Positions 1 through 64,000 of a stretch of 64,000 nt of DNA are shown piece by piece. The stretch spans positions 4,166 to 68,165 of the forward strand of contig JAJFIX010000023.1 of the NCBI GenBank assembly GCA_021774575.1, given 5' to 3'. Below the pieces are notes generated by a model. It did not search any database. It was not told where the DNA came from and worked only from the letters and a program-made list of their open reading frames with translations. Positions within the stretch are counted from its first letter, which is position 1; every line of letters starts with the position of its first letter. This DNA comes from Alphaproteobacteria bacterium (GTDB lineage Bacteria > Pseudomonadota > Alphaproteobacteria > UBA6615). Made by a program: the position numbers and the translations under genes.

Positions 1-751
1 AAAATGGGCCCGGTTTGCCACCTATGCTGTTGGTCTGCTGATTGGTGCTGGCATGTGGCAATATTTCGGTGCCCGTGGAAACCAGTTGGCTTCGGCGTCC
101 CTAACCGAGACATTTTCTCGCTTTATTCGCCTTATCGAAAACGGTGAATTACCGACGGCCGTCGCCAATTCCATGCAGCTTTATGTCGCCGGTTTTAGTG
201 CCGCGATTATAGCAGCCAGTGCGCTCGGATTGTTGATGTCTAGAATTCGGTTTTTGCGGGTCGGAATCGAAAACTACGTGATGCTTTTATACGCGACGCC
301 GATGGTTGCGGTTGTGCCGTTCATCTCGTCGCTGCTCGGCCCATTTTTCATGGCTAAGTTTGTAGTGGTGTTCCTGTTCGGGTTTTTCCCGGTGCTCTAC
401 AATACATTGGAAGGGGGGCGCAGCCTGCGCCCCGAATTGGTCGAGGTCGCAACGTCTTTTCGGTCGGGGGAGATGGCGCTCTGGCGTGATCTCTTAATCC
501 CATACACGCTGCCCTTTATTCTGACCGGTGTTCGACAGGGCGCGGGTCGCGCCCTGGTCGGCGTCGTTGCTTCCGAATTCCTCGTCAGTAGTAGCGGCAT
601 GGGCGGGATGATCCGGTATTATGATGGAAACTATATTATCGAGGGCGTCTTCGCGACGGTCATAGTATTGACGGCAATTGGCGTCTTGCTGATGTGGCTC
701 GGTCGTCTGCTCGAGGACCGATTCGCGGCGTGGCGGGGGCTCAATCGATGA
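1..751 (+). CDS. ABC transporter permease, NitT/TauT (binding-protein-dependent) family; 5' end runs off the window
   Basis: ORF is open to the window edge. Multi-TM hydrophobic profile. EAA-like loop region ('GVRQGAGRALVGVVASE') typical of TauC/SsuC-type permeases. Confidence 0.7.
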   Translation, partial: KWARFATYAVGLLIGAGMWQYFGARGNQLASASLTETFSRFIRLIENGELPTAVANSMQLYVAGFSAAIIAASALGLLMSRIRFLRVGIENYVMLLYATPMVAVVPFISSLLGPFFMAKFVVVFLFGFFPVLYNTLEGGRSLRPELVEVATSFRSGEMALWRDLLIPYTLPFILTGVRQGAGRALVGVVASEFLVSSSGMGGMIRYYDGNYIIEGVFATVIVLTAIGVLLMWLGRLLEDRFAAWRGLNR

Positions 752-1566
752 CAGCGGTTACTCAGCACTCTTCGATGCAGGAAGAAACAACATTAAGGCG
801 TATCCTTCGGTCGGCGGCTTTCGCCAAGATTATCGTCGGCATCGTAATATTGTTGGTTTGGCAGCTAAGTATGGATTTTTTTGCTGCCGACTACGTCGCT
901 AGGCCCCTTGGTATTATTGAGGCATTGCCGTCTGTAATTGAGCATCCGAGATTTTTCCCGGCGATTAAGAACACCCTCGGCGCTGTGTGTGTAGGGCTGG
1001 TCATTGCCCTTTTCTTCGGTGTCATCGTTGGTGTTCTTATGGGGCGCATCAAGGTGGTCGATCGGCTGCTGATATTCTACGTTGTTGGGTTTTATGCCAT
1101 GCCAATGGTGGCAATTGTGCCGGTGCTGACCCTCTGGTTCGGTTCGGGCGGCACGACCCGCATGGCAATCATTTTATTCGCCGGATTCTTTTCGATTGTC
1201 CTCAATATGAGCGATGGCGCGCGGGCGACGCCGCCGGAATTTATTGAGGTGGCTCGGGCCTATCGCGCCAAGCCGTGGCATGTCTGGTTCGGTATTGCCA
1301 TACCCTCGGCGATGCCCTACCTGCTCGCAGGCATAAGGCTGGCTGCCGGTCGTGCTTTGGTCGGGGCTATCGTTGCCGAGATGATTGTCGGCGTACCGAG
1401 AAGCATGGGTAATTTTATTCGGTTGGAGGCGGGCAATCTGCGCCATGATGAGGCCTTTGTTGCGGTGCTCGTACTGGCGTTATTTGGCGTTGGAATTGAG
1501 CTTTTACTCAACCAGTCGACCCGAATTTTCCTGCCGTGGTACCGGCGCGAAGGTCGAGGTGCCTAG
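748..1566 (+). CDS. ABC transporter permease, NitT/TauT family (second permease)
   Basis: ATG at 748 overlaps the upstream stop (ATGA). Paralogous TM architecture with a conserved 'AGRALVGAIVAEM' permease signature. Confidence 0.7.
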   Translation: MTAVTQHSSMQEETTLRRILRSAAFAKIIVGIVILLVWQLSMDFFAADYVARPLGIIEALPSVIEHPRFFPAIKNTLGAVCVGLVIALFFGVIVGVLMGRIKVVDRLLIFYVVGFYAMPMVAIVPVLTLWFGSGGTTRMAIILFAGFFSIVLNMSDGARATPPEFIEVARAYRAKPWHVWFGIAIPSAMPYLLAGIRLAAGRALVGAIVAEMIVGVPRSMGNFIRLEAGNLRHDEAFVAVLVLALFGVGIELLLNQSTRIFLPWYRREGRGA

Positions 1567-2749
1567 CCACACAGATGCGGTCGCAGGTCTGCTGGCAGCC
1601 GAGCACCCACGGTTTACCGATGCCGAATTTGCCCGTCGCCGGGCCGTTCTCGAAACACTCATGGAACAGAACGGCGTCACCCAACTTTTGGTTTATGGTG
1701 CAAGTCGAACGGGATCGGCAGTTCAATGGCTGACCGGTTGGCCGGTTACGGCTGAGGCTGCGATTGTTGTTGCGCCGGGCGAGCGCGACATCATGTTTGC
1801 TCAATATTTCAATCATCTGCCGCTGGCCCGAAAGATGGCGCGGGACGCCGAAATACGCTGGGGCGGGCCGTCGACAATTGGCGCCGTCGTTGCCGAACTT
1901 GGGCGTCGGCTCGGCGGCCCGACAGGTCGGCTCGGGATTTTGGGGCCAGTCGGATACAAAATGCATGGGGCCCTGGTTGATCTGGCCGGTTCGGTCGTAG
2001 ATCTCGGTCCCGCCTACGGTGCCGTGCGCCTAAACAAGTCCGATGAGGAAATTAATTGGCTGCGGGTAGGGGCGGCTTTCAGCGACCTCGGTGTGGCGGG
2101 GCTGCGCGAACAGGCGCGGGCAGGCCATACCGAACATCAGCTTGCCGATATTGTCGAGCGCTCTTATGTGCCCCTGGGTGGTGCCACTCACATCCATTAT
2201 CTTGGCGCGACATCAATGGATGCGCCCGGCGTCGCGGTCCCTCGGCAATTCACTTCCGGTCACAAAATCAGTAAAGGCGACGTCGTCACGGCAGAACTCA
2301 GCGCAGCTTTTTGGGGCTATGCCGGTCAGGTGTTACGAAGTTTTATCGTTGGTGCAGCGCCGACGCCGCTTTATCGAGATTTGATGGGTGTGGCGGAAAA
2401 CGCGTTTGAGGCCATCACCGGCAAAATACGGCCCGGGGTGCATGTGCAGGCGCTGGTCGACGCGGCGGGGCTGATCGGTGAGGCAGGTTTTACCACGATA
2501 GACGACGTAGTGCACGGCTATGGCGGCGGATATCTGCCGCCGGTTTTGAGTGCGCCGGGCCGGGCCGACAATACCGTGCCCGACATGAAACTTACCGAGG
2601 GAATGGTGCTGGTGGTTCAGCCCAATGTGGTTACCTTGGATGAGAAGGCGGGGGTACAGACCGGCGAACTCGGCATCGTCACCAAAACCGGTTTTGAGAG
2701 CCTGCATCATGCGCCCCGCGGCTTTTTGGAAATAGAGGGAGGAAATTGA
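1559..2749 (+). CDS. M24-family metallohydrolase (creatinase / Xaa-Pro dipeptidase-like)
   Basis: GTG at 1559 is in frame immediately after the permease stop. Creatinase-type N-domain followed by a pita-bread M24 C-domain. The six-frame ORF extends upstream only because no stop intervenes. Confidence 0.6.
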   Translation: MPSHTDAVAGLLAAEHPRFTDAEFARRRAVLETLMEQNGVTQLLVYGASRTGSAVQWLTGWPVTAEAAIVVAPGERDIMFAQYFNHLPLARKMARDAEIRWGGPSTIGAVVAELGRRLGGPTGRLGILGPVGYKMHGALVDLAGSVVDLGPAYGAVRLNKSDEEINWLRVGAAFSDLGVAGLREQARAGHTEHQLADIVERSYVPLGGATHIHYLGATSMDAPGVAVPRQFTSGHKISKGDVVTAELSAAFWGYAGQVLRSFIVGAAPTPLYRDLMGVAENAFEAITGKIRPGVHVQALVDAAGLIGEAGFTTIDDVVHGYGGGYLPPVLSAPGRADNTVPDMKLTEGMVLVVQPNVVTLDEKAGVQTGELGIVTKTGFESLHHAPRGFLEIEGGN

Positions 2750-2750
2750 C

Positions 2751-3809
2751 GTGGATGCACTGGTCCAGGCGGCGATCACCCATTGGGCGCCGCGCTTTGT
2801 CGCCAACGGCGTTCCGTTCACCGATTTTCAAGAGGTAACGGCCGGAATTGAGACGTGGGATCAATGGTGTGGTGCCTGGAGCGCGCGGGCGGCCATCCAT
2901 GAAGGAATTGGACGCGGCGAGCTCGATGATGGCCATAATTTGAGCGCGGCCCAGCATTTAAGCGCGGCGGCGGTTTGTTATCATTTCGGCAAATATCTTT
3001 GCGTTCATGATCGCGAAGAAATGCAGGTTGCTCATATGAAAGCAGTTGCGTGCCGAAATCTCGCCTTGCCGCATCTCGCCCCGCCAGGGGGGCGCGTTGA
3101 AATTCCCTACGAAGGCGGAACGCTTTTTGGCAATCTTCGCAAGCCGAGCGGTGCCCAATGCCCGCCCATTGTCGTCATGTGCATGGGGCTTGATTCGGCC
3201 AAAGAGGAAATGGATGCCTATGAGGTGAGCTTCCTCGAGCGTGGGTTGGCGACCCTGGCATTTGATGGGCCAGGGCAGGGCGAGGGGGAGTATGACTTCG
3301 TCATTCGCCACGATTATGAAAAGCCGGTGGCGGCGGTCCTGGATTGGCTGAGCGGATGCACCGATATCGATGCGAAGTCCGTGGCCATCTGGGGGGTCAG
3401 CTTGGGCGGTTATTACGCTGCCCGCGCGGCGGCTTTCGAGCCACGCATAAAGGCCGCCGTCACCCTTTCCGGGCCCTTCAATTGGGGGGCGATTTGGGAA
3501 AGTTTGCCGCCCATCACCCGCAAGGCATTCGAGGTACGTGCCGGCTGCGCCAACGAGGAAGAGGCGCACGCCAGGGCGAAGGACTTGGCGCTTGATGGGA
3601 TTGCCGAAAAAATTACCTGCCCTATATTCATTGTCGGCGGCAAGCGTGACCGGGTCATCCCGTGGCAGGATGCGGCGCGTTTGGCGGCCGAGGCCTCGGG
3701 CCCGGTAGTGCCCCTGATGATCGAGGATGGCGGACATGTGGCCAATAATCGAGGGTATCTATACCGCACCCAAACGGCGGATTGGCTGGCTGAACAGCTT
3801 CGCAATTGA
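2751..3809 (+). CDS. alpha/beta-fold hydrolase (FrsA / dienelactone-hydrolase-like esterase)
   Basis: GxSxG nucleophile elbow 'GVSLGG'. Overall 350 aa with an alpha/beta hydrolase layout and a C-terminal His. Confidence 0.6.
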   Translation: MDALVQAAITHWAPRFVANGVPFTDFQEVTAGIETWDQWCGAWSARAAIHEGIGRGELDDGHNLSAAQHLSAAAVCYHFGKYLCVHDREEMQVAHMKAVACRNLALPHLAPPGGRVEIPYEGGTLFGNLRKPSGAQCPPIVVMCMGLDSAKEEMDAYEVSFLERGLATLAFDGPGQGEGEYDFVIRHDYEKPVAAVLDWLSGCTDIDAKSVAIWGVSLGGYYAARAAAFEPRIKAAVTLSGPFNWGAIWESLPPITRKAFEVRAGCANEEEAHARAKDLALDGIAEKITCPIFIVGGKRDRVIPWQDAARLAAEASGPVVPLMIEDGGHVANNRGYLYRTQTADWLAEQLRN

Positions 3810-3845
3810 CAGGCGCGGCCCGAAATGGAATCCTAGGATAGTTTT

Positions 3846-5189
3846 ATGCAATCGTTTGCACAGCTTTCTAAGGCAGAGGAAAAATTTATGAATATTCAAC
3901 GGCCGGATCCGACCATCGTTACACCCGATCTCGATGACCCACGGTTTTTGTGGGGGCGGCCGATACCCGCGCCTGGTCATAGTGCCGTTGATTTTGAGGA
4001 ACGGGTGAGTTTCAGCCGGCTGCATAGTTACCGGCTGGCCCGCGCCAGGTCGGCGCTGAAAAAGTCCAATCTCGGCGCGTTCCTTTGCTTCGACAATAAT
4101 AACATCCGCTATATAACCTCGACCTGCATCGGCGAATGGTCTCGCGACAAGGTCGCGCGCTATTCTTTGCTGGCTGGCGATGATGAGCCCTATTTGTGGG
4201 ATTTTGGATCTGCGGCGGCCCATCATCGGCTCACCGCCCCGTGGCTGGAAACCGACCATTGCAAGGCCGGTTTGGTCGGTTTGCGGGGCTCGGTTACGCC
4301 AAAGGCAAATCTTTATAAAAAGGCGGCGGAGGAAATTCATGACCTGCTCAAGTCGGCCGGTGTTGCCGACCAGCCATTAGGTGTCGACATTGTCGAATTG
4401 CCGATGATTTTTGCCTTGCAAGAGTGCGGTATCGAGGTAGTCGACAGCCAGCAGATCTTGCTCAACGCCCGTGAAATTAAGAGCATGGACGAAATTACCC
4501 TGCTCAATATGGCGGCGACCATGGTCGATGGCGCCTACCAGGTCATTGCGGAAAATTTGAAGCCGGGAATGCGCGAAAATGACCTTGTCGCCCTGGCCAA
4601 CAAGTTTCTCTACGAGCATGGCTCAGATGATGTGGAAGCGATCAACGCGGTTTCGGGCGAACGCTGTAACCCCCACCCCCATAACTTTACCGATCGTATG
4701 TATCGTCCGGGGGACCAAGCCTTCTTCGATGTCATCCAATCCTATATGGGGTATCGGACATGTTATTACCGGACATTGAATGTCGGTAAGGCCTCGATGC
4801 CCCAGCGTGACGCCTATAAGCAGGCGCGCGAATGGCTGGACGCGGCAATCAACATGGTCAAGCCGGGTGTAACCACCGATCAAATTGCCGCCGTATGGCC
4901 TAAAGCCCAGGATTTTGGGTTCGAAAACGAGATGGAGGCCTTCGGCCTTCAGTTTGGGCACGGGCTTGGCATGGCACTGCATGAGCGTCCGGTGATCAGC
5001 CGCCTCATATCCTTCGACGATCCTATTGAGCTGAAGGAAGGCATGGTTTTTGCTCTGGAAACCTATTGCCCGGCGAGTGATGGCGTCTCGGCGGCCCGGA
5101 TCGAAGAAGAGGTCGTGGTCACCCCGAACGGCGCCCAGGTGATCACCCTGTTCCCGGCCGATGAGCTTTTCATCGCCAATCAGTATTAG
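3846..5189 (+). CDS. M24-family metallohydrolase (creatinase / DddP / ectoine-hydrolase-like, ~440 aa)
   Basis: M24 metal-ligand region 'GHGLGMALHE' with a conserved Glu-containing C-terminus. The alternative start at ATG 3888 has a better RBS (GAGGA). Confidence 0.6.
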   Translation: MQSFAQLSKAEEKFMNIQRPDPTIVTPDLDDPRFLWGRPIPAPGHSAVDFEERVSFSRLHSYRLARARSALKKSNLGAFLCFDNNNIRYITSTCIGEWSRDKVARYSLLAGDDEPYLWDFGSAAAHHRLTAPWLETDHCKAGLVGLRGSVTPKANLYKKAAEEIHDLLKSAGVADQPLGVDIVELPMIFALQECGIEVVDSQQILLNAREIKSMDEITLLNMAATMVDGAYQVIAENLKPGMRENDLVALANKFLYEHGSDDVEAINAVSGERCNPHPHNFTDRMYRPGDQAFFDVIQSYMGYRTCYYRTLNVGKASMPQRDAYKQAREWLDAAINMVKPGVTTDQIAAVWPKAQDFGFENEMEAFGLQFGHGLGMALHERPVISRLISFDDPIELKEGMVFALETYCPASDGVSAARIEEEVVVTPNGAQVITLFPADELFIANQY

Positions 5190-5272
5190 GCTTTTTTAAA
5201 TGCTTCACGCCCTCCGCGCCTTTATCGGTGCGGGGGGCGCTTCATTTCGTCTTGAGATAGGAATATCGAAAC

Positions 5273-6739
5273 ATGGCACCTGACAGTCTGCCGGCCCTCA
5301 AAACCGGACTTTTCATTGGCGGCGCATGGCGGGACGCTTCGGATGGCGGCACCATCGAGGTGATCAACCCGGCAACCGAAACGGCGATTGCGTCGGTTGC
5401 CAGCGCGACGGCCCAAGACGCCATGGCAGCGGTTGATGCGGCGGATTTGGCCGCGCCGGCTTGGGCGGCGACGAGCCCACGTGAGCGCTCCGAAATCCTA
5501 CGTCGGGCTTTCGATCTTATGACCGCTCGTAAGGATGAAATTGCTCGGCTGATTGTTTTAGAAAACGGCAAGGCGCTGCCCGACGCCCAGGGCGAGGCGG
5601 CCTATGCCGCCGAGTTCTTCCGTTGGTATGCCGAAGAGGCGGTGCGCAATATCGGCGATCTCTATACCGCGCCTTCGGGGGCAAATCGCATCATGGTGAC
5701 CCAGCAACCGGTCGGTATTGCGCTGTTGATTACGCCGTGGAATTTTCCTGCGGCAATGGGCACCCGCAAGATCGGCCCGGCGCTTGCCGCCGGATGCACG
5801 GTGATCTTAAAACCGGCATCGGAGACACCGCTGACTGCGTTACTGATTGCCGATATTTTGGCCGAGGCCGGTGTCCCCGACGGGGTGGTTAATGTCATTT
5901 CCGCGCGTGGGTCTTCGGGGGTGCTGGAACACATCCTTGACGATGATCGGGTGCGCAAACTGTCTTTCACCGGCTCGACGGAAGTGGGGCGAACCTTGCT
6001 GCGCCAGGCAGCGAACACAATCGTCAACTGCTCGATGGAGTTGGGCGGGAACGCACCTTTTCTGGTGTTTGCCGATGCCGATATCGATGCGGCGGTCGAG
6101 GGTGCCATGGTGGCAAAAATGCGCAATGGGGGCGAGGCCTGCACGGCGGCCAATCGGTTTTATGTCGAAGCCTCGGTGGCAGATATATTTGCCGAGAAAT
6201 TTGCCACCGCCATGTCGGCGTTGAAAGTCGGCCCCGGCCTGGATGCGGATGTGCAACTCGGGCCACTGGTTAATGCCGAGGCGCGCGAGACCGTGCAGGC
6301 CTTTGTCACCGATGCGCTGGACCGTGGGGCGAAGCTGGTTACCGGTGGGCTGGTCACCGGCGGCGCGGCTCCCGAGGGTACCGGTTATTTTTACCCGCCG
6401 ACGGTGCTCTCTAATGTCGATCCGAAATCGGATCTTTGCCATGATGAAATTTTTGGGCCGGTGGCGCCGATCATTCCGTTTACCTCCGAGGACGAGGCCG
6501 TCGCACAGGCCAACGACACCGAATATGGACTGATTTCATATATTTATACCGCCGACATCGCCAAGGGATTGCGCGTTGCCGAGCGGATAGACTCAGGAAT
6601 GGTCGGGCTCAACCGTGGTGTGATCTCGGATCCCGCCGCGCCGTTCGGCGGCATGAAGCAGAGCGGCATTGGGCGGGAGGGCGCCCATGACGGCATGCTC
6701 GAATTTTTAGAGAAAAAATATATTGCGCTCAGCTGGTAG
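5273..6739 (+). CDS. gabD: NAD(P)-dependent succinate-semialdehyde dehydrogenase (aldehyde dehydrogenase family)
   Basis: Full-length ALDH: 'ITPWNFP', catalytic 'ELGGNAP', Cys in 'GEACTAANR'. Strong GabD-like similarity over the whole length. Confidence 0.85.
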   Translation: MAPDSLPALKTGLFIGGAWRDASDGGTIEVINPATETAIASVASATAQDAMAAVDAADLAAPAWAATSPRERSEILRRAFDLMTARKDEIARLIVLENGKALPDAQGEAAYAAEFFRWYAEEAVRNIGDLYTAPSGANRIMVTQQPVGIALLITPWNFPAAMGTRKIGPALAAGCTVILKPASETPLTALLIADILAEAGVPDGVVNVISARGSSGVLEHILDDDRVRKLSFTGSTEVGRTLLRQAANTIVNCSMELGGNAPFLVFADADIDAAVEGAMVAKMRNGGEACTAANRFYVEASVADIFAEKFATAMSALKVGPGLDADVQLGPLVNAEARETVQAFVTDALDRGAKLVTGGLVTGGAAPEGTGYFYPPTVLSNVDPKSDLCHDEIFGPVAPIIPFTSEDEAVAQANDTEYGLISYIYTADIAKGLRVAERIDSGMVGLNRGVISDPAAPFGGMKQSGIGREGAHDGMLEFLEKKYIALSW

Positions 6740-7760
6740 GCGGAACTTGGCCCGTTGACCCGCGTACGACAAGGTGCGGGGTCAACTCCATTGTGCCTGT
6801 TTTTGGGTTTTCGCCTGACAGGCGCCCAAGCATTGCTTGGGCGGCAGCCGCCCCCATTTTCCTGAGAGGGACGCTGACGGTTGTCAATGGCGGAGCCAAG
6901 CGGTCGACGATCGGCATGTCATTGAAGCCGACGATGGAAATGTCGGCCGGGCAGTTTAAATTCAGCGCCTCACTCGCCGCGTAACATCCCAAGGCTTGCA
7001 TATCGTTCCCGGCGACAATTGCCGTTGGCGGTGACGGCTGGTCCATCAGCGCAATCAGGGCCCGCTGACCCTCGGCCTCGCTGAAGGCATCGCAGGCGGC
7101 GATATTGGCAGGGGGACAGTCGAGACCATGGGCGGCCATGGCATGGCGAAACCCGGCAATTCTGCGATGGCCGGTTGACAGTCTTTCCGGACCGGCGATA
7201 TGGGCAATGCGCCGGTGGCCGAGGGCCGCCAGATGATCGACGGCGACCCGAATGCCCGCAGCATCGTCGGTCAGGATACAGTCAATATTTTCGACCTGGG
7301 TGGCGCGGTTGATCAGCACCAAGGCAAGCTTGTCATCGATTATGTCGCGAACCAATTTATCGTCGCGCCGGGCGGTGGCGAGGATCAGGCCATCGACCTG
7401 ACGGCCACGCATGGCGGCGATTAATGTTTCTTCGCGCGCCGGGTCATTATCGGTGTTGGCCAGGATTACCGTGTAATTTGACTGACCGAGCACTTCCTCG
7501 ATGCCGCGTATGAGCGGGGGGAACACCGGATTGGTTAAGTCGGGAATGATCACCCCGATGGTAAAAGATCGACTGGTTCGAAGGGAATAAGCAAAAAGAT
7601 TGGGTCGGTAGCCAAGTTCCTTTGCCGCTGCGGCGACGGCGGTGGCAATTTCAGGGGAAACCATGCCGCGTGTCGCTGGATTAAGAACCCGCGACACCGT
7701 TGATGAATGGACGCCGACCTTGGCGGCCACGTCTTTTAAGGTTATGCGCTCGTTGCTCAT
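6729..7760 (-). CDS. LacI-family transcriptional regulator
   Basis: N-terminal HTH 'ITLKDVAAKVGVHSSTVSRVLN' and a periplasmic-binding-like sugar-binding domain. Start trimmed to the ATG at 7760 (MSNERITLKD). Confidence 0.85.
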   Translation of the reverse strand: MSNERITLKDVAAKVGVHSSTVSRVLNPATRGMVSPEIATAVAAAAKELGYRPNLFAYSLRTSRSFTIGVIIPDLTNPVFPPLIRGIEEVLGQSNYTVILANTDNDPAREETLIAAMRGRQVDGLILATARRDDKLVRDIIDDKLALVLINRATQVENIDCILTDDAAGIRVAVDHLAALGHRRIAHIAGPERLSTGHRRIAGFRHAMAAHGLDCPPANIAACDAFSEAEGQRALIALMDQPSPPTAIVAGNDMQALGCYAASEALNLNCPADISIVGFNDMPIVDRLAPPLTTVSVPLRKMGAAAAQAMLGRLSGENPKTGTMELTPHLVVRGSTGQVPPTS

Positions 7761-7891
7761 TTTCCCTGGGCTCGACTGCATCTTCATGTTTTGCCTTCGT
7801 AAGGCTCTTGGCGTATAAAATTTCACCATGTTCTGCAAACGATTGCACGAACATTCGTTCATGAGAGTTTTAAGCATTGAAGGGTGATCTA

Positions 7892-8827
7892 ATGGCCGAG
7901 ATAGATTTGAAAAAATATTCCATTGGCTGGATTGGTGCCGGACGTATGGGATATCCGATGGCCGAACGGTTAATCAAGGCTGGCTGTGATGTTACAGTCT
8001 ATAACCGGACCAAGGCCAAAGCAGAGCCCCTGGCCGCCCTGGGAGCCAAGCTCGCCGATAGTCCGGCCGATCTTGCGGATCGTGATATTGTCTTTACCAT
8101 GGTCTCCGGCCCAGCCGATTTGCTGCAGGTGACTGGCGGGGAGCAAGGTGTCTTGTCGGTTTCGGGAACAGTGCCGAAAATGCTCATCGATTGTTCGTCG
8201 GTATCTGAGGAAGCTTCGGCCGAAGTGCGTGCGGCGGCGGCAAAACTTGGAGTGGCGATGCTGGCCGCGCCGGTCAGCGGCAATGGCAAAGTCGTCAAAG
8301 CCGGCAAACTTTCCATCGTTGCATCGGGGCCGCAAGAGAGTTTCGAAATCGCTGAGCCCTATCTTGATGTGATTGGGGTCGGGGTCTCTTATGTCGGCGA
8401 CGGCGAACTCGCGCGGATGGTCAAGATTTGCCACAATGTCCTGCTTGGGGTGGTTATCCAGAATTTGGCGGAAATAACCGTATTGGCGGAAAAAGGCGGC
8501 GTTCCGCGCCATGCCTTCCTCGATTTTATCAATAAGAGTGTGATGGGATCGATGTTTACCAAATATAAGACACCGGGCATGGTTAATCTCGATTACGCGC
8601 CGACCTTCACCCCGCCGCTTCTACGCAAGGATTTAGAGCTCGGGCTGGCAGCAGCCAAGCGGCTTGGAGTGCCGATGCCGGTAACCGTGACCACGTCAGA
8701 GATTGTCCAAGCGGCCATCGGCCTCGGGCATAGCGAAAAGGATTTCTCCATACTGCTCGATATGCAAGCCAAGGCGTCGGGGATGGAGCTGAAATCCGAA
8801 GAGATGGAGGTCGATACCGGCCTCTAA
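7892..8827 (+). CDS. NAD-binding 3-hydroxyisobutyrate / 2-hydroxy-3-oxopropionate dehydrogenase-family oxidoreductase
   Basis: N-terminal Rossmann motif 'IGWIGAGRMG' and a HIBADH-type C-domain. Confidence 0.75.
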   Translation: MAEIDLKKYSIGWIGAGRMGYPMAERLIKAGCDVTVYNRTKAKAEPLAALGAKLADSPADLADRDIVFTMVSGPADLLQVTGGEQGVLSVSGTVPKMLIDCSSVSEEASAEVRAAAAKLGVAMLAAPVSGNGKVVKAGKLSIVASGPQESFEIAEPYLDVIGVGVSYVGDGELARMVKICHNVLLGVVIQNLAEITVLAEKGGVPRHAFLDFINKSVMGSMFTKYKTPGMVNLDYAPTFTPPLLRKDLELGLAAAKRLGVPMPVTVTTSEIVQAAIGLGHSEKDFSILLDMQAKASGMELKSEEMEVDTGL

Positions 8828-8848
8828 TTCCAGTAAGTAGGGAAAAAC

Positions 8849-9484
8849 CTAGTTAACAGTGGGCGTAATTTGCGCGATTAAATCCTCGATAGAGCCGCCG
8901 TTTCGGCGCAAAATCGTTGCAAATTCCGTCTTCTGGGACTGCAGAAAACTCTTATTATTGATCGCTAAATCCAGCACCTTCGGCTGGCCTTCAATAACGT
9001 CGATAGTCCAGATAATAGGCGACGAAAAATGATCGGTCACCAGGACCGTGTTGACTTCAAATCTCCGGTTCTCGGATTCAGGACTATCGATTTCATTTGT
9101 GGCAAATATCTCGAAATGCCCGGTTGTTGGGAGGTTATCAACAACTGTGCTCGCCACAAATTCGGTCAAGGCGACAATGAAATGTTCTTTTTCCTCGTCG
9201 CTTGCAGTGATCCAGTGGCGGCCGAGGGTCAGCCGGGCAATCGCTTCCGTGGCGAAGGACGTGGTAAATGTGTCGCGCATCGCGGCGCGGCGCTCCAGGG
9301 GCTCAAGGGACGCATCCGTCAGCGCTGTAACGCCCTGCGCAGTCAAAACCTGGATAAATTGAGGGGCAACTAGGCTATTTGAGCTGCCAGCCCCGTCGGG
9401 CATTGCTGTAACCGGCTGACTGATGGTGAGAAGCATCAACGCCCAGGCGGCGCACGCAATAAAATGCCTTGCGCCTGCGGTCAT
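8849..9484 (-). CDS. MlaC/Ttg2D-family periplasmic lipid-binding protein (paralogue 1)
   Basis: Signal peptide. Aligns by eye to E. coli MlaC ('LTLGRHWITASDEEKEHFIVALTEFV' ~ '[26 protein letters not shown]'). Confidence 0.7.
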   Translation of the reverse strand: MTAGARHFIACAAWALMLLTISQPVTAMPDGAGSSNSLVAPQFIQVLTAQGVTALTDASLEPLERRAAMRDTFTTSFATEAIARLTLGRHWITASDEEKEHFIVALTEFVASTVVDNLPTTGHFEIFATNEIDSPESENRRFEVNTVLVTDHFSSPIIWTIDVIEGQPKVLDLAINNKSFLQSQKTEFATILRRNGGSIEDLIAQITPTVN

Positions 9485-9778
9485 TATTTTACCACTTAGA
9501 GGTGAGTTGCCGTCATTGGTTTGTTTGTTCATCAGGCGGGTCACTTCGAATTTGTTATTATCACTGAGGTGACGAACTGATATTGGGTATCTGAAATAAC
9601 AGAATACCCAGCAAGGGCTGATCGATGGCAGCCAGCGAGAGCCGCCTCGGCACCAGGGGACATTACCCCATAATTTAGTTGCTGAGAAAGCGCAAATTAG
9701 GGAAAATCGTTGCTATTAGGTCACAAATGGACCTGAAGTGCTGTGGATAGATGTGCTCTGGTTTTCGGGAGGCGGCGG

Positions 9779-10576
9779 TTATCCTGCGATTTCATCGATT
9801 AAGGCCGGGATTGATCCTCCCACTTGCCGTAAGATTTCGGCAAATTCCGCGCGTTGGGTCAGCAGGAAACTGCGCCCAGCAAAGGTTGCATCAAGTATGC
9901 GCAATTTGCCGTCGGTGGTAACCACGGACCACAAGACCTCGCCCTGGACGTCTGCGGATGAAAACAAGGACCTTACTTCAATGAGCGTGTCGGTCCGCTC
10001 CACCGCATCGACCTGACGTGCCGAAACAACCTCGATTCGGCCGTTCGGCGGAAATCCCTCAATGAGTTGCTTGGCCAGAAAACCGCCCAGGATTGCTCTA
10101 AATTGATCGCGTTCTCCCTCGTCGGCCTTGTTCCAGGCGCGGCCGAGGACGATCCGACTAATTTCCTGGGTAGCGAACTTTTGGTCGAAGAGATCACTGA
10201 AAAATTGACGCAATAGAGCCGGGCTGTTGGTTTGGTCGTTAAGCGCCGTAATGCTCGTCTGGGCGAGGTCGTTGATAAATTCTGGGGCTAGAGCAATAGA
10301 ATCCTGGCCATTCTGCGCCAATTGCAAAGGGGTGGCGGAGTTGATGGATCGCATATGTTCGGGCGACGATGGTGGGCCGGCCGCTAAGGGGGGCGTTACC
10401 AATGCTGCAGTTATTGCGATTAAAATACCTGCTCCGGCCGCAGTCCTCACAGAACTTGCGAGCAGGGATACGAAATATTTAGCCAACAGATTATTAGGAT
10501 ATTTCACTGAGCACCTATTCGTTAATGTTTTCGATTTTGCCGAAACGGCGAAAATTTGGAATTTAAAAATATTCAT
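9779..10576 (-). CDS. MlaC/Ttg2D-family periplasmic lipid-binding protein (paralogue 2)
   Basis: Same domain signature ('IVLGRAWNKADEGERDQFRAILGGFL'). An alternative GTG start at 10450 gives a cleaner signal peptide. Confidence 0.65.
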   Translation of the reverse strand: MNIFKFQIFAVSAKSKTLTNRCSVKYPNNLLAKYFVSLLASSVRTAAGAGILIAITAALVTPPLAAGPPSSPEHMRSINSATPLQLAQNGQDSIALAPEFINDLAQTSITALNDQTNSPALLRQFFSDLFDQKFATQEISRIVLGRAWNKADEGERDQFRAILGGFLAKQLIEGFPPNGRIEVVSARQVDAVERTDTLIEVRSLFSSADVQGEVLWSVVTTDGKLRILDATFAGRSFLLTQRAEFAEILRQVGGSIPALIDEIAG

Positions 10577-10606
10577 GCTGGCGCGAATGGCGCAGCTGTT
10601 TTGCGG

Positions 10607-11341
10607 CTAACGCCCCAATGTTTCAATGAGTCCATCCAAAGATCCTCCATTGCGTTGGAGAATGCGGTCAAAATCTCCCTTTTGCCCGAGAAGAAAGCTC
10701 GTCCGGGCAAAGGTAATATCAAGTATTTTCATTTCACCATCGACCGTTGCCACGATCCATGGAACTCTGGCGGAAAAATTTTGGCCGACAAAAACGGTCA
10801 CTACTTCGGTCTGCGGTAAGCCGAGCTCCGATTGTCCGGCCAGGGAGGCGCCGCGTACCTGAAAGCGACCATCGGGCACCCGGTCAATGATGACGTCGGC
10901 CAAGTGGATCGCCAGCACATCAAGAAAGGCGTCGCGCTGCTCTATCGATGCCGTTGACCAGATGCGACCGAGGACCGCCTGGCCGATTTGCTCCGACGCA
11001 AAAGCCGAGGAAAAAATTTGGCGAAATATCTCATGGGCCAATTGCCGACTTGTCTGGGCTTGGGTCAACGCGGCAAGACCCGCATCGATCACGGTGTCGA
11101 CGAAAATTGACGCGACATTGGTCGGGTCATCTGGCGCCTGAAAAATCCAGCGCGGCCCAATCGGTGTCGCGTTTTGGTTCGCAATTGGGCGAGCGGTCTC
11201 GGCAAAGCCAATGCTTGAAGTGAAAATTGCCACAGCTAGGCAAAATGCCAAACTCGCACCCGCTGTCGCAACAGGGCCGAAGGACACGAGAATTGCCGCG
11301 CCTGCGCGCCTAATTGAGTTATGTATAAATACTGTATTCAC
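10607..11341 (-). CDS. MlaC/Ttg2D-family periplasmic lipid-binding protein (paralogue 3)
   Basis: Same domain signature ('AVLGRIWSTASIEQRDAFLDVLAIHL') with an N-terminal signal/anchor. Confidence 0.65.
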   Translation of the reverse strand: MNTVFIHNSIRRAGAAILVSFGPVATAGASLAFCLAVAIFTSSIGFAETARPIANQNATPIGPRWIFQAPDDPTNVASIFVDTVIDAGLAALTQAQTSRQLAHEIFRQIFSSAFASEQIGQAVLGRIWSTASIEQRDAFLDVLAIHLADVIIDRVPDGRFQVRGASLAGQSELGLPQTEVVTVFVGQNFSARVPWIVATVDGEMKILDITFARTSFLLGQKGDFDRILQRNGGSLDGLIETLGR

Positions 11342-11671
11342 TGTTCTTTACGTGGCCAGGATATGAATTTTACTAACACTGTCGTGCCGGTTACTCGCTC
11401 ATAGTATCCGTATGGGCATAGTATAGTGTTATATATGTCTTTGTCGCGAAAATTTTTATAAGTTGAGTGAAAGATATATTAAATTGATATTCCGGAAAAA
11501 CACAGAATATGCCCACTTATCGGCCGCCCGCACATGACCCGCACATAAATTGACCAGATCAACCTGCACAATCGCGCAACCGCGTGGTCAGGTGCCAATC
11601 GCTAAGTTACGGCATCATTTGTGTGCGATATCTGGAATGCTGTTCAGAGACCGAGAGCTGTGCACTCAAAA

Positions 11672-11685
11672 TTGACCTGGATCAA
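11672..11685. promoter_or_regulatory. FNR/FixK-type box TTGAC-CTGG-ATCAA (one mismatch to TTGAT-N4-ATCAA)
   Basis: Palindrome read directly. Lies in the 500 bp AT-rich divergent intergenic region ~165 bp upstream of the beta-propeller gene. Confidence 0.45.
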
Positions 11686-11742
11686 GTTTTTCTTCCAAAA
11701 TTCCAATAAAGACCATGATTAGGCGGAATAAACGGTAAAATG

Positions 11743-11756
11743 TTGATGCATGTCAA
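11743..11756. promoter_or_regulatory. FNR/FixK-type box TTGAT-GCAT-GTCAA (one mismatch)
   Basis: Second palindrome ~93 bp upstream of ATG 11843. An FNR-type regulator is encoded in the same cluster. Confidence 0.45.
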
Positions 11757-11842
11757 TGTTCCACCCGTATTCGGTCACTACTTTTCAATTATCAATATTG
11801 CCATTGTTCTCTGTTCGAGAGCGCTCCAAAAAGGAGATCCCA

Positions 11843-13240
11843 ATGACCCCTAAACTATCAAAACTTTTTCGACTCGTTATTGCCCCGGCGGCTCTGTCTG
11901 TTGCGCTCATGGTTCAGCCGGTGGCCGGATCGTTTGCGCAATCCGACGGCCCCGGCGATGGTTGGACAACGCCGCTTGCCGAGCAACTCGGTGTTCGATT
12001 GGTCCAACGGTTCGATTCCTCGGGTGAAGATGCCTGGGATCCGCTAGCCCATCCCAACGTCTTTATTACAACCGAGGGGCCCGGATATGGCGGCCTGTTA
12101 AGTGGTGTCACCCAGCCGGGTATCGCTATTATTGACTCCGATACCCGTGAAGTTGTGGCTCATCAGAGCTATGACGTTCTCGCCCTTGGCTGGGAAAATG
12201 TGTTCGAACCCCACGGGCTCGGCGTTTCTCCTGACGGGCAATGGATTTATCTGCCAAGTGGCGAGGGATCCTTTTCCTCGGTCGGCAAAGGTCGGTTGCT
12301 GGTCATTAACGCGCGCACACTGAAACTGGACAAAATTTTAGGACTGCGCGGTCAACCCCATCACGCCAAATCCTTCACGATGCCGGACGGAACGGGCCTT
12401 GCCTATGTTTATGGCTGGGGCCAACCGATGTTTGCGATGGACCCCAGTGATGATAATCGCGTTGTCGGGGGATTGGATTTCAATGCAATGGGTATCGAGG
12501 GATATCTATATTTTGCCTCCCCCGAGGGCGACGAGATCATTGCCAGTGGGCGTTTTCGACGCGGTGTAGCGAGAAATGAGTTACATGGCAATGTGATGGT
12601 TCGCATCGATACGTCTGACTGGAGCTTGATTGACTATGTTCCAGTTGCTGACAGCACCCCTGTCTGGGTCTCTTTTAGCGCAGACGGCGAGAATGCGTAT
12701 TTCAGCGGTGGTCACTCTAGCCTCGTATTCAAATACGACCGGATCGGGGACGAGGTGACGTCGCACGCACGCGCTGGCGTTGAAGGTCCGTACGGTGTGC
12801 ATTTAGGTTGGGATGACACCTTCCTTTATGCGGTTGGCAAGGGCGAAGGATCCCACAATCGCGGTAAAGTATTGGGGCTTATCAATACCGATCTGATGGA
12901 TAGGTCAACCCGGCCAATGGATCAGTTTACGACAAACTGCTTGCGTGGCGATCACGGCACGCTTCATCCTGATCCGGATGCGAATGAGTTGTGGATTACC
13001 TGCAATTCGAGCTTTGAAATTGTGGTTTTTGACCTCGACCGTAACGAAGTCTCAGCCAGAATTCCGATGCCGAACGGTGGTAGCACTCACTCCGGCTCTT
13101 TCCTTCAATATGCAGGCTGGAATGGCGAAGTCGTCGCCGACCAGAACGGGCTTCAAGGCAGCGCACTTACCCTGAAGCGCCAACTGCTCGGGTTGGAGGG
13201 TGCCGAAACGGTGCCCGCCGATGAGCTAGTGGGCGACTAA
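11843..13240 (+). CDS. secreted beta-propeller protein of unknown function (SBP56/MtoX-like or NosZ-propeller-like; unresolved)
   Basis: AAGGAG RBS 8 bp before ATG 11843 and a Sec-type signal peptide. Blade-like repeats ('AYFSGGHSSLVFKYD', 'ELWITCNSSFEIVVFD'), an HH pair, no Cys-rich site. Confidence 0.5.
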   Translation: MTPKLSKLFRLVIAPAALSVALMVQPVAGSFAQSDGPGDGWTTPLAEQLGVRLVQRFDSSGEDAWDPLAHPNVFITTEGPGYGGLLSGVTQPGIAIIDSDTREVVAHQSYDVLALGWENVFEPHGLGVSPDGQWIYLPSGEGSFSSVGKGRLLVINARTLKLDKILGLRGQPHHAKSFTMPDGTGLAYVYGWGQPMFAMDPSDDNRVVGGLDFNAMGIEGYLYFASPEGDEIIASGRFRRGVARNELHGNVMVRIDTSDWSLIDYVPVADSTPVWVSFSADGENAYFSGGHSSLVFKYDRIGDEVTSHARAGVEGPYGVHLGWDDTFLYAVGKGEGSHNRGKVLGLINTDLMDRSTRPMDQFTTNCLRGDHGTLHPDPDANELWITCNSSFEIVVFDLDRNEVSARIPMPNGGSTHSGSFLQYAGWNGEVVADQNGLQGSALTLKRQLLGLEGAETVPADELVGD

Positions 13241-13344
13241 CGGATCGGCGACGGTAGGAGATACCGTCACCAACACGTCAGAAGGGGGATAGCCCCGCTA
13301 TCCCCCGCCTCTTCAAACCACTGCCCAATTCAGAATTTAGCAAA

Positions 13345-14616
13345 ATGTTTGCGCGACGAATGACCAAGGAGATGGCTGTGCTGAACAAACTGAAATCGAA
13401 TGCCGGATTAGGTGTCATTGCCGGAGCGGCCATTTGCACCACTGCAATTTTCCTTGTTGTTTCAAGCAGCGCCCAATCCCAAGCGCCTGCGATCAGCGAC
13501 GCGTCGCCGCAAGTTGAAAACGGCCGGGACATATTTATGACAGCGGGGGGCGTTGGTTGTGCAGCCTGTCACGGAATTTTTGGTGAAGGCGATGTCGGCA
13601 TCGGCCCTTATGCGCGCGGTGTGAATAGGGCGTCGATCGACGCGGCGCTAGAATCCATTGCCGAAATGTCCTTCCTTCGAAGTTCGGTACGCGGCCAATC
13701 CATCGACGATATTGCTGCCTATACGGAGTGGCTCGGCAATCATCAACTGGTAAAGACCCTCGCCAAGCGCGGCCGTTTTATTCCCGACAGCGTATCCGTC
13801 CGTCCAAACACATTGATCCAGCTGGTTATATCTAATGCCAGCCGGTTTCCCCGCACCTTTGCCAGTGACGATATGGGTATCGGTGAGATTTCCGTGGATG
13901 GACGTGAGGTCGCAGAAATTATCTGGACGTCGCCTAGTGAGGAGGGAACTTTCACCCTACGTTGCTTGGATTGCCGGATTACCGATCAGCAACTTTCTAT
14001 CCAAATTTCGAATGACGCTGCGCCCTTCACCCCCGTTTCTGGGCCACCGGTTGAGGTGGCGAATACGCCTGCACCAGCCGTTCAGACAGCGGCGGATTTG
14101 GACTTGATCGACCGCGGTCGAGATATTTTTCTCAATGCCGGTGAGGTGGGGTGCACGGCCTGTCATGGCTCTTACGCCGAAGGCGATGTTGGAATTGGTC
14201 CTTATAATAGAGGCCTCGATGAAGACGATATTCGTCTGGCGTTGGCTAATGTCGATGCGATGCGTTTCCTGCAGCAACAACTAGACGATGAACAAATTCA
14301 TCAAGTCGCTGCCTATTACGGATGGCTGGGTGATCACCAGCTTTTCAAAACGCGCATGATCCGTGGGCAATTCTTTCCGAATAGAATTCGGGTGGCGCCG
14401 GGGGCGGCTATTCAGTTGGCGATTACCAATCGCGCTCGTTCCCCTGGTGCATTTTTTAGCGCCGACATGGGGATTGAACCCTTCGTTGTCCAAGGTTTGG
14501 AGACGGTCGATTTTTTCTGGACCGCGCCAAGGGTTGAAGCCGAATTCACCCTGCGCTGCGCCGATTGCGCGACATCAGATTGGCTGACCATCGAGACGAC
14601 GCAGGCTGCACGATAG
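13345..14616 (+). CDS. periplasmic di-heme c-type cytochrome with internally duplicated [cyt c + cupredoxin-like] modules
   Basis: Two CxxCH motifs ('CAACHG', 'CTACHG'), each followed by 'GEGDVGIGPY'. Two ~90 aa beta-sandwich-like modules sharing 'DMGI' and 'LRCxDC' but lacking His ligands. Start uncertain (13345, 13372 or 13378). Confidence 0.6.
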   Translation: MFARRMTKEMAVLNKLKSNAGLGVIAGAAICTTAIFLVVSSSAQSQAPAISDASPQVENGRDIFMTAGGVGCAACHGIFGEGDVGIGPYARGVNRASIDAALESIAEMSFLRSSVRGQSIDDIAAYTEWLGNHQLVKTLAKRGRFIPDSVSVRPNTLIQLVISNASRFPRTFASDDMGIGEISVDGREVAEIIWTSPSEEGTFTLRCLDCRITDQQLSIQISNDAAPFTPVSGPPVEVANTPAPAVQTAADLDLIDRGRDIFLNAGEVGCTACHGSYAEGDVGIGPYNRGLDEDDIRLALANVDAMRFLQQQLDDEQIHQVAAYYGWLGDHQLFKTRMIRGQFFPNRIRVAPGAAIQLAITNRARSPGAFFSADMGIEPFVVQGLETVDFFWTAPRVEAEFTLRCADCATSDWLTIETTQAAR

Positions 14617-14635
14617 GGCAGGAAAGGGAAAAGCT

Positions 14636-16063
14636 ATGACAAATTTGAATGTCGCCAACCGCCCGTCCTTCAAGCCCGTCCGAAGAACTTGGGCCGCTGT
14701 GGGCCGATCCTGGGGAGGGTCGCATCCCCGGCTGGTCGCAATTTTTTCCTTACTTGCCGCTCTCGTCGTCTCGTCTGCTTGGCTAGCATTTCCCTATATT
14801 CTTGAAGGCCGTGGGCTCATTGCCGATGTCGGCGACACGGTGCAGACCGAGCGCCGCGACCGCGCGACTACGGTCGGGCAGCTGCTCACCCGTTATGCCG
14901 ATGGGCTGGGCGGGGCGGAAATCGACATGCTCTACGCGACACCGCGTTTTTTCGAAATCGCGGGGCAAGCCTCAAGCTATGATCAATACCGGCCCGATCA
15001 ATACATTGTGTTTATGATTAATGAGACGACCCATATCGAGGACCTGCCGCAACAGTTGCCCGAGGCGACCTTGATCGTCGATGGAAAGACGTATCAACCG
15101 GTCGATATTGAAGGGCCCATTGATGTCGTTCACCATCGATCCTCAACGGTTCGTTTTGCCGCGATTGACGCCAATGGCCAGCCGATTATTCCTGCCGATA
15201 CAAGCGAAATTGAACTCAGCCTTGTCGGCGATTGGGGCGACGCCGGGATGCCACGTACCGCATCATGGGATTTGCCGATCGATTATGCCGAGACCTATGA
15301 CGCAGGAATTTGGACACCTGTGATGGTTTTTGCCCTTGCGGCGGGCTTGTTGTCGGCAGTTTTGACCCCGTGTTTGCTGCAATTGCTGGCGGTTTATTTT
15401 GTCACCCTTGTTGGAGTTTCGGCTGAGAGTGGTGGTGGTAGTGGCAGTGCTTCTGCCTCCGGCCCTGGGGGCCGAAAAATGTTATATGCAGCGCTGGCGT
15501 TTGTGGCCGGTTTTACAGTTCTCTACACGGTTGCGGGTGCCGCGATCGGCTATGCCGGCAAGGAAATGCAGATATTGTCTGCCGAATGGAGCCGTCACGT
15601 TGGCATTGCGTCGGGACTTTTGATCATTGCAATGGCAATTTGGTTCGGTATCAGGTCGCGGGCACCGATGGTCTGTAAAATCCCGTTGCCCGGCGCGGTT
15701 GCTCGGTTTGACAAACGCGGCGTCATCGGCTCGGCGCTCGTCGCCGCCGGTTTTTCGCTGGGCTGCATGACATGCTTTAGCGGTGCGATTGTCGCGACCC
15801 TCCTCGTCTATGTCGGTGCGTTGGGGAGTGCCTCAATCGGAGCACTGGTTCTCTTCCTGTTCTCGATCGGTGTTGGAATTCCGTTCTTGGCCGGAGCGCT
15901 GTTCCTGTCCCGAGCCACTCGGGCAATGGCATGGGTGTCGAAATTTTCGCCCCAGATCGGTTTCGTTTCGATGGTGCTGATGGCTGGGTTCGGCGTGCTC
16001 CTGATTACCGATAATTTTCACGAAGTGAGCAATCTCATTTACCCATGGCTCGGTTTGGGGTGA
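14636..16063 (+). CDS. DsbD/CcdA-family transmembrane thiol-disulfide electron transporter with a Cys-free periplasmic N-terminal domain
   Basis: TM1 'AAGLLSAVLTPCLLQLL' matches the CcdA 'LSPCxLP' motif. A later 'GCMTCFSG' carries the second Cys pair. The ~230 aa N-domain has no Cys. Confidence 0.6.
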   Translation: MTNLNVANRPSFKPVRRTWAAVGRSWGGSHPRLVAIFSLLAALVVSSAWLAFPYILEGRGLIADVGDTVQTERRDRATTVGQLLTRYADGLGGAEIDMLYATPRFFEIAGQASSYDQYRPDQYIVFMINETTHIEDLPQQLPEATLIVDGKTYQPVDIEGPIDVVHHRSSTVRFAAIDANGQPIIPADTSEIELSLVGDWGDAGMPRTASWDLPIDYAETYDAGIWTPVMVFALAAGLLSAVLTPCLLQLLAVYFVTLVGVSAESGGGSGSASASGPGGRKMLYAALAFVAGFTVLYTVAGAAIGYAGKEMQILSAEWSRHVGIASGLLIIAMAIWFGIRSRAPMVCKIPLPGAVARFDKRGVIGSALVAAGFSLGCMTCFSGAIVATLLVYVGALGSASIGALVLFLFSIGVGIPFLAGALFLSRATRAMAWVSKFSPQIGFVSMVLMAGFGVLLITDNFHEVSNLIYPWLGLG

Positions 16064-16102
16064 ACCGGAATGCTGGTTGATTGGTTCCAATTTGGAGGTA
16101 GG

Positions 16103-16447
16103 AAAATGAAAAAACTTTTGATCCATGCGGCTTTGGCATTCTTTGTCCTGACGCCGGTTGTCCTGGCGTCAGGGGCAGCAAATGCGGCCGAGCGCGATAT
16201 CACGTTGACTGTTCTCATGACTTGCCCGACGTCCGAACCACCGTTGGTCCGAAAAACGCTGCTTGACGTCAATGGCGTGAGCGAGGTCGCGGTATCCTAT
16301 TCAGACAAAAATGCATATGTGATTTTCGATGATGCGGTGACGAATGAAATGGAACTGATTGCCGCGATTAATGAGATTGGGCTGCGGACGTCACGTGATG
16401 AGGATGGGGGGGATATGGAAGCCATGGATGATATGAGCGAAATGTAA
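16103..16447 (+). CDS. small periplasmic HMA-like (ferredoxin-fold) protein with degenerate 'MTCPTS' site and Met-rich C-terminal tail
   Basis: Signal peptide. 'ITLTVLMTCPTSEPPL..VSEVAVSY..AYVIFDD' mirrors the HMA 'GMTCxxC' layout but with a single Cys. C-terminus 'MEAMDDMSEM' is an MxxMxxMxxM motif. Confidence 0.5.
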   Translation, partial: KMKKLLIHAALAFFVLTPVVLASGAANAAERDITLTVLMTCPTSEPPLVRKTLLDVNGVSEVAVSYSDKNAYVIFDDAVTNEMELIAAINEIGLRTSRDEDGGDMEAMDDMSEM

Positions 16448-16490
16448 AAATTGATCGCTCGGGCTTGAGCAAGAGACACGAGGGCAGAAA

Positions 16491-17660
16491 ATGACAAGTT
16501 TCAAATCAATGATGGTCTTAAGCGCCGGATTTCTCCTTTTGGGTACGGCGGTTGCATTCGCTGTGCGAGAACCAAATGTGTCGCTCGCCGTTAGTGATAT
16601 TGAAAAATATGTGTTCGTTCCCAGTTTGGGGTCGGCCGACATTACGGTGATTGACAGTCGGAATAATTCTGTTGTCGGGACGATTGATCTTGACGAAATC
16701 CCGGACCGGTTGGTCGTGTCTTCCGCCGTCGGCCAGCTTATTGTCAGCAATCTAGAAAGTCGCACCGTTACATTGATCGATATAGAGACCGGCGATGAGA
16801 CTGCCGAGATCGCCCTAGATATAACGCCGCAATCCCTGGTCATGAGCCCCGAGGGGTATCTGGTCGCTGTGAGCGATGTTGATGCCGGCGTCGTCGCCGT
16901 GATTTCGTTGCACCGTGGCGTTGAAGTTTCGAGGATAGACAATCTTTCGGCGCCCTCTGGGTTAACTTTCAGCGATGATGGGTCGTTACTTTATGTTCCA
17001 GATGGTGCGTCAAATTCGATCAAACTTATCGATATCGTCCAAGGTAGGGCGTTTGGGGAGTTACCACTATCTGCTGGCAACCCTGATGGAGTAGGCGACC
17101 CGGAAATGCTCAGCGCCGTCACCAGAAGTGCCAATGGTCGCTTTGGCTTTTGCGCCATCGGTCATGCCGAGGAGCTTGCCATATTTGATTTTGGAACCGA
17201 GCAACGGGTCAAGACGCTCAAATTGGGTAACCAGCCTTCGCGGCCTTTCGGCACCGCGGATGGGCGATATATTATGGTGGCAAACAACGGTGATCGCACC
17301 GTGTCGATTATTGATACGCAGACCTTTGATATTGCCGCAACGCTGCCCGGGGCCGCCGATGTTACAGCAATTAACACCGGTTGGTTTGAGACCGTGGCCT
17401 TCGTCATCAGCGAAAGTGAGGACAAAGCGATCATCCTCGACCTCATGGATTTACGTAAATCTGGTGAGATTGAATTACCGAGTTCTCCCGGTCCAGGTGT
17501 CGTGACTCCCGACGCAGCGACACTTTATGTTGCGCTTAGCGATACCGATAGCGTCGCGGTGATCGATACACGGTCACGCCGGGTGACGGCAATTATCGAT
17601 AATGTAGGAACCCAGCCGCGAGGCGCGACAATGGCGCGAACGAATAATTATTGCCATTAG
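16491..17660 (+). CDS. YVTN-family beta-propeller repeat protein (NirF / cytochrome-d1-domain-like, no heme c motif), periplasmic
   Basis: Signal peptide. Roughly 40-residue repeats ('LYVPDGASNSIKLIDI', 'YIMVANNGDRTVSIIDT', 'LYVALSDTDSVAVIDT'). Confidence 0.6.
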   Translation: MTSFKSMMVLSAGFLLLGTAVAFAVREPNVSLAVSDIEKYVFVPSLGSADITVIDSRNNSVVGTIDLDEIPDRLVVSSAVGQLIVSNLESRTVTLIDIETGDETAEIALDITPQSLVMSPEGYLVAVSDVDAGVVAVISLHRGVEVSRIDNLSAPSGLTFSDDGSLLYVPDGASNSIKLIDIVQGRAFGELPLSAGNPDGVGDPEMLSAVTRSANGRFGFCAIGHAEELAIFDFGTEQRVKTLKLGNQPSRPFGTADGRYIMVANNGDRTVSIIDTQTFDIAATLPGAADVTAINTGWFETVAFVISESEDKAIILDLMDLRKSGEIELPSSPGPGVVTPDAATLYVALSDTDSVAVIDTRSRRVTAIIDNVGTQPRGATMARTNNYCH

Positions 17661-17704
17661 GCCCGACACCCTAGGTCAGCAACAAACTCGGGAGGTTGTG
17701 CAAA

Positions 17705-18361
17705 ATGAAAGAAAATTTTCGCCTTGGAATATATGGCAGCCTGGGACTGCTGCTTTGCGCCGCTACCGTAGCCGCCCTGTTGCTGATTAATAATCGCTTG
17801 GCGCCTGAAATCTCGGATCCGCCGCTTGAAATTGATGCGGCAATTATCGACCCAGGGGGACCATTTGCACTGGTCGATCATCAAGGAAAATCGGTAACCG
17901 ACCGTGATTTTCTCGGTCGATATCTACTGGTTAATTTTGGTTATACATTCTGTCCCGACATTTGCCCCACGACGCTCGGCCAAATTACCGTCGCGATGGA
18001 CCTGCTCGGTGAGAATGCGAACAAGGTTCAACCCGTGTTTATCACCGTCGATCCGGAGCGGGACTCAATTGAAGTTTTGGCCCGCTATATGAATTTTTTT
18101 CACCCTCAATTGATCGGCTTGACCGGCTCATCCGACCAGATCGCCAATGTCGCCCGGGTCTATATGGTTCACTACGCCCAGGCCGAGAGGGTCGAAGAGG
18201 CAAGCTATTATTCGGTCGATCACAGTAGCTTCATATACCTCATGGGGCCGGAAGGAGAATTTAGGGACGTCATTGCTTATGGAACTCTACCGCAGGAAAT
18301 GGCGTCGCTCATTGAGCGCCATATTTCAAACGATAGCTCGGCGTCCGGGGACGGCCAGTAA
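17705..18361 (+). CDS. SCO1/SenC-family copper chaperone (thioredoxin-like)
   Basis: GGGAGG RBS then ATG 17705. N-terminal TM anchor, 'FGYTFCPDICP' CxxxC motif and a downstream conserved His ('VDHSSF'). Confidence 0.85.
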   Translation: MKENFRLGIYGSLGLLLCAATVAALLLINNRLAPEISDPPLEIDAAIIDPGGPFALVDHQGKSVTDRDFLGRYLLVNFGYTFCPDICPTTLGQITVAMDLLGENANKVQPVFITVDPERDSIEVLARYMNFFHPQLIGLTGSSDQIANVARVYMVHYAQAERVEEASYYSVDHSSFIYLMGPEGEFRDVIAYGTLPQEMASLIERHISNDSSASGDGQ

Positions 18362-18414
18362 GGGGAAAGCCAGATAGCCGGATAACCGGGGTAACGAAGA
18401 TTGGAGGTAAATCC

Positions 18415-19194
18415 ATGCCAATGAAAAAGCAAAAAGATCCACTTTGCGGCATGATACTTCATGCAGAGCGTGGCAAATGCGCTTCCTGCGAAGTTCGGGC
18501 ACTCTCAATCTGCGCGCCTCTGGATCGGTCCGCTCTGGAAGTGCTGGCTGACTTGTCGGAGGTGGTAAATTTTAGGAAGGGTGACAGTATCTGCGCCGAA
18601 GGCGATCCGGTGGATTATTTTTTTACCGTGCAGTCCGGGGCACTGAAGACGTGTCGGTTACAGTCGGGGCGCCGTGACCTTGTGACCGGCTTTTTGTTTG
18701 GCGGAGATTTCCTCGGCCTGGCATTCTTTGCCGGGCAAATTGAGGCGGATACTCATTACCCATATGCCGTCAGGGCCTTAAGCAAGGGCCGCCTGTGTCG
18801 GCTGCCAAGACAGGCATTTTCCAAATTCATTGCCGATTATCCGCTTATTGAGAAACAAATTTTGGCAAAAATTTCGTTGAAACTGGAGCAGGCGGAAAAT
18901 CATATCCTGTTGCTTGGCAGAAAGAATGCGCGAGAAAAAATCTCTTCTTTCATTTTGCAACTTGATGACGCGCAGAGATTTGCTCGTCAAAATCTGGAGA
19001 GTGATTTTCAAGGTGTCGATACCGTTGATTTTCCTTTGGCGCGCCATGATATTGCCGATTACCTGGGAATGACTCCCGAAACAGTCAGCCGTGCCTTAAC
19101 TCAGCTGAAGGAAGACGGCTTGATCCGGCAACTCAGCTCACGCTGTGTTGCGCTCGTCCAGCGACAAATGTTGGAAGAGATAGCCGCAGGGTAG
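18415..19194 (+). CDS. Crp/Fnr-family transcriptional regulator, FnrN-like (N-terminal Cys cluster)
   Basis: N-terminal 'C..CASCEVRALSIC' (C-x2-C-x7-C plus an upstream Cys). cNMP-like beta-roll and a C-terminal HTH 'ETVSRAL' with the E--SR FNR-specificity residues. Confidence 0.8.
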   Translation: MPMKKQKDPLCGMILHAERGKCASCEVRALSICAPLDRSALEVLADLSEVVNFRKGDSICAEGDPVDYFFTVQSGALKTCRLQSGRRDLVTGFLFGGDFLGLAFFAGQIEADTHYPYAVRALSKGRLCRLPRQAFSKFIADYPLIEKQILAKISLKLEQAENHILLLGRKNAREKISSFILQLDDAQRFARQNLESDFQGVDTVDFPLARHDIADYLGMTPETVSRALTQLKEDGLIRQLSSRCVALVQRQMLEEIAAG

Positions 19195-19220
19195 ACGGGG
19201 GGTTAGGTGTTCAAAAAGAA

Positions 19221-19260
19221 GCCCCGCCAGCTGGATGAAGCTGACGGGGCCTGTATTTTT
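19221..19260. terminator. bidirectional rho-independent terminator between the convergent fnr-like and cytochrome c genes
   Basis: Stem 'gccccgccagc' / 'gctgacggggc' (~10 bp, one G-T pair), 8 nt loop. Flanked by an A-tract 5' and 'ctgtattttt' 3'. Confidence 0.6.
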
Positions 19261-19275
19261 GTGATCGATACGGGT

Positions 19276-19641
19276 TTATTGAGTGGCTAGAAATTCAACA
19301 ATGTCGGCGGCGTCTTGGGCATCTCCGACGCCGGGAAAGGCCATGCTGGTGTCGGGTACGAGTACTTGAGCCTCGGCAATGTACAGCAATAGCGTCTCTT
19401 CATCCCAGGTGAGACCAGATCCTTTCATCGCGTCGGAATATTCGAAATCGGCGAGGTCGGCCGCGGGTCGTCCGATAACACCGGCCAGGCTCGGCCCGAT
19501 GATATTTTCGCCAGCCGTCAAAGAATGGCACGCAGCGCAGACCTGAAACAGGTCTTCACCCCGCGCGGCGTCTTGGGCCAGTATAGGCGTTCCGCTCGCC
19601 AGCACTATTGCGGTCGCCATTATTGATATTGTTGCTTTCAT
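19276..19641 (-). CDS. class I c-type cytochrome (c2/c550-like), periplasmic
   Basis: Signal peptide, single 'CAACHS' heme motif and a Met sixth-ligand region. 121 aa. Confidence 0.85.
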   Translation of the reverse strand: MKATISIMATAIVLASGTPILAQDAARGEDLFQVCAACHSLTAGENIIGPSLAGVIGRPAADLADFEYSDAMKGSGLTWDEETLLLYIAEAQVLVPDTSMAFPGVGDAQDAADIVEFLATQ

Positions 19642-20073
19642 AGCCGATTCCTTCCGTCATTCAGTCATTCAGTTGAGTAAGAACGAATAATCGGCATAAA
19701 AGCCGCCGACTTGGCATGCGACCGATTGTATGCAAGGTAGCTAATTGGTGCTGATTTTCCATGATCTATGTCAGCATTCCAGTTGATTAGGAAGCTAAGG
19801 CAGCTCCTTTAGTGGCCGTCTCGATGGATCTATCGCGGGAAAACGATGGTCCGAATCGACTAGATGGCGTGGTTTTGGAAAAACGACTCTAACCGCCCCT
19901 CCCTATCCACAGATTTAGGGGCTCGATAAGTAAATTATCCATAGGGACGGTGACCCGGTATTTGGATCGTATCTATTTTTACGTACCGCGTGGAGATGCC
20001 GCTGTTCAAATTCGGGAAATTGCCCCTGTGGACAAATACGAATTTGTGTACAGGTTTTGGTAGTCATGTCGGG

Positions 20074-20082
20074 TTATCCACA
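20074..20082 (+). promoter_or_regulatory. perfect DnaA-box 9-mer TTATCCACA (a second 8/9 copy, CTATCCACA, at 19903-19911)
   Basis: Read directly. Both copies share orientation and lie in the ~890 bp intergenic region upstream of the giant surface-protein gene. Confidence 0.3.
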
Positions 20083-20531
20083 GAGGTGGCGCCTATTTGC
20101 AACACCCAAATGAACTATTCCATATAATTCGGTCGAGCTATAGATTTGTTGGGCCCGTGAGTTGGTGCAACTACAAGACCGACTGAACTGTCCTAAGACC
20201 GTTGTGCAGTCTGAACTTTATGAAGGTTTTTCAATTCAATTTACGTCGCTGGAACGGCTCAAAAGTGGCCCAATTTGGGGGTCGGTTATCGAGCCGATTG
20301 CCTGTGGAAAAAACATGGTTTCATCCACAGGGCTGTGTACTGTTCTGAGTTGTGGCGAGACCGTGGCTTGGACATCGGGGGAATCAATGAATATCGAAAC
20401 ACTGCCTTCAGCGGCAGTGTGCTGCTCTTGGCAAGGTATAACCTGTCGGGGTTGCGCAAATGTGGGGGCGTGCTTTGGACGATAACCGTTTTCGATCGCG
20501 GTTATTTGGCCGGCCGTTTTCTTGCCGATTA

Positions 20532-23500
20532 ATGCAATACAGAAATGACGGGCCTTCGAGGTCATTTCTGCATTTGGCTGCAGTCGCGCTCTTTTCTGCG
20601 TCACTTTTGGGCTTTGGCGGAGATGCTGTTGCGCAGAGCGTGGATTGGGTGCTCAACCTCAACGACACCGGCTCCGATCCGACCGCCGCCGGTGGAACCA
20701 TCACCTACAATATCAACGTTTCCAATAACGGGGCCGACCCAGCACCAGTGACGACGATCGATCTCGACGTGCCCGCAGGGACAACGCTCGCGGCGACGAG
20801 CGGGACGATCACCGGGTGCGCACCGGTCCCGACTGCCGGGCCTGCCACCGTTACCTGTACGATTCCGGCATTGGCGGCGGGGGGGGCTGTCGATCTGTCA
20901 GCCGATGTCGTTCCGGTCGCTTCGGGAACTGTGACCATCGGCGCGCACGTGCCGACCACCGTGGGCGCAGTAACCGATTTCGATACGGCTAACAACGATC
21001 AAACTGAAAACACGACGATTACCGCAGGGGCGGATGTCGAATTGCTGATTTCCGGGCCAGCCACAGCGGCTTCGGGCAGCCAGATTAGTTACAGCTTTGA
21101 TGCAACCAATAACGGCCCCGATCCGGCGTCAAACCTGACCCTGAGTTTTCCTATACCGACGGGGGTTTCCAACATCACCGAACCGCCGGGCTGTTCCCTG
21201 TCTGCGAGCACCTATACTTGTGCGGTCTCAGGGCCTCTCGCGCCGGGTGCCAGTGTCTCGCTGGTTTTTGACGTTCAGATTTCCGCTGCCTCCGGGTCGA
21301 CGGTGACGCCGGTCGCAACTATCTCCGTCGGCTCGCCAGTTGATCCGCTGGCCAGCAACAACACCGACAGTCTCGACACAGATATCACAGCGGGAACCGA
21401 TCTTCGTATCACCAAATCGCGGAGCCCATCGGGCACGCTTCTGGTTGGCGATACCGTAACCTTCACCCTTGCTGGAAGCTACACCGGTGACGACCCCAGC
21501 GGGATCACAATAACCGACACCATCCCGGCAATCTACGCCATCCAATCGGTTACGCCGTCTGCCGGTAGCGGGTTTGCCTGCACCGTGACCTTGCAGGATA
21601 TTTCCTGCTTGCGGGCGACAGGTGCTGGTCCGGGGGGCAATGTTTCCTTGGGCTCTATCTCCATTGTGGCAACAGCCATAACGGCAGGATCGGCTGTTAA
21701 TACAGCGACCATCGTCGCGACAGGCCCTGTTGATTCAAACCTCTCAAACAATAGCGACACCGACGGCGGTGCGACAATCCAAGATCCAACTGTCGATCTG
21801 CGGGCGAACAAGTCCGGTCCAAATCCGCCGCTCATTGTTGACGGCAATAGTTATGATTTTTCGATCAGCGCTACCAATATCGGCAATGCAGATTTTTTCG
21901 GTACGATCGTTCTAACCGATAGTCTGCCGGCGGGGTTGACGGCGACCGGATTTGTCTTGAACGGATGGACTTGCGCGCCGGTTCCCGCAGCAGTGTTGCC
22001 CATTGCGGGCCCAGCGGTGATTGAATGCACGCAAATTTTTACCTCCGGAAGTCCACTCGCCTCCGGTGCGACGACTTCGAGTGCCGTTATACAGACGACG
22101 GCCACTGCGTCGGGAACCATCACCAACAGTGTCACGGTCTCTTCCCCCGATGCAAATATTGCAGACAGCAATTCTGGCAATGACGTTGCGACCACGACCG
22201 TTACCGGCAGCACACTCGGCGCCTCGGCCGATATTCTCGTCGAGAAGACGGCTAGCCTTGCCACACTGCCGGCAGGCGATGTGCAGACCTTTACCCTTCG
22301 TGTGGTCAATAACGGTCCCATCGCTTCAGCCAACATTACTCTCACCGACAGTCTGTCCGGATTGATCAACAATTCGGTGGGGCCGACCGGTGCTGGGTTG
22401 ATCAGCGTCGACGACACTTCGTCGGTAGGGTTGGCTACGGGGCTGACATGTTCCACCGCCTCGTCGGGGGGCAGCTCTCGCCTCTTGACCTGTACCATCG
22501 TGAATTTGCCGGTCTGTGTGGGCGCCGACTGCCCGATCATCACTGTGCAAGTTCGCCCCGGCGGCAATGGCGGTTCGCGGACCAACACAGCCGACGCTAT
22601 TTCTTCGGTCACCGTCGATTCCGATCTGACGAATAATTCGGCCAGCGCTACTTTCACAGTAGAGCCCCGCGCCGATATGACCGTGACCAAGGTCTCGTCG
22701 CCGTCTCCGGCTACCGCCGGGCAAGATCTGACCTATGTTCTCACCGCGCGAAATATCAGCAATGGTCTCAGTGCTGCAGCGAGTGTGACGATAACCGATA
22801 CGCTGCCGAACAATGTAACTTTTGTCTCCGCATCGCCCTCGGCTGGGAGCTGCACGACCACGCCGATACTCAATTCGACGACCGGTGCTGGCAACAATAC
22901 GGTGAGCTGTTCTCTTGGCACGATCAATAACGGCGCCCAGCGGACGGTGACGATTGTCACGCGGCCGAACTTCGTGACCCGCGGCACCACTCTTTCCAAC
23001 AATGTGACCGTTGCCACGACGACGATCGAGACCGATGGCACCAACAATTCGGCGATCAATCTGACCCCGGTTGTGGTTCCTGTGCTCGACCTTCTGGTAA
23101 ACAAGACCGATAGCGTCGACCCTGTCGCGGTTGGGGATGACACGGTCTTTTCTATTTCGGTGCAGAATATTGGCCCATCGGCGGCTGAAAACGTCGTTTT
23201 TACCGATGTTATGCCGCCGTCTCGGCTGAGCTTCCAATCTGTCATCGTCTCAGCGGGGGGGAGCTGCCTAACGGTTCCTGCGGTCGACAGCTTCGGGCAA
23301 ACCCTTGAATGCGACTTTCCGCGGCTTCTTGCGGGCACCTCGGAGACAATAACGGTCACCATGCGGGGCACCGAAAAGGGTACAGTATTCAACACAGCCG
23401 ATGTGACGTCCGATGAGGTTGTCGCCGGATTTGATACCAACACCACCAACAATAATGTAATGGAGCAGACGACGGTCCGTTCCAAGGCAGACCCCGAAGT

Positions 23501-26500
23501 AGTGAGCAAAGTGGCTTCGGTTAATCCGGTCAATTTGCGCGACAATTTCAATTTTGTCATTACGGTTCGCAACAATTCCGGTGCGGGTCTGGCTGAAGCT
23601 GATGATGTCCTGGTTTCCGACACGCTACCGACGGGTATGGTTTTGACGGGGCCGCCAACCGTCACAGCCGGGCTGGCCAATGTCACAGGCTCAACCTGTA
23701 CTGGGCTTGCCGGTGAGACGTCGTTTACGTGCGACCTTGGGACATTTACCGGAGGAGGAACGGCGGAAATCACCGTGCCGGTCGAAATTACCTCGGTGAG
23801 CTCTAACCCGCAGACTATTGTTAACACGGCGTCGATCACGACCTCATCGCTTGATGTCAATTCGGCGAACAATACGAACTCGGGTTCGGTCGATGTGAAC
23901 TCTTCGTCAATCTCTGGCAGCCTCTTTCGCGATTTTACGGACGACGGTGCGATCACGGCTGGAGACACCGGGATCGGCGCTGTGACGATGACGCTCACCG
24001 GTACCAGTGCCGATGGCGCCGCAATTTCGCGGACCGTTGCGACGGCAGCCGATGGGACATTCACATTTGCCCTGCTGCCCGAGGGCAACTATACGATTAC
24101 ACGCGGCACACCTTCGGAGCCTAATCTGGTAGACGGGACCGACACGCCGGGGACTGCCGGCGGAACAGTCAGCGCGCCGATCACGATCGCCGGTATCTCG
24201 CTGGGCGGGAATACGGCCGCAGCGAATTATCTCTTTGCGCTGATCCCCCAGGCCTCTATCGGCATTGCCAAGACAGTGCAGTCGGGGCCGACACCCAATG
24301 CAGACGGGTCTTACAATGTTACTTTCCGGCTGACCGTCGAAAATTTGAGCCTTGAGGCCTTGGAGAACATTGTAGTGGACGACGCCCTTGCCGGCGCGTC
24401 CCCTTTGTTTGGGGCCTTCAGTGCCCTGGCAACCCCGGCGACGGATCCGCTGGCGCGCGGGAGTTACACCATCCTGGCGGCACCTTCGGGAAGTTGCGGC
24501 GGTTTGCAAGCTGGGTTCGACGGTAACGCCGCACAAACAGTGGCCACCGGTTTTGGGCTAGCCATCGGCGCCACCTGCACCATCGACCTGATACTTCGTG
24601 TGCAACCCAGTGTTCCGTTCCCGCCGGTTCTGGCCTCGGGCGGGCGGTACGAGAACCAAGCCACCGTCGATGGGCAAGGCGCTGTCACCGGCCAAACTTC
24701 GGCCACCAACGCGCAACTTGCCGACAGTTCAGATAATGGCGTCAACCCCGATCCAAACAGTAATAGCCAGGCCAACGAAGCGGGCGAGAACGATCCGACG
24801 CCGGTTGATCCGGTCTATGTGCGGTCCGTCGGATTGGTGAAGACGGTCGATACCGGCGCCCTTTCAACACCGGCGGTCGCAGGCGATATTTTGACCTTTG
24901 GCTTCACGGTGACCAATACCGGTGACGTGACGTTAACCGGTCTGACACTAGCGGATCCGCTGCCCGGCATTTCGGTCTCGGGCGGGCCGATTGCGAGCCT
25001 GACACCGGGCGCGTCGGACAGCCTAACCTTTACCGCGACCTATACGCTCACCCAGGCCGATGTCGACGCCGGGCAGGTGGTGAACCAGGCCACGGTTTCC
25101 GGTATTGATCCATTTGACGGGACGGTGACCGATCCATCGGGTACGACGACCACCAATGACACGCCCCTGACGACGACGCTTACGCCGGGACCGGCGATTG
25201 GGCTGGTTAAGACCGCCAATGCTTCGGGGCTTTCAAGCCCGTCGGTTGTTGGAGAGCGGATCACCTATTCGTTCGCCGTCACCAATACGGGCAATGTGAC
25301 GCTGTCGAATGTAACGCTAACCGATATCCTGCCGGGGATCGTAATCTCGGGCGGTCCAATCGCAACGCTGGCGCCGGGTGCGACCGACGCTACGACTTTC
25401 ACCGCGACCTACGACATCCTGCAATCGGATATCGACGCGGGCCAAGTATCGAACCAAGCAACCGCGACCGGCTCGCCTCCATTTGGCGCGGATGTAAACG
25501 ATTTATCGGGCACGACGACAGGCAACGATACGCCAACCGTCTCGTCGGTCACCCAGGCCCCGGCGATTGATCTTCAAAAGACGGCCGATGACAGCGCCTT
25601 TCTGGTGACCAGCGCGGTACCCGGCGACACCTTGCCCTTTACTTTCCAGGTTACCAATATCGGCAACACGACTCTAACCGGTATCACGATAACAGATCCG
25701 TTGCCGGGGATTGTCATCACCGGTGGACCGATTGCAAGTCTCGCGCCCGGGGCGACGGATAGCACTACGATTTCTGGCAGTTACTCGATCACTGCCGCCG
25801 ACATCCTCGCGGGGCAAATAGATAATACGGCGACAACGACCGGCACCTACACAGACTCCGGCGGTAGTCCCCAGACCGTGACCGACACCGATAGTGCGAC
25901 AGGTATTGTCGTTGCCATCGACGCCAACCCGGAAATCTTTCCGCCATTCACCACCGATGGCGGCACGACGACATCAATGCTTGCCTCCGATAGCGTGGCC
26001 AACCAGCCGGCGACCCTGGCGAATGTGACGATTTCGGTCGTCACCACTGACCCGGAATTGACCCTTGATCCGGCAACGGGACTGATCACGCTCGCTCCTG
26101 GAAATCCGGCAGGTGAGTATTTCGTGACGTATCAGATTTGCTCGACTGCCAGTCCAGCGGTTTGCGACACGGCGATCGAAACCGTGACCCAGAGTGCGAT
26201 CCCCTCGATTGAAGCCACGAAAACGCAAGTCTTGACCGACAATGGCGATGGAATCGACGGCGTTGGCGACACGCTCACCTATACGATCACCGTGGAGAAT
26301 ACCGGCAATGTTCCGGTCGAAAACATTGCCCTGACCGACACGCTCACCACGCTCAACACCGGCTTTGGATTAACGCTCGACGGCGGTCCGACTTTCGTCT
26401 CCGCAAGTTCCGGGTCCCTCGAAGGTGATCTGGCGATTGGCGAAACGGCCACCTATACGGCAAGTTTCACGCTGACTATTGATGCCTTAATCGGTGGTGG

Positions 26501-29500
26501 CACGTCGAACACAATAACTGTCGACGCCTTGCCGGTTTTTGGCCCGGCCGTGCCGGGCACGCCGGCGCCGATCCTCGATGTTTCCGATGACGGCGACGAT
26601 GGCGATGGAAATACGACCGAAGATCCCACCCAATTCCCGATCGCGTCTTCACTGGCCGCGAGCGGGCTCACGGTGACAAAGACCACCCCACGAGGGATCG
26701 TCGAACGGGGGCAGATCGTGCCGTATACGATTGCCATCCGGAACGACAATCCGGTCGTTTCGGGCCAGCTCGATATCGTTGATGTTTTGCCGCCGGGGTT
26801 CCTCTACTTGGATGGATCGGCAACCCTAGACGGCACGCCATTCTCGGTCGATGTTGCTGGACGGGTCGTCACTTGGCCCGACGTGCCGGTGCCGCCCCTT
26901 ACCACCGTCACGGCGACCTTATCGGCCCGCATCACCACCGGTGCGCCGTCCGGCGAATTGGTCAACCGGGCGAGTGCGCGCAATCCGAACGACAATACCC
27001 CCCTCGCGCCGGTCGCCACCGCGACGGTCCGCATTCTTCCCGAGGCGGTCTTTGATTGTGGCGACGTGATCGGCAAAGTGTTCGATGATCGTGATCGCGA
27101 CGGTTATCAGAACCCGGATAGGTCGGAGCCGGGTATCCCGGGTGTTCGGTTGGTGGGGATTGACGGCACGACAATTGTGACCGATGAGTTCGGCCGGTTT
27201 CACGTGCCCTGTGCGATGCTGCCGGATGATCGCGGCACAAATTTCATTTTGAAAATCGACCCCCATTCATTGCCCGCCGGTTATGGGATGACGTCGGAAA
27301 ATCCGCGGATCGTCCGGTTGACTCGCGGCAAACTGACGGAAATGAACTTTGGCGCGACGGCCGAAAACATTGTGCGCATCGATCAGAACGCCCGTGTTTT
27401 TGTGCCCCAATTTGGTGGGCAATTCGACCTCATTGCGGCGCGCCCAGTCGGGCTTTCGGCCTTGGTCGACCAGATCGCGCTGGACCCACAACGCCCGACC
27501 GAAATTCGCGCGATGGCGGCCGGTATTGATATTCGGTTCGACACCCTGGACGAACGCCGCTTCCTGAATGTCACGACTATGGGTCTTCGCGCCGCCTACC
27601 GGGCCGGCGAGACGGTCATATTTCGGACCTCGTCCAATTATCCGCGCTTTATTGTTCGATCTGAAATCCGCATCCGCGATCGGTCCCACCGACGGCTGAT
27701 TGCCGTATTGCCGGTACTGCCGAATGGCCAAATGCCATGGATGGTCCCCCAAAGTGGGACGGGCGAATTCGATTATGTGTTGCGGGTCTATGACGGGCGG
27801 GGGCGTTACGATGAAACCGAGCCGCTTTCCCTGGTGCGCACGGCCCGTTCTTTTAACACCCATGAAACGGTGCGTGGTGCCGCCATAGCGCCGGGCGAGG
27901 GCGAGGATCGTACTGCCATTCGCAACATACCGATCCGGGGTGGTCTGGTGACGGCGGCGGGAGAAGGTTTGGCCCCGGGCACCCGCGTCTTGGTTATGAG
28001 TGAGGAAGTGACCGTCGATCTTTCCGGTCGATTTGTGGTCAGCCGGATCTTGCCGGTTGGGGAGCATGAGGTCGCCGTCGATGTTGCCCATGCCGGTCAG
28101 GTATCGCGGGTCGTGCGCAACATCGAAGTTCCGGCGCTGACAGCATTCAGTGTCGGGATCGTCGATTTGACCATCGGCAAGCAGCTTGAGAACGACCTGG
28201 CCGATGCGGATCCAGATTATGATGATACCTATGCTGAAGGAAGGCTGGGCTATTACGGCACTGCGATTCTTCCCGACGGCACCCGTGTCACCATGTCGGT
28301 CGATACCGGGAACGGCTCGCTCAAAGACGCGTTCCGCCGTCTCGACGACCGGGATCCGCGTGACGTTCTCCAACGGCTCGACGAGGACGATCTCTATCCG
28401 ACATATGGTGACGATAGCACCGCATATGACGATGCGCCGACGTCGGGACGGGCATATTTTCAGATCGAACGTGGCGGGGCCAGATTAACCTGGGGCGATT
28501 TCCAATCGGCGATTGCCGGGCCGGAATTTCTGGCCGGAAAGCGAAATTTATACGGCGTGGACCTGAATTATACGTCACCCGTGGTCACGACCCGTGGCGA
28601 TGCCCGCGCTCAATTATCCGCTTACTTCGCCCAACCCGATACGTTGCCGGCACGGGACATAATGCGGGGCACCGGCGGTTCGGTGTATTTTTTATCACGC
28701 CAAGATATCAATAATGGTTCGGAAACGGTGACAGTGCAGATCCGGGATCCGCAAACAGGGCGCATCATTTCGACGACAACATTGGTGGCGGACCTCGATT
28801 ATGACATCAATAATATTCAAGGCGTCATTGTCCTGGCGGCGCCACTGGCTTCGTCGACGACTGACGGCGGATTGATATCGTCGGGTGTCGTTGGAGAATT
28901 CGACGTCAACCTGGTGGTTCAATATGAATATACGCCGACGGCTGGCGACTTGGATGGCGCCTCGGGTGCCGGACGGGTCGAGTTATGGGCGCGGAACAAT
29001 TTGCGCCTGGGCATTACCGGCATGCGCGAGAATACCGGCGTGGCCGATCAAGATATGTTCGGTGCCGATCTGCGCTGGAACCTTGGCGAGACAAGCTATG
29101 TTGAGACAGAGTTTGCGCAGACGGTTGGCCCCGGCTTTGGGCGCACGCTCTCGGCCAATGGCGGGCTGACCCTGGATATGACGGGGCCGGGAACCGGCAC
29201 GCGCGCCGACGCGCTCCGGGTCGATGGTCATCTCAATTTCGCCGAATTAAATTTCGGGCTGGAAGGGCATCTGGATTTCTACTACGAGCGCAAGGACGCT
29301 GGATTTGCCACGTTAAACGAGGATATTGCCGAAGACCGAGAGTTGGTCGGCCTCTCTTCGGAGTTGGCGCTTTCACCCCGATTGCGACTTGGCATCGATG
29401 TCGAAGATTTCCAGAAGCAAGGGCGCGAGCATACGCAGACGAGCGAAGTGCGGGCGTCTTATAGTCTAAACAGAGTTTTGACCCTGTCCGGCGCCGTCGA

Positions 29501-30791
29501 ATATCTGGATCAGCGGGTGGCGGGTGACCCGAATGAAACCGGCCAACGGACTGATGCAGCGGTGCGGCTAGACTATGTGCCTAGCCCGGATTTGCGGCTC
29601 TATGGTTTTGGACAGTCGACGGTTGATGTCTCCGGCCAACTTCAAGACTATGACCGTGGCGGCTTTGGCTTCAATGCGCGGGTCAGCGAGAAGGTTGATC
29701 TGGCGCTGGAGGCCTCCGACGGCTCAACCGGTCTTGGTGGTAACGCCAGACTGACCTACCGGCCGACCCCGGATGACGAGGTTTATCTTGGCTATGTCCT
29801 CGATCCAAACCGCACGGCGCCGACTAACAATCTGAGCGGTGCGGCGGATAACGGCACCTTTGTAATGGGTCGGCGGGTCCAGCAAACGGACTCAATGTCC
29901 TATTATGGTGAGCATAAATGGGATCTCTGGGGCGACCGGCGATCGATCGCGCGGACATTTGGTGTGTCCTATACGCCGGATGCGCGCTGGTCTGTTTCCG
30001 GTGCGATTGAAAACGGCGAGGTACGCGATGAAATCAACGGTGACTTTGACAGGACCGCTGTCTCTCTGGGCCTCGGTTATGGGGGCGAGGGTCGCGTAGA
30101 CGCAAGGTTGCGAATTGAATACCGGGTGGAAGATGGCGAAACGATCACCCAAGATCGGGAGACCTGGGCGCTGCTCGGCGGGCTCAATTACCGCGTCAGT
30201 GATGACTGGCGCGCGCTTGCCAGTGTCGACACGCATATCTCGCAAAGTGACCAGAGCGCATTTCTCGATGGCGAATTTGTTGAAGCGATCATTGGCTACG
30301 CCTACCGGCCGGTCGACAATGAACGACTGAACGTCCTTTTCAGATATCGCTACCTCTATGATTTGCCCGGACCCGATCAGGTGACGGCCGACGGATCGAC
30401 CGACGGGCCGTCGCAGGTCAGTCATGTGCTGTCGGTTGACGGTAACTATGACTTGACGCGGAAGCTAACCGTCGGCGCCAAGTATGGGTACCGCCTGTCC
30501 CAAACCGCTCCGCGCGGCACCCAGGTGTTTAGTGATGCAACGGCGCAACTGGCCGTCCTACGAGCTGACTGGCACGTCGTACATAAATGGGACATTCTTG
30601 CCGAGGGACGAACCCTGATTTCCGAGGAAATCGACACCACGGAATACGGAGCCCTGACCGGCGTCTATCGCCATCTTGGGAACAGTCTGAAGATTGGGCT
30701 GGGATACGAGTGGGGGCAAGTTTCCGACGACATGGCGAATATCGACTATCAGGGCCAGGGTGTTTTTCTCAACTTGCTGGGTAAATTTTAA
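20532..30791 (+). CDS. giant (~3,420 aa) surface protein: signal peptide, many DUF11 repeats, Cna-B/SdrD-B-like domains, C-terminal ~900 aa outer-membrane beta-barrel-like domain
   Basis: Start set at ATG 20532 (MQYRNDG.. then a hydrophobic signal). Recurrent DUF11 motif '..TD.LP.GL..'. Cna-B-like 'GSLFRDFTDDGAITAGDTGIGAVTMTL'. C-terminus ends '...FLNLLGKF' (terminal Phe) with alternating amphipathic strands. Confidence 0.75.
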   Translation: MQYRNDGPSRSFLHLAAVALFSASLLGFGGDAVAQSVDWVLNLNDTGSDPTAAGGTITYNINVSNNGADPAPVTTIDLDVPAGTTLAATSGTITGCAPVPTAGPATVTCTIPALAAGGAVDLSADVVPVASGTVTIGAHVPTTVGAVTDFDTANNDQTENTTITAGADVELLISGPATAASGSQISYSFDATNNGPDPASNLTLSFPIPTGVSNITEPPGCSLSASTYTCAVSGPLAPGASVSLVFDVQISAASGSTVTPVATISVGSPVDPLASNNTDSLDTDITAGTDLRITKSRSPSGTLLVGDTVTFTLAGSYTGDDPSGITITDTIPAIYAIQSVTPSAGSGFACTVTLQDISCLRATGAGPGGNVSLGSISIVATAITAGSAVNTATIVATGPVDSNLSNNSDTDGGATIQDPTVDLRANKSGPNPPLIVDGNSYDFSISATNIGNADFFGTIVLTDSLPAGLTATGFVLNGWTCAPVPAAVLPIAGPAVIECTQIFTSGSPLASGATTSSAVIQTTATASGTITNSVTVSSPDANIADSNSGNDVATTTVTGSTLGASADILVEKTASLATLPAGDVQTFTLRVVNNGPIASANITLTDSLSGLINNSVGPTGAGLISVDDTSSVGLATGLTCSTASSGGSSRLLTCTIVNLPVCVGADCPIITVQVRPGGNGGSRTNTADAISSVTVDSDLTNNSASATFTVEPRADMTVTKVSSPSPATAGQDLTYVLTARNISNGLSAAASVTITDTLPNNVTFVSASPSAGSCTTTPILNSTTGAGNNTVSCSLGTINNGAQRTVTIVTRPNFVTRGTTLSNNVTVATTTIETDGTNNSAINLTPVVVPVLDLLVNKTDSVDPVAVGDDTVFSISVQNIGPSAAENVVFTDVMPPSRLSFQSVIVSAGGSCLTVPAVDSFGQTLECDFPRLLAGTSETITVTMRGTEKGTVFNTADVTSDEVVAGFDTNTTNNNVMEQTTVRSKADPEVVSKVASVNPVNLRDNFNFVITVRNNSGAGLAEADDVLVSDTLPTGMVLTGPPTVTAGLANVTGSTCTGLAGETSFTCDLGTFTGGGTAEITVPVEITSVSSNPQTIVNTASITTSSLDVNSANNTNSGSVDVNSSSISGSLFRDFTDDGAITAGDTGIGAVTMTLTGTSADGAAISRTVATAADGTFTFALLPEGNYTITRGTPSEPNLVDGTDTPGTAGGTVSAPITIAGISLGGNTAAANYLFALIPQASIGIAKTVQSGPTPNADGSYNVTFRLTVENLSLEALENIVVDDALAGASPLFGAFSALATPATDPLARGSYTILAAPSGSCGGLQAGFDGNAAQTVATGFGLAIGATCTIDLILRVQPSVPFPPVLASGGRYENQATVDGQGAVTGQTSATNAQLADSSDNGVNPDPNSNSQANEAGENDPTPVDPVYVRSVGLVKTVDTGALSTPAVAGDILTFGFTVTNTGDVTLTGLTLADPLPGISVSGGPIASLTPGASDSLTFTATYTLTQADVDAGQVVNQATVSGIDPFDGTVTDPSGTTTTNDTPLTTTLTPGPAIGLVKTANASGLSSPSVVGERITYSFAVTNTGNVTLSNVTLTDILPGIVISGGPIATLAPGATDATTFTATYDILQSDIDAGQVSNQATATGSPPFGADVNDLSGTTTGNDTPTVSSVTQAPAIDLQKTADDSAFLVTSAVPGDTLPFTFQVTNIGNTTLTGITITDPLPGIVITGGPIASLAPGATDSTTISGSYSITAADILAGQIDNTATTTGTYTDSGGSPQTVTDTDSATGIVVAIDANPEIFPPFTTDGGTTTSMLASDSVANQPATLANVTISVVTTDPELTLDPATGLITLAPGNPAGEYFVTYQICSTASPAVCDTAIETVTQSAIPSIEATKTQVLTDNGDGIDGVGDTLTYTITVENTGNVPVENIALTDTLTTLNTGFGLTLDGGPTFVSASSGSLEGDLAIGETATYTASFTLTIDALIGGGTSNTITVDALPVFGPAVPGTPAPILDVSDDGDDGDGNTTEDPTQFPIASSLAASGLTVTKTTPRGIVERGQIVPYTIAIRNDNPVVSGQLDIVDVLPPGFLYLDGSATLDGTPFSVDVAGRVVTWPDVPVPPLTTVTATLSARITTGAPSGELVNRASARNPNDNTPLAPVATATVRILPEAVFDCGDVIGKVFDDRDRDGYQNPDRSEPGIPGVRLVGIDGTTIVTDEFGRFHVPCAMLPDDRGTNFILKIDPHSLPAGYGMTSENPRIVRLTRGKLTEMNFGATAENIVRIDQNARVFVPQFGGQFDLIAARPVGLSALVDQIALDPQRPTEIRAMAAGIDIRFDTLDERRFLNVTTMGLRAAYRAGETVIFRTSSNYPRFIVRSEIRIRDRSHRRLIAVLPVLPNGQMPWMVPQSGTGEFDYVLRVYDGRGRYDETEPLSLVRTARSFNTHETVRGAAIAPGEGEDRTAIRNIPIRGGLVTAAGEGLAPGTRVLVMSEEVTVDLSGRFVVSRILPVGEHEVAVDVAHAGQVSRVVRNIEVPALTAFSVGIVDLTIGKQLENDLADADPDYDDTYAEGRLGYYGTAILPDGTRVTMSVDTGNGSLKDAFRRLDDRDPRDVLQRLDEDDLYPTYGDDSTAYDDAPTSGRAYFQIERGGARLTWGDFQSAIAGPEFLAGKRNLYGVDLNYTSPVVTTRGDARAQLSAYFAQPDTLPARDIMRGTGGSVYFLSRQDINNGSETVTVQIRDPQTGRIISTTTLVADLDYDINNIQGVIVLAAPLASSTTDGGLISSGVVGEFDVNLVVQYEYTPTAGDLDGASGAGRVELWARNNLRLGITGMRENTGVADQDMFGADLRWNLGETSYVETEFAQTVGPGFGRTLSANGGLTLDMTGPGTGTRADALRVDGHLNFAELNFGLEGHLDFYYERKDAGFATLNEDIAEDRELVGLSSELALSPRLRLGIDVEDFQKQGREHTQTSEVRASYSLNRVLTLSGAVEYLDQRVAGDPNETGQRTDAAVRLDYVPSPDLRLYGFGQSTVDVSGQLQDYDRGGFGFNARVSEKVDLALEASDGSTGLGGNARLTYRPTPDDEVYLGYVLDPNRTAPTNNLSGAADNGTFVMGRRVQQTDSMSYYGEHKWDLWGDRRSIARTFGVSYTPDARWSVSGAIENGEVRDEINGDFDRTAVSLGLGYGGEGRVDARLRIEYRVEDGETITQDRETWALLGGLNYRVSDDWRALASVDTHISQSDQSAFLDGEFVEAIIGYAYRPVDNERLNVLFRYRYLYDLPGPDQVTADGSTDGPSQVSHVLSVDGNYDLTRKLTVGAKYGYRLSQTAPRGTQVFSDATAQLAVLRADWHVVHKWDILAEGRTLISEEIDTTEYGALTGVYRHLGNSLKIGLGYEWGQVSDDMANIDYQGQGVFLNLLGKF
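24831..25930 (+). repeat. three tandem ~370 bp (~123 aa) near-identical DUF11 repeat units inside the giant gene
   Basis: Protein repeats 'GLVKT..LS.P.V.G..T..F.VTNTG.VTL....L.D.LPGI..SGGPIA.L.PGA.D..TF.A.Y'. The matching DNA periodicity is visible. Confidence 0.7.
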
Positions 30792-30966
30792 TACTCGACG
30801 GAATTGGGGGTGGTGCCCAAATTAGGAGCAAAAGCCATATTGTGGTTAATTATTAGTCATTAATAGGTAGGCTTCACATCAAAATTTCGTTGCAATTTTG
30901 AGTGTAATATAAAATATATAATAAGAACAATGAGTTATATGATTTCTCCCGGGGCAAGAGAAAACC

Positions 30967-30982
30967 TGGCACGGCACATGCA
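30967..30982 (+). promoter_or_regulatory. candidate sigma-54 (-24/-12) promoter TGGCAC-GGCAC-ATGCA upstream of urtA
   Basis: GG and GC elements are 12 nt apart, with one mismatch to TGGCAC-N5-TTGCA. About 65 bp upstream of the urtA ATG (31044) in an AT-rich leader. Confidence 0.4.
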
Positions 30983-31043
30983 TACCTGACGGTGACAGGC
31001 CAAAGAGGCCAATGTTGCTGTTTTACCGATGGAGAAATCAAAA

Positions 31044-32317
31044 TGAATAATTTATTGCGCACAGCCGCGCTCGCCGGCGTCATCGCTGGGTCTGCCGCTT
31101 TTTCAGGCGGCGCACAGGCCGCCGATACGATCAAAGTCGGCGTGCTTCATTCACTCTCGGGCACCATGGCGATTAGCGAAACAACGCTGAAAGATACGGT
31201 GTTGATGCTTGTCGACAGTTTGAATGCCAATGGTGGTCTGCTCGGCCAACAGGTTGAGGCGGTTGTCGTCGATCCGGCATCGGACTGGCCGCTGTTTGCC
31301 GAAAAAGCCCGCGAACTCCTGGAAGTTGAGGAGGTCGACGTCATTTTCGGCAACTGGACATCGGTTTCGCGAAAATCGGTTTTGCCGGTGGTCGAAGAGC
31401 TGAATGGATTGTTGTTTTATCCGGTTCAGTATGAGGGCGAAGAAAGCTCCCGCAACGTTTTCTATACCGGTGCGGCACCCAACCAGCAGGCGATACCGGC
31501 AGTCGAGTATCTGATGAGCGATGCCGGAGGTGCGGCCGAGCGTTGGGTTTTGCTGGGCACCGATTACGTCTATCCGCGTACGACCAACAAAATTCTTCGG
31601 GCTTTCCTGCATGAAAATGGCGTCGATGACGCAGATATTATCGAGAGCTACACCCCGTTCGGACACTCTGATTGGCAAAATATCATTGCCGAAGTCGGTG
31701 ATTTTGCTTCTCAGGGCAAGCGCACGGCGGTCATTTCGACGATCAATGGTGATGCCAATGTGCCGTTCTATAAGGAGCTTGGAAACCAAGGCATTTCTGC
31801 CGAGGACGTTCCCGTCGTTGCATTCTCGGTCGGAGAGGAAGAGCTTTCCGGTCTCGATACGAGCAATTTGATTGGGCATCTGGCCGCGTGGAACTATTTC
31901 CAGAGTGTCGATACGCCGGCAAACCGGGCATTCATCGATCAGTGGCACGCCTATATTGGCGACGATAGCCGGGTCACCAACGATCCGATGGAAGCACATT
32001 ATATCGGCTTTAATATGTGGGTTCAGGCGGTAGAGCTTGCCGGAACAACCGATGTCGATGCGGTGCGAACGGCAATGTATGGCCAAGAGGTGGCGAACCT
32101 GACCGGCGGAACCGCGGTCATGAACACCAATCATCATCTGTCCAAGCCTGTGCTGATCGGTGAGATTCTTGATGACGGTCAGTTTGATGTTGTCTGGCAG
32201 ACCGACGGTCTCGTCCGTGGCGACGCCTGGTCGGATTTCCTGCCGGAAAGTCAAAATCTAGTCTCTGACTGGTCGGCACCGTTTAGCTGTGGCAACTGCC
32301 CGCGGCCGGCAAACTAG
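31044..32317 (+). CDS. urtA: urea ABC transporter substrate-binding protein
   Basis: Signal peptide 'MNNLLRTAALAGVIAGSAAFSGGAQA'. Full-length type I PBP with strong UrtA-like conservation ('IKVGVLHSLSGTMAISE'). Confidence 0.9.
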
Positions 32318-32342
32318 TCTGTCGACGAATTGATTGGACGGT

Positions 32343-32383
32343 CGGAGCGCTAAGTCACTGGCGCTCCGGCCTCTGGTTTTTCC
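32343..32383 (+). terminator. intra-operon rho-independent terminator/attenuator between urtA and urtB
   Basis: Stem 'cggagcgc' / 'gcgctccg' (8 bp), loop ~10 nt, followed by 'ggtttttcc'. Confidence 0.55.
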
Positions 32384-32405
32384 AAAACCATCATGAGAAC
32401 ACCGG

Positions 32406-34034
32406 GTGCCTATGTCCCTCCTCAACCGTTTTGCCGTTCTCCTTTTTTGCTTGGTTGCCGTTGGTGCGCTTGTGCCGTCAAATGGGTCGGCGGCTGATCT
32501 CGATACGATCATCGCGCTCGGGTCGGATGGTTTTGCGGAGAAAGTTGCGGCGATTGAAGCGGTCGCGTCGCAAGGTGGTGAAAATGCAATTCCGGTTCTC
32601 GAAGCTTTTCTCGAAGGCAATCTCTATGTGGTTAAGGCGGATCTAAAAACCGTCATAGCCCGAGAGGAGGGCACGGCCTTTATCCTTATCGATCCGGTCA
32701 CGCTCGATGAAATCGGCCAGGTCGACAGCGATGCCATTAGAAAAATTCGGACCAATAATCGGTTGCGCGGCATCATCCGGGGCGCGATTGGCGGCTTGCA
32801 GCTCTTTAGTAGCGACCGGGGTGAACGCATCGTCGCCGCCGAGGCGGTATTTAAATCGCGAAAGATCGAGATGATCCCACGTCTGGAGTTGGCTCTAGCC
32901 AGGGAAGAAGACGAAAGAGCTCGCACGCAATTAGAGTTGGCGTTGGCGGCCACCCAGCTCACGGTATCTGGAAATAAGGCGCTGCAACTTGCGGCTATCG
33001 AGACATTGTCAGGGCATACCAGCCAGGACATCCGGTCACTACTCGCGGCGAAAATTTCTAACACCAGCGATAATGAGGTGCGGGATTCCGCCCAGCTCGC
33101 CGTTGAGGAGATCGAGGCACGACTGGCATTCCGGGGAAATATTGCCAATATTTTTCGCGGCGTCAGCCTTGGTTCTGTTCTTCTGTTAGCTGCTGTTGGA
33201 TTGGCGATCACCTTCGGCGTGATGGGGGTGATCAATATGGCGCATGGCGAATTGATCATGATTGGCGCTTACACAACTTTTGTCGTGCAAGATTTGTTTC
33301 GGTCCTATCTGCCCGATTGGTTTGGCTATTCACTTTTTGTCGCCGTGCCCGCTGCATTCATGGTTGGCGGTTTGATCGGTATTCTCATCGAGCGATTTAT
33401 GATCCGCTTTCTTTATGGGCGGCCCCTCGAAACGCTTCTGGCGACATGGGGCCTTAGTCTCATTTTGCAGCAGGCGGTGCGCACGATTTTCGGCCCGACC
33501 AATCGTGAGGTCGGCAACCCGAGTTGGATGAGCGGCAGTCTGGAGGTCGCCGGTGGGCTCGCGCTGACTTATAATCGGATCTATATCATCCTCTTTTCAA
33601 TATTGGTTGTCGGGCTACTGGCGCTCCTAATGCGCAAGACCAGTTTTGGCCTGCAAATGCGTGCGGTAACCCAGAACCGGCGCATGGCCGGGTCAATGGG
33701 CATTCGTTCCGGTCGGGTGGATGCACTGACCTTCGGTCTTGGTTCGGCGATTGCCGGTATTGCCGGCGTTGCTCTCAGCCAAATAGACAATGTCAGCCCC
33801 AATCTAGGCCAAGCCTATATCATCGATAGCTTCCTTGTCGTCGTTTTGGGCGGGGTCGGTAATTTGTGGGGGACGGTTGTCGGAGCGCTTACCCTAGGCA
33901 TGACCAACAAATTTCTGGAGCCATATGCAGGCGCCGTACTGGCCAAAATTTTCGTGTTGGTGGCAATAATTTTATTCATCCAAAAAAGACCCCGAGGCAT
34001 GTTCGCCCTCAAAGGTCGTGCGGTGGAGGGGTAG
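32406..34034 (+). CDS. urtB: urea ABC transporter permease with extended N-terminal periplasmic domain
   Basis: HEAT-like N-domain followed by a branched-chain-type permease core ('GVINMAHGELIMIGAY'). Confidence 0.85.
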   Translation: MPMSLLNRFAVLLFCLVAVGALVPSNGSAADLDTIIALGSDGFAEKVAAIEAVASQGGENAIPVLEAFLEGNLYVVKADLKTVIAREEGTAFILIDPVTLDEIGQVDSDAIRKIRTNNRLRGIIRGAIGGLQLFSSDRGERIVAAEAVFKSRKIEMIPRLELALAREEDERARTQLELALAATQLTVSGNKALQLAAIETLSGHTSQDIRSLLAAKISNTSDNEVRDSAQLAVEEIEARLAFRGNIANIFRGVSLGSVLLLAAVGLAITFGVMGVINMAHGELIMIGAYTTFVVQDLFRSYLPDWFGYSLFVAVPAAFMVGGLIGILIERFMIRFLYGRPLETLLATWGLSLILQQAVRTIFGPTNREVGNPSWMSGSLEVAGGLALTYNRIYIILFSILVVGLLALLMRKTSFGLQMRAVTQNRRMAGSMGIRSGRVDALTFGLGSAIAGIAGVALSQIDNVSPNLGQAYIIDSFLVVVLGGVGNLWGTVVGALTLGMTNKFLEPYAGAVLAKIFVLVAIILFIQKRPRGMFALKGRAVEG

Positions 34035-34037
34035 GGG

Positions 34038-35153
34038 ATGGCGCGAAAATCGATCTTTTTCTTTCTCCTCGGAGATCGCGGCGGGCAAATTCTTCTGGGT
34101 TTGCTGATGGTTTCTGCCGTGGCTATCCCAGTGCTCAATCTCTTGGTTCCCCCGACCTCGTTTTTTCATGTCCCGACCTTCATGGTCAGCTTGTTTGGGA
34201 AATATCTGACATTTGCGCTACTGGCTTTAAGTGTCGATTTGATCTGGGGTTTCTCGGGCATCCTATCCCTGGGCCATGGTGCATTTTTTGCCCTTGGTGG
34301 CTATGCGATGGGCATGCATCTGATGCGCCAGATCGGTGATCGCGGGGTCTATTCAAATCCGATCTTGCCCGATTTCATGGTGTTTCTTGATTGGCAGGAA
34401 TTGCCTTGGTTTTGGCTTGGGTTTGATAATTTTGCCTTCGCTGCTCTGATGGTGGTCGTTGCACCGGGGGCGCTGGCCTTCGTATTTGGCTGGTTTGCGT
34501 TTCGCTCCCGGGTGACCGGGGTCTATTTTTCAATCATCACCCAGGCCATGACATTTGCCTTGATGTTGGCATTTTTTCGCAATGATATGGGGTTTGGCGG
34601 CAATAACGGCCTTACCGATTTCAAGGATATTCTGGGTTTCAGCCTGCAGGCCGATGGGACACGCGCCGCGCTCTTTTCCGCATCCGCCATCGCGTTGGCG
34701 CTGGGTTATCTATTATGTCGTTTCATTGTGACCTCACGTTTCGGTCAAGTCTTGGTGGCGATCAGGGATGCAGAGAGTAGGGCGCGGTTTCTCGGCTATC
34801 GCGTCGAGCATTACAAACTCTTTGCCTTTGTCGTTTCGGGGGTTTTGGCCGGGGTAGCTGGAGCTCTTTATGTCCCGCAAGTCGGTATCATTAATCCCAG
34901 CGAATTTACCCCGGCCCGCTCGATAGAAATCATAATCTGGGTGGCGGTTGGTGGGCGCGGCACCCTCTATGGTGCCGTACTCGGGGCAATCATAATTAAT
35001 TATGCGAGAAGCTATTTCACCGGCGCCTTGCCCGAGGCTTGGTTGTTTATTCTCGGTGGATTATTCATCCTCACAACGATTTTTCTACCCAGGGGCATTA
35101 CCGGTTCCATTCCAAGTTTTTCGTTTGGTGGGAAAAAGGAGGCCGCGAAATGA
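34038..35153 (+). CDS. urtC: urea ABC transporter permease
   Basis: LivM-type permease that overlaps urtD by ATGA. Confidence 0.85.
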   Translation: MARKSIFFFLLGDRGGQILLGLLMVSAVAIPVLNLLVPPTSFFHVPTFMVSLFGKYLTFALLALSVDLIWGFSGILSLGHGAFFALGGYAMGMHLMRQIGDRGVYSNPILPDFMVFLDWQELPWFWLGFDNFAFAALMVVVAPGALAFVFGWFAFRSRVTGVYFSIITQAMTFALMLAFFRNDMGFGGNNGLTDFKDILGFSLQADGTRAALFSASAIALALGYLLCRFIVTSRFGQVLVAIRDAESRARFLGYRVEHYKLFAFVVSGVLAGVAGALYVPQVGIINPSEFTPARSIEIIIWVAVGGRGTLYGAVLGAIIINYARSYFTGALPEAWLFILGGLFILTTIFLPRGITGSIPSFSFGGKKEAAK

Positions 35154-35896
35154 GCGCCACGGGCAATGTCCTCTATCTCGATAATGTGTCGGTGAGCTTC
35201 GATGGATTCAAAGCATTGAACGGCTTGAATTTATATCTCTCGACAGGGGAATTGCGGGCGATCATCGGGCCCAACGGTGCCGGAAAAACGACAATGATGG
35301 ATGTTGTGACGGGCAAGACCAAACCGGATTCGGGCAAAATATTTTTCAAAGGTGATCTTGAATTAACCAGATTTGATGAGGCACAAATCGCCAATTTGGG
35401 GGTCGGCCGAAAATTCCAGAAGCCAACGGTATTCGAAAACCAAACGGTGTTTGAAAACCTCGAATTAGCCTTGAAGGGAACGCGCGGGCTGTTGCCCGCC
35501 CTGTTTCATCGACGGACAAGAGCACAGGACGCGCGGATTGAAGAGGTCTTCGATATAATAAACCTCAACTCTGAGCCCGACAAATTGGCTGGCTCCTTGT
35601 CGCACGGTCAAAAGCAATGGCTTGAGATCGGAATGTTGTTGATGCAGGACCCGGAATTACTGCTGGTCGATGAGCCTGCGGCGGGCATGACCGACAGGGA
35701 AACCGAGCAAACGGCGGAGCTCTTAAAAGAAATCGCGAAATCTCATTCGGTTGTTGTCGTCGAGCATGACATGGAATTCGTGCGGGCCCTTGATTGCCGG
35801 GTCACGGTTTTGCACGAAGGCAGCACAATTGCCGAGGGCTCCTTGGCACATGTGCAAAATGATGAGCGTGTCATCGAAATATATCTGGGGCGATAG
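35150..35896 (+). CDS. urtD: urea ABC transporter ATP-binding protein
   Basis: Walker A 'GPNGAGKTT', signature 'LSHGQKQWLEIG', Walker B 'LLLVDEP'. Start trimmed to the ATG at 35150. Confidence 0.9.
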   Translation: MSATGNVLYLDNVSVSFDGFKALNGLNLYLSTGELRAIIGPNGAGKTTMMDVVTGKTKPDSGKIFFKGDLELTRFDEAQIANLGVGRKFQKPTVFENQTVFENLELALKGTRGLLPALFHRRTRAQDARIEEVFDIINLNSEPDKLAGSLSHGQKQWLEIGMLLMQDPELLLVDEPAAGMTDRETEQTAELLKEIAKSHSVVVVEHDMEFVRALDCRVTVLHEGSTIAEGSLAHVQNDERVIEIYLGR

Positions 35897-35899
35897 ATC

Positions 35900-36595
35900 A
35901 TGCTCAAAATCCAGGAGGTCGATCTTTTTTACGGCGCCAGCCAGGCTTTGCGCGGCGTCAATTTGCAGGCGGAAAAAGGCCAGGTCACATGCGTCATGGG
36001 CCGCAATGGCGTCGGAAAAACCAGTTTGATGAATGCGGTTGTTGGCCAGCAAGCGATTGCCGGTGGCAAAATATTATGGGAGGGCGAAAATATTGGCGCA
36101 TTCTCTACCTCCAAGCGCGCGGCAAAGGGAATAGCTTATGTGCCTCAAGGCCGGGAGATATTTCCGTTGCTTAATGTGAAGGAAAACCTGCAAACCGGTT
36201 ATGCGGCGCTGCCGCGTAGCTTGCGCCATGTTCCCGATGAGATATTCCATTTGTTTCCGGTCTTGAAAGATATGCTGGGGCGTCGCGGCGGTGACCTTTC
36301 CGGCGGTCAACAGCAGCAGCTCGCGATTGCCCGTGCCTTGGTAACTCGCCCCCGGTTGCTGGTTTTGGACGAGCCGACCGAGGGCATACAGCCGTCGATC
36401 ATCAAGGATATTGCACGAGTCATTCGGATGCTGCGCGATGGTGGTGATATAGCGATATTGCTGGTCGAACAATATTTCGAATTCGCTCGCGATTTGGCCG
36501 ATGCCTTTGTCGTAATGGAGCGGGGAGAAATTGTGCTGTCGGGGACCGGTCAGGATATGGTTGAATCGGAGGTGCGGCGCCACCTGACCGTATAG
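35900..36595 (+). CDS. urtE: urea ABC transporter ATP-binding protein
   Basis: Walker A 'GRNGVGKTS', signature 'LSGGQQQQLAIA', Walker B 'LLVLDEP'. Confidence 0.9.
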   Translation: MLKIQEVDLFYGASQALRGVNLQAEKGQVTCVMGRNGVGKTSLMNAVVGQQAIAGGKILWEGENIGAFSTSKRAAKGIAYVPQGREIFPLLNVKENLQTGYAALPRSLRHVPDEIFHLFPVLKDMLGRRGGDLSGGQQQQLAIARALVTRPRLLVLDEPTEGIQPSIIKDIARVIRMLRDGGDIAILLVEQYFEFARDLADAFVVMERGEIVLSGTGQDMVESEVRRHLTV

Positions 36596-36597
36596 GC

Positions 36598-37479
36598 ATG
36601 ACCGATGAGAGCTCTCAAATGGCAACTACCCTTCAAGAATCCAGACCCACAGCGCTGACTAAATTACAGCGCGGTGACGGTGCTGTGGAGTTGGGGCTCT
36701 CCCACACCGATGGCCGCACTCGGTTGAGCCATCTTTATCAGCGCGCCCCGGCAAAACTCTTGATGCCCGATCCGGCGCCGGGTGATCCGCTCACCGCCGT
36801 GATTGCGACGATCTCGGGTGGGCTAACCGGTGGTGATCGGTTGTCGGTCTCAGTCAAAGCTGGTCAGGAGACGGAGGCGTTAGTGACAACGCAAGCGGCG
36901 GAGAGAATTTATCGCTCGGTGGGGCCGGACGTTGAAATGGAGATTGAGATTGAGGTGGATCGTGGGCGCTTGGAATGGTTGCCTCAGGAGACAATTTTGT
37001 TTGATGGGGCAAAGTTGCGGCGACGAACGCATATACGGGCTGAAGCCGGCGCGACGATTTTGGCTGGTGATATGGTTACGTTTGGGCGGCGCGCGCGGGG
37101 CGAACGTTTTCACACCGGTGCGCTGCTTGATAGTTGGCGGGTGACGCGGGCGGGAAAACTCATTTGGGCGGACGGGTTATGCCTCGGCCCGGAACCTGCT
37201 TCCATGCTTGAACATCCGGCCGGGTTGGCTGGTGCCGCCGCGTTCGCCAGCATGGTTGTCGTTGCCGACAATGTTCAACCCTTTAAAGAAGTCGCGCAAA
37301 AAATCTTGTCCGACGTGTCGGTTTTTGCCGGTGTCACCGAGGTGAATTCGGTATTATTACTGCGCATGTTGGATGAAGATGCGACGGTTTTGCGCGACAC
37401 CTTCGGCGGAGTTTGGTGCCGGATGAGACATGAAATGTTTGGCTTTCCGGCGCGCCTGCCGCGACTTTGGTATTGTTGA
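36598..37479 (+). CDS. ureD: urease accessory protein UreD (UreH)
   Basis: UreD-family conservation and its position immediately 5' of ureABC. Confidence 0.8.
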
Positions 37480-37501
37480 TCGCCGATATAGAAAAGAGAG
37501 G

Positions 37502-37813
37502 GTGGCAAAATTGCTCCTGACACCACGCGAAAAAGATAAACTCCTAATTTCGATGGCCGCCATCGTGGCCCGGCGCCGTCTTGAGCGGGGCGTCAAGCTG
37601 AACCATCCCGAAGCGATTGCCCTGATTTCAGATTTCGTCGTCGAGGGCGCGCGCGATGGACGCGCGGTTGCCGAATTGATGCGTGACGGCGCCACGGTAT
37701 TGACCAGGGACCAGGTCATGGAGGGGGTTGCCGAAATGATACGCGACATTCAAGTCGAAGCGACCTTTCCCGACGGGACCAAATTGGTCACCGTTCATGA
37801 ACCAATTCGTTGA
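37502..37813 (+). CDS. ureA: urease gamma subunit
   Basis: '[43 protein letters not shown]'. The true start is GTG 37502 or TTG 37511 (the 100 aa form). The six-frame ORF start at 37430 is too far upstream. Confidence 0.85.
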
Positions 37814-37826
37814 GTGAGGTGAGCCA

Positions 37827-38150
37827 ATGATACCGGGGGAATTAATCATCGCCGGCGGCGAAATAACGCTGAATGAAGGTCGCCCGACCTCTGTTTTAAC
37901 TGTCACCAATATGGGAGATCGACCAGTTCAAGTCGGATCGCATTATCATTTTTTTGAGGTCAATGCTGGGTTGGAATTTGACCGCGATAGAGCGCGTGGC
38001 ATGCGCCTGGATATTCCTGCCGGAACGGCGGTCCGGTTCGAACCGGGTCAGACCCGAGACGTTCAACTCGTCGCTATCGGCGGGACGCGGATCATTCATG
38101 GGTTTAACAATCTCGTCGGTGGCCCATTGGAGGGTAAGGACCGTGGCTAA
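37827..38150 (+). CDS. ureB: urease beta subunit
   Basis: '[29 protein letters not shown]' is a canonical UreB. Confidence 0.9.
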
Positions 38151-39855
38151 TAAAATCGATCGCGCTGCCTATGCCCGCATGTTCGGCCCGACGGTCGGCG
38201 ACAAGGTTCGACTGGCCGACACCGAGCTGTTTATTGAAGTTGAAGAAGACCGAACGCTCTATGGCGAAGAAGTAAAATTTGGCGGTGGCAAAGTCATTCG
38301 TGACGGTATGGGCCAAAGCCAGGTCTCGCGCGCCGACGGTGCGATGGATACGGTTATTACCAACGCCCTCATTCTCGATCATTGGGGGATCGTCAAGGCG
38401 GATATTGGATTGCGTGACGGGCGAATCGCGGCAATTGGCAAAGCCGGAAATCCCGATACCCAGGACGCGGTCGATATTATTATCGGACCCGGCACGGAAA
38501 TAATCGCTGGCGAAGGCAAAATCGTTACGGCGGGTGGGCTTGATGTCCACATTCATTTCATTTCCCCCCAGCAAATAGACGAAGCCCTCTATTCGGGGAT
38601 TACCACGATGTTGGGCGGCGGCACGGGGCCGGCTGCGGGGACCAATGCGACCACCTGCACACCAGGCGCCTGGCATATCGGGCGGATGCTGCAAGCCGGC
38701 GAGGCCTTCCCGATGAATTTGGGGTTTTACGGTAAGGGCAATGCGTCGCAACCGACCGCCCTTGAGGAGCAGGTACTCGCCGGTGCCTGTGGCCTCAAAC
38801 TTCACGAGGATTGGGGCACGACACCGGCGGCGATCAGCCAGTGTCTTGATGTTGCCGACGCGATGGATGTGCAGGTCCTGATTCACACCGACACGCTGAA
38901 CGAATCCGGTTTCGTCGAAAATACCTTGGCCGCTTTTGAGGGGCGAACCATCCACACCTTCCACACCGAAGGCGCCGGGGGCGGTCATGCGCCCGATATC
39001 ATCAAAGTTTGCGGCGAACAGCATGTTCTACCATCCTCGACAAATCCAACTCGGCCCTTCACCGTCAATACCCTTGAAGAGCATCTCGATATGCTGATGG
39101 TTTGCCACCATCTCGATCCCCGTATTCCCGAGGATGTGGCCTTTGCCGAGAGCCGCATTCGTAAAGAAACGATTGCGGCTGAAGATATTCTCCACGACCT
39201 TGGCGCTTTTTCCATGATCGCGTCGGACAGTCAGGCGATGGGCCGGGTCGGCGAAGTTATCATTCGCACCTGGCAGACAGCCGACAAAATGAAGCGTCAG
39301 CGCGGCCCATTGCCCGGGGAAACCGGCGAAAACGACAATCTTCGGGCCAAGCGCTATGTCGCCAAATATACGATCAACCCGGCGATCGCCCAGGGTATCG
39401 ACCGCCATGTCGGTTCGGTAGAAGTTGGCAAATTGGCCGACTTGGTTATTTGGGCTCCGGAATTTTTCGGTGTCAAACCCGAGGCTGTATTGAAATGTGG
39501 GAGCATTGCCGCCGCGCCGATGGGCGATCCGAACGCGTCGATACCGACCCCTCAGCCGGTTCATTATCGACCGATGTTTGCCGCCTTCGGCCGGTCGAAT
39601 ATTGCCAGCTCCGTTACCTTCGTCAGTGCCGCGTCGATGAATGAGGGCTTGGATAAACGCCTCGGCTTAACCCGCGAACTTCTACCGGTCGCCAATACCC
39701 GTGGCGGGATTTCCAAGGCGTCGATGATCCATAATGACGCGACACCGCAGATTGAGGTCGACCCGGAAACATACGAAGTTCGGGCCGATGGCGAGTTGCT
39801 GACCTGCGAACCGGCAGAGATATTGCCAATGGCGCAACGCTATTTCCTCTTTTAA
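38143..39855 (+). CDS. ureC: urease alpha subunit
   Basis: GTG 38143 overlaps the ureB stop. '[19 protein letters not shown]', the nickel-ligand His cluster and 'MVCHHLD'. The six-frame ORF start at 37954 is spurious. Confidence 0.9.
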
Positions 39856-39866
39856 TTGATGGATTT

Positions 39867-41072
39867 TTGATGACCGGAATGGAACGCGCACTTCGATATT
39901 ATCCACCCGGTGACTGGCCCGCCGATCAGGCGTTGGAACATGTCACCCTCGATTTCGATCGACGTCATCGACGCCGGATCCGCCTGGTTTCAGATCGGGA
40001 CAAGCCCTATTTATTAGACCTGGAGAAGGCGGTGGCGATGACCAATGGCGGTGGGTTGGCGCTTGAGGGCGGCGGTTGGTTAGCCGTTCGCTCGGCGGCC
40101 GAACCGTTGCTTGAAATTAGAGCGCGTGACGATGCGCACCGCACCCGCATCGCATGGCATCTTGGTAATCGGCATTTACCGGTGCAAATTTGCGGTGACG
40201 CCTTGCGAATACGCGACGATCATGTGATCGCCGATATGGTGCGCAAACTGGACGGCGACGTTACCGCCTTGGACGCTGCCTTTGATCCCGAGGGCGGCGC
40301 CTATGGGGTCGGTCAGGTGCAAGGTCACAGTCATGGGAATGGGAATGGGAAAGGCCACGACCATTCAGCTGCGGCGGCGCCGACGACTGATGTCCTTTAC
40401 AAGCTTCTGACTTGGGTATCGCCATCCTATCCCATTGGGGCCTACACCTACTCCCATGGGCTCGAATATGCGGTCGAAACCGGCCGCGTGTCTGATTTGA
40501 CCAGTTTGTTTTCCTGGCTCGAGGCGCTTATCGGAAATGGCGGTGCCTGGATCGACGCCGTCATGCTGGCCCGCGCATGGGTTGCTACTAACAGAAGTGA
40601 CGAGCCGAAATTGCTCGAAATTGCCATTTGGGCCGCCGCCTTTCGCGCCACTTCCGAGACGTCACTGGAAGCTATAGCCCAGGGGCGCGCCTTTGCCGAT
40701 GTGACCTGCTCGGTGTGGGATACGCCCGTACTTGGCGCGCTCTGCGAACGCCATGATGGGGCTGTTACCCATCCCGTGGCGATGGGGATCGCCTGCGCAG
40801 AGCATAAGATTGGTCTTGGCGAGGCGTTGAACGCCTATCTTCATGGGTTCCTTGCCAACCTTGTTTCGGCGTCAATCAGGCTGGGAGTTATCGGGCAGAG
40901 TGACGGGCAGATGGCAATTAAAATGGGAGAAAATGTGGTTGCCGAAACAGTGAAGCGAGCCAAAGAAATGTCGGATGGTGAAAATTTTGAAGCTTTGGGG
41001 ACAGGGACGGTAATGGCCGATTGGACATCGATGATGCATGAAAACCAATATTCAAGGCTGTTCCGGTCATGA
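39867..41072 (+). CDS. ureEF: fused urease accessory protein UreE-UreF (single 401 aa ORF)
   Basis: The N-terminal ~170 aa is UreE-like and ends in a His-rich '[15 protein letters not shown]'. The C-terminal ~220 aa is UreF-like ('[25 protein letters not shown]'). No stop codon between them in this sequence. Confidence 0.7.
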
Positions 41073-41704
41073 CTGGCGGATCGAATGGCTTCTCAGGTCC
41101 GCTGCGCGTTGGTATTGGCGGCCCGGTGGGTACGGGAAAGACGGCGCTGGTCGATGCATTATGTAAAGGCTTGCGTGACCGCTATGATATCGCCGCAATC
41201 ACCAACGATATCTACACCCGTGAAGATGCCGAGTTTCTGACCCGGTCCGGTGCGCTTTCCCCCGATCGGATTGCCGGGGTCGAGACCGGCGGGTGTCCCC
41301 ATACGGCAATCCGCGAGGATGCGTCGATCAATCTCCTTGCCATCGCCGATATGAATAAGCGATTTCCCGATTTGGAACTAATTTTTATCGAGTCCGGTGG
41401 CGATAATTTAGCTGCTACTTTTTCGCCCGAACTGGCTGATTTGACGATTTATGTGATCGATGTTTCAGCCGGCGACAAAATTCCGCGTAAAGGCGGACCG
41501 GGTATTACCCGGTCCGACCTGTTGGTCATCAATAAGATCGACCTTGCCCCCCATGTTGGCGCCGACTTAGGTGTCATGGAGAGGGACGCCAAGAAAATGC
41601 GCGGCGACCGTCCCACCCTTTTTGCCAATATCAAAGCGGGCGCCGGGGTTGAAGAAATCGCCGATTTTATCTCAACGACCGGCGGGTTGGGTAATCAAGT
41701 CTGA
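41069..41704 (+). CDS. ureG: urease accessory GTPase UreG
   Basis: P-loop '[11 protein letters not shown]', 'ESGGDNL', 'NKIDL'. ATGA overlap with the upstream gene. Confidence 0.9.
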
Positions 41705-41705
41705 G

Positions 41706-42596
41706 TCATGACCCTGAACCCGCACCTTCGATCTTGTCTTGGGTTTTTGTCGCAAAGTCGTCGGCGTCATGGCGTTCGCGAAGCTGTTCTTCGAGTGGGC
41801 CGTTGGCGCGGTTAACCATCCGTCCACGTTGCACGGCTTCCCGCTGCCAAATTTCATCGGCCCATCTGCCCAGGTTTTTGTAAGATGGTGCGTCCAGAAA
41901 TTCTGCCGCGCTGTAAACTTTGTTCAAAATGAGCGCGCCGTACCACGGCCAGATGGCGATGTCGGCAATGGTGTATTCATCACCGCACATATATTGATTG
42001 CCGGCCAAACGACGGTCGAGCAGGTCTAGTTGGCGCTTTACTTCCATGGTAAAACGGTCGATGCAATATTCGATCTTTACCGGGGCGTAGGTATAGAAAT
42101 GGCCAAACCCACCACCAAGATACGGGGTGGCCCCCATTTGCCAGAAAAGCCATGACAAACATTCGGCGCGCAGAGCCGGGTCACTGGGCAAGAACGCGCC
42201 ATGTTTTTCGGCAAGATAAAGCAAGATAGAGCCGGATTCAAAGACACGGGTGGGTGTTGGCGTGCTGTGATCCATCAGTGCCGGAATTTTGGAATTTGGG
42301 TTAATATCGACAAACCCGCTGCCAAATTGCTCGCCATCATCGATGCTGATCCGCCAGGCATCATATTCGGCCTCGCCAATGCCTAACGCCAGCAGCTCTT
42401 CAAGCATTATCGTGACCTTCACGCCGTTCGGCGTTGACAGCGAGTAAAGTTGCAAAGGGTGTTTGCCGACAGGTAGCTCCTGATCGTGAGTAGCACCGGC
42501 AACCGGGCGGTTGATTTTTGCAAACTTACCCCCGTTCTCAGTCCCCATCTCCCATTTCCAGACCTTGGCCGGCTCGTAGGGTAAGTTCGTGTCCAT
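41706..42596 (-). CDS. yghU: Nu-class glutathione S-transferase, YghU-like
   Basis: Near-colinear similarity to E. coli YghU ('PAKVWKWE', 'HPLQLYSLSTPNGVKV', 'GHFYTYAPVKIEY'). Start trimmed to MDTNLPYEP. Confidence 0.85.
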   Translation of the reverse strand: MDTNLPYEPAKVWKWEMGTENGGKFAKINRPVAGATHDQELPVGKHPLQLYSLSTPNGVKVTIMLEELLALGIGEAEYDAWRISIDDGEQFGSGFVDINPNSKIPALMDHSTPTPTRVFESGSILLYLAEKHGAFLPSDPALRAECLSWLFWQMGATPYLGGGFGHFYTYAPVKIEYCIDRFTMEVKRQLDLLDRRLAGNQYMCGDEYTIADIAIWPWYGALILNKVYSAAEFLDAPSYKNLGRWADEIWQREAVQRGRMVNRANGPLEEQLRERHDADDFATKTQDKIEGAGSGS

Positions 42597-42819
42597 TTTT
42601 AACTCCATTCCGATTACGCTGGATCATTGTTTGCTCTAGGCGATCATTCTTCCGGGTGTTTTTTACCTGGTGTGATTGACCGAAGCTAGCCCGCAGTCAA
42701 ATTTCAATGACACGCGAGGGGCGGTGCAAGTAGCTTGAGCCGTGCGCGGATTTCGTTCAGGTTCAGGTCAGGTTTATGCGCTATGGATTCTGTCTCCCTA
42801 GGGCGAAAAGGAACGTTTG

Positions 42820-43479
42820 ATGCGGGTTCTGTTAATTGAGGATGACGAGATCCTAGGCCAAGCCGTGCGCGATCAAATTGCTGCCGACGGGCACGCAGTC
42901 GATTGGATGCAGCGATTGGATGATGCCGAAGTGAGCGCGCGCAGCGTGGCCTATGACCTAGTGCTGCTTGACCTATTGCTTCCCGACGGACTCGGGCTTG
43001 ATTTCTTGCAGCAGCGCAGAAAGGCCGGTGACGTGACACCGGTCATTATCCTTACGGCGCGCGACCAGATTTCCGACCGCATTGCCGGGTTGAACGCTGG
43101 GGCCGACGATTACCTGGTCAAACCGTTTGACCTTTCTGAATTGACGGCTCGGGTGGCCGCTGTGGCCAGACGCTACGCCGGCAACCCGAACCCACTTGTC
43201 CACCAGGGGGATCTTGAAATTGATCTGGCGGCCCGTGCGGTATATCGGGCGGGTCAGCTCGCCGATCTGACGGCGCGCGAATGGACGCTCTTGGAAGCCT
43301 TGCTTCAGCGACCGGGGACAATTTTATCCAAGAGCCAACTCGAAGATCGCCTGTATGAATTTGGCGGAGAGGTGGAGAGCAACACGATCGAGGTACATGT
43401 TAGCCGCCTCCGTAAGAAACTGGGACACGACCATATCGAGACTGTGCGCGGCATGGGTTACCGAATGGGGCAAACATGA
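42820..43479 (+). CDS. OmpR-family two-component response regulator
   Basis: Receiver domain ('LLIEDD', 'LVLLDLLLPDG') with a winged-helix C-terminus ('VEVHVSRLRKK'). Confidence 0.85.
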   Translation: MRVLLIEDDEILGQAVRDQIAADGHAVDWMQRLDDAEVSARSVAYDLVLLDLLLPDGLGLDFLQQRRKAGDVTPVIILTARDQISDRIAGLNAGADDYLVKPFDLSELTARVAAVARRYAGNPNPLVHQGDLEIDLAARAVYRAGQLADLTAREWTLLEALLQRPGTILSKSQLEDRLYEFGGEVESNTIEVHVSRLRKKLGHDHIETVRGMGYRMGQT

Positions 43480-44807
43480 CAAAGTCTCCAAGCCTGCGGC
43501 GCCAACTCAGCATTGGGATTGCTGCGGGGATCAGTTTCATCTGGATCATTGCGACCGTCGCTGCCGGCCTGATCATTCGCCATGAGCTAGACGAACTTTT
43601 TGACAGCGGTCTTCAGGAAACAGCACAACGCATCTTGCCCCTAGCCGTGGTTGATATCTCGAACCGGGAAGGCCCGATCTCGGCGCAGCGTAGCCCGACG
43701 GTCGGAGTGCATGACGAATATCTGACTTATTTGGTCCGCGATCAATCCGGCAATATCTTGTTACAGTCGCATGACTCAGATCCGGCGACCTATCTTGGGG
43801 AACCGGTTTTGGGATTTCGCGATACGGCGACCCATCGTATCTACGGTGAAGCAGCGGTAAGCGGAACGATTATCGTTGAGGTAGCCGAGCCACTGGCACA
43901 TCGACGTGAAGCGACATTTGAAGCGACCCTTGCGTTTGTTGGTCCCCTTCTGCTCCTTCTGCCGATTAGTCTTCTGGGTGTATGGCGGCTCGTTTGGCAG
44001 AGCATGCGCCCGGTGTTGGCATTCCGAACGGAGGTCGAGGCGCGCGGGGGTGGTGATTTGTCGCCTGTTTCTACGGATAAATTATTTTCCGAAATTCGCC
44101 CGATTGGCCAGGCCGTAAACCAACTGATGGATCGACTGCGCAAGTCGCTCGAATCCGAGCGCAGCTTTGCGGCAAACAGCGCCCACGAGCTGCGAACACC
44201 GATTGCAGCGTCCCTTGCCCAAACCCAGCGATTGATTGCTGAGGTTCCGGCGGGACCACTGCACGACCGAGCTGTCCGAATTGAGGCATCGCTACACCAT
44301 CTCGCCTCCTTGTCGGAAAAGCTCTTGCAGCTGGCAAGGGCCGAAGGCGGTGGCCTGCTGTCGGAATCGCGCCAGAATCTCGTATTGGCCCTCGAGCACC
44401 TTGTTGAAGATTTTCGGCAACAGCCGGAGAATCACAATCGTCTCAGCTTGACTGTTCCCATGTCTGGAGCGGCCATGTCGCGTATGGATTTAGACGCCTT
44501 TGCAATATTGGTCCGCAATATTATCGAGAACGCGCTGAAACATGGTAACCCCGACGAACCCATTGATATCAGTTTGTCCGACGATGGAGTGGTGCGTGTG
44601 GTTAACGCCGGTCCGGTGGTGGACGCTGGTTCGTTGGCGCAGCTAAAAAGCCGGTTCGAACGCGGTGGCACACAGGCCGGCGGGACAGGGCTTGGGCTGG
44701 CAATTGCCGACGCTATCGCGACGGGGGCAGGCGGCAGCCTTCTTCTCCTGTCGCCAGCCACGGACAGGCAGGAAGGATTTGAGGTCGTTCTGCAATTGCC
44801 ACAATGA
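43476..44807 (+). CDS. two-component sensor histidine kinase (HAMP-HisKA-HATPase)
   Basis: Two TM segments, an H-box 'SAHELRTP' and G-boxes 'GTGLGLAIA'. ATGA-coupled to the regulator. Confidence 0.85.
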   Translation: MTKSPSLRRQLSIGIAAGISFIWIIATVAAGLIIRHELDELFDSGLQETAQRILPLAVVDISNREGPISAQRSPTVGVHDEYLTYLVRDQSGNILLQSHDSDPATYLGEPVLGFRDTATHRIYGEAAVSGTIIVEVAEPLAHRREATFEATLAFVGPLLLLLPISLLGVWRLVWQSMRPVLAFRTEVEARGGGDLSPVSTDKLFSEIRPIGQAVNQLMDRLRKSLESERSFAANSAHELRTPIAASLAQTQRLIAEVPAGPLHDRAVRIEASLHHLASLSEKLLQLARAEGGGLLSESRQNLVLALEHLVEDFRQQPENHNRLSLTVPMSGAAMSRMDLDAFAILVRNIIENALKHGNPDEPIDISLSDDGVVRVVNAGPVVDAGSLAQLKSRFERGGTQAGGTGLGLAIADAIATGAGGSLLLLSPATDRQEGFEVVLQLPQ

Positions 44808-45088
44808 GGTAGCGCGCAAGTCGACGATAGTCGGTGTCTATCTGCGGTCAAATGTATTTATTTTGCTGCCTTAATTTGGAACGCCCTCGCCCCTGAGGGG
44901 GCTTCGCGTTCAAATTCATATCATCTCCAAAAACTAGATTGGCGTCGGGAATATCCCTGTGACCTTGCCGATATTCTACGGCTAACGAAGCAGTTTCGCA
45001 CCTGAATGAAAATAAATTTCTCCGTCAGGTTCCCTTCAGGAAGGGGTGCGATATTGCGGCATCATAATTCAAAATAGGAACTCGACAG

Positions 45089-45550
45089 ATGAAACTGAAA
45101 CTCACGATTGCCGCAATGCTGATGGGCCCTTTAGGGGCTGGCGCTGCTTACGCCGCCGATGATGATTGCTCCGTCCCGCTCGCCGATTGGCAGCCGACTG
45201 ACGCGGTGCAGCAGTTGGCCGATACACAAGGTTGGGACGTACAACAGATCCAGGTTGATTCCGGATGTTACGAAATTAGCGGATTGGACAGGCTAGGCCG
45301 AGCGATCGAGGTAACGTTGAACCCGGCGTCACTCGCGATCGTGGAGATTGGTCATGACGGAGATGACGGCCGTGGAAATGATGACCGTGACGACGATGGT
45401 CGTGACGACGATGGTCGTGACGATGATTTCGATCGCGATGATGATGACGACAACGACGACAATGACAATGATAATGACGACGACAATGACAATGACGACG
45501 ACAATGACAATGACAATGACAATGACGACGACGACGACGACGACGATTAA
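45089..45550 (+). CDS. secreted PepSY-domain protein with long poly-Asp/Asn low-complexity tail
   Basis: Signal peptide. PepSY-like core ('GWDVQQIQVDSGCYEISGLDRLGRAIEVTLNPASLAIVEI'). About 65 aa of D/N/R/G tail. Confidence 0.7.
   Translation: MKLKLTIAAMLMGPLGAGAAYAADDDCSVPLADWQPTDAVQQLADTQGWDVQQIQVDSGCYEISGLDRLGRAIEVTLNPASLAIVEIGHDGDDGRGNDDRDDDGRDDDGRDDDFDRDDDDDNDDNDNDNDDDNDNDDDNDNDNDNDDDDDDDD
45357..45547 (+). repeat. coding trinucleotide microsatellite (GAC/GAT/AAT)n encoding the D/N-rich tail
   Basis: 'gacgacaatgacaatgataatgacgacgacaatgacaatgac...gacgacgacgacgacgat' read directly. Imperfect (GAC GAC AAT)/(GAC AAT) units. Confidence 0.8.
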
Positions 45551-45803
45551 TGCCGTCGCGGTGGTCTGCGATTCGGCACAAAATAGGCATTATCGCATCA
45601 CCGTGTAGCGGTCTTTTCATCGAATGGTTTTGGTGCATTTCCGTTGCCTCGCTCACTCCGGAGCGAGGCAACACCGGACCTTAACGCCACCGGATTTGCA
45701 ACCTGAACAGACGAGCAAAGCAATTTTCAAATTCCTTTCGGCGTCGCACCGATCTTTAACGTCGAAATGCATCGACGAAACCGTTTTGACTGGAGACCAA
45801 GCC

Positions 45804-46274
45804 ATGAAATCGCCTTTGGCAGCGTTGACCATAGCCACCACACTTGCCTTGCCAAGCCTAGCCATGGCTGGCCCAGTGACCCTCAGCACTGAAATGAATA
45901 GTTACGGTGGTGATGGCGCTTATCTCGTACTTTATGTGACCGATGCGGAGGGTGCTTACATCGGCACGCTCTGGATGTCGGGTGGCAAGTCGAAATATTA
46001 CAGCCATCTCAGTGATTGGACACGTGCATCAGGTGGTAACTTACAGGAAATCAATGGCATTACCGGCGCGAGCGTTGGCGCTGGCGCGACATTGAACGTA
46101 ACGCTGGAACTTGCCGACGCCCTGTTCGAGGCGGGGTACGAGCTGCACATAGATAGCTCGGTTGAGGACATGCGAGACGTTCCGTCAGAGATCGTCGTGC
46201 CCTTAACCGTCGAAGGCGCCGGCCAAGCTGTTACCGGCAGCCGATACATCAAATCCTTCACCTATGACCGGTAG
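45804..46274 (+). CDS. periplasmic DUF2271-like protein with candidate ApbE flavinylation motif
   Basis: ATG 45804 with a signal peptide 'MKSPLAALTIATTLALPSLAMA'. 'EINGITGASVGAGATL' resembles the D-G-[LI]-[ST]-G-A-[TS] FMN-attachment motif of NqrC/RnfG. The six-frame ORF start at 45624 is likely spurious. Confidence 0.55.
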   Translation: MKSPLAALTIATTLALPSLAMAGPVTLSTEMNSYGGDGAYLVLYVTDAEGAYIGTLWMSGGKSKYYSHLSDWTRASGGNLQEINGITGASVGAGATLNVTLELADALFEAGYELHIDSSVEDMRDVPSEIVVPLTVEGAGQAVTGSRYIKSFTYDR

Positions 46275-46299
46275 GAATCTCTAACGAAGGACGGGTATC

Positions 46300-48510
46300 A
46301 TGCTCCGCCGACTTCACAATGTACCGGGTCTGTTTGCCGCCCTCTTTATCAGTGTTTTAGCTCTAAGCGGAGTTGTTCTTGCGATCTATCCGGCAGTGGA
46401 CAGGGCCGAGGCAGTGTCCGTTTCGACGAGCCAGATCAGCGCCCTCGATCTGGCCGTTCGGGTTGTTCAAAACCATCCCCAAGTTGAGCAAATCAGGCAC
46501 ACTGCGTCGGGCAAAGTCATTGTCTTTTATTTCGAGAACGGTCGCTCGGTCTCACTTATCGTTGACCCGGAAAATGGTCAATCCGTAACAGATTACGTGC
46601 CATCGGGGATCGAGCGATGGGTGACCAATTTACACCGCTCCCTCTTTCTGGGCGATGGAGGACGGATAGCGGTGGGAGCGGGAGCGCTGGCACTCTTGTT
46701 GCTGACAATATCGGGATTACAGATGACTGCGCGGCGCATGGGGGGCTGGCACAGGATTTTTCACAGGGCTCGTGGTACGGGGATGCAGCGATTGCATGTT
46801 GACCTGGGAAGGTCGGTGGTGTTCGGCCTTATGTTTTCTTCGGTTACCGCCCTTTATTTGGTGCTCGCGACATTCGAAGTGATCCCAGACGGTATGTCAC
46901 AAGGCCCGGTTTTCCCGAGCGAGGTAAATGGCGGCCCGACAATGCGGGTAGATCAGATCGGAGCCCTACATAGTGTCGGCTTGGCCGAACTGCGTGAGCT
47001 GACGTTTCCCTATCCAGGTGACCTTACCGATGTGTTCAGCATCAAAACGGCCAAGGGGGAGGGCTTTATTGACCAGGCCACGGGGCAGTTTTTGGTGTGG
47101 CAGGATCATGGTCTCGCACTTCGAATTTATGAATTTATTTATATGTTGCATACTGGACAGGGACTGTGGTGGTGGGGCCTAATCCTTGGGGCGACGGTTT
47201 TATTCATTCCAGTAATGGGGCTTACCGGGTTTTTCGTTTGGTGGCGGCGTCGCCATTCTTACCAGCGTCCGAAGCAAAACATTGCCGTGTGCGCGGCCGA
47301 CACAATCATCCTTATCGGCAGCGAAAGTGGAAGCAGTTGGGCCTTCGCTGGTACTCTACACAATGCTCTGACGGCAGCCGGGCATAAAGTGCATTGTGGC
47401 TCATTGAGCAGCTTTAAGTCGGACTATGCGTCGGCCGAACGCATGTTTATTTTGGCCGCGACCCATGGCGATGGCACCGTCCCAGAATCGGCCAAGGGAT
47501 TTCTTTCCCGTGTAAAATTGCTTGCTACACCGCCTCCATTTTCGGTGACCATACTTGGCTTTGGCGATCGTCAGTTCCCTAAATTTTGCCGGTATGCGAA
47601 AGATGTGAGCGAGACCCTGGCTAAAATGGGTTGGAAGACCTTGTTGCCTTTTGCCACCATCGATCGCCAGTCGGCGCAAGAATTCGCGCGCTGGGGGCGG
47701 AACCTGTCGCAGGTCATGGGCGAAAATTTTGCACTGGTGCATAAGCCTATACGCCCCAAATGCACGACCTTGACCCTTCATTCACGCAGTGATTATGGGG
47801 CTGAAACACAAGCGCCCACGGCCATCCTGCGGTTCTTATTGCCAGAGCGCGGACCGGCAGCGCGGCTCATTGGCCGTGCCCTGCCACGTTTTTCCGCCGG
47901 CGATTTGGTCAGTATCTTGCCGCCCAACAGCGATGTGCCGCGGGACTATTCTCTGGCCTCTTCGAGGAATGAAGGGATGCTGGAAATATGCGTGCGCAAG
48001 CATCCTGACGGGTTGTGCTCCACCCATCTGCATGATTTGCAGCCGGGTGATACGACCCAGGCTTTTATCAAACGCAATCTCGGATTTCGGCCAGCTCCGG
48101 GTCGGAAATCGGTGATCTTAATCGGCGCGGGCACGGGTGTGGGTCCGCTGGCGGGCTTTATCCGCGATAACACGTCGCTTCGCCCGATGCATCTATATTT
48201 TGGCGTGCGCGATCGGACTTCGGATTTTCTCTACGGCGACGACTTTGACAAATGGCTAGCCGACAAACGACTGACCAGTCTCAACACAGCCTCCTCGCGC
48301 GCTCCCGACCATAGCTATGTGCAGGACCGCTTGCTGCAAGATGCGGATCATTTGCGCGTCCTGATCGCGAAGGGGGCCCAGATCATGGTTTGCGGCGGGC
48401 GAGATATGGCCGCAGGCGTGTTGGAGGCGCTGAATGACGTTCTGGCTCCGATAGGTATGGAGCCGGCAACACTCAAAATTCAGGGAAGGTATCTTGAAGA
48501 TGTTTACTAA
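46300..48510 (+). CDS. PepSY-associated-TM protein fused to flavodoxin and FAD/NAD(P)-binding reductase (CysJ / sulfite-reductase-flavoprotein-like) domains
   Basis: N-terminal PepSY-TM helices ('LFAALFISVLALSGVVLAIYP'). Flavodoxin 'TIILIGSESGSSWAFAG' and an FNR-like C-terminus ('ILIGAGTGVGPLAGF'). Confidence 0.7.
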   Translation: MLRRLHNVPGLFAALFISVLALSGVVLAIYPAVDRAEAVSVSTSQISALDLAVRVVQNHPQVEQIRHTASGKVIVFYFENGRSVSLIVDPENGQSVTDYVPSGIERWVTNLHRSLFLGDGGRIAVGAGALALLLLTISGLQMTARRMGGWHRIFHRARGTGMQRLHVDLGRSVVFGLMFSSVTALYLVLATFEVIPDGMSQGPVFPSEVNGGPTMRVDQIGALHSVGLAELRELTFPYPGDLTDVFSIKTAKGEGFIDQATGQFLVWQDHGLALRIYEFIYMLHTGQGLWWWGLILGATVLFIPVMGLTGFFVWWRRRHSYQRPKQNIAVCAADTIILIGSESGSSWAFAGTLHNALTAAGHKVHCGSLSSFKSDYASAERMFILAATHGDGTVPESAKGFLSRVKLLATPPPFSVTILGFGDRQFPKFCRYAKDVSETLAKMGWKTLLPFATIDRQSAQEFARWGRNLSQVMGENFALVHKPIRPKCTTLTLHSRSDYGAETQAPTAILRFLLPERGPAARLIGRALPRFSAGDLVSILPPNSDVPRDYSLASSRNEGMLEICVRKHPDGLCSTHLHDLQPGDTTQAFIKRNLGFRPAPGRKSVILIGAGTGVGPLAGFIRDNTSLRPMHLYFGVRDRTSDFLYGDDFDKWLADKRLTSLNTASSRAPDHSYVQDRLLQDADHLRVLIAKGAQIMVCGGRDMAAGVLEALNDVLAPIGMEPATLKIQGRYLEDVY

Positions 48511-48511
48511 C

Positions 48512-49516
48512 ATGAAACGCCACGCATTGAACGGGGAGACGATGGGAACCCGTTGGTTCGTTCTGGTTTATGCCCCAGCGACGACGGATATTGAGGCTCT
48601 TGAGATCGCCCTCGCCGCCGCGGTGGGTCGGGTGGATAATCAAATGTCTACGTGGAAGCTCGATAGCGACCTGATGCGCCTAAACGCGACGCCTCCGGGC
48701 CAATGGATCTCGCTGCCGCCGGAATTGACCTTTGTGTTGGCCAAAGGATTGGAAATTGGACGAGCCTCGGGTGGCGCCTTCGATATTGGACTAGGTGATC
48801 TCGTCAATGCGTGGGGTTTTGGTCCCGCTAGGAATGCACCCGACCCGGCGGCAATTCAGTCCTGCCTTGGTCGGGTACGATCACCGACCCACGAACTTCT
48901 GGAACTCGATAGGGCATCGTGCCGAGCGCGTATGAGTGCGCCGGTGCAGATCGATTTGTCGGGCATTGCCAAAGGTTTCGGCGTGGATGAGATGGTACGG
49001 GTTTTAGAGAGCTTTTCCATTGAAAACGCATTGGTCGGTCTTGACGGCGAACTCAAAGCCTTAGGTGCAAAACCAGGCGGCACGCCTTGGGCGGTGGCGG
49101 TTGAAAAACCTGACTATGACCGTCGGAGTCCGATGGGGGTGGTCGCGCTGCAAAACTCAGCCATCGCAACCTCGGGTGACTATCGCCATTGGGTCGATGT
49201 CGGCGCGACACGTTTGTCCCACACAATGGTGCTGTCGCGCGGCGGTCCGGTAAATAACGCAATAGCCTCGGTGACGGTATTAACCGCGGACTGTGTTGAC
49301 GCCGATGCCTGGGCAACAGCGTTGCTTGTGCTGGGCGAGTCCGAGGGCGCCAAACTTGCCGAAAAAAACAAATTGGAGGCGCTGATCGTCTCTCGAACCA
49401 GCACCGGTCTGCATAAAGTATGTGTCGGCCCGGTATGGCAAGAATCACAGCCAAAGTTAGCTATGCTGGGTACCGTCGTGAGTTCAATGTTGAAGCTCGG
49501 ACGCGCCGAAATTTGA
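48512..49516 (+). CDS. apbE: ApbE-family FAD:protein FMN transferase
   Basis: ApbE-family conservation ('GDLVNAWGFGPA', 'GIAKGFGVDE', 'AIATSGDY'). No obvious signal peptide from either candidate start (48494 or 48512). Confidence 0.7.
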   Translation: MKRHALNGETMGTRWFVLVYAPATTDIEALEIALAAAVGRVDNQMSTWKLDSDLMRLNATPPGQWISLPPELTFVLAKGLEIGRASGGAFDIGLGDLVNAWGFGPARNAPDPAAIQSCLGRVRSPTHELLELDRASCRARMSAPVQIDLSGIAKGFGVDEMVRVLESFSIENALVGLDGELKALGAKPGGTPWAVAVEKPDYDRRSPMGVVALQNSAIATSGDYRHWVDVGATRLSHTMVLSRGGPVNNAIASVTVLTADCVDADAWATALLVLGESEGAKLAEKNKLEALIVSRTSTGLHKVCVGPVWQESQPKLAMLGTVVSSMLKLGRAEI

Positions 49517-49641
49517 GGCAATTTGGCCGAAAAAACTCAAAAGGCGCGCCGAATAAGAGGGCAATGTGAGGTATTGCTGTCGGGCAGATTGACGGGGGTT
49601 TGTTTATGGGAGTACATGAATAGCGTTTGAGGACTTAGGGT

Positions 49642-51018
49642 GTGTTCGTGAAGGAATTTTGGACCATACGAGGTTGGGGCTTCGTCGTCGGAGCCTGTGT
49701 TTTTATTTTTGCCGCCCACATGTTTTACGGTGCGAATACGAACGCTTTGTCGATGATATTTGCCGCCGCCGCTTATATCTTGTGCGGTCTCGCATTTGCG
49801 CTGACATTTCGGGTGGAAAGCAACGAATTTTTGGTGCGCCATCGCGTCTTGATGTTGCTGTTTCTATTCATTCTCGTTGCTGGTTTTTTGCAGCTTACGC
49901 CATTTGGAATCGGTGGTCCCCATCCGCTCTGGCTTAACCTTGATGGGCCTTCGGCGGTGACCCTTGACCGGGATGCAACTCAACGCGCGTTGCGCCATTT
50001 CGGCGCTGTGGGAGCGGTATTTCTATTCGGCGCGGCACTGGCTGCCGATTCTCGCCGTGCCCGTCTCTTCTTCCAGGTGCTGATGATAGCAATTGCCGCC
50101 TATTCGATCTGGGCGTTCGCGGCGTTTATGCTGGACACTGGGGCGTTATATGGTGTCGAGCGACCGTACCATCGTGGTCGGCTCGCTGCTAGTTTTCTAT
50201 CGGCCAATAGCGCGGCGACATTGTTTGGGACTTTCGGGGTGCTGGCAATGGCGGAAATTCTTCAAGCGCTTCGATATCGGGACGGGCGCGCCGCAACGCG
50301 CGCCGCAATAATCGAGATCCGCTTGCGTCGCGCGGCTTTGCCCGTAATCGCCCTGGCCTTTGCGATGACGTGCCTAGCATTGACCGCTTCGCGCGCGGGT
50401 ATTGCCGTTTCAGGCGCTGCATTGCTCATCCTCATCGGCTGGGAATTGCTTGGCAATAATCATCGTCGCTTGTCGTGGCGTGTTCCAGCGGCCGTTGCCG
50501 CTATCTCCGCCGGCGCTCTGCTTACTGTCACGATGCTCTCCGGCGAACTTGCGGTATCACGGTTTGGCGAAATCGAGACCACTTTGTCCGGGCGCACCCA
50601 ACTCTTTGAAGCTCATTGGGGGGCATTTAAGCAGGCACCGTGGTCCGGCCAGGGGCTGGGTACGTTTCACGTTATCAATCAATTAATCCAGACTTCAAAT
50701 AACTGGCAAAATCTAAATTTTAGCGGCGCAACCCACAACGTTTTCATCCAAGCGCTGGAGGAAGGCGGCGTTCTTATTGCACTACCGCTATTTGCCTTGG
50801 TCGGCCTCATACTGATCCAAATTTTTTACGGGATCGGGCGCCGTCGGCGCATGGCGGGCCGACTGCGCGCTATATTGATCTTCGGTTTTGTGGTGATTGG
50901 CCATGGGACCGTTGATTACGCACTTGAGGTGCCGTCGATTGCTTTGTATTGGGCTTTGCTGCTGGGAGTAGGGGCTGGTTTGGCCGTGGCACGATCAAAG
51001 TCTAGGTCGCCGCGCTAG
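49642..51018 (+). CDS. O-antigen ligase / Wzy-like polysaccharide polymerase-family membrane protein
   Basis: Roughly 12 TM segments and an O-antigen-ligase loop region ('LTASRAGIAVSGAALLILIGW'). GTG start. Confidence 0.6.
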   Translation: MFVKEFWTIRGWGFVVGACVFIFAAHMFYGANTNALSMIFAAAAYILCGLAFALTFRVESNEFLVRHRVLMLLFLFILVAGFLQLTPFGIGGPHPLWLNLDGPSAVTLDRDATQRALRHFGAVGAVFLFGAALAADSRRARLFFQVLMIAIAAYSIWAFAAFMLDTGALYGVERPYHRGRLAASFLSANSAATLFGTFGVLAMAEILQALRYRDGRAATRAAIIEIRLRRAALPVIALAFAMTCLALTASRAGIAVSGAALLILIGWELLGNNHRRLSWRVPAAVAAISAGALLTVTMLSGELAVSRFGEIETTLSGRTQLFEAHWGAFKQAPWSGQGLGTFHVINQLIQTSNNWQNLNFSGATHNVFIQALEEGGVLIALPLFALVGLILIQIFYGIGRRRRMAGRLRAILIFGFVVIGHGTVDYALEVPSIALYWALLLGVGAGLAVARSKSRSPR

Positions 51019-51693
51019 TTACCGGCGAGGGACAAAATTTGTTCCCAAAACTTGTTCGATGGCCTCAATCGCGCCGTCCTCGGCTCGCCGGTTTTCAAGG
51101 CGTGCTAGCAGCTCCGTCAGCCAATTGCGACCCCATGCCGTTGTGCCAAAATTACGCAGCGACCGACGTGCAGCTAATTGTAGGTTGTCGTCAAGGTCTT
51201 GCCACAAGCTTAAGGTAAATTCGATTCGCCATTGTTGAAAGGACAGGTTGCCGTAGGGGATGGTATCAAATGAGTGCCGTAATGCATCTTGGCCCATGGA
51301 GCCCAGTCGCCCGGCTTGGATCGTATTGACATAGGCGAGGCGAGCCCAGGCGTCACCTTGTGCAGGGTTGCGAGCTAGACCAGCATAGCTCTCTGTGCGT
51401 ATACGATCAAAATCCAGTGGACGTTCGGTGAGTGCCAGACGGGCGGCCTGATGATGTAATCTTCCGGTTTCGCGTCGGTCGACTAGTAATTCTCGAGCCT
51501 CGGTGAGCGCGGTGGCTCTGGCTATATCTGACGGGGCCTCTGTGGCCCGGGAAAGCGCTGCGTCAACCTTATCGGCCCGAAGATCCCACCGGCCATAGTT
51601 CGCGGTAGAAATTGCGGCGAGAAAACATAGCATGGGTAATACCCAATGCAGCAGGCCAATTAGTGGCCCATTAAATTTCAGTTGCCGCCTCAT
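51019..51693 (-). CDS. hypothetical membrane-anchored protein (EPS locus)
   Basis: ORF with an N-terminal TM segment. Translationally coupled to the upstream Wzc-like gene (ATGA overlap). No recognised domain. Confidence 0.4.
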   Translation of the reverse strand: MRRQLKFNGPLIGLLHWVLPMLCFLAAISTANYGRWDLRADKVDAALSRATEAPSDIARATALTEARELLVDRRETGRLHHQAARLALTERPLDFDRIRTESYAGLARNPAQGDAWARLAYVNTIQAGRLGSMGQDALRHSFDTIPYGNLSFQQWRIEFTLSLWQDLDDNLQLAARRSLRNFGTTAWGRNWLTELLARLENRRAEDGAIEAIEQVLGTNFVPRR

Positions 51694-53993
51694 CCTTCGG
51701 CATAATAGTTTTTATAACTATTGTAGAAATATCCGGTATCGCCATTTCCGTATCTTCCCTGTGCGTCCATATCGACAAGGCTCAAGGCAACGCCGGCAAT
51801 CGGAGCGTGGGCGGCGGTTAAGATGTCGACCGCCGATTTGACTGCTTTGCGGTGAGTCTTATTCCATCGCGCCAACATGATTACGGCGTCAGCGGTGGCG
51901 GCGAGAGTACGGGTTTCTGTGACCGCCAACAACGGCGCCGTATCGATGACAATAAAATCGTAGCGCGTTCGCAATTGCGCCTGCAGCGATTGCATTTGGT
52001 CGGATCCAAAGACATCCCGCGGCGTCTGATGCGCTGACGCAACCGGAAGAATATCAAGGCCGGTTTTTGGGTCGGTGATCAGGGCATTGTCCAATGGAAT
52101 TTCGCCGGCAAGGACTTCCAGCAGTCCAAACTTGCGTTGCTCACCTATATTTTGGGTGAGGATATGTCGACGTAAGTCGCAGTCGAGCAAGATGGTCTTT
52201 GCCCCGAGCAACTGAGATATCTGGGCCAAACAGTGTGCCGCAGCGGTCTTGCCCTCGTTCGGCAGAGCCGAGGTTACGATAACTGTTTTTGTTTCCCGGT
52301 CTAGATTGGAATAGGTGACTGAGGCGCGCAGCGCCCGGAATGCCTCTGCAAAACCCGAGAGTGGGACTTCAGCAATATAGTCGGCCGGTTGGCGTCCACT
52401 GGCACGCTCCTTCGGCAATTTGGGGATAGAGGTTAACAACGGCATGCCAAGTTCGCGTTCGACGTCTTCTGCTCCACGTAACCCTGTTTCCAGCATTTCG
52501 GCGATGAAAACGGCGCTCGTGCCCGCCATGCCAGCAAGCATGAGAGCCAGCAAACCGGCGAGACTCAAGCTCGGGAAACTCGGATTTATCGGAATTGATG
52601 CCCGAGAAATGATGCGGGCATCGGCTTGTTGGAGGCTCGCAGCCTCGTTGGTTTGCTTGAAACGGGTTAGGAAGGAATCATACAATGCGCGGTCGGTCTC
52701 TGCCTCGCGCTGCAGTTCACGCAACCTTACCATCGCCGTGTTGTTGCGAATTAACTCGCCGCGCTGGTTTTCAACGCTTGACTCAAGAGAGGATAATTGT
52801 TGACGGGCGACACTAACTTCACTTTCCAGCCCGGAGACGATCCGCCTGATTTCACGATTGAGCGCCGTTCCCAAGTCGGCAATTTCGCGCTGAACCCGTT
52901 GTATTTCCGGGTGTCGATCGCCATAACGGCTCGACAAATCTGCTTTTTCACGCAGAACTTCCGATTGCTGATTGCGCAAATCTCGAACGACGTCTGATGA
53001 CAGGACTTCAATGACCGCTTCGCCATTGCCGCCACCGCTGAGCTGGCGGCGCGCGGCGGCTAACCGTGCTTCGCGCTCGGTAAGGTCAGCCCGCAATATG
53101 ATCAATTGCCCGTTTAAATCGATGATTTGTTGTTGGGTTAGTGTGGTTCCATTGGCATCAAGCAGGCCTTCTTCGGCGCGATAGAGTTCAACGGCGCGTT
53201 CGCCAGCTTGAACGCGCTCAGCTAGGTTGCCGAGCCGGTCGCTAAGCCAATTATTGGCGAGTTCAGTCGCCTCGAATTGGGCCTCCAACTGGTCGACGAG
53301 ATAGAGATCCGCCAGCCCGTTGGCCAGCAGGGCAGCCTGTTCTGAACGTTCGCTTTTAACCGAGACCAGGATGACATGAGTGAGGCCTGATCGCCTGACC
53401 TCCACCGCATTGCGTAGCGTATTGATCGTTGATTCGCGCTCGGTCCGCAGCATATCTTCTGGTGTTTGGAGCTGTTGCGCTTCTGATGGCACCAGGGCGC
53501 GCAGCAATCCGAAAACGGCTGAGCCGGCGTTGCGAATCCAGGACAGGGGACCATTGCTCTCATCGCTAACTTGGCTATTCCATTCGCCATCTGCCATCAA
53601 ATCAAGGTCCTCAACCAACCGTGCGGCCAGGGCGTGGGACCCAATAATTTGAACTTCTGTATCGACCACCGCCGAGTCCGGTGGCAAGCCGGAAAGCACC
53701 GATTCGATATCGACAACCTGCTGCTGTCGCGGGTCAACGATGAGTTCGACGGTGCCCGTATATATCGGCGTCAACTGTAGAATGATCAATATGGCGAGTG
53801 AAAAGACTGCACCTGAAACGATCGCGGCCAGAGTTAAACGGCGACGCGCGATTGCTATGAGCTGGTGCAAATCGATGAAATTTGGAACAGCTGACGGCAT
53901 CGACGAGTAACTATTGGCCGGTTCGGTTGTGCCCGATACACCGGCGGCTTCTCGATTGACTGGCTGTTGGCTCATCGGGCGCCTATCTGTCAT
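51690..53993 (-). CDS. polysaccharide co-polymerase / tyrosine autokinase (Wzc / ExoP / GumC family)
   Basis: Wzz-like periplasmic coiled-coil region. C-terminal P-loop kinase 'SALPNEGKTAAAH' and a Tyr-rich tail 'GYFYNSYKNYYAEG'. Confidence 0.8.
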   Translation of the reverse strand: MTDRRPMSQQPVNREAAGVSGTTEPANSYSSMPSAVPNFIDLHQLIAIARRRLTLAAIVSGAVFSLAILIILQLTPIYTGTVELIVDPRQQQVVDIESVLSGLPPDSAVVDTEVQIIGSHALAARLVEDLDLMADGEWNSQVSDESNGPLSWIRNAGSAVFGLLRALVPSEAQQLQTPEDMLRTERESTINTLRNAVEVRRSGLTHVILVSVKSERSEQAALLANGLADLYLVDQLEAQFEATELANNWLSDRLGNLAERVQAGERAVELYRAEEGLLDANGTTLTQQQIIDLNGQLIILRADLTEREARLAAARRQLSGGGNGEAVIEVLSSDVVRDLRNQQSEVLREKADLSSRYGDRHPEIQRVQREIADLGTALNREIRRIVSGLESEVSVARQQLSSLESSVENQRGELIRNNTAMVRLRELQREAETDRALYDSFLTRFKQTNEAASLQQADARIISRASIPINPSFPSLSLAGLLALMLAGMAGTSAVFIAEMLETGLRGAEDVERELGMPLLTSIPKLPKERASGRQPADYIAEVPLSGFAEAFRALRASVTYSNLDRETKTVIVTSALPNEGKTAAAHCLAQISQLLGAKTILLDCDLRRHILTQNIGEQRKFGLLEVLAGEIPLDNALITDPKTGLDILPVASAHQTPRDVFGSDQMQSLQAQLRTRYDFIVIDTAPLLAVTETRTLAATADAVIMLARWNKTHRKAVKSAVDILTAAHAPIAGVALSLVDMDAQGRYGNGDTGYFYNSYKNYYAEG

Positions 53994-54047
53994 TCGACCG
54001 ACGCATGGCCGTAAAATTAGTGGGGGAGCTAATCAAATTAGTGGAAA

Positions 54048-55616
54048 TTATAGTTTTAAAATCACCGAAAGGAGCAGGCTGTTGACCTGATGATCGGCGC
54101 CGGATAGGGCTCCGGTGGAGTTGCGTTTGGAAAAATTATACGAGGCGCCGATTTCCGTATTGCGGTTTATTAGATACTTCACACCTGTGTTCAAATTGTA
54201 ATTTATATCGTCACGATCGACGGCATCGAATTCCTCGAGAGAATAGCCAATGCCGCCGCTTATAATGAGGTTGCGTAGTAGCTCATGATCGGCATTCAGG
54301 TTCGCGTTTGTAACAAAAATACCGCCCGAACCTGGAACGCCGGAATCGGAAATTTCGCGGGAGATATTAAACGCGACGGTCGTCAATCCGGTGGGAAACC
54401 ACTCGACACCGCCACGTGCCGTGAATCCGTTCATATTGCCCAGAGACGCGCCTTCGAAGCGCTGGCTGGTATAGCCAACGGACAACTCGCCCCGTACCAA
54501 ATTTGAAATATCGAAGGTCGATCCGACGAGGATTTCATAACCCCATGAATCACGATCAAGGGGAACCGTCGGTGGTTGCAAATCGTAAGACCGCTCGTTC
54601 CAACCCAAATCGACGAAAACGGATGTATCGGGACTGACCGCATATTCGTTGCGCAGTCCTGCGGAAAGGACATAACGATCTCGGTCGTCCTGGTCGACCG
54701 CCACACCGGTGCTTGTCACCCCATCGTCATAATTATAGGTCATGAATTCAAAACGCCCGGCAAAACGTAAGCGATTGAGTTCCTGGGATGCTGCGGCGTA
54801 GGCGGTAAGTGTGTCAAATTCGGTCGGTTCGATGGTGCCGCCAGCGGAACTCGATGACGATCGCGCTTCATGGGTGAGGTCATAGCGGATACCCGCGCCC
54901 ACTGCTGTGGTGCTTGATACGTCTACCTCTCCGTCGGCAAAAAACCCATAGTCCAAATGGCTTTCATCATCGAAATCAAAGAAATGAGCATAGTCGGTGT
55001 AGGCCCCAGCTTTGAGCGAATGGCGAGACCACATTGACGCAATATCGATTTTCGGGCTGATCGTCAGGATGACGTCCCCCTCTTCGCCAAAATCGGTGGC
55101 GAAGATATTGTCATTGAATTCAAGGTCGGTGGTCAGAGACGGGTCCAGCATGAAAGAGGAAATGCGAAGACCCTTTTGGTCGAAGGCGGGGCGAGTCCGT
55201 TCGGCAACACTAACGTTGCGCGACGGGTCGCTACCGTTTGATTCAGCCCCGCGCCTTGGCCCTGCACTCTGTGCGACAATATAATTTCTCGGCCTCGATG
55301 TTGGCACAGCAACGCCGCTGCCGAGAACATGGGTATCTGCGTCGGCGGATACGGTATTTGCACTATCTGCTGTGGCGGCTTCTGCTTCGATGGCAGTGTC
55401 AGCATCTGAAACGGGCACTGTACGGGGCTGCTCAGGGGATTCGATTGACGCTACAGTAGCGCCGTCCACTTCATGCATCGCCTTATATGCCGGGTGATCG
55501 TACCAGGTTCCGCGAAAAATTTCCGCAGAGGCGGAGGCCGACAGGCCAGATATTCCAACGGCAGCCACACAAAACCCGGTCGCTAAACCAAATCCAATCA
55601 AACATTTGTCACGCAT
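54048..55616 (-). CDS. putative outer-membrane beta-barrel protein associated with polysaccharide export
   Basis: Signal peptide and abundant alternating aromatic/hydrophilic strands with frequent Y/F/G/N/D typical of OM barrels. Family not determinable. Confidence 0.45.
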   Translation of the reverse strand: MRDKCLIGFGLATGFCVAAVGISGLSASASAEIFRGTWYDHPAYKAMHEVDGATVASIESPEQPRTVPVSDADTAIEAEAATADSANTVSADADTHVLGSGVAVPTSRPRNYIVAQSAGPRRGAESNGSDPSRNVSVAERTRPAFDQKGLRISSFMLDPSLTTDLEFNDNIFATDFGEEGDVILTISPKIDIASMWSRHSLKAGAYTDYAHFFDFDDESHLDYGFFADGEVDVSSTTAVGAGIRYDLTHEARSSSSSAGGTIEPTEFDTLTAYAAASQELNRLRFAGRFEFMTYNYDDGVTSTGVAVDQDDRDRYVLSAGLRNEYAVSPDTSVFVDLGWNERSYDLQPPTVPLDRDSWGYEILVGSTFDISNLVRGELSVGYTSQRFEGASLGNMNGFTARGGVEWFPTGLTTVAFNISREISDSGVPGSGGIFVTNANLNADHELLRNLIISGGIGYSLEEFDAVDRDDINYNLNTGVKYLINRNTEIGASYNFSKRNSTGALSGADHQVNSLLLSVILKL

Positions 55617-56264
55617 ATAATACGAACTCCACGAACTGCTACTGCTTCAAAATCAATTACGTAATGCCCAATGTGACACCATTTTGCCAGTAATTTTTTA
55701 AAATTTAGCTGGCTGGGAACAAGGAACTCTTGCGTATTTAACACAGGGTTGGAAGTTATTGCAACTTTTGGATTTAACGGAATTATTAGGTGTTACTAAT
55801 GCGGGAGTTAAGGGTGTCTTTGGAACTCTTCCGGCCTCGGCTATTTATCCGTTGCGGGTGGGTCTGTCCATTTTGGTCGGACTGATATAATTCAAGGTCG
55901 CATGCGTCCTTTACCGGTTGTATAAGATTCGATGTAGTCGAAGATTTGGCTCTTTGCTTGCTTCTGGTGGGCAAAGTTGCGGTGGAGAGGATAACCGCAT
56001 GCCTCAGAGGCTAGGTGTGTCCCGAGCAATTTAAAGCTTACCTCCAATGTCATCGGCGCGTAATTAAAGTTATGTTTTTTTCCACCATTGCCTATGCATA
56101 TTAATTTTCCGGATCAGTCCCGCAGGAAGCCTTTCGTGATTATTCCCTAGGTTGTAGCCCAAGTATTTCATACCGTTACGGATTATATAGGTGGGAAGCA
56201 AATGATAGGTCTTGTGTCCGTGTAGATAAAGTAATTCGGACTTCAAATACTGTATACCTTCCTC

Positions 56265-56600
56265 TTAGGGCTTTCCAAGGGGCGCCAATACCCAGTTTTC
56301 GTATTTGTGAAAGGCGCCGATGTCAAAATGTCGCTTGAAATCCTCCCAAATAGTATGGCTGTGTGAATGGTAGATTTTCGCTTCCGTTGAATGCGCCAGG
56401 GCGTATCCGGCTAAAATCAATTTTGCACCGGCGTAGGTATCCTCCCCCAGAATCAGATTCACCCGGAGTCCGCCGGTTTCTTCGCCGCGCAAGCCATCCA
56501 GCACAGTCCGGATTTTTTCTTCCGCCGAGTATTGTTTGCGGCGGATGTCCTTGATTGCCTTGGCTGCACCCGTCTGTCGGGTCTCCGATTTCTGCCTCAT
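56265..56600 (-). pseudogene. probable gene remnant in an AT-rich decayed segment (short N-terminal stretch resembles an IS3-type OrfA leader; rest unassignable)
   Basis: The 55.6-57.7 kb stretch has lower GC and only short, overlapping ORFs. 'RRKQYSAEEKIRTVLDGLRGEE' loosely resembles IS3-family OrfA N-termini. Confidence 0.25.
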
Positions 56601-57678
56601 CTGCGTTCCCTTCGGTCACTACGATGAGCCAGAATTCCTCTCTTATGCAATACCGCTAATCTGTTCCATAGGCGCTGACGTCAAACAGTATGTTTCCGGT
56701 CATGTATTTCAGCATAACAATATCTATCTGCAGATAGAGGCAAAAATTGATGCCAGGCCGAATGGCCATGATTCGTGCAGAACTGACCAAATTGAGGGTT
56801 TTGCCATCGAATTAGGTGCTGAAGTAGCAGCGGCATGGCCCTTAAGAGTAAAGCGGTTTGACGCCATGGACCGAATTTGCCAAATGCCGAATAACGCGAA
56901 GAACAAGCCGGTCAAAGCATAAACAACGTTACATCCAAAACATGGATTTGGGTATAAAGTCCAAAAAAATTGTTCCCAAAAATTAATAGACGGGAGAGGT
57001 TGGGTAATAGTTGCCACCAGCTCAAAGCTACGTAGCGCTCCTCCAGTTGAAATTTGGCGGAAACAAATTTTATGATTACTTGCCCAACTACAAATAATCC
57101 CATAATAAATAGCATAGTGCGGTTTGTGGCATCATGTGGCCCCCAAAATGCCCAAATATACATGACCGATAGGGCCAGAATTGGGGTAAAAAACAGCCAT
57201 TTAGGAGACGGGATTAACCATCGGCGGCCATCCCAACCCTCTCTTCCAAATGTTTTAAGCGAAAACTGTGCTATGCCAAAGCTGGCAGCTATGCTCACCA
57301 GCGTGGCCATGGCGTTTACTGAACCAAAACTCCAAAATCAGCCGCACCGAGTTTACGTGCCACTAGCATGTTGACAAAAAACATGGAACCGGAGCCGATG
57401 AGTGCCCCGCCCATAGAAGGGATATGTGCGGAAAGTGTCGTTGGGCGGATTGCCAAATAGGCAAGTTAGCAAAATAGGAGGGGTATATACGAACAGGTAT
57501 CCTATTGGCGGGGTTCCCGCTATCAACGGCCTGCAGCACGGCCTCTTTCTTGAGTTCATTCCTGAGCCAAATATGACTTTTTATTTTAATGCCTCCCATG
57601 GTTACAAAACTACCCAGCAAAGCGTATGCAAGCTAGGGACAGTCTAGCTGCGCCCGGTCCTATATCGCGCCAAATCTT

Positions 57679-59160
57679 CTAATACACATTTTCATTTTTC
57701 AACAAAGCCAGGCCGGTAAGCCAAAAAACAATCTTCAGGTCCAACCAGGCCGACCATCTGTCAATGTAATCTAGGTCGAATTTAATTCGGTTTTCCATCT
57801 TCGTTGGGTCGCCGGTTTCGCCGCGCCAGCCATTGACTTGGGCCCATCCAGTTATGCCGGGTTTAACCTTGTGACGGTTGGCGTACCGTTCGATGATTTT
57901 GCCGTATTTGCTGTTGTGAATCAGGGCGTGGGGGCGGGGGCCGACCAAGGACATTTCTCCGGTAAACACGTTCAGGAACTGGGGTAATTCGTCCAGGCTT
58001 GTCCTGCGTAGGAACCGACCGACACGGGTTATCCTTGTATCGTTTTTCGTTGCCTGTTTTAGGCGAGAGGAGGCACTGTCTTCAAGCACACTCATTGAGC
58101 GAAACTTTAGGACGTTGATGACTTGGTGATTTAGTCCATGCCGCTGTTGGCGGAAAATTACCGGCCCAGGACTACTCAGTTTGACGGCTAGGGCAATGAA
58201 ACCAAGAAGCGGAGCTAAAAGTATGAGCGCGGCGCCGGCGATAGAAATATCCATGACGCGCTTCACGCATAGATTCCAGCCGACGAGCGCCGATTTGCGG
58301 ATCTCGATGACATTGGTGCTGCCTAGGCGGCGAATATTAGCTTGCCGTAAATGTCGACCGACCAAGTCGGTGTAAAGGCAGACTTGGGTGGCCAGGGCGC
58401 CGAGTTCATCAAGGGCGCTGACGATCCTCTCTTGGGCAATCTCGGGTACCATAACCACAATGAAATCGACCGGATTCGAACGGCAATACTCGATTAGACC
58501 AGCAAGACCGACCTTCAGTTGGCTGGTCTCGTCCTGGTCGTTGGCGCCATCGAATATGCCTACAATTTCGTATCCGGTATAGCCCAAAGTATCGGCAAAA
58601 TCCCGGCAGTCCTGTCGGTCGCCCAGGATTGCAACTCGTTGCCGGAAATAGCCGCGTCGAACAAGCGCCGCCAGCGTTGCCGCCGCCAGAGTTCGGATAC
58701 CGATCACGCCAATCAGGCTGAAACCAGCCCAAACGATCATCCAGCCGCGCGAGTAATCTTGGCCAATTTTAAGCAAATAGCCGAGTGCGGTCAGAGAGAA
58801 GAACATCGTGGTAATGGCAACGAATATGGCGCTTGCACGCACCGGCATGCGGTGATGAAACGAATCGGTATCGTAAAGGTGACGCGTCCTAAACAGAATG
58901 CTAGCAAAAATCATTCCGACAATGCCGATGGCAAAATATTCACCGAGGCCATTCGCCGTTGCCAAATAGAGATCGAGATAAGCATACTTAGCCAAAATTG
59001 CGGCGGTTAGAATGGTTGCGGCGTCGCCGATCGCCAGGAGATCGGCAATCATCTTCGGCGTGACCGTTTTGACCAGGCCCCGGCGTCGCTTCTGCGCTGC
59101 CGACAGAGGCTGCGGCCTCAATTCGGGGAATTCTAGGGAAGTTGAATTTGTCAAAGACAT
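57679..59160 (-). CDS. undecaprenyl-phosphate hexose-1-phosphate transferase (WbaP/ExoY/CpsE 'bacterial sugar transferase' family)
   Basis: Five N-terminal TM segments then a conserved C-domain 'PGPVIFRQQRHG..KFRSM..DELPQFLNV..MSLVGPRP..PGITGWAQVNG'. Confidence 0.85.
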   Translation of the reverse strand: MSLTNSTSLEFPELRPQPLSAAQKRRRGLVKTVTPKMIADLLAIGDAATILTAAILAKYAYLDLYLATANGLGEYFAIGIVGMIFASILFRTRHLYDTDSFHHRMPVRASAIFVAITTMFFSLTALGYLLKIGQDYSRGWMIVWAGFSLIGVIGIRTLAAATLAALVRRGYFRQRVAILGDRQDCRDFADTLGYTGYEIVGIFDGANDQDETSQLKVGLAGLIEYCRSNPVDFIVVMVPEIAQERIVSALDELGALATQVCLYTDLVGRHLRQANIRRLGSTNVIEIRKSALVGWNLCVKRVMDISIAGAALILLAPLLGFIALAVKLSSPGPVIFRQQRHGLNHQVINVLKFRSMSVLEDSASSRLKQATKNDTRITRVGRFLRRTSLDELPQFLNVFTGEMSLVGPRPHALIHNSKYGKIIERYANRHKVKPGITGWAQVNGWRGETGDPTKMENRIKFDLDYIDRWSAWLDLKIVFWLTGLALLKNENVY

Positions 59161-59250
59161 AAATACTAATGCTAAAGTGCTATAATTGCGGGGGACTCTT
59201 AACTAGTCGAATACGAGTTAGCGCCAATAATGTCGTCAGGTCAATTCAAT

Positions 59251-59652
59251 TTAGTCTTGCCTTGCCGAGTGGTGCGAGAAAACCCAGCAAAAAAATCGGT
59301 TCGCAAGTCGCGCCAAAAAAGCACCGGCAACCACGCCAACTGTATTAACCAGAGCATCGGAGAAGGACACCATGCGACCGGGGGTTTGAGTTTGGGCAAG
59401 CTCAATACCTACTCCAACTAATATGAGATAAAGCAGGGCGGCCAAGATCGGCAATGGTTGACGCAGCGCAACAGCAATCCACCCCGCGAGAGCGAAATAA
59501 ACGGCAAAATGCAGAATCTTATCGTTTTGGTGATGCACAGGCGGCGCAAATTGCGGCATCAGTGATGTGATTGTAACCCCCAGGATCACTGCGAGCCAAA
59601 GACCTAAAATCCCGAACCGTATGCCGGTCCACTGTACGATACCTTGCTTCAT
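59251..59652 (-). CDS. VanZ-family membrane protein
   Basis: Roughly 130 aa with four TM segments and 'KILHFAVYFALAG'. The six-frame ORF extends further upstream, but its N-terminal extension has no TM or domain. Confidence 0.55.
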   Translation of the reverse strand: MKQGIVQWTGIRFGILGLWLAVILGVTITSLMPQFAPPVHHQNDKILHFAVYFALAGWIAVALRQPLPILAALLYLILVGVGIELAQTQTPGRMVSFSDALVNTVGVVAGAFLARLANRFFCWVFSHHSARQD

Positions 59653-59888
59653 ACGTCCTCTACTGACTGGCGCCGACCTATAAACCAACAAAGTTACCCT
59701 TGCAATATGTAGGGGCAAAATGTGGGGTTGTTGATCGGCTGTGTTGCTGCTGTTATCCTCGTGGATAACACGGTTGGCCTGGAGTGTTTCCTCGGCCCGT
59801 AGCGCTATGGGCGTCGTTGATTTTGCCAAAGACCCTGCTAAACAGATTTTTTCGGCGTCGTTCGGCCGTTCCCGCCGAGACAGCGCGC

Positions 59889-60635
59889 ATGCCTGACGGC
59901 CAAATTGTCTACGCAATTGGCGATATCCACGGGCGCGACGATTTACTGCAAGAGTTGGTTGCGAAAATTACCACGAATATTATCAGTGGAACTGGTACTG
60001 GAATGAGCGAGGGCTCGCTCAAACCGGTGCTGATATTTCTCGGCGATTACATCGACCGAGGGAGCGGGGCTAAGGCTGTTATCGATTTTCTCTTATCAAA
60101 TGTGATGGCACCGTTCGAGACGCGGTTCCTACGCGGTAATCACGAGGCCAGCTTGTTGGACTTTCTTCGCGACGGTGTAGGCGGCCCACAATGGGCGCAA
60201 TATGGTGGTTTAGATACTTTGCGGGCATACGGGGTCGTGCCGCCGGCTAGAATGTTTGACCCGAACGCCTGGGCGCGCGCCAGAGAGCAGCTGGCTGAGT
60301 GCCTGCCGCGGGCACATCTACGTTTTTTCGAGATGCTTGAACCTTATGCGATCTACGGTGGCTATTGTTTTGTGCATGCTGGCCTCCGTCCTGGGGTGCC
60401 AATCGCCGACCAGGCCGAAGAGGATTTGATGTGGATTCGTGATGAATTTTTGAACCATAACCGGCCTTTTGAACATATCGTAGTGCACGGTCACTCAGCG
60501 AGTATGGAGCCCGACCAAGGTAAATTCCGAATGGGTATAGATACCGGCGCCTATATTACAGGGCGGCTAACCTCTGCCCGTTTCGAAGCGGACCAAGTTT
60601 CGTTTATTCAGACTGGTCCAAATAGGGCGTCTTAG
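59889..60635 (+). CDS. PPP-family Ser/Thr phosphoprotein phosphatase / metallophosphoesterase (ApaH/PrpE-like)
   Basis: 'IYAIGDIHGR', 'LGDYIDRG', 'LRGNHE' metallophosphatase motifs. Start trimmed to ATG 59889. Confidence 0.8.
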   Translation: MPDGQIVYAIGDIHGRDDLLQELVAKITTNIISGTGTGMSEGSLKPVLIFLGDYIDRGSGAKAVIDFLLSNVMAPFETRFLRGNHEASLLDFLRDGVGGPQWAQYGGLDTLRAYGVVPPARMFDPNAWARAREQLAECLPRAHLRFFEMLEPYAIYGGYCFVHAGLRPGVPIADQAEEDLMWIRDEFLNHNRPFEHIVVHGHSASMEPDQGKFRMGIDTGAYITGRLTSARFEADQVSFIQTGPNRAS

Positions 60636-60790
60636 TTTATGTTGATAATGTTCATTTTCGAGCGTACAGGCTCGTAGTATCACCAGCGTGACAAGCAACC
60701 AACGAGCTGGCGCATAGGCAGGCAACGCCCTTGGCCGTCTCCTTGGAGTGTTGGAATTTGACAGTATATCGAATATTTGAGGTAGTTCGT

Positions 60791-61396
60791 ATGAAGCAAA
60801 TAATTATAGTTTTCATATGCTTGGCACTCATCGTCGGCCTTGCTGCGTGTGGCGGGGGGGATTTTTCCAATTTTCGTGACAGCGATCTCGGCACTGATGG
60901 TGAACATTCCGAAATCGGCCTCGGCACTGCAGCTAGCACCGAGTACGAGCTTGGGGCGGGCGACCAGCTGCGGCTGATCGTGTTCGGAGAGGAAGATTTG
61001 TCCGGGGAATTTCTGGTCGACGGCTCCGGGTATGTGTCGCTGCCGTTGATTGGCGAAGTTCAGGCGGAAAATCACACCGTGCGCGAATTTCAACAAGCGG
61101 TGGAAGAAGAGCTACGGGGAGGGTTCTTAAATGAACCCAGGGTTAGTGCCGAAGTTTTGAATTTTCGGCCGTTCTACATAATGGGTGAGGTCGAGACCCC
61201 TGGAGAATACCCCTATACCGACGGTTTGACCGTGCTCAAGGCCGTCGCCACCGCTGAGGGTTTTACCTTTCGAGCTAATACGCGCCGGGTTTTTATCAAG
61301 CGGGCAGGTGAGGAGGGCGAAATTGAGGCGCCGCTGACCACTGAAACGCAAGTGTTTCCCGGCGATACGGTTCGTATCGTCGAACGGTTTTTCTAG
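60791..61396 (+). CDS. polysaccharide export outer-membrane lipoprotein (Wza/ExoF Poly_export + SLBB)
   Basis: Lipoprotein signal 'LIVGLAACGG'. 'YELGAGDQLRLIVFGE...GEVQAEN' is a Poly_export motif. Short (~200 aa) form. Confidence 0.75.
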   Translation: MKQIIIVFICLALIVGLAACGGGDFSNFRDSDLGTDGEHSEIGLGTAASTEYELGAGDQLRLIVFGEEDLSGEFLVDGSGYVSLPLIGEVQAENHTVREFQQAVEEELRGGFLNEPRVSAEVLNFRPFYIMGEVETPGEYPYTDGLTVLKAVATAEGFTFRANTRRVFIKRAGEEGEIEAPLTTETQVFPGDTVRIVERFF

Positions 61397-61506
61397 AAGT
61401 TGACTTGAGGTTGCATAAATGCCCCTAAACGGGGTATGTTTTGTTGCTCGGCTTGGTGGTCGAGCGTTCTTAAGGTGCATGAGTCTTTGAATCAGGAATT
61501 ATAGTT

Positions 61507-61956
61507 ATGGCAGTATTTTTGAAGAGGGTTCTCGTTGCTGCAATGTTGGCAGTATTGCCGATGGCGGCGATCGGCATAACAAATTCGGTGGTTGCACAGA
61601 GCCTAACTCCTGCGGAGCAGCTCGCCCAGCAGATTGAGGCAGCGATAGCCGCGCTGGGGCCCGATGCGACGGAGGCCGATATATTGGCCGAGATATCCAG
61701 TGTGGTCGCCTCCAGCAATGTGTCGAACGCTGTTGCCTTAAGCGCCCTTGGAATTGTTCAAACGAACGCGAATAATTCAAATAGCCCGGTCGCGGCAACA
61801 ATTGGTGGTGCCGTGAGTTCAGCCATTACCACGCGGACAGCGAATAACACTGGTGGCAGCGGCGGTGGATCCGGAGGCAGCGGTGGCGGCCTTGGCGGCG
61901 GTCCAAATACCGGTGGCGGTGGTGGCGGCGGCGGTGGCTCGGATTACACGGGTTAA
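61507..61956 (+). CDS. secreted hypothetical protein with Gly-rich C-terminal tail
   Basis: Signal peptide, a helical Ala-rich core and '(GGS/GGG)n' low complexity at the C-terminus. Confidence 0.4.
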   Translation: MAVFLKRVLVAAMLAVLPMAAIGITNSVVAQSLTPAEQLAQQIEAAIAALGPDATEADILAEISSVVASSNVSNAVALSALGIVQTNANNSNSPVAATIGGAVSSAITTRTANNTGGSGGGSGGSGGGLGGGPNTGGGGGGGGGSDYTG

Positions 61957-62274
61957 TTCGCGACCCCCGTCTCGAACACAGAGCCTGGGGTATGGTGGGC
62001 GTCGCCACGAAAAGGCGCGCCCTCTTACCGCGAGTCTACTTCTGAAGCTATTTACGGTTGTTGCCGCGACGTGGTGGTTTGTCGACCTCTTGGCGACTCG
62101 CAATTTATATACCAAGGGCGGTCACGTTTGTTTCTAACGCCGTCGAAATTCTAGACTAGGCGCGTTAATCGATCGCATTGCAGCATTCGACAGGCACTGG
62201 CCTGTGTCCCGTTTTACACTTTTCAGTATTGCATTCGGGCGATTGAGAAAATAGTTCGAGAATTTTAAGCTGCC

Positions 62275-62619
62275 TCATTCGCCTACTTTTTTGAGTGCAA
62301 CAGGGTCGCCGTGGGGGGTCGATAAATATGCTTGCGTCCAGGCGTGTTTGAGATCGGCAAGGTCACTTGCATTCGCCAAGTCACGGGCAATAAGAAATTC
62401 CTCGAACGTGACCAGCCAAATATCATAATAGTCAGACCCGTCTTTGGGTGACCCGTTATTGTTGGCGAGCTTTAGCGCGATGGCGAATTGATCGGTCCAG
62501 TCTGACCATGAAAAATGGCCGCTGGCAGAGAGGGTATGTGTGACGGCGAAAAGCTCGGCGTGCCATGGTTCAGCGAATGCAGGTTCGGTTTTCTCGGTTC
62601 CGGCGTCATGCGGGGGCAA
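62275..62619 (-). CDS. nitrile hydratase accessory/activator protein (beta-subunit homologue, P14K-like)
   Basis: About 114 aa with similarity to the NHase beta C-region. Immediately 3' of the beta gene, with a short overlap. Confidence 0.55.
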   Translation of the reverse strand: MPPHDAGTEKTEPAFAEPWHAELFAVTHTLSASGHFSWSDWTDQFAIALKLANNNGSPKDGSDYYDIWLVTFEEFLIARDLANASDLADLKHAWTQAYLSTPHGDPVALKKVGE

Positions 62620-63277
62620 TGTAGCTCTCCCAAAGATCGACGGTTACCGTATCATGACCTGACGCCATTTCGCCCCAAAGTTCACGGGCGGTAAAGCGCA
62701 CGGTATAGAGATGTTGTGGGTCCTCCCCGGCAAGTTTTGCATTGGTATCGGGAAACACATGGGCGCCATGGCCGCTGATAATTTCTCCGATATGTCCACG
62801 AACATAGCGCGGCAACCGTGTATGACCGGAATGCATATGGCGCGCAGTTCGCACCGTGTCGCCAATACTAAACGCGGGCGGCGAAGAGGTTGCACGCGAG
62901 GAGGGGCGGCCGCGGGGAAGAAATTGCACTAACTCTGCAGTATCGACCGGCGGAGTGGCGACATCTGCGCCCGGACGTGGTTGCCCGGCAGAAATTTCTT
63001 CGGTGGTGACCAGGCCGGTGCTGACCATCAAATTGACTAGCCCGGCCAGCCATTTTTCGTAATAGGAAAAACCCAGATAATCTGCCGGAGGCAGGCATTC
63101 AATTGAATGGCGGCCACCGTCGATATTCCATTTGCGCCAGAATCCCATCAAAGATCGTATCGCCATAACCCGGGGTTCCCAGTCGGCATGAAAAACCGGC
63201 TCGTCACCTTCCCTGTCATCCTCTATGGGGATCGGTCCGAACCCTTCCACGCCGCCGAGATCGTGAACACCATCCAT
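62606..63277 (-). CDS. nthB: nitrile hydratase beta subunit
   Basis: N-terminus 'MDGVHDLGGVEGFGPI' is diagnostic. Confidence 0.85.
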   Translation of the reverse strand: MDGVHDLGGVEGFGPIPIEDDREGDEPVFHADWEPRVMAIRSLMGFWRKWNIDGGRHSIECLPPADYLGFSYYEKWLAGLVNLMVSTGLVTTEEISAGQPRPGADVATPPVDTAELVQFLPRGRPSSRATSSPPAFSIGDTVRTARHMHSGHTRLPRYVRGHIGEIISGHGAHVFPDTNAKLAGEDPQHLYTVRFTARELWGEMASGHDTVTVDLWESYIAPA

Positions 63278-63293
63278 GGGTTATGCCTCTACT

Positions 63294-63914
63294 CTAGCCC
63301 GCCTGAGGTTGAGCGGCGAGGCCAGTGCCGATCATGGAATTTCGCGTAACCAAAGATGCAAGCGTATCTAGCGAGAGAGCTTCGCTCCCTTCGGGACGTT
63401 GTGGAATGACCAGATAGCGAATTTCCGCGGTCGAATCCCAGACCCGGATTTCGGTATCGGCGGCCAGTGTAATGCCGAATTCGGCGAGTACGCCCCGCGG
63501 GTCGCGAACCACCCGGGCGCGATAAGTTGCGGATTTGTACCAGACCGGCGGTACGCCGAGCACCGGCCACGGGTAGCACGAACACAAGGTGCAGACGACG
63601 ACATTGTGGGTATGGGCCGTATTCTCGACCGCGACCATATGTTCGCCTTGCAGGCCGGAATAGCCGAGCTCGGAAATGGCTGCCGTGGCGTCGGCGAGCA
63701 ACCGGCTTCGATAGTCGGGGTCGCTCCAGGCGCGCGCAACCACGCGAGCGCCGTTTTGCGGGCCGATTTTATTTTGATAGGCGTCAATCATTGCGTCGAC
63801 GGCAGCTGGGTCGACAAGGCCCTTTTTGACCAGCAGGGTTTCGACTGCCTTCACCCGCAGGGCGGGGTCTGGCGGCAGTAACGCATGAGCATGCTGTTTG
63901 TGTGTGTCAGCCAT
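63294..63914 (-). CDS. nthA: nitrile hydratase alpha subunit, cobalt type
   Basis: Metal-binding '[15 protein letters not shown]' (Thr and Tyr indicate the Co type). Start trimmed to MADTHKQ. Confidence 0.85.
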
Positions 63915-64000
63915 AATCTGGAACCACAATGGGTAGGTCGAAAATTGAGATTTAGAATATGTCTTTGGCAAAGGATCTGGCAATGAGTAATTGGACCTGG

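What the first reader, a model, noticed from the sequence alone, without database searches (positions are those of the whole stretch)
14636..16447. CcdA/DsbD-type membrane reductase with Cys-free N-domain plus degenerate HMA protein carrying a Met-rich Cu(I)-type tail
DsbD-family proteins normally deliver electrons to a Cys-containing periplasmic partner domain. Here the 230 aa periplasmic N-domain has no Cys at all. The next gene encodes an HMA-fold protein that has lost the second Cys of MTCxxC and gained a C-terminal MEAMDDMSEM (MxxMxxMxxM) motif. That motif is classic for periplasmic Cu(I) binding (CopC, PcoC, CusF-like). This looks like a reductant-and-copper delivery pair dedicated to the neighbouring enzymes rather than generic cytochrome c maturation.
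Basis: partly seen in the sequence, partly recalled or inferred. Interest (0 to 1): 0.55.

Follow-up and report, generated by a model that had tools for sequence, protein, structure and literature searches.

The report
Copper-handling CcdA variant with helper proteins
A membrane protein related to the CcdA/DsbD electron shuttles carries an undescribed histidine-bearing outer domain and always sits beside an uncharacterised histidine-rich propeller enzyme and copper chaperones, so it is probably a dedicated assembly factor for a new metal enzyme and not a general cytochrome-maturation protein.

Summary
Both genes are real and as described. The 475-aa protein has an N-terminal membrane anchor, a Cys-free periplasmic domain and a CcdA/DsbD core. 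The next gene encodes a secreted HMA-fold protein. Its true start is 16106, giving 113 aa, with MTCPTS in place of MTCxxC and the tail MEAMDDMSEM.

The N-domain is not inert. E130, H133, H166, H167, R168 and W211 are invariant in 81 sequences, as are C246, C347, C377, C380 and H462 in the membrane core. The domain matches no Pfam, NCBIfam or PDB family. Relatives occur alone or fused to His-rich cupredoxins, beside Cupredoxin_1, YHS and DsbD_TM genes.

In 80 loci from species-representative genomes, all of them MAGs, the protein travels with three partners:
- a YncE-like propeller ending in invariant NNxCH (71 loci);
- SCO1 (63 loci);
- an unannotated propeller with five invariant His (57 loci).

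The HMA gene is found in only three closely related loci. Its single Cys is conserved 3/3 and the Met-rich tail 2/3. It is a lineage-specific accessory, not the core partner.

My best reading is a dedicated copper-centre assembly module. Whether the core moves electrons or Cu(I) is unresolved, and copper itself is inferred.

The parts
11672..11756 (+). Two FNR-box-like sites (11672-11685 TTGACCTGGATCAA; 11743-11756 TTGATGCATGTCAA) in the promoter region of the operon
   Evidence: only 4 such sites (1 mismatch or fewer) in 64 kb, and 2 of them lie here. An FnrL-like regulator closes the operon.
11843..13240 (+). Client enzyme: Sec-exported His-rich beta-propeller (465 aa from M32 of ORF 11750-13240), with no known family
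   Evidence: No Pfam, NCBIfam or PDB sequence match. The AF2 model is a propeller with pLDDT 87.9 and finds only generic propeller folds. H124, H173, H174, H371 and H416 are 97-100% conserved (at most one gapped row) in 58 sequences at 24-79% identity.
13345..14616 (+). Internal duplication of [cytochrome c CxxCH + cupredoxin-like domain ending in C-x-[DN]-C]
   Evidence: In some homologues it is fused to the propeller.
14636..14809 (+). CcdA-like protein, residues 1-58: basic cytoplasmic N-terminus plus TM anchor (helix 31-58)
   Evidence: AF2 model. Six Arg/Lys lie in residues 1-32 (sequence).
14810..15310 (+). CcdA-like protein, residues 59-225: periplasmic helix plus beta-sandwich domain, Cys-free, with invariant E130, H133, H166, H167, R168 and W211
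   Evidence: (pLDDT about 95). No Pfam, NCBIfam or PDB match. Foldseek finds only weak Ig-like hits.
15311..16063 (+). CcdA-like protein, residues 226-475: CcdA/DsbD-type membrane core with invariant C246 (TM1), C347 (cytoplasmic loop), C377 and C380 (TM4, GCxTCF) and H462 (periplasmic end, DNFH)
   Evidence: The family profile matches Thermus CcdA 5VKV at E 1.6e-5, with C246 and C380 aligned to the two redox Cys.
16106..16447 (+). Secreted HMA-fold protein (113 aa): single Cys (TGC 16223-16225) in MTCPTSEPP, and Met/Asp-rich tail MEAMDDMSEM (16415-16444)
16491..17660 (+). YncE-like beta-propeller with a signal peptide and an invariant C-terminal N-N-x-C-H
   Evidence: (71 of 80 loci)
17696..18361 (+). 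Membrane-anchored SCO1/SenC copper chaperone (C86xxxC90-P, H176)
   Evidence: E 3.9e-50; 63 of 80 loci
18415..19194 (+). Crp/FNR-family (FnrL-like) regulator with an N-terminal Cys cluster
19276..19641 (-). Class I cytochrome c (c550-like), convergent with the operon; membership uncertain

Best explanation
Genes 11843-18361 form one oxygen-regulated operon. It encodes an uncharacterised periplasmic His-rich propeller oxidoreductase, its cytochrome c/cupredoxin-like electron partner, and a dedicated metal-centre (most likely copper) assembly line.

The 475-aa protein is the membrane hub of that line.
- Its CcdA-type core keeps the two canonical membrane Cys (C246, C380). It draws reducing power from the cytoplasm.
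- Its membrane-tethered periplasmic domain offers a His-based metal site (E130, H133, H166, H167, possibly with H462).
- Together they would keep the Cys ligands of the periplasmic chaperones reduced and/or reduce His-bound Cu(II) to Cu(I) and hand it on. The chaperone ligands are the SCO1 CxxxC, the C-terminal Cys-His of the YncE-like propeller and, in this clade, the single Cys of the HMA protein.

The HMA protein, with one Cys and a Met/Asp tail, is a lineage-specific extra periplasmic Cu(I) shuttle. It is not a core component.

Shown: homology, invariant residues, topology logic, synteny and domain fusions.
Inferred: copper as the metal, the direction of flow, and the identity of the direct thiol partner.
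For: Homology to CcdA:
- Pfam DsbD_TM is above threshold.
- The family profile hits Thermus CcdA at E 1.6e-5, with C246 and C380 on the two redox Cys.
- SCO1 is thioredoxin-like, and its CX3CP pair must be reduced before Cu binds. TlpA does this in Bradyrhizobium (PMC6669012).
- No TlpA-like gene was identified among the eight operon genes scanned.

Dedicated module:
- In 80 loci, CcdA-like is present in 80, YncE-like in 71, SCO1 in 63 and the His-propeller in 57, in two fixed gene orders.
- No other conserved neighbour exists.
- A distant fused relative again sits next to a propeller that is 37% identical.

Copper link:
- Relatives of the N-domain are fused to CopI-like His-rich cupredoxins.
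- Standalone relatives sit beside Cupredoxin_1, YHS and DsbD_TM genes and a TRASH-domain regulator.
- SCO1 keeps its Cu ligands.

Invariant residues: E130, H133, H166, H167, R168, W211, C246, C347, C377, C380 and H462 in 81 of 81 sequences. H133, H166 and H167 are kept in standalone homologues at about 30% identity.

HMA protein: the CPxS motif is conserved 3/3 and the Met tail 2/3.

Regulation: two FNR-like boxes lie upstream.
Against: - No metal binding or redox activity was measured.
- Two invariant Cys (C347 cytoplasmic, C377 making CxxC in TM4) are not needed for classical CcdA electron transfer.
- The Pro residues of the CcdA PCxxP motifs are replaced (invariant Q249; T-C in TM4). The core may therefore do something other than thiol-disulfide exchange.
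- The propeller matches no known copper enzyme, so its metal is a guess.
- Every client enzyme carries a cytochrome c domain, which leaves room for a haem-related role.
- The HMA orthologue set has only three sequences.
Confidence: 0.5

Rival explanations
1. The membrane core is a Cu(I) conduit, not an electron shuttle. A thiolate/imidazole ladder would carry Cu(I) across the membrane: C347 in the cytoplasmic loop, then C246/C377/C380 mid-membrane, then H462 at the periplasmic end, then the 3-His domain. The direction could be export to the chaperones, or MerP/MerT-like import from the periplasmic HMA protein.
For: - All four Cys and H462 are invariant in 81 sequences.
- C377 creates a CxxC in TM4, and C347 lies in an Arg/Lys-rich, hence cytoplasmic, loop (sequence; model).
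- The PCxxP prolines typical of redox CcdA are lost.
- There is weak similarity to the Ni/Co efflux protein RcnA, and relatives weakly match the PpoB2 membrane copper chaperone.
- A MerP-like periplasmic HMA partner is present in this clade.
Against: - The two canonical redox Cys are retained exactly in register with CcdA.
- No member of PF02683 was found here to transport metal.
- The RcnA and PpoB2 hits are below threshold.
- The HMA partner is absent from 79 of 80 representative loci.
Confidence: 0.22
2. It is a private disulfide reductase with no direct metal role. It would keep the apocytochrome CxxCH motifs, and/or the conserved C-x-[DN]-C of the cupredoxin-like domains, reduced for this operon's haem proteins. 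The N-domain would be only a docking platform.
For: - Every client carries a cytochrome c domain, either as a separate cyt c/cupredoxin-like protein or fused to the propeller.
- The cupredoxin-like domains have a conserved CxxC and no conserved His.
- The classical role of CcdA is cytochrome c maturation (PMC3322552).
Against: - Standalone and fused relatives of the N-domain lie in copper contexts (cupredoxin, YHS) where no cytochrome c domain was recorded among the called neighbours.
- SCO1 and the Cys-His-tailed propeller are the conserved neighbours.
- The second gene order has no cupredoxin-like protein.
- The invariant E/H/H/H/R set in the N-domain and the two extra Cys are unexplained.
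Confidence: 0.13
3. It is a sulfur (persulfide) relay for building a sulfide-bridged copper cluster of the CuZ type in the propeller. The Cys ladder and the single-Cys HMA protein would carry sulfane sulfur and not copper or electrons.
For: - The propeller has a five- to six-His constellation including an adjacent HH pair. This recalls the His-ligated CuZ site of nitrous oxide reductase (my own knowledge).
- Single-Cys carriers with a C-P motif are typical of sulfur relay proteins such as TusA (my own knowledge).
- The operon looks FNR-controlled.
Against: - No sequence or specific fold match to NosZ was found. NosZ is only rank 41 among generic propellers.
- The HMA protein scores as MerP/CopZ-like, not TusA-like.
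- No rhodanese or cysteine desulfurase is conserved nearby.
Confidence: 0.07
4. The HMA gene is a decaying MerP/CopZ remnant with no function, and the Met-rich tail is a chance composition.
For: - It is below the Pfam HMA threshold.
- It has lost the second metal-binding Cys.
- It has no homologues beyond two loci.
- One orthologue lacks the tail.
Against: - Three orthologues at 43-49% identity keep an intact signal peptide and the full fold.
- They keep an identical M-x-C-P-x-S-x-P-P motif.
- Two have independent-looking Met/Asp tails.
- A strong Shine-Dalgarno sequence and tight operon spacing are present.
Confidence: 0.08

Closest known systems
CcdA (e.g. Thermus thermophilus CcdA, PDB 5VKV; Rhodobacter and Bacillus CcdA)
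   Same: The membrane core is homologous (Pfam PF02683 above threshold; profile E 1.6e-5). One Cys in TM1 and one in TM4 are in register with the redox pair.
   Different: - It has an extra N-terminal TM anchor and a roughly 165-aa periplasmic 3-His beta-sandwich domain.
- It has two more invariant Cys (C347, C377) and an invariant His (H462).
- The prolines following the Cys are replaced.
- Its genomic context is SCO1, propellers and cupredoxin, not ccs/res/ccm genes.
DsbD and ScsB (three-domain alpha-beta-gamma electron transporters)
   Same: A periplasmic beta-sandwich domain is placed N-terminal to the membrane core. A thioredoxin-fold partner is present in trans (SCO1). ScsB is also linked to copper physiology (PMC3322552).
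   Different: - The alpha-like domain has no Cys pair, and has invariant His instead.
- There is no fused gamma thioredoxin domain.
- The core is CcdA-length, not the 8-TM form.
- The domain is anchored by a TM helix and is not released by a signal peptide.
TlpA / ScoI / PcuC assembly line for CuA (Bradyrhizobium)
   Same: A membrane-anchored SCO1 with CX3CP plus His needs its thiols reduced before metalation, and works with a second soluble Cu(I) chaperone (PMC6669012).
   Different: - No TlpA or PCuAC gene is in the operon.
- Reducing power would come directly from a dedicated CcdA-like protein.
- The client is a His-rich propeller, not CoxB.
MerP / MerT, and CopZ/Atx1-type HMA chaperones
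   Same: The HMA gene encodes a secreted beta-alpha-beta-beta-alpha-beta HMA-fold protein next to a Cys-bearing membrane protein. Its best matches are MerP.
   Different: - The motif is C-P-x-S, with one thiol only.
- It has an added Met/Asp tail.
- The scores are below the family cutoffs.
- The membrane partner is not MerT.
Met-rich periplasmic Cu(I) sites (CopC/PcoC, CusF, CusB N-terminus, Ctr1 Mets motifs; my own knowledge)
   Same: MxxM-type spacing of thioether ligands in an oxidising compartment.
   Different: Here it is a short, acidic, probably disordered C-terminal tail on an HMA fold. It is present in 2 of 3 orthologues only.
Nitrous oxide reductase and its maturation genes (NosZ with NosDFYL/NosR/NosX; clade III lactonase-type NosZ, NCBIfam NF052460)
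   Same: A Sec-exported propeller with many invariant His sits beside a cupredoxin/cytochrome c electron partner and dedicated accessory genes, probably under FNR-type control.
   Different: - There is no sequence match to NosZ or L-NosZ models.
- No nosDFYL genes are present.
- The accessory set (CcdA-like, YncE-like, SCO1) is different.

Membership tests
DsbD/CcdA superfamily (Pfam PF02683 DsbD_TM) | Sequence match to the membrane-domain model above the curated threshold | tested here: met
   43.7 bits against a cutoff of 27.1, residues 229-444. The family profile matches CcdA 5VKV at E 1.6e-5.
DsbD/CcdA superfamily | Two conserved Cys, one in TM1 and one in TM4 | tested here: met
   C246 aligns to the SPC Cys and C380 to the TPC Cys of Thermus CcdA. 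Both are invariant in 81 sequences.
DsbD/CcdA superfamily | Pro residues flanking the redox Cys (PCxxP-type motifs) | tested here: not met
   TM1 reads T-P-C-L-L-Q with invariant Q249 where CcdA has Pro. TM4 reads G-C-x-T-C-F-G-G-A with no Pro.
DsbD/CcdA superfamily | Thioredoxin-dependent electron transfer to a periplasmic thiol protein | not testable with these tools
   This needs redox-state assays.
DsbD proper / ScsB | N-terminal periplasmic alpha domain with a redox-active Cys pair | tested here: not met
   There is no Cys in residues 1-245 in any of the 81 sequences.
DsbD proper / ScsB | C-terminal thioredoxin-like gamma domain | tested here: not met
   The protein ends 17 residues after the last TM helix.
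HMA domain (Pfam PF00403; MerP/CopZ) | Sequence match above the curated threshold | tested here: not met
   Pfam gives 21.3 bits against 24.8. NCBIfam MerP gives 41.9 against 92.55. The homology is still clear: PDB MerP 1osd at E 7.8e-6.
HMA domain (MerP/CopZ) | GMTCxxC metal-binding loop with two Cys | tested here: not met
   The loop is M-T-C-P-T-S. The second position is Ser in all three orthologues.
Met-rich periplasmic Cu(I) motif | Clustered MxxM/MxM repeats, conserved among orthologues | tested here: inconclusive
   Present here (MEAMDDMSEM) and in L006 (MGMDDSMDDM), absent in L005. Only three orthologues are known.
SCO1/SenC (neighbour, 17696-18361) | CxxxC-P plus a distal His on a thioredoxin fold | tested here: met
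   Pfam E 3.9e-50. C86, C90, P91 and H176 are conserved in 59 sequences.
Nitrous oxide reductase / thiocyanate dehydrogenase (for the client propeller) | Sequence or specific fold match to the copper propeller families | tested here: not met
   There is no NosZ, L-NosZ or TcDH hit by single sequence or profile. Foldseek gives generic propellers, with NosZ at rank 41.

The most novel reading that the evidence does not exclude
The operon defines a previously unrecognised respiratory-type periplasmic metalloenzyme: a propeller with a five- to six-His, probably polynuclear copper, site, fed by cytochrome c and cupredoxin-like partners. It would come with its own three-part assembly system:
- a fourth architectural class of the DsbD superfamily, in which the alpha-position domain uses His rather than Cys and the membrane core has a four-Cys ladder;
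- SCO1;
- a propeller chaperone with a C-terminal Cys-His.

The system is widespread in uncultured Woeseiaceae, Rariloculaceae, Porticoccaceae and Rhodospirillaceae and is induced at low oxygen. The enzyme could be a new reductase or dehydrogenase of the nitrogen or sulfur cycle.
Probability: 0.35. Interest if true: 0.85.

Novelty: new variant of a known kind. Interest (0 to 1): 0.62.

Why it matters
Known DsbD-superfamily proteins fall into three classes (DsbD, CcdA, ScsB). All of them hand electrons to Cys-containing partners. This family keeps the CcdA core but adds a conserved His-based periplasmic domain and two extra invariant Cys. It is locked to SCO1, a Cys-His-tailed propeller and an unannotated His-rich propeller enzyme.

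If confirmed, three things would follow:
- a new route by which reducing power and/or copper reaches a periplasmic metal centre;
- a function for hundreds of proteins now annotated as "cytochrome c biogenesis protein CcdA";
- a new enzyme family in bacterial families (Woeseiaceae and relatives) recovered so far only as metagenome-assembled genomes, whose substrate could then be sought.

Tried and rejected
Identity of the client propeller:
- I considered thiocyanate dehydrogenase, NosZ, clade III L-NosZ, methanethiol oxidase (SBP56) and cd1 NirS/NirN.
- No Pfam, NCBIfam or PDB sequence or profile match reached significance.
- Foldseek returned only generic propellers.

Fold of the N-domain:
- Foldseek against the PDB gave only weak Ig-like hits (best E 0.035; CopC at rank 38, E 0.2), which is not informative.
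- A profile search of PDB sequences found nothing.

More HMA orthologues:
- The 5.8-billion-protein search returned only the query.
- An HMM of the three orthologues found nothing new in the 80 loci.
- The metagenome scan returned only canonical CxxC MerP genes in merR-merT-merP operons.

Literature: searches for this gene combination found no description.

Considered and set aside:
- The N-domain as a haem chaperone of the CcmE type. Its relatives sit in cupredoxin/YHS contexts where no cytochrome c was recorded among the called neighbours.
- The N-domain as a degenerate DsbD-alpha. It has its own invariant motif and standalone homologues.
- A search for another conserved neighbour that would reveal the substrate. 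All-against-all clustering of the ORFs in the 80 loci found none present in more than 12 loci.
Full report
**Observation.**
The two ORFs are present as described. ORF 14636-16063 encodes 475 aa. Pfam DsbD_TM matches residues 229-444 above threshold at 43.7 bits, and DsbD_2 also matches. NCBIfam gives only sub-threshold DsbD-type hits.

The first Cys is C246, so everything upstream is Cys-free. The AlphaFold model was built on 85 homologues and has mean pLDDT 82.8, with about 95 in the N-domain. It shows:
- a TM helix at 31-58;
- a helix at 61-84;
- a beta-sandwich at 85-212;
- a CcdA-like helical core.

The basic N-terminus and the Arg/Lys-rich loops at 266-276, 341-362 and 425-431 put the N-domain and the C-terminal DNFH motif in the periplasm. 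They put C347 in the cytoplasm. This rests on the positive-inside rule read from the sequence, and is an inference.

The second ORF is best started at ATG 16106. A GGAGG lies 7 nt upstream, and the public gene call is also 113 aa. The protein has a signal peptide and an HMA fold. Its matches are PDB MerP 1osd at E 7.8e-6 and NCBIfam MerP at E 1e-10, both below curated cutoffs. It reads MTCPTS where MerP has MTCSAC, and it ends in MEAMDDMSEM.

**The CcdA-like protein is a large, tight family.**
More than 500 full-length homologues at about 50-60% identity exist in metagenomes and MAGs. They are annotated at most as "cytochrome c biogenesis protein CcdA". A scan of one genome per GTDB species found 112 loci. 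The 80 kept are all MAGs: Woeseiaceae, Rariloculaceae, Porticoccaceae, Rhodospirillaceae, Rhodobacteraceae, Vicinamibacterales and Deinococcus.

I aligned 81 sequences reaching down to 36% identity. Three things stand out:
- The N-domain never contains Cys.
- E130, H133, H166, H167, R168 and W211 are invariant in the N-domain.
- C246, C347, C377, C380 and H462 are invariant in the core.

The family profile matches Thermus CcdA (5VKV) at E 1.6e-5. C246 and C380 fall on the two redox Cys. C377 replaces a Trp, which creates a CxxC in TM4. The prolines that follow the Cys in CcdA are replaced.

**The N-domain is an undescribed domain tied to copper contexts.**
An exhaustive phmmer search of 1.84 billion representatives found 145 relatives. 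They fall into four groups:
- the same fusion to DsbD_TM;
- duplicated N-domains;
- fusions that add an N-terminal Cupredoxin_1 domain;
- many standalone, membrane-anchored proteins of 160-230 aa.

None match Pfam, NCBIfam or PDB sequences in the N-domain region. Standalone homologues at about 30% identity still keep H133, H166, H167 and W211. Foldseek places the domain only weakly among Ig-like sandwiches.

The contexts are telling:
- One standalone gene lies with a Cupredoxin_1 gene and a separate DsbD_TM gene that also has two Cys in TM4.
- Another lies with two Cupredoxin_1 and two YHS genes.
- A third lies near a TRASH-domain regulator.
- Fused relatives carry a His-rich, CopI-like cupredoxin in front of the N-domain and keep all four Cys and the final His.

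**Conserved module.**
I ran BLASTP with the window's proteins against all ORFs of the 80 loci. The CcdA-like gene is present in 80, a YncE-like propeller in 71, SCO1 in 63 and the propeller enzyme in 57.

Two gene orders occur:
- propeller, cyt c/cupredoxin-like, CcdA-like, YncE-like, SCO1. This is the order in the window.
- cyt c-fused propeller of about 580 aa, SCO1, CcdA-like, YncE-like.

All-against-all clustering finds no other neighbour in more than 12 loci. A distant fused relative again sits directly after a propeller that is 37% identical. It is followed by cupredoxins and a Rieske/cytochrome b/dihaem cytochrome c set.

The partner proteins have these features:
- **Propeller enzyme.** It has no family assignment. 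It folds as a generic propeller at pLDDT 87.9. H124, H173, H174, H371 and H416 are 97-100% conserved (at most one gapped row) across both subfamilies, and H338 is usually kept. It has a Sec-type signal peptide.
- **YncE-like protein.** It ends in an invariant N-N-x-C-H.
- **SCO1.** It keeps CxxxC-P and the distal His.
- **Cyt c/cupredoxin-like protein.** It keeps the haem CxxCH and a C-x-[DN]-C but no His in the cupredoxin-like half.

**The HMA gene is peripheral.**
Only the window and its two closest relatives carry it. These are L005, whose CcdA-like protein is 62% identical, and L006/L007, at 57%. There the gene lies after SCO1, not before the YncE-like gene.

An HMM built from the three sequences finds nothing else in the 80 loci. 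The 5.8-billion-protein search finds only the query. The metagenome scan finds only canonical MerP.

Within the three, M-x-C-P-x-S-x-P-P is identical. Two have Met/Asp-rich tails and one has none.

**Regulation.**
Gene spacings of 19-105 nt indicate one operon. It ends with an FnrL-like regulator. Two of the four FNR-box-like sites in the 64-kb window lie within 85 nt of each other in the gap upstream of the propeller gene. That suggests low-oxygen induction.

**Mechanism.**
[quoted passage not shown] SCO1 is thioredoxin-like, and its Cys pair must be reduced before it binds copper. TlpA does this job in Bradyrhizobium (PMC6669012).

The simplest reading is that this CcdA variant is the dedicated reductant source for the operon's thiol-bearing copper chaperones. 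Its His-bearing domain would then hold copper, perhaps for reduction to Cu(I), at the membrane surface.

The two additional invariant Cys, the invariant periplasmic His and the lost prolines keep a second mechanism open. In that reading, Cu(I) is conducted along a Cys/His ladder. I could not separate the two mechanisms with the tools available. The less likely alternatives are:
- a purely haem- or disulfide-directed role;
- a sulfur relay for a CuZ-like cluster;
- a non-functional HMA remnant.

**Comparison and novelty.**
The protein is a member of the DsbD/CcdA superfamily by homology. It fails the DsbD/ScsB criteria because it has no alpha-domain Cys pair and no gamma domain. It differs from CcdA by the extra domain and the extra residues.

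The HMA protein is a homologue of MerP/CopZ that fails the two-Cys criterion. I found no description of the N-domain, of this architecture or of the module in the family libraries or in the literature searched.

I rate it a new variant of a known kind. It is embedded in what may be a new enzyme system.

Noticed in passing
window 11672-11685 and 11743-11756: Two FNR-box-like palindromes (one mismatch each) lie upstream of the propeller gene. Only four such sites occur in the whole window. The ORF start at 11750 overlaps one of them, which supports 11843 as the true start.
   Followed up: partly
window 16491-17660: The YncE-like propeller ends in N-N-Y-C-H. N385, N386, C388 and H389 are at least 90% conserved in 63 homologues, so this may be a C-terminal metal-binding or redox tail.
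   Followed up: partly
window 13345-14616: This protein is an internal duplication of cytochrome c plus a cupredoxin-like domain. Each cupredoxin-like half ends in a conserved C-x-[DN]-C and has no conserved His ligands. Cupredoxins next to standalone N-domain genes read YCD[IV]CCGG at the same place (L089 2201-2656, L091 570-1046).
   Followed up: partly
L093 6414-17824: A distant relative fuses a CopI-like cupredoxin, the N-domain and the CcdA core. It sits between a propeller 37% identical to the window's and three cupredoxin genes. An FeS flavoprotein, cytochrome b, a Rieske protein and a dihaem cytochrome c follow, which suggests a respiratory module.
   Followed up: partly
window 7877-8827; L043 11508-12392; L049 9652-11799; L001, L002, L006: Several genes recur loosely near the module: a beta-hydroxyacid dehydrogenase (NAD_binding_2; 12 loci and the window), a PQQ quinohaemoprotein dehydrogenase (9 loci), GST, TauE, a metallo-beta-lactamase-fold protein and a TonB receptor. 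They may hint at the substrate, but none is consistent enough to use.
   Followed up: no
window 8849-11341 (- strand): Three tandem paralogous MlaC-domain proteins (231, 265 and 244 aa) lie divergent from the operon.
   Followed up: no
window 20460-30791: A single 3443-aa ORF rich in Thr, Gly, Ala and repeated motifs looks like a giant surface or adhesin-type protein. I did not analyse it.
   Followed up: no
window 30992-41704: A binding-protein-dependent ABC transporter (Peripla_BP_5/6 binding protein, two BPD_transp_2 permeases) is followed by urease genes. ORF 39867-41072 carries UreE_N, UreE_C and UreF domains in one frame, so it is either a UreE-UreF fusion or an over-extended ORF.
   Followed up: no
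window 46300-48510: A 736-aa protein combines a PepSY-associated TM region with flavodoxin and NAD-binding domains, the layout of a membrane-bound flavin reductase.
   Followed up: no

Follow-up and report, generated by a model that had tools for sequence, protein, structure and literature searches.

A conserved PepSY_TM, DUF2271 and ApbE gene set with its own two-component system, predicted to pass electrons from NAD(P)H to a periplasmic flavoprotein

In the 64-kb window (the whole stretch of DNA analysed), we found six genes on the + strand, each assigned by Pfam, which encode a response regulator (RR), a sensor histidine kinase (HK), a secreted PepSY_2 protein, a DUF2271 protein, a PepSY_TM-flavodoxin-FNR fusion protein and an ApbE-family transferase (Table 1). 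Gene calls are those of the open reading frame (ORF) listing, domains are those of Pfam, and coordinates are positions in the window. Hence, all six genes claimed by an earlier reading of the letters (the sequence-only reading) were confirmed by ORFs and domains. The genes flanking the set are unrelated (urease, GST and EPS genes).

Table 1. Genes and sequence elements of the locus, with positions in the 64-kb window.
Feature	Position	Strand	Assignment or remark
OmpR/PhoB-family response regulator (RR), PmrA/QseB-like	42820..43479 (alternative start 42817)	+	Pfam Response_reg, Trans_reg_C
Sensor histidine kinase (HK)	43476..44807	+	Pfam 2CSK_N, HAMP, HisKA, HATPase_c
Secreted PepSY_2 protein	45089..45550	+	Pfam PepSY_2, E 6e-23
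Sec-exported DUF2271 protein, 156 aa	45804..46274	+	Pfam DUF2271, E 1.5e-32
PepSY_TM-flavodoxin-FNR fusion protein	46300..48510	+	Pfam
ApbE-family FAD:protein FMN transferase	48500..49516 (longest ORF from 48494)	+	Pfam ApbE, E 4e-75
Putative RR box 1 (TCAGGTTCAGGTCAGG)	42757..42772	+	~45-60 nt upstream of RR start codon; exact match
Putative RR box 2 (TCAGGTTCCCTTCAGG)	45025..45040	+	Starts 64 nt upstream of PepSY_2 start codon; exact match
Perfect 12-bp inverted repeat (GTTGCCTCGCTC / GAGCGAGGCAAC, 6-nt loop)	45643..45672	+	PepSY_2-DUF2271 spacer

The gene order had been described as compact and co-directional; co-directional it is, but it is not uniformly compact. RR and HK overlap by 4 nt at the RR stop codon, 25 nt separate DUF2271 from the fusion gene, and ApbE, from its ATG at 48500, shares 11 nt with the 3' end of the fusion gene (stop codon 48508-48510), but the HK-PepSY_2 and PepSY_2-DUF2271 gaps are 281 nt and 253 nt, respectively. 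Since two gaps of 250-280 nt lie inside the gene set, two or three transcription units are more likely than one. Since ApbE starts before the fusion gene ends, its translation may be coupled to that gene. At many alphaproteobacterial orthologous loci, the PepSY_2-DUF2271 spacer holds a terminator and then a second double RR box; we found no clear terminator and no RR box in the window's own spacer, and no T-run follows its inverted repeat.

The RR matched Response_reg and Trans_reg_C (each E ~1e-23), and its top NCBIfam matches were PmrA (216 bits) and QseB (187 bits), both under the equivalog cut-offs; those of the HK were QseC and PmrB, under the cut-off. The HK has a periplasmic 2CSK_N-type domain and, right after TM1, an R-H-E-L-D-E motif (residues 35-40), of which E37 is kept in 53 and E40 in 52 of 66 orthologues. 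The PepSY_2 protein starts with a signal peptide, contains two conserved Cys and ends in a 65-aa poly-Asp/Asn tail (~45350-45547) coded by tandem repeats (e.g. GACAAT x11.5); its orthologues have in common the signal peptide, a DDDC...WQPREAV...DDGCYE core and an acidic stretch whose length varies. Its gene lies directly 3' of the HK gene, inside the published limit of four genes from HK and RR, and such neighbourhoods of a PepSY protein with a two-component system are enriched more than 60-fold (PMC12714742). Since the PepSY protein DbfQ binds the sensor domain of the DbfS kinase (PMC12714742), we reasoned by analogy that PepSY_2 probably partners the HK in the periplasm, either as a co-sensor or by binding cations. 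The RR/HK/PepSY_2 trio resembles the DbfQRS/BqsRS modules. The secreted PepSY protein itself probably plays no redox part.

The exact direct repeat TCAGG-N6-TCAGG occurs only twice in the 64-kb window (0.07 expected), at the RR and PepSY_2 promoters. Across orthologous loci, a forward box lies 5' of the RR gene in 50/68 (median 61 nt) and, with at most one mismatch, 5' of PepSY_2 in 60/71, where the median distance from box start to start codon is 64 nt (IQR 62-66); the background rate for a box with at most one mismatch is 0.02 per region. The box is also found 5' of DUF2271 in 30 of 82 loci, the distance from box start to start codon is constant across RR, PepSY_2 and DUF2271 (61-64 nt), and in two Oceanospirillales loci a box also lies 5' of a second NAD(P)H-type transmembrane reductase gene (Ferric_reduct + FAD). 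With its 5-bp half-sites and 11-bp period over the predicted -35 region, the repeat matches the geometry of the BqsR box, TTAAG-N6-TTAAG (PMC4358008), and is a putative RR-recognised element. We found no RR box directly 5' of the window's DUF2271, so transcripts from the PepSY_2 promoter would have to read through for the RR to control the reductase genes here. Neither a Fur box nor an Irr ICE box was found in or near the operon in the window. Hence, the conserved direct repeat at the RR and PepSY_2 promoters appears to link the operon to the two-component system, not to Fur or Irr.

The ORF tool placed the DUF2271 start at 45624; the true start is almost certainly ATG 45804, since a GGAGA ribosome-binding site, the signal peptide and the public gene call for an identical contig all agree with it. 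By inspection, the resulting N-terminus, MKSPLAALTIATTLALPSLAMA followed by GPV, is a signal peptide, which makes DUF2271 an extracytosolic target gene as defined by Méheust 2021. The protein carries a predicted ApbE flavinylation motif, I-T-G-A-S (residues 86-90, with Ser90; 46062-46073), and the [S/T]GA[S/T] motif (TGAS or SGAS) is found in 82/84 DUF2271 orthologues, all of which have a Sec-type signal peptide with no twin arginine. A homologous DUF2271 protein is flavinylated by its own ApbE, as an experiment with the two A. ursilacus proteins, expressed in E. coli cytoplasm without their signal peptides, has shown, and ApbE-DUF2271 fusions are known in other organisms (PMC8238504).

The fusion protein consists of PepSY_TM (residues 3-317, E 2.4e-32, with the model matched full-length, 1-295/295), Flavodoxin_1 (337-459), FAD_binding_6 (541-586) and NAD_binding_1 (607-707). 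Its AlphaFold2 model (pLDDT 84.5) has four long helices (TM helices 8-35, 118-147, 161-191 and 290-320) and two alpha/beta inserts, consistent with a four-TM bundle and two periplasmic PepSY domains. All 46 homologues compared keep H6, H112, H166 and H284, along with the RxYS, GxGxxP and C-terminal EDVY motifs; in the model, H6 and H166 are at cytoplasmic helix ends and H112 and H284 at periplasmic ends, and H6 and H284 align with the LLHRY and PIHGG motifs of FoxB. Since the four invariant His lie two per membrane face, as for the FoxB haems, the PepSY_TM part is predicted to carry two b-haems. The sole PDB sequence match of the N-terminal part was FoxB (7ABW), and this match is weak (E 0.08); the best Foldseek and HMM matches of the C-terminal half were CysJ, CPR, NOS reductase and BM3. 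The ~80 residues between the flavodoxin and FAD domains, by domain boundaries, suggest that the connecting domain is short or absent.

We compared the six window proteins by tblastn with 80 loci, each from a different GTDB species of the Alpha-, Beta- or Gammaproteobacteria and anchored on the fusion protein (48-64% identity). DUF2271 was immediately 5' of the fusion gene in 80/80 loci and ApbE immediately 3' in 69/80, and within 6 kb we found an orthologous RR (56-76% identity) in 67/80, HK in 65/80 and PepSY_2 in 69/80; several of the missing genes fall at contig ends. The set is kept in three proteobacterial classes despite different flanking contexts. Hence, the association of the six genes is well above chance and the set is real and widely conserved. 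The sequence-only reading had suggested a unit and named gene-neighbourhood statistics as the check; the co-conservation in these species-level loci and the common cis-element bear it out.

From gene content and motifs, the most likely function is electron transfer from NAD(P)H to a periplasmic flavoprotein under the set's own two-component sensor. We favor, with some confidence, a locus of two parts, a sensory module and an electron-exporting effector module, in which a periplasmic metal reductase would be under sensor control. The sensory module would be the PmrAB/QseBC/BqsRS-like two-component system plus the secreted PepSY_2 with its acidic, cation-binding-looking tail, and PepSY_2 would modulate the HK in the periplasm by analogy with DbfQ-DbfS. 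Upon a signal to the HK, phosphorylated RR would bind TCAGG-N6-TCAGG overlapping the -35 region and activate its own operon and the PepSY_2/DUF2271 operon. NAD(P)H would then reduce the FAD of the FNR-like domain and, in turn, the FMN of the flavodoxin domain, electrons would cross the membrane via the two predicted b-haems on the four invariant His, and they would end at FMN covalently held on DUF2271 Ser90, installed by ApbE, and/or at a substrate in the periplasmic PepSY cavity. The terminal acceptor would most likely be a periplasmic metal, with Fe(III) as the best guess, and the role would be that of a sensor-controlled periplasmic metal reductase in metal homeostasis. A link to metals is in keeping with the neighbours VIT1, P-type ATPase and cytochrome b561 and with the Fur-repressed homologous Caulobacter cluster, described below.

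Iron also figures in a different reading, a classical assimilatory ferric or ferrisiderophore reductase (FoxB, FsrB, HiuB or Caulobacter CCNA_03155-03159 type) that is induced by iron starvation and passes Fe(II) to an uptake transporter, which we consider unlikely. The homologous Caulobacter cluster is Fur-repressed and required under EDTA (PMC3751524; bioRxiv 10.1101/2024.10.16.618771). In addition, expression of this DUF2271/ApbE/'sulfite reductase flavoprotein' cluster rises 12- to 50-fold when iron is low or fur is mutated, mutations in it cause sensitivity to EDTA, iron limitation induces DUF2271 genes of Alteromonas, and the PepSY_TM relatives of known function are ferrisiderophore reductases. 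However, the conserved control element here is the two-component-system direct repeat in place of a Fur or Irr ICE box, no TonB receptor or iron/siderophore transporter lies beside the operon (Pfam/NCBIfam on part of the window's ORFs), and no TonB-dependent receptor, DUF4198 or uptake transporter is among the recurrent neighbours of 81 orthologous loci. Those neighbours include VIT1 after ApbE (10/81), a P-type ATPase (8/81) and cytochrome b561 (14/81). VIT1 and P1B-type ATPases are exporter families that move metal out of the cytoplasm, so metal excess fits at least as well as metal acquisition. Hence, the iron-reductase part of the sequence-only reading is in keeping with the distant PepSY_TM homologues and the Caulobacter cluster, but that cluster is differently organised, being under Fur and containing DUF4198 and a transporter, and the iron-related regulatory sites and neighbours were not found here.

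The ApbE matches its Pfam model at full length (1-266/266) and contains GxTMGT, DLSGIAKG, ATSGDYRH and DADAWATAL, which we take to be the catalytic/Mg motifs. It has no signal peptide or lipobox (the longest ORF leaves at most 16 residues before GETMGT), and the N-terminal extension is also missing in all 69 orthologous cluster ApbEs; among 50%-identity cluster representatives, the nearest ones (at least 44% identical) lack it too, whereas a lipobox or signal peptides are present in those at 41% identity or below. By these sequences, the signal-peptide-less cluster ApbEs appear to be a discrete subfamily. Since DUF2271 is Sec-exported with no twin arginine and this ApbE has no signal peptide, the usual periplasmic flavinylation step does not fit. 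Hence, for the proposed chain from NAD(P)H to periplasmic FMN, the domains, the four His, the [S/T]GA[S/T] motif and the co-conservation agree, but the periplasmic ApbE step does not, in any of the 69 clusters.

It is conceivable, although quite improbable, that ApbE works in the cytoplasm and leaves exported DUF2271 to a different, periplasmic ApbE, its own task perhaps being to load or covalently fix FMN on the fusion flavodoxin or to act as an FAD pyrophosphatase. Flavodoxin-fold proteins can be ApbE-flavinylated at the beta1-alpha1 loop (PMC11334425). Along with the lack of room for an export signal, the discrete subfamily and the 11-nt overlap with the fusion gene, one metagenomic contig points this way, with DUF2271 followed by a PepSY_TM-flavodoxin-ApbE fusion that would put ApbE on the cytoplasmic side, but this contig is a singleton. 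Moreover, the fusion flavodoxin loop is the canonical phosphate-binding GSEG[GN][ST]TW with no [S/T]GA[S/T] motif, identical in clusters with and without ApbE, the flavinylation motif is found in DUF2271 only among the six proteins, and the ApbE-DUF2271 fusions pair the enzyme with DUF2271. The 11 loci without a cluster ApbE are from Halomonas, Oceanospirillales and similar Gammaproteobacteria. Such bacteria usually carry a periplasmic ApbE for Na+-NQR, which suggests that the two ApbE types are interchangeable and argues against a separate cytoplasmic task. We thus retain DUF2271 as the probable ApbE substrate, wherever the two would meet.

The acceptor of the proposed periplasmic reductase could also be something else, with the two-component system sensing the corresponding stress: Cu(II) (CrpH-like), another metal or metalloid, or an oxidised envelope component. 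In agreement with this, CrpH indicates that the PepSY_TM family extends beyond iron and that its periplasmic cavities show little conservation; lanthanides (LanP) and U/Fe (UipA) are bound by PepSY proteins, and poly-Asp/His tails are generic hard-cation binders. However, we saw no recurrent copper, haem-copper oxidase assembly or other specific marker genes beside the cluster, and the recurrent VIT1 points to Fe/Mn, so we give this little credence. That the six genes are neighbours by chance, as the two 250-280-nt spacers and unrelated flanking genes might suggest, is refuted by co-conservation over three proteobacterial classes with varied flanks (80 loci) and by the cis-element common to the genes (upstream of PepSY_2 in 60/71), and its probability is negligible.

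The core system was described in 2021 as the PepSY-like flavinylation-associated system, PepSY_TM + DUF2271 + ApbE with an NAD-binding variant (Méheust 2021, eLife, PMC8238504). It is defined by a PF03929/PF16357 protein at most five genes from ApbE, DUF2271, DUF3570 or FMN_bind (PMC8238504), and here PepSY_TM (PF03929) is immediately flanked by DUF2271 and ApbE. As in those systems, DUF2271 carries [S/T]GA[S/T] and electrons are proposed to pass from NAD(P)H through the membrane to a periplasmic flavin, and the window protein falls in the sub-class with a cytoplasmic NAD-binding reductase on PepSY_TM, for which 1077 genes were counted (PMC8238504). Hence, the window copy is one more member, and the electron-transfer model of the sequence-only reading is a re-derivation of the published one. 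Unlike the tested A. ursilacus ApbE, which has a signal peptide, the window cluster ApbE has none. In contrast to Caulobacter CC_3059-3063 / CCNA_03155-03159, which is under Fur, the window operon has no DUF4198, TonB receptor or transporter beside it and is served by a two-component system of its own, with a conserved box; a further difference is that its conserved set includes the acidic-tailed PepSY_2 protein.

With FoxB (PDB 7ABW), FsrB, FpvG, HiuB, Burkholderia FhuB and the probable cupric reductase CrpH, the fusion protein has in common the four-helix domain, two periplasmic PepSY domains, four His with two per membrane face, and a predicted role in carrying electrons across the membrane to a metal complex in the periplasm. 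In contrast to these reductases, it is only marginally similar in sequence to FoxB, is fused to its own flavodoxin/FNR donor, is partnered with a predicted flavinylated periplasmic protein, and is not encoded next to a TonB-dependent receptor or siderophore genes. The FoxB-type hallmark, a TonB-dependent siderophore receptor or iron-starvation regulation, was not found next to the operon, among the ORFs checked with Pfam/NCBIfam, among the recurrent neighbours or in the Fur/Irr scan. The C-terminal half resembles the diflavin reductases (CysJ / sulfite reductase flavoprotein, cytochrome P450 reductase, NOS reductase domain and P450 BM3) in its order of a flavodoxin-like FMN and then an FNR-like FAD/NADPH domain, with RxYS, GxGxxP, CGG and a C-terminal aromatic residue kept; unlike them, it is N-terminally anchored to a predicted haem-binding membrane domain, and it matches FAD_binding_6, whereas CysJ/CPR are typically FAD_binding_1.

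Like DbfQRS (Vibrio cholerae) and BqsPQRS (Pseudomonas aeruginosa), the locus has a secreted single-domain PepSY protein beside an OmpR-family RR and HK, an (R/H)ExxE-like motif at the start of the HK periplasmic domain, and apparent, putative autoregulation via a direct repeat of 11-bp period at the predicted -35 region, with half-site TCAGG compared to TTAAG for BqsRS. In contrast, its PepSY protein is of the PepSY_2 family with an acidic low-complexity tail, and its conserved candidate regulon is a periplasmic reductase operon, of which none is reported for DbfRS or BqsRS. Hence, the additions to the published model are the conserved box, the DbfQRS/BqsRS-like trio, and the signal-peptide-less ApbE subfamily that accompanies a Sec-exported DUF2271.

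Six genes read in one direction (42817-49516 of the window, by ORF listing and Pfam) make up the locus, and they encode an OmpR-type response regulator (RR), a histidine kinase (HK), a secreted PepSY_2 protein, a DUF2271 protein, a fusion of a PepSY_TM membrane domain with flavodoxin and FNR-like reductase domains, and an ApbE. For the DUF2271 gene, we preferred the internal ATG, which follows a GGAGA ribosome-binding site, yields a classic Sec-type signal peptide and agrees with the gene call on the identical public contig. HK and PepSY_2 are separated by 281 nt, PepSY_2 and DUF2271 by 253 nt, and DUF2271 and the fusion gene by 25 nt; ApbE, from its ATG at 48500, shares 11 nt with the 3' end of the fusion gene. 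These spacings favour two or three transcription units; hence, of the compact, co-directional unit seen in the sequence-only reading, the common direction stands in the window and the compactness only in part.

Features of the locus in the window
Feature	Position	Strand	Remarks
Putative RR box	42757-42772	+	5' of the RR gene; exact match
RR, OmpR-family	42817/42820-43479	+	ORF listing, Pfam
HK	43476-44807	+	2CSK_N, HAMP, HisKA, HATPase_c; start overlaps the RR stop by 4 nt
Putative RR box	45025-45040	+	5' of the PepSY_2 gene; exact match
PepSY_2 protein, secreted	45089-45550	+	
Perfect 12-bp inverted repeat, 6-nt loop	45643-45672		PepSY_2-DUF2271 spacer; no T-run after it
DUF2271 protein	start 45624 (ORF listing); preferred ATG 45804	+	
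Fusion protein, 736 aa	46300-48510	+	PepSY_TM 3-317, flavodoxin 337-459, FNR-like FAD and NAD(P)H 541-707
ApbE	48494/48500-49516	+	

The G+C content of the locus is that of the remaining window, and its flanks are functionally unrelated: a urea ABC transporter, a urease operon and a divergent GST gene on the 5' side, and exopolysaccharide or O-antigen genes on the 3' side. One urease accessory gene (39867-41072, 401 aa) is an apparent UreE-UreF fusion, with NCBIfam UreE at residues 2-169 and precomputed Pfam matches for the identical contig to UreE_N, UreE_C and UreF. The exopolysaccharide or O-antigen-type cluster (49642-55616) lies directly 3' of the operon and encodes a Wzy_C ligase/polymerase-like protein, a 224-aa ORF, a Wzz/GNVR/AAA_31 tyrosine-kinase-type co-polymerase and a BBP2_2 beta-barrel porin; a Bac_transf sugar transferase follows beyond it (57679-59160). 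The highest G+C in the window (about 0.60) is found at 20460-30791, where an ORF of 3443 aa with DUF11 (nine stretches), DUF7507, CARDB and SdrD_B-like repeats probably encodes a surface adhesin-like protein.

Homologues of the fusion protein are numerous (at least 1495 matches at E ≤ 1e-10 among 8000 candidates scored). Named entries among the 120 matches listed are mostly 'PepSY domain-containing protein' or 'sulfite reductase flavoprotein alpha-component', and the closest named relatives are Alphaproteobacteria with 58-66% identity. Taking one genome per GTDB species, we compared 80 loci whose fusion proteins are 48-64% identical to that of the window; these come from Alphaproteobacteria (Bradyrhizobium, Mesorhizobium, Reyranella and many Rhodobacterales), Betaproteobacteria (Burkholderiales) and Gammaproteobacteria (Halomonas, Neptuniibacter, Pseudomonas). 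By tblastn with each protein of the window locus as query, we found DUF2271 immediately 5' of the fusion gene at 80/80 loci and ApbE immediately 3' at 69/80; PepSY_2 was present at 69/80, the HK at 65/80, and the RR, which is better conserved (56-76% identity) than the reductase, at 67/80, with some absences being contig ends. The genes around the cluster vary by taxon. The usual arrangement is divergent, the HK and RR genes being read from one strand and the PepSY_2, DUF2271, fusion and ApbE genes from the opposite one, and none of the other 80 loci has the fully co-directional order of the window. Hence, the gene-neighbourhood check asked for in the sequence-only reading came out decisively in favour of co-conservation, and the six-gene module described there is confirmed in its domains, order and co-conservation.

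In the fusion protein, H6, H112, H166 and H284 are invariant in 46 homologues, and an AlphaFold2 model (pLDDT 84.5) puts H6/H166 at the cytoplasmic and H112/H284 at the periplasmic ends of four long helices. This predicted placement is the one reported for the two b-haems of FoxB; sequence similarity to FoxB is marginal (E 0.08), although Pfam PepSY_TM is matched over its full length. The C-terminal half of the fusion protein is a diflavin reductase, in which the FMN phosphate loop is canonical and RxYS, GxGxxP, CGG and a terminal EDVY are present; CysJ, P450 reductase, NOS reductase and BM3 match it best in structure and HMM searches. Foldseek with the full-length model returned diflavin reductases only, in matches that concern the C-terminal half. 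Since basic residues follow TM4, this half is placed in the cytoplasm. The predicted flavinylation site of the DUF2271 protein is Ser90 in ITGAS (nucleotides 46062-46073), a motif kept in 82/84 orthologues. Sequence searches of the PDB with the DUF2271 and PepSY_2 proteins gave nothing significant.

Upstream regions of PepSY_2 genes have a common element, CTGACnnnnACCTGAAG followed after about 17-20 nt by CTTCAGGTnnnnGTCAGG, which is the direct repeat TCAGG-N6-TCAGG in two inverted copies with an 11-bp period. The exact repeat occurs only twice in the 64-kb window (0.07 expected). When up to one mismatch was allowed, forward boxes (0.02 expected per region at the background rate) stood 5' of PepSY_2 at 60/71 loci, with their start 64 nt (IQR 62-66) from the start codon, 5' of the RR gene at 50/68 loci (at 61 nt), and 5' of DUF2271 at 30/82 loci (at 64 nt). 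In at least two Oceanospirillales loci (L060, L080), the box also precedes the gene for a second type of transmembrane NAD(P)H reductase, with Ferric_reduct and FAD domains. Many alphaproteobacterial loci have an intrinsic terminator and then a second double box in the PepSY_2-DUF2271 spacer; where this spacer is short, the two genes are evidently co-transcribed. The spacer of the window has no box and also has a weak terminator-like site. Its hairpin (table) lies at the place of the terminator and second regulator box of other genomes. In its geometry, the box matches that of BqsR, TTAAG-N6-TTAAG, which was defined by experiment and overlaps the -35 hexamer (PMC4358008).

The top models are PmrA/QseB for the RR and QseC/PmrB for the HK, with scores under the equivalog cut-offs. 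Directly after TM1, the HK has an R-H-E-x-x-E motif, both glutamates of which are kept in about 80% of 66 orthologues, and it resembles HExxE of PmrB and RExxE of BqsS. Since QseC-type sensors carry a similar sequence, this likeness is a hint only.

PepSY_2 orthologues have in common a signal peptide, two cysteines and the core DDDC..WQPREAV..GWTVRRIKTDDGCYE, after which comes an Asp/Glu/His-rich acidic tract of very variable length. Many end in PPxNGLFxxGxxPKVxVQ, which the window protein lacks. Its tail (45350-45547) is longer than the tracts of the orthologues; the C-terminal 65 residues are nearly all Asp/Asn (e.g. DDNDNDNDDDNDNDDDNDNDNDNDDDDDDDD), and they are encoded by tandem repeats with periods of 6, 12, 15 and 18 nt (e.g. 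GACAAT x11.5). The tract is probably liable to expand and contract, and it may bind metal. Lanthanide binding has been reported for other PepSY proteins, as has binding of uranium and iron (cited in PMC12714742). The small periplasmic PepSY protein DbfQ, encoded with DbfRS, binds the sensor domain of the kinase, and neighbourhoods of PepSY proteins and two-component systems, including BqsRS of P. aeruginosa, are more than 60-fold enriched (2025, PMC12714742). By analogy, the most economical reading would place PepSY_2 on the sensory side and outside the electron chain, possibly as a cation-binding co-sensor.

The ApbE of the cluster looks cytoplasmic. Its longest possible ORF has 16 residues before GETMGT, the first conserved strand, and neither the window copy nor the 69 orthologous cluster ApbEs have a signal peptide; in contrast, the DUF2271 signal peptide is Sec-type without a twin arginine. 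Since the conserved ApbE N-terminus, (K)MSTD, is the +1 reading of EDVY-stop of the fusion gene, the ApbE start codon is embedded in the end of that gene, an arrangement which suggests translational coupling of the two. Among the sequences retrieved from 1.8 billion cluster representatives, all ApbEs at 44% identity or more were without an N-terminal extension, and nearly all at about 40-41% had a lipobox or signal peptide. At L085 (349-3106 of a Logan SRR31327702 contig), the DUF2271 gene is followed by a single gene for a 750-aa PepSY_TM-flavodoxin-ApbE fusion with no FNR domain, a singleton in a 15-billion-protein collection, and this fusion would put ApbE on the cytoplasmic side.

The mismatch in export between ApbE and DUF2271 is apparently undiscussed in the literature consulted on PepSY-like flavinylation systems (PepSY_TM, DUF2271 and ApbE), whose published definition asks for a signal peptide on one target gene only and whose tested ApbE had one (PMC8238504). 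Flavinylation of DUF2271 before Sec export could account for it; we know of no description of covalent flavinylation ahead of translocation. Another, periplasmic ApbE could instead flavinylate DUF2271. The 11 loci without a cluster ApbE belong to Halomonas, Oceanospirillales and related Gammaproteobacteria, which usually carry a periplasmic ApbE for Na+-NQR, and this weakly suggests a common substrate of the two ApbE types. It is also possible that the cluster ApbE has a cytoplasmic target; flavinylation of the flavodoxin domain is improbable, as its phosphate loop is canonical and does not differ between clusters that have ApbE and those that lack it. Tat export of pre-flavinylated DUF2271 was rejected since 0/82 full-length signal peptides inspected have a twin arginine (some databases call orthologues 'Tat pathway signal protein'), and a programmed frameshift joining ApbE to the reductase was rejected since among orthologues the open frame 5' of the ApbE start is unconserved, with lengths between 6 and 71 codons.

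The link to iron is indirect in this clade. No Fur box or Irr ICE-box was found near the operon with up to three mismatches allowed. VIT1 lies directly 3' of ApbE at 10/81 loci, a P-type ATPase with a PCP motif is present at 8/81, and a Ferric_reduct/FAD protein at 9/81; the window has none of these, nor a cytochrome b561. VIT1 and P1B ATPases carry metal out of the cytoplasm, and periplasmic metal would be at least as fitting a stimulus for a PmrAB/BqsRS-like sensor as iron starvation. At Oceanospirillales-type loci without a cluster ApbE (L060, L062, L070, L077, L080, L081 and others), a Ferric_reduct and FAD-binding (NOX/FRE-like) gene lies between RR and PepSY_2. A cytochrome b561 gene (PF01292), which may provide a second membrane electron route, lies between PepSY_2 and DUF2271 at 14/81 loci (L017, L022, L031, L033-L035, L037, L039, L040, L044, L046, L049, L061 and L078).

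Electron export from the cytoplasm governs bacterial metal acquisition and detoxification as well as the handling of envelope oxidants, and the PepSY_TM/DUF2271/ApbE class is abundant, occurring in thousands of genomes. The window locus and its 80 orthologues offer a compact and testable handle on regulation in the form of their own two-component system and a putative box that is easy to mutate, and the fused NAD(P)H reductase is a self-contained electron donor; with its probable two-component control, its PepSY_2 partner and an ApbE without signal peptide, the system lends itself to experiments. Its anomaly is that the substrate is secreted while the ApbE looks cytoplasmic, and solving this together with the regulation would clarify how covalent flavoproteins mature and what the module reduces. 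A more far-reaching reading, which we consider unlikely, is that the clade is a distinct, horizontally spread regulon in which a PmrAB/BqsRS-like system with an acidic-tailed PepSY co-sensor would turn an envelope cation or metal signal into NAD(P)H-driven export of electrons into the periplasm, and in which an ApbE without signal peptide, coupled in translation to the membrane reductase, would flavinylate DUF2271 in the cytoplasm before Sec export. If true, pre-export flavinylation would be a new maturation route, and the clade would hold a new sensory regulon.

The system itself has been described. Among 3220 clusters of PepSY-like systems, 2833 have DUF2271 and 1500 have DUF4198, and an NAD-binding domain is found on 1077 PepSY-like genes; DUF2271 of Amantichitinum is flavinylated by its own ApbE at [S/T]GA[S/T], and roles in iron reduction were proposed (Méheust 2021, PMC8238504). 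Our homologue search with DUF2271, aimed at DUF4198-type clusters, retrieved the same clade only, at 68% identity or more. In Caulobacter, CC_3059-3063 encode a transporter, DUF2271, DUF4198, ApbE and a 'sulfite reductase flavoprotein' and are up 12- to 50-fold under iron limitation or fur deletion (PMC3751524), and their mutants lose fitness in EDTA (bioRxiv 10.1101/2024.10.16.618771). Given these two precedents, the flavinylation-dependent, iron-reductase-like electron transfer proposed from the sequence is essentially a published hypothesis: it is largely right, but it is not new, its ApbE lacks a signal peptide, and its link to iron is indirect. Hence, the window locus is a further member of the PepSY-like class, and what it adds is small but concrete: conserved control, probably by the two-component system, the PepSY_2 partner, and an ApbE without signal peptide.
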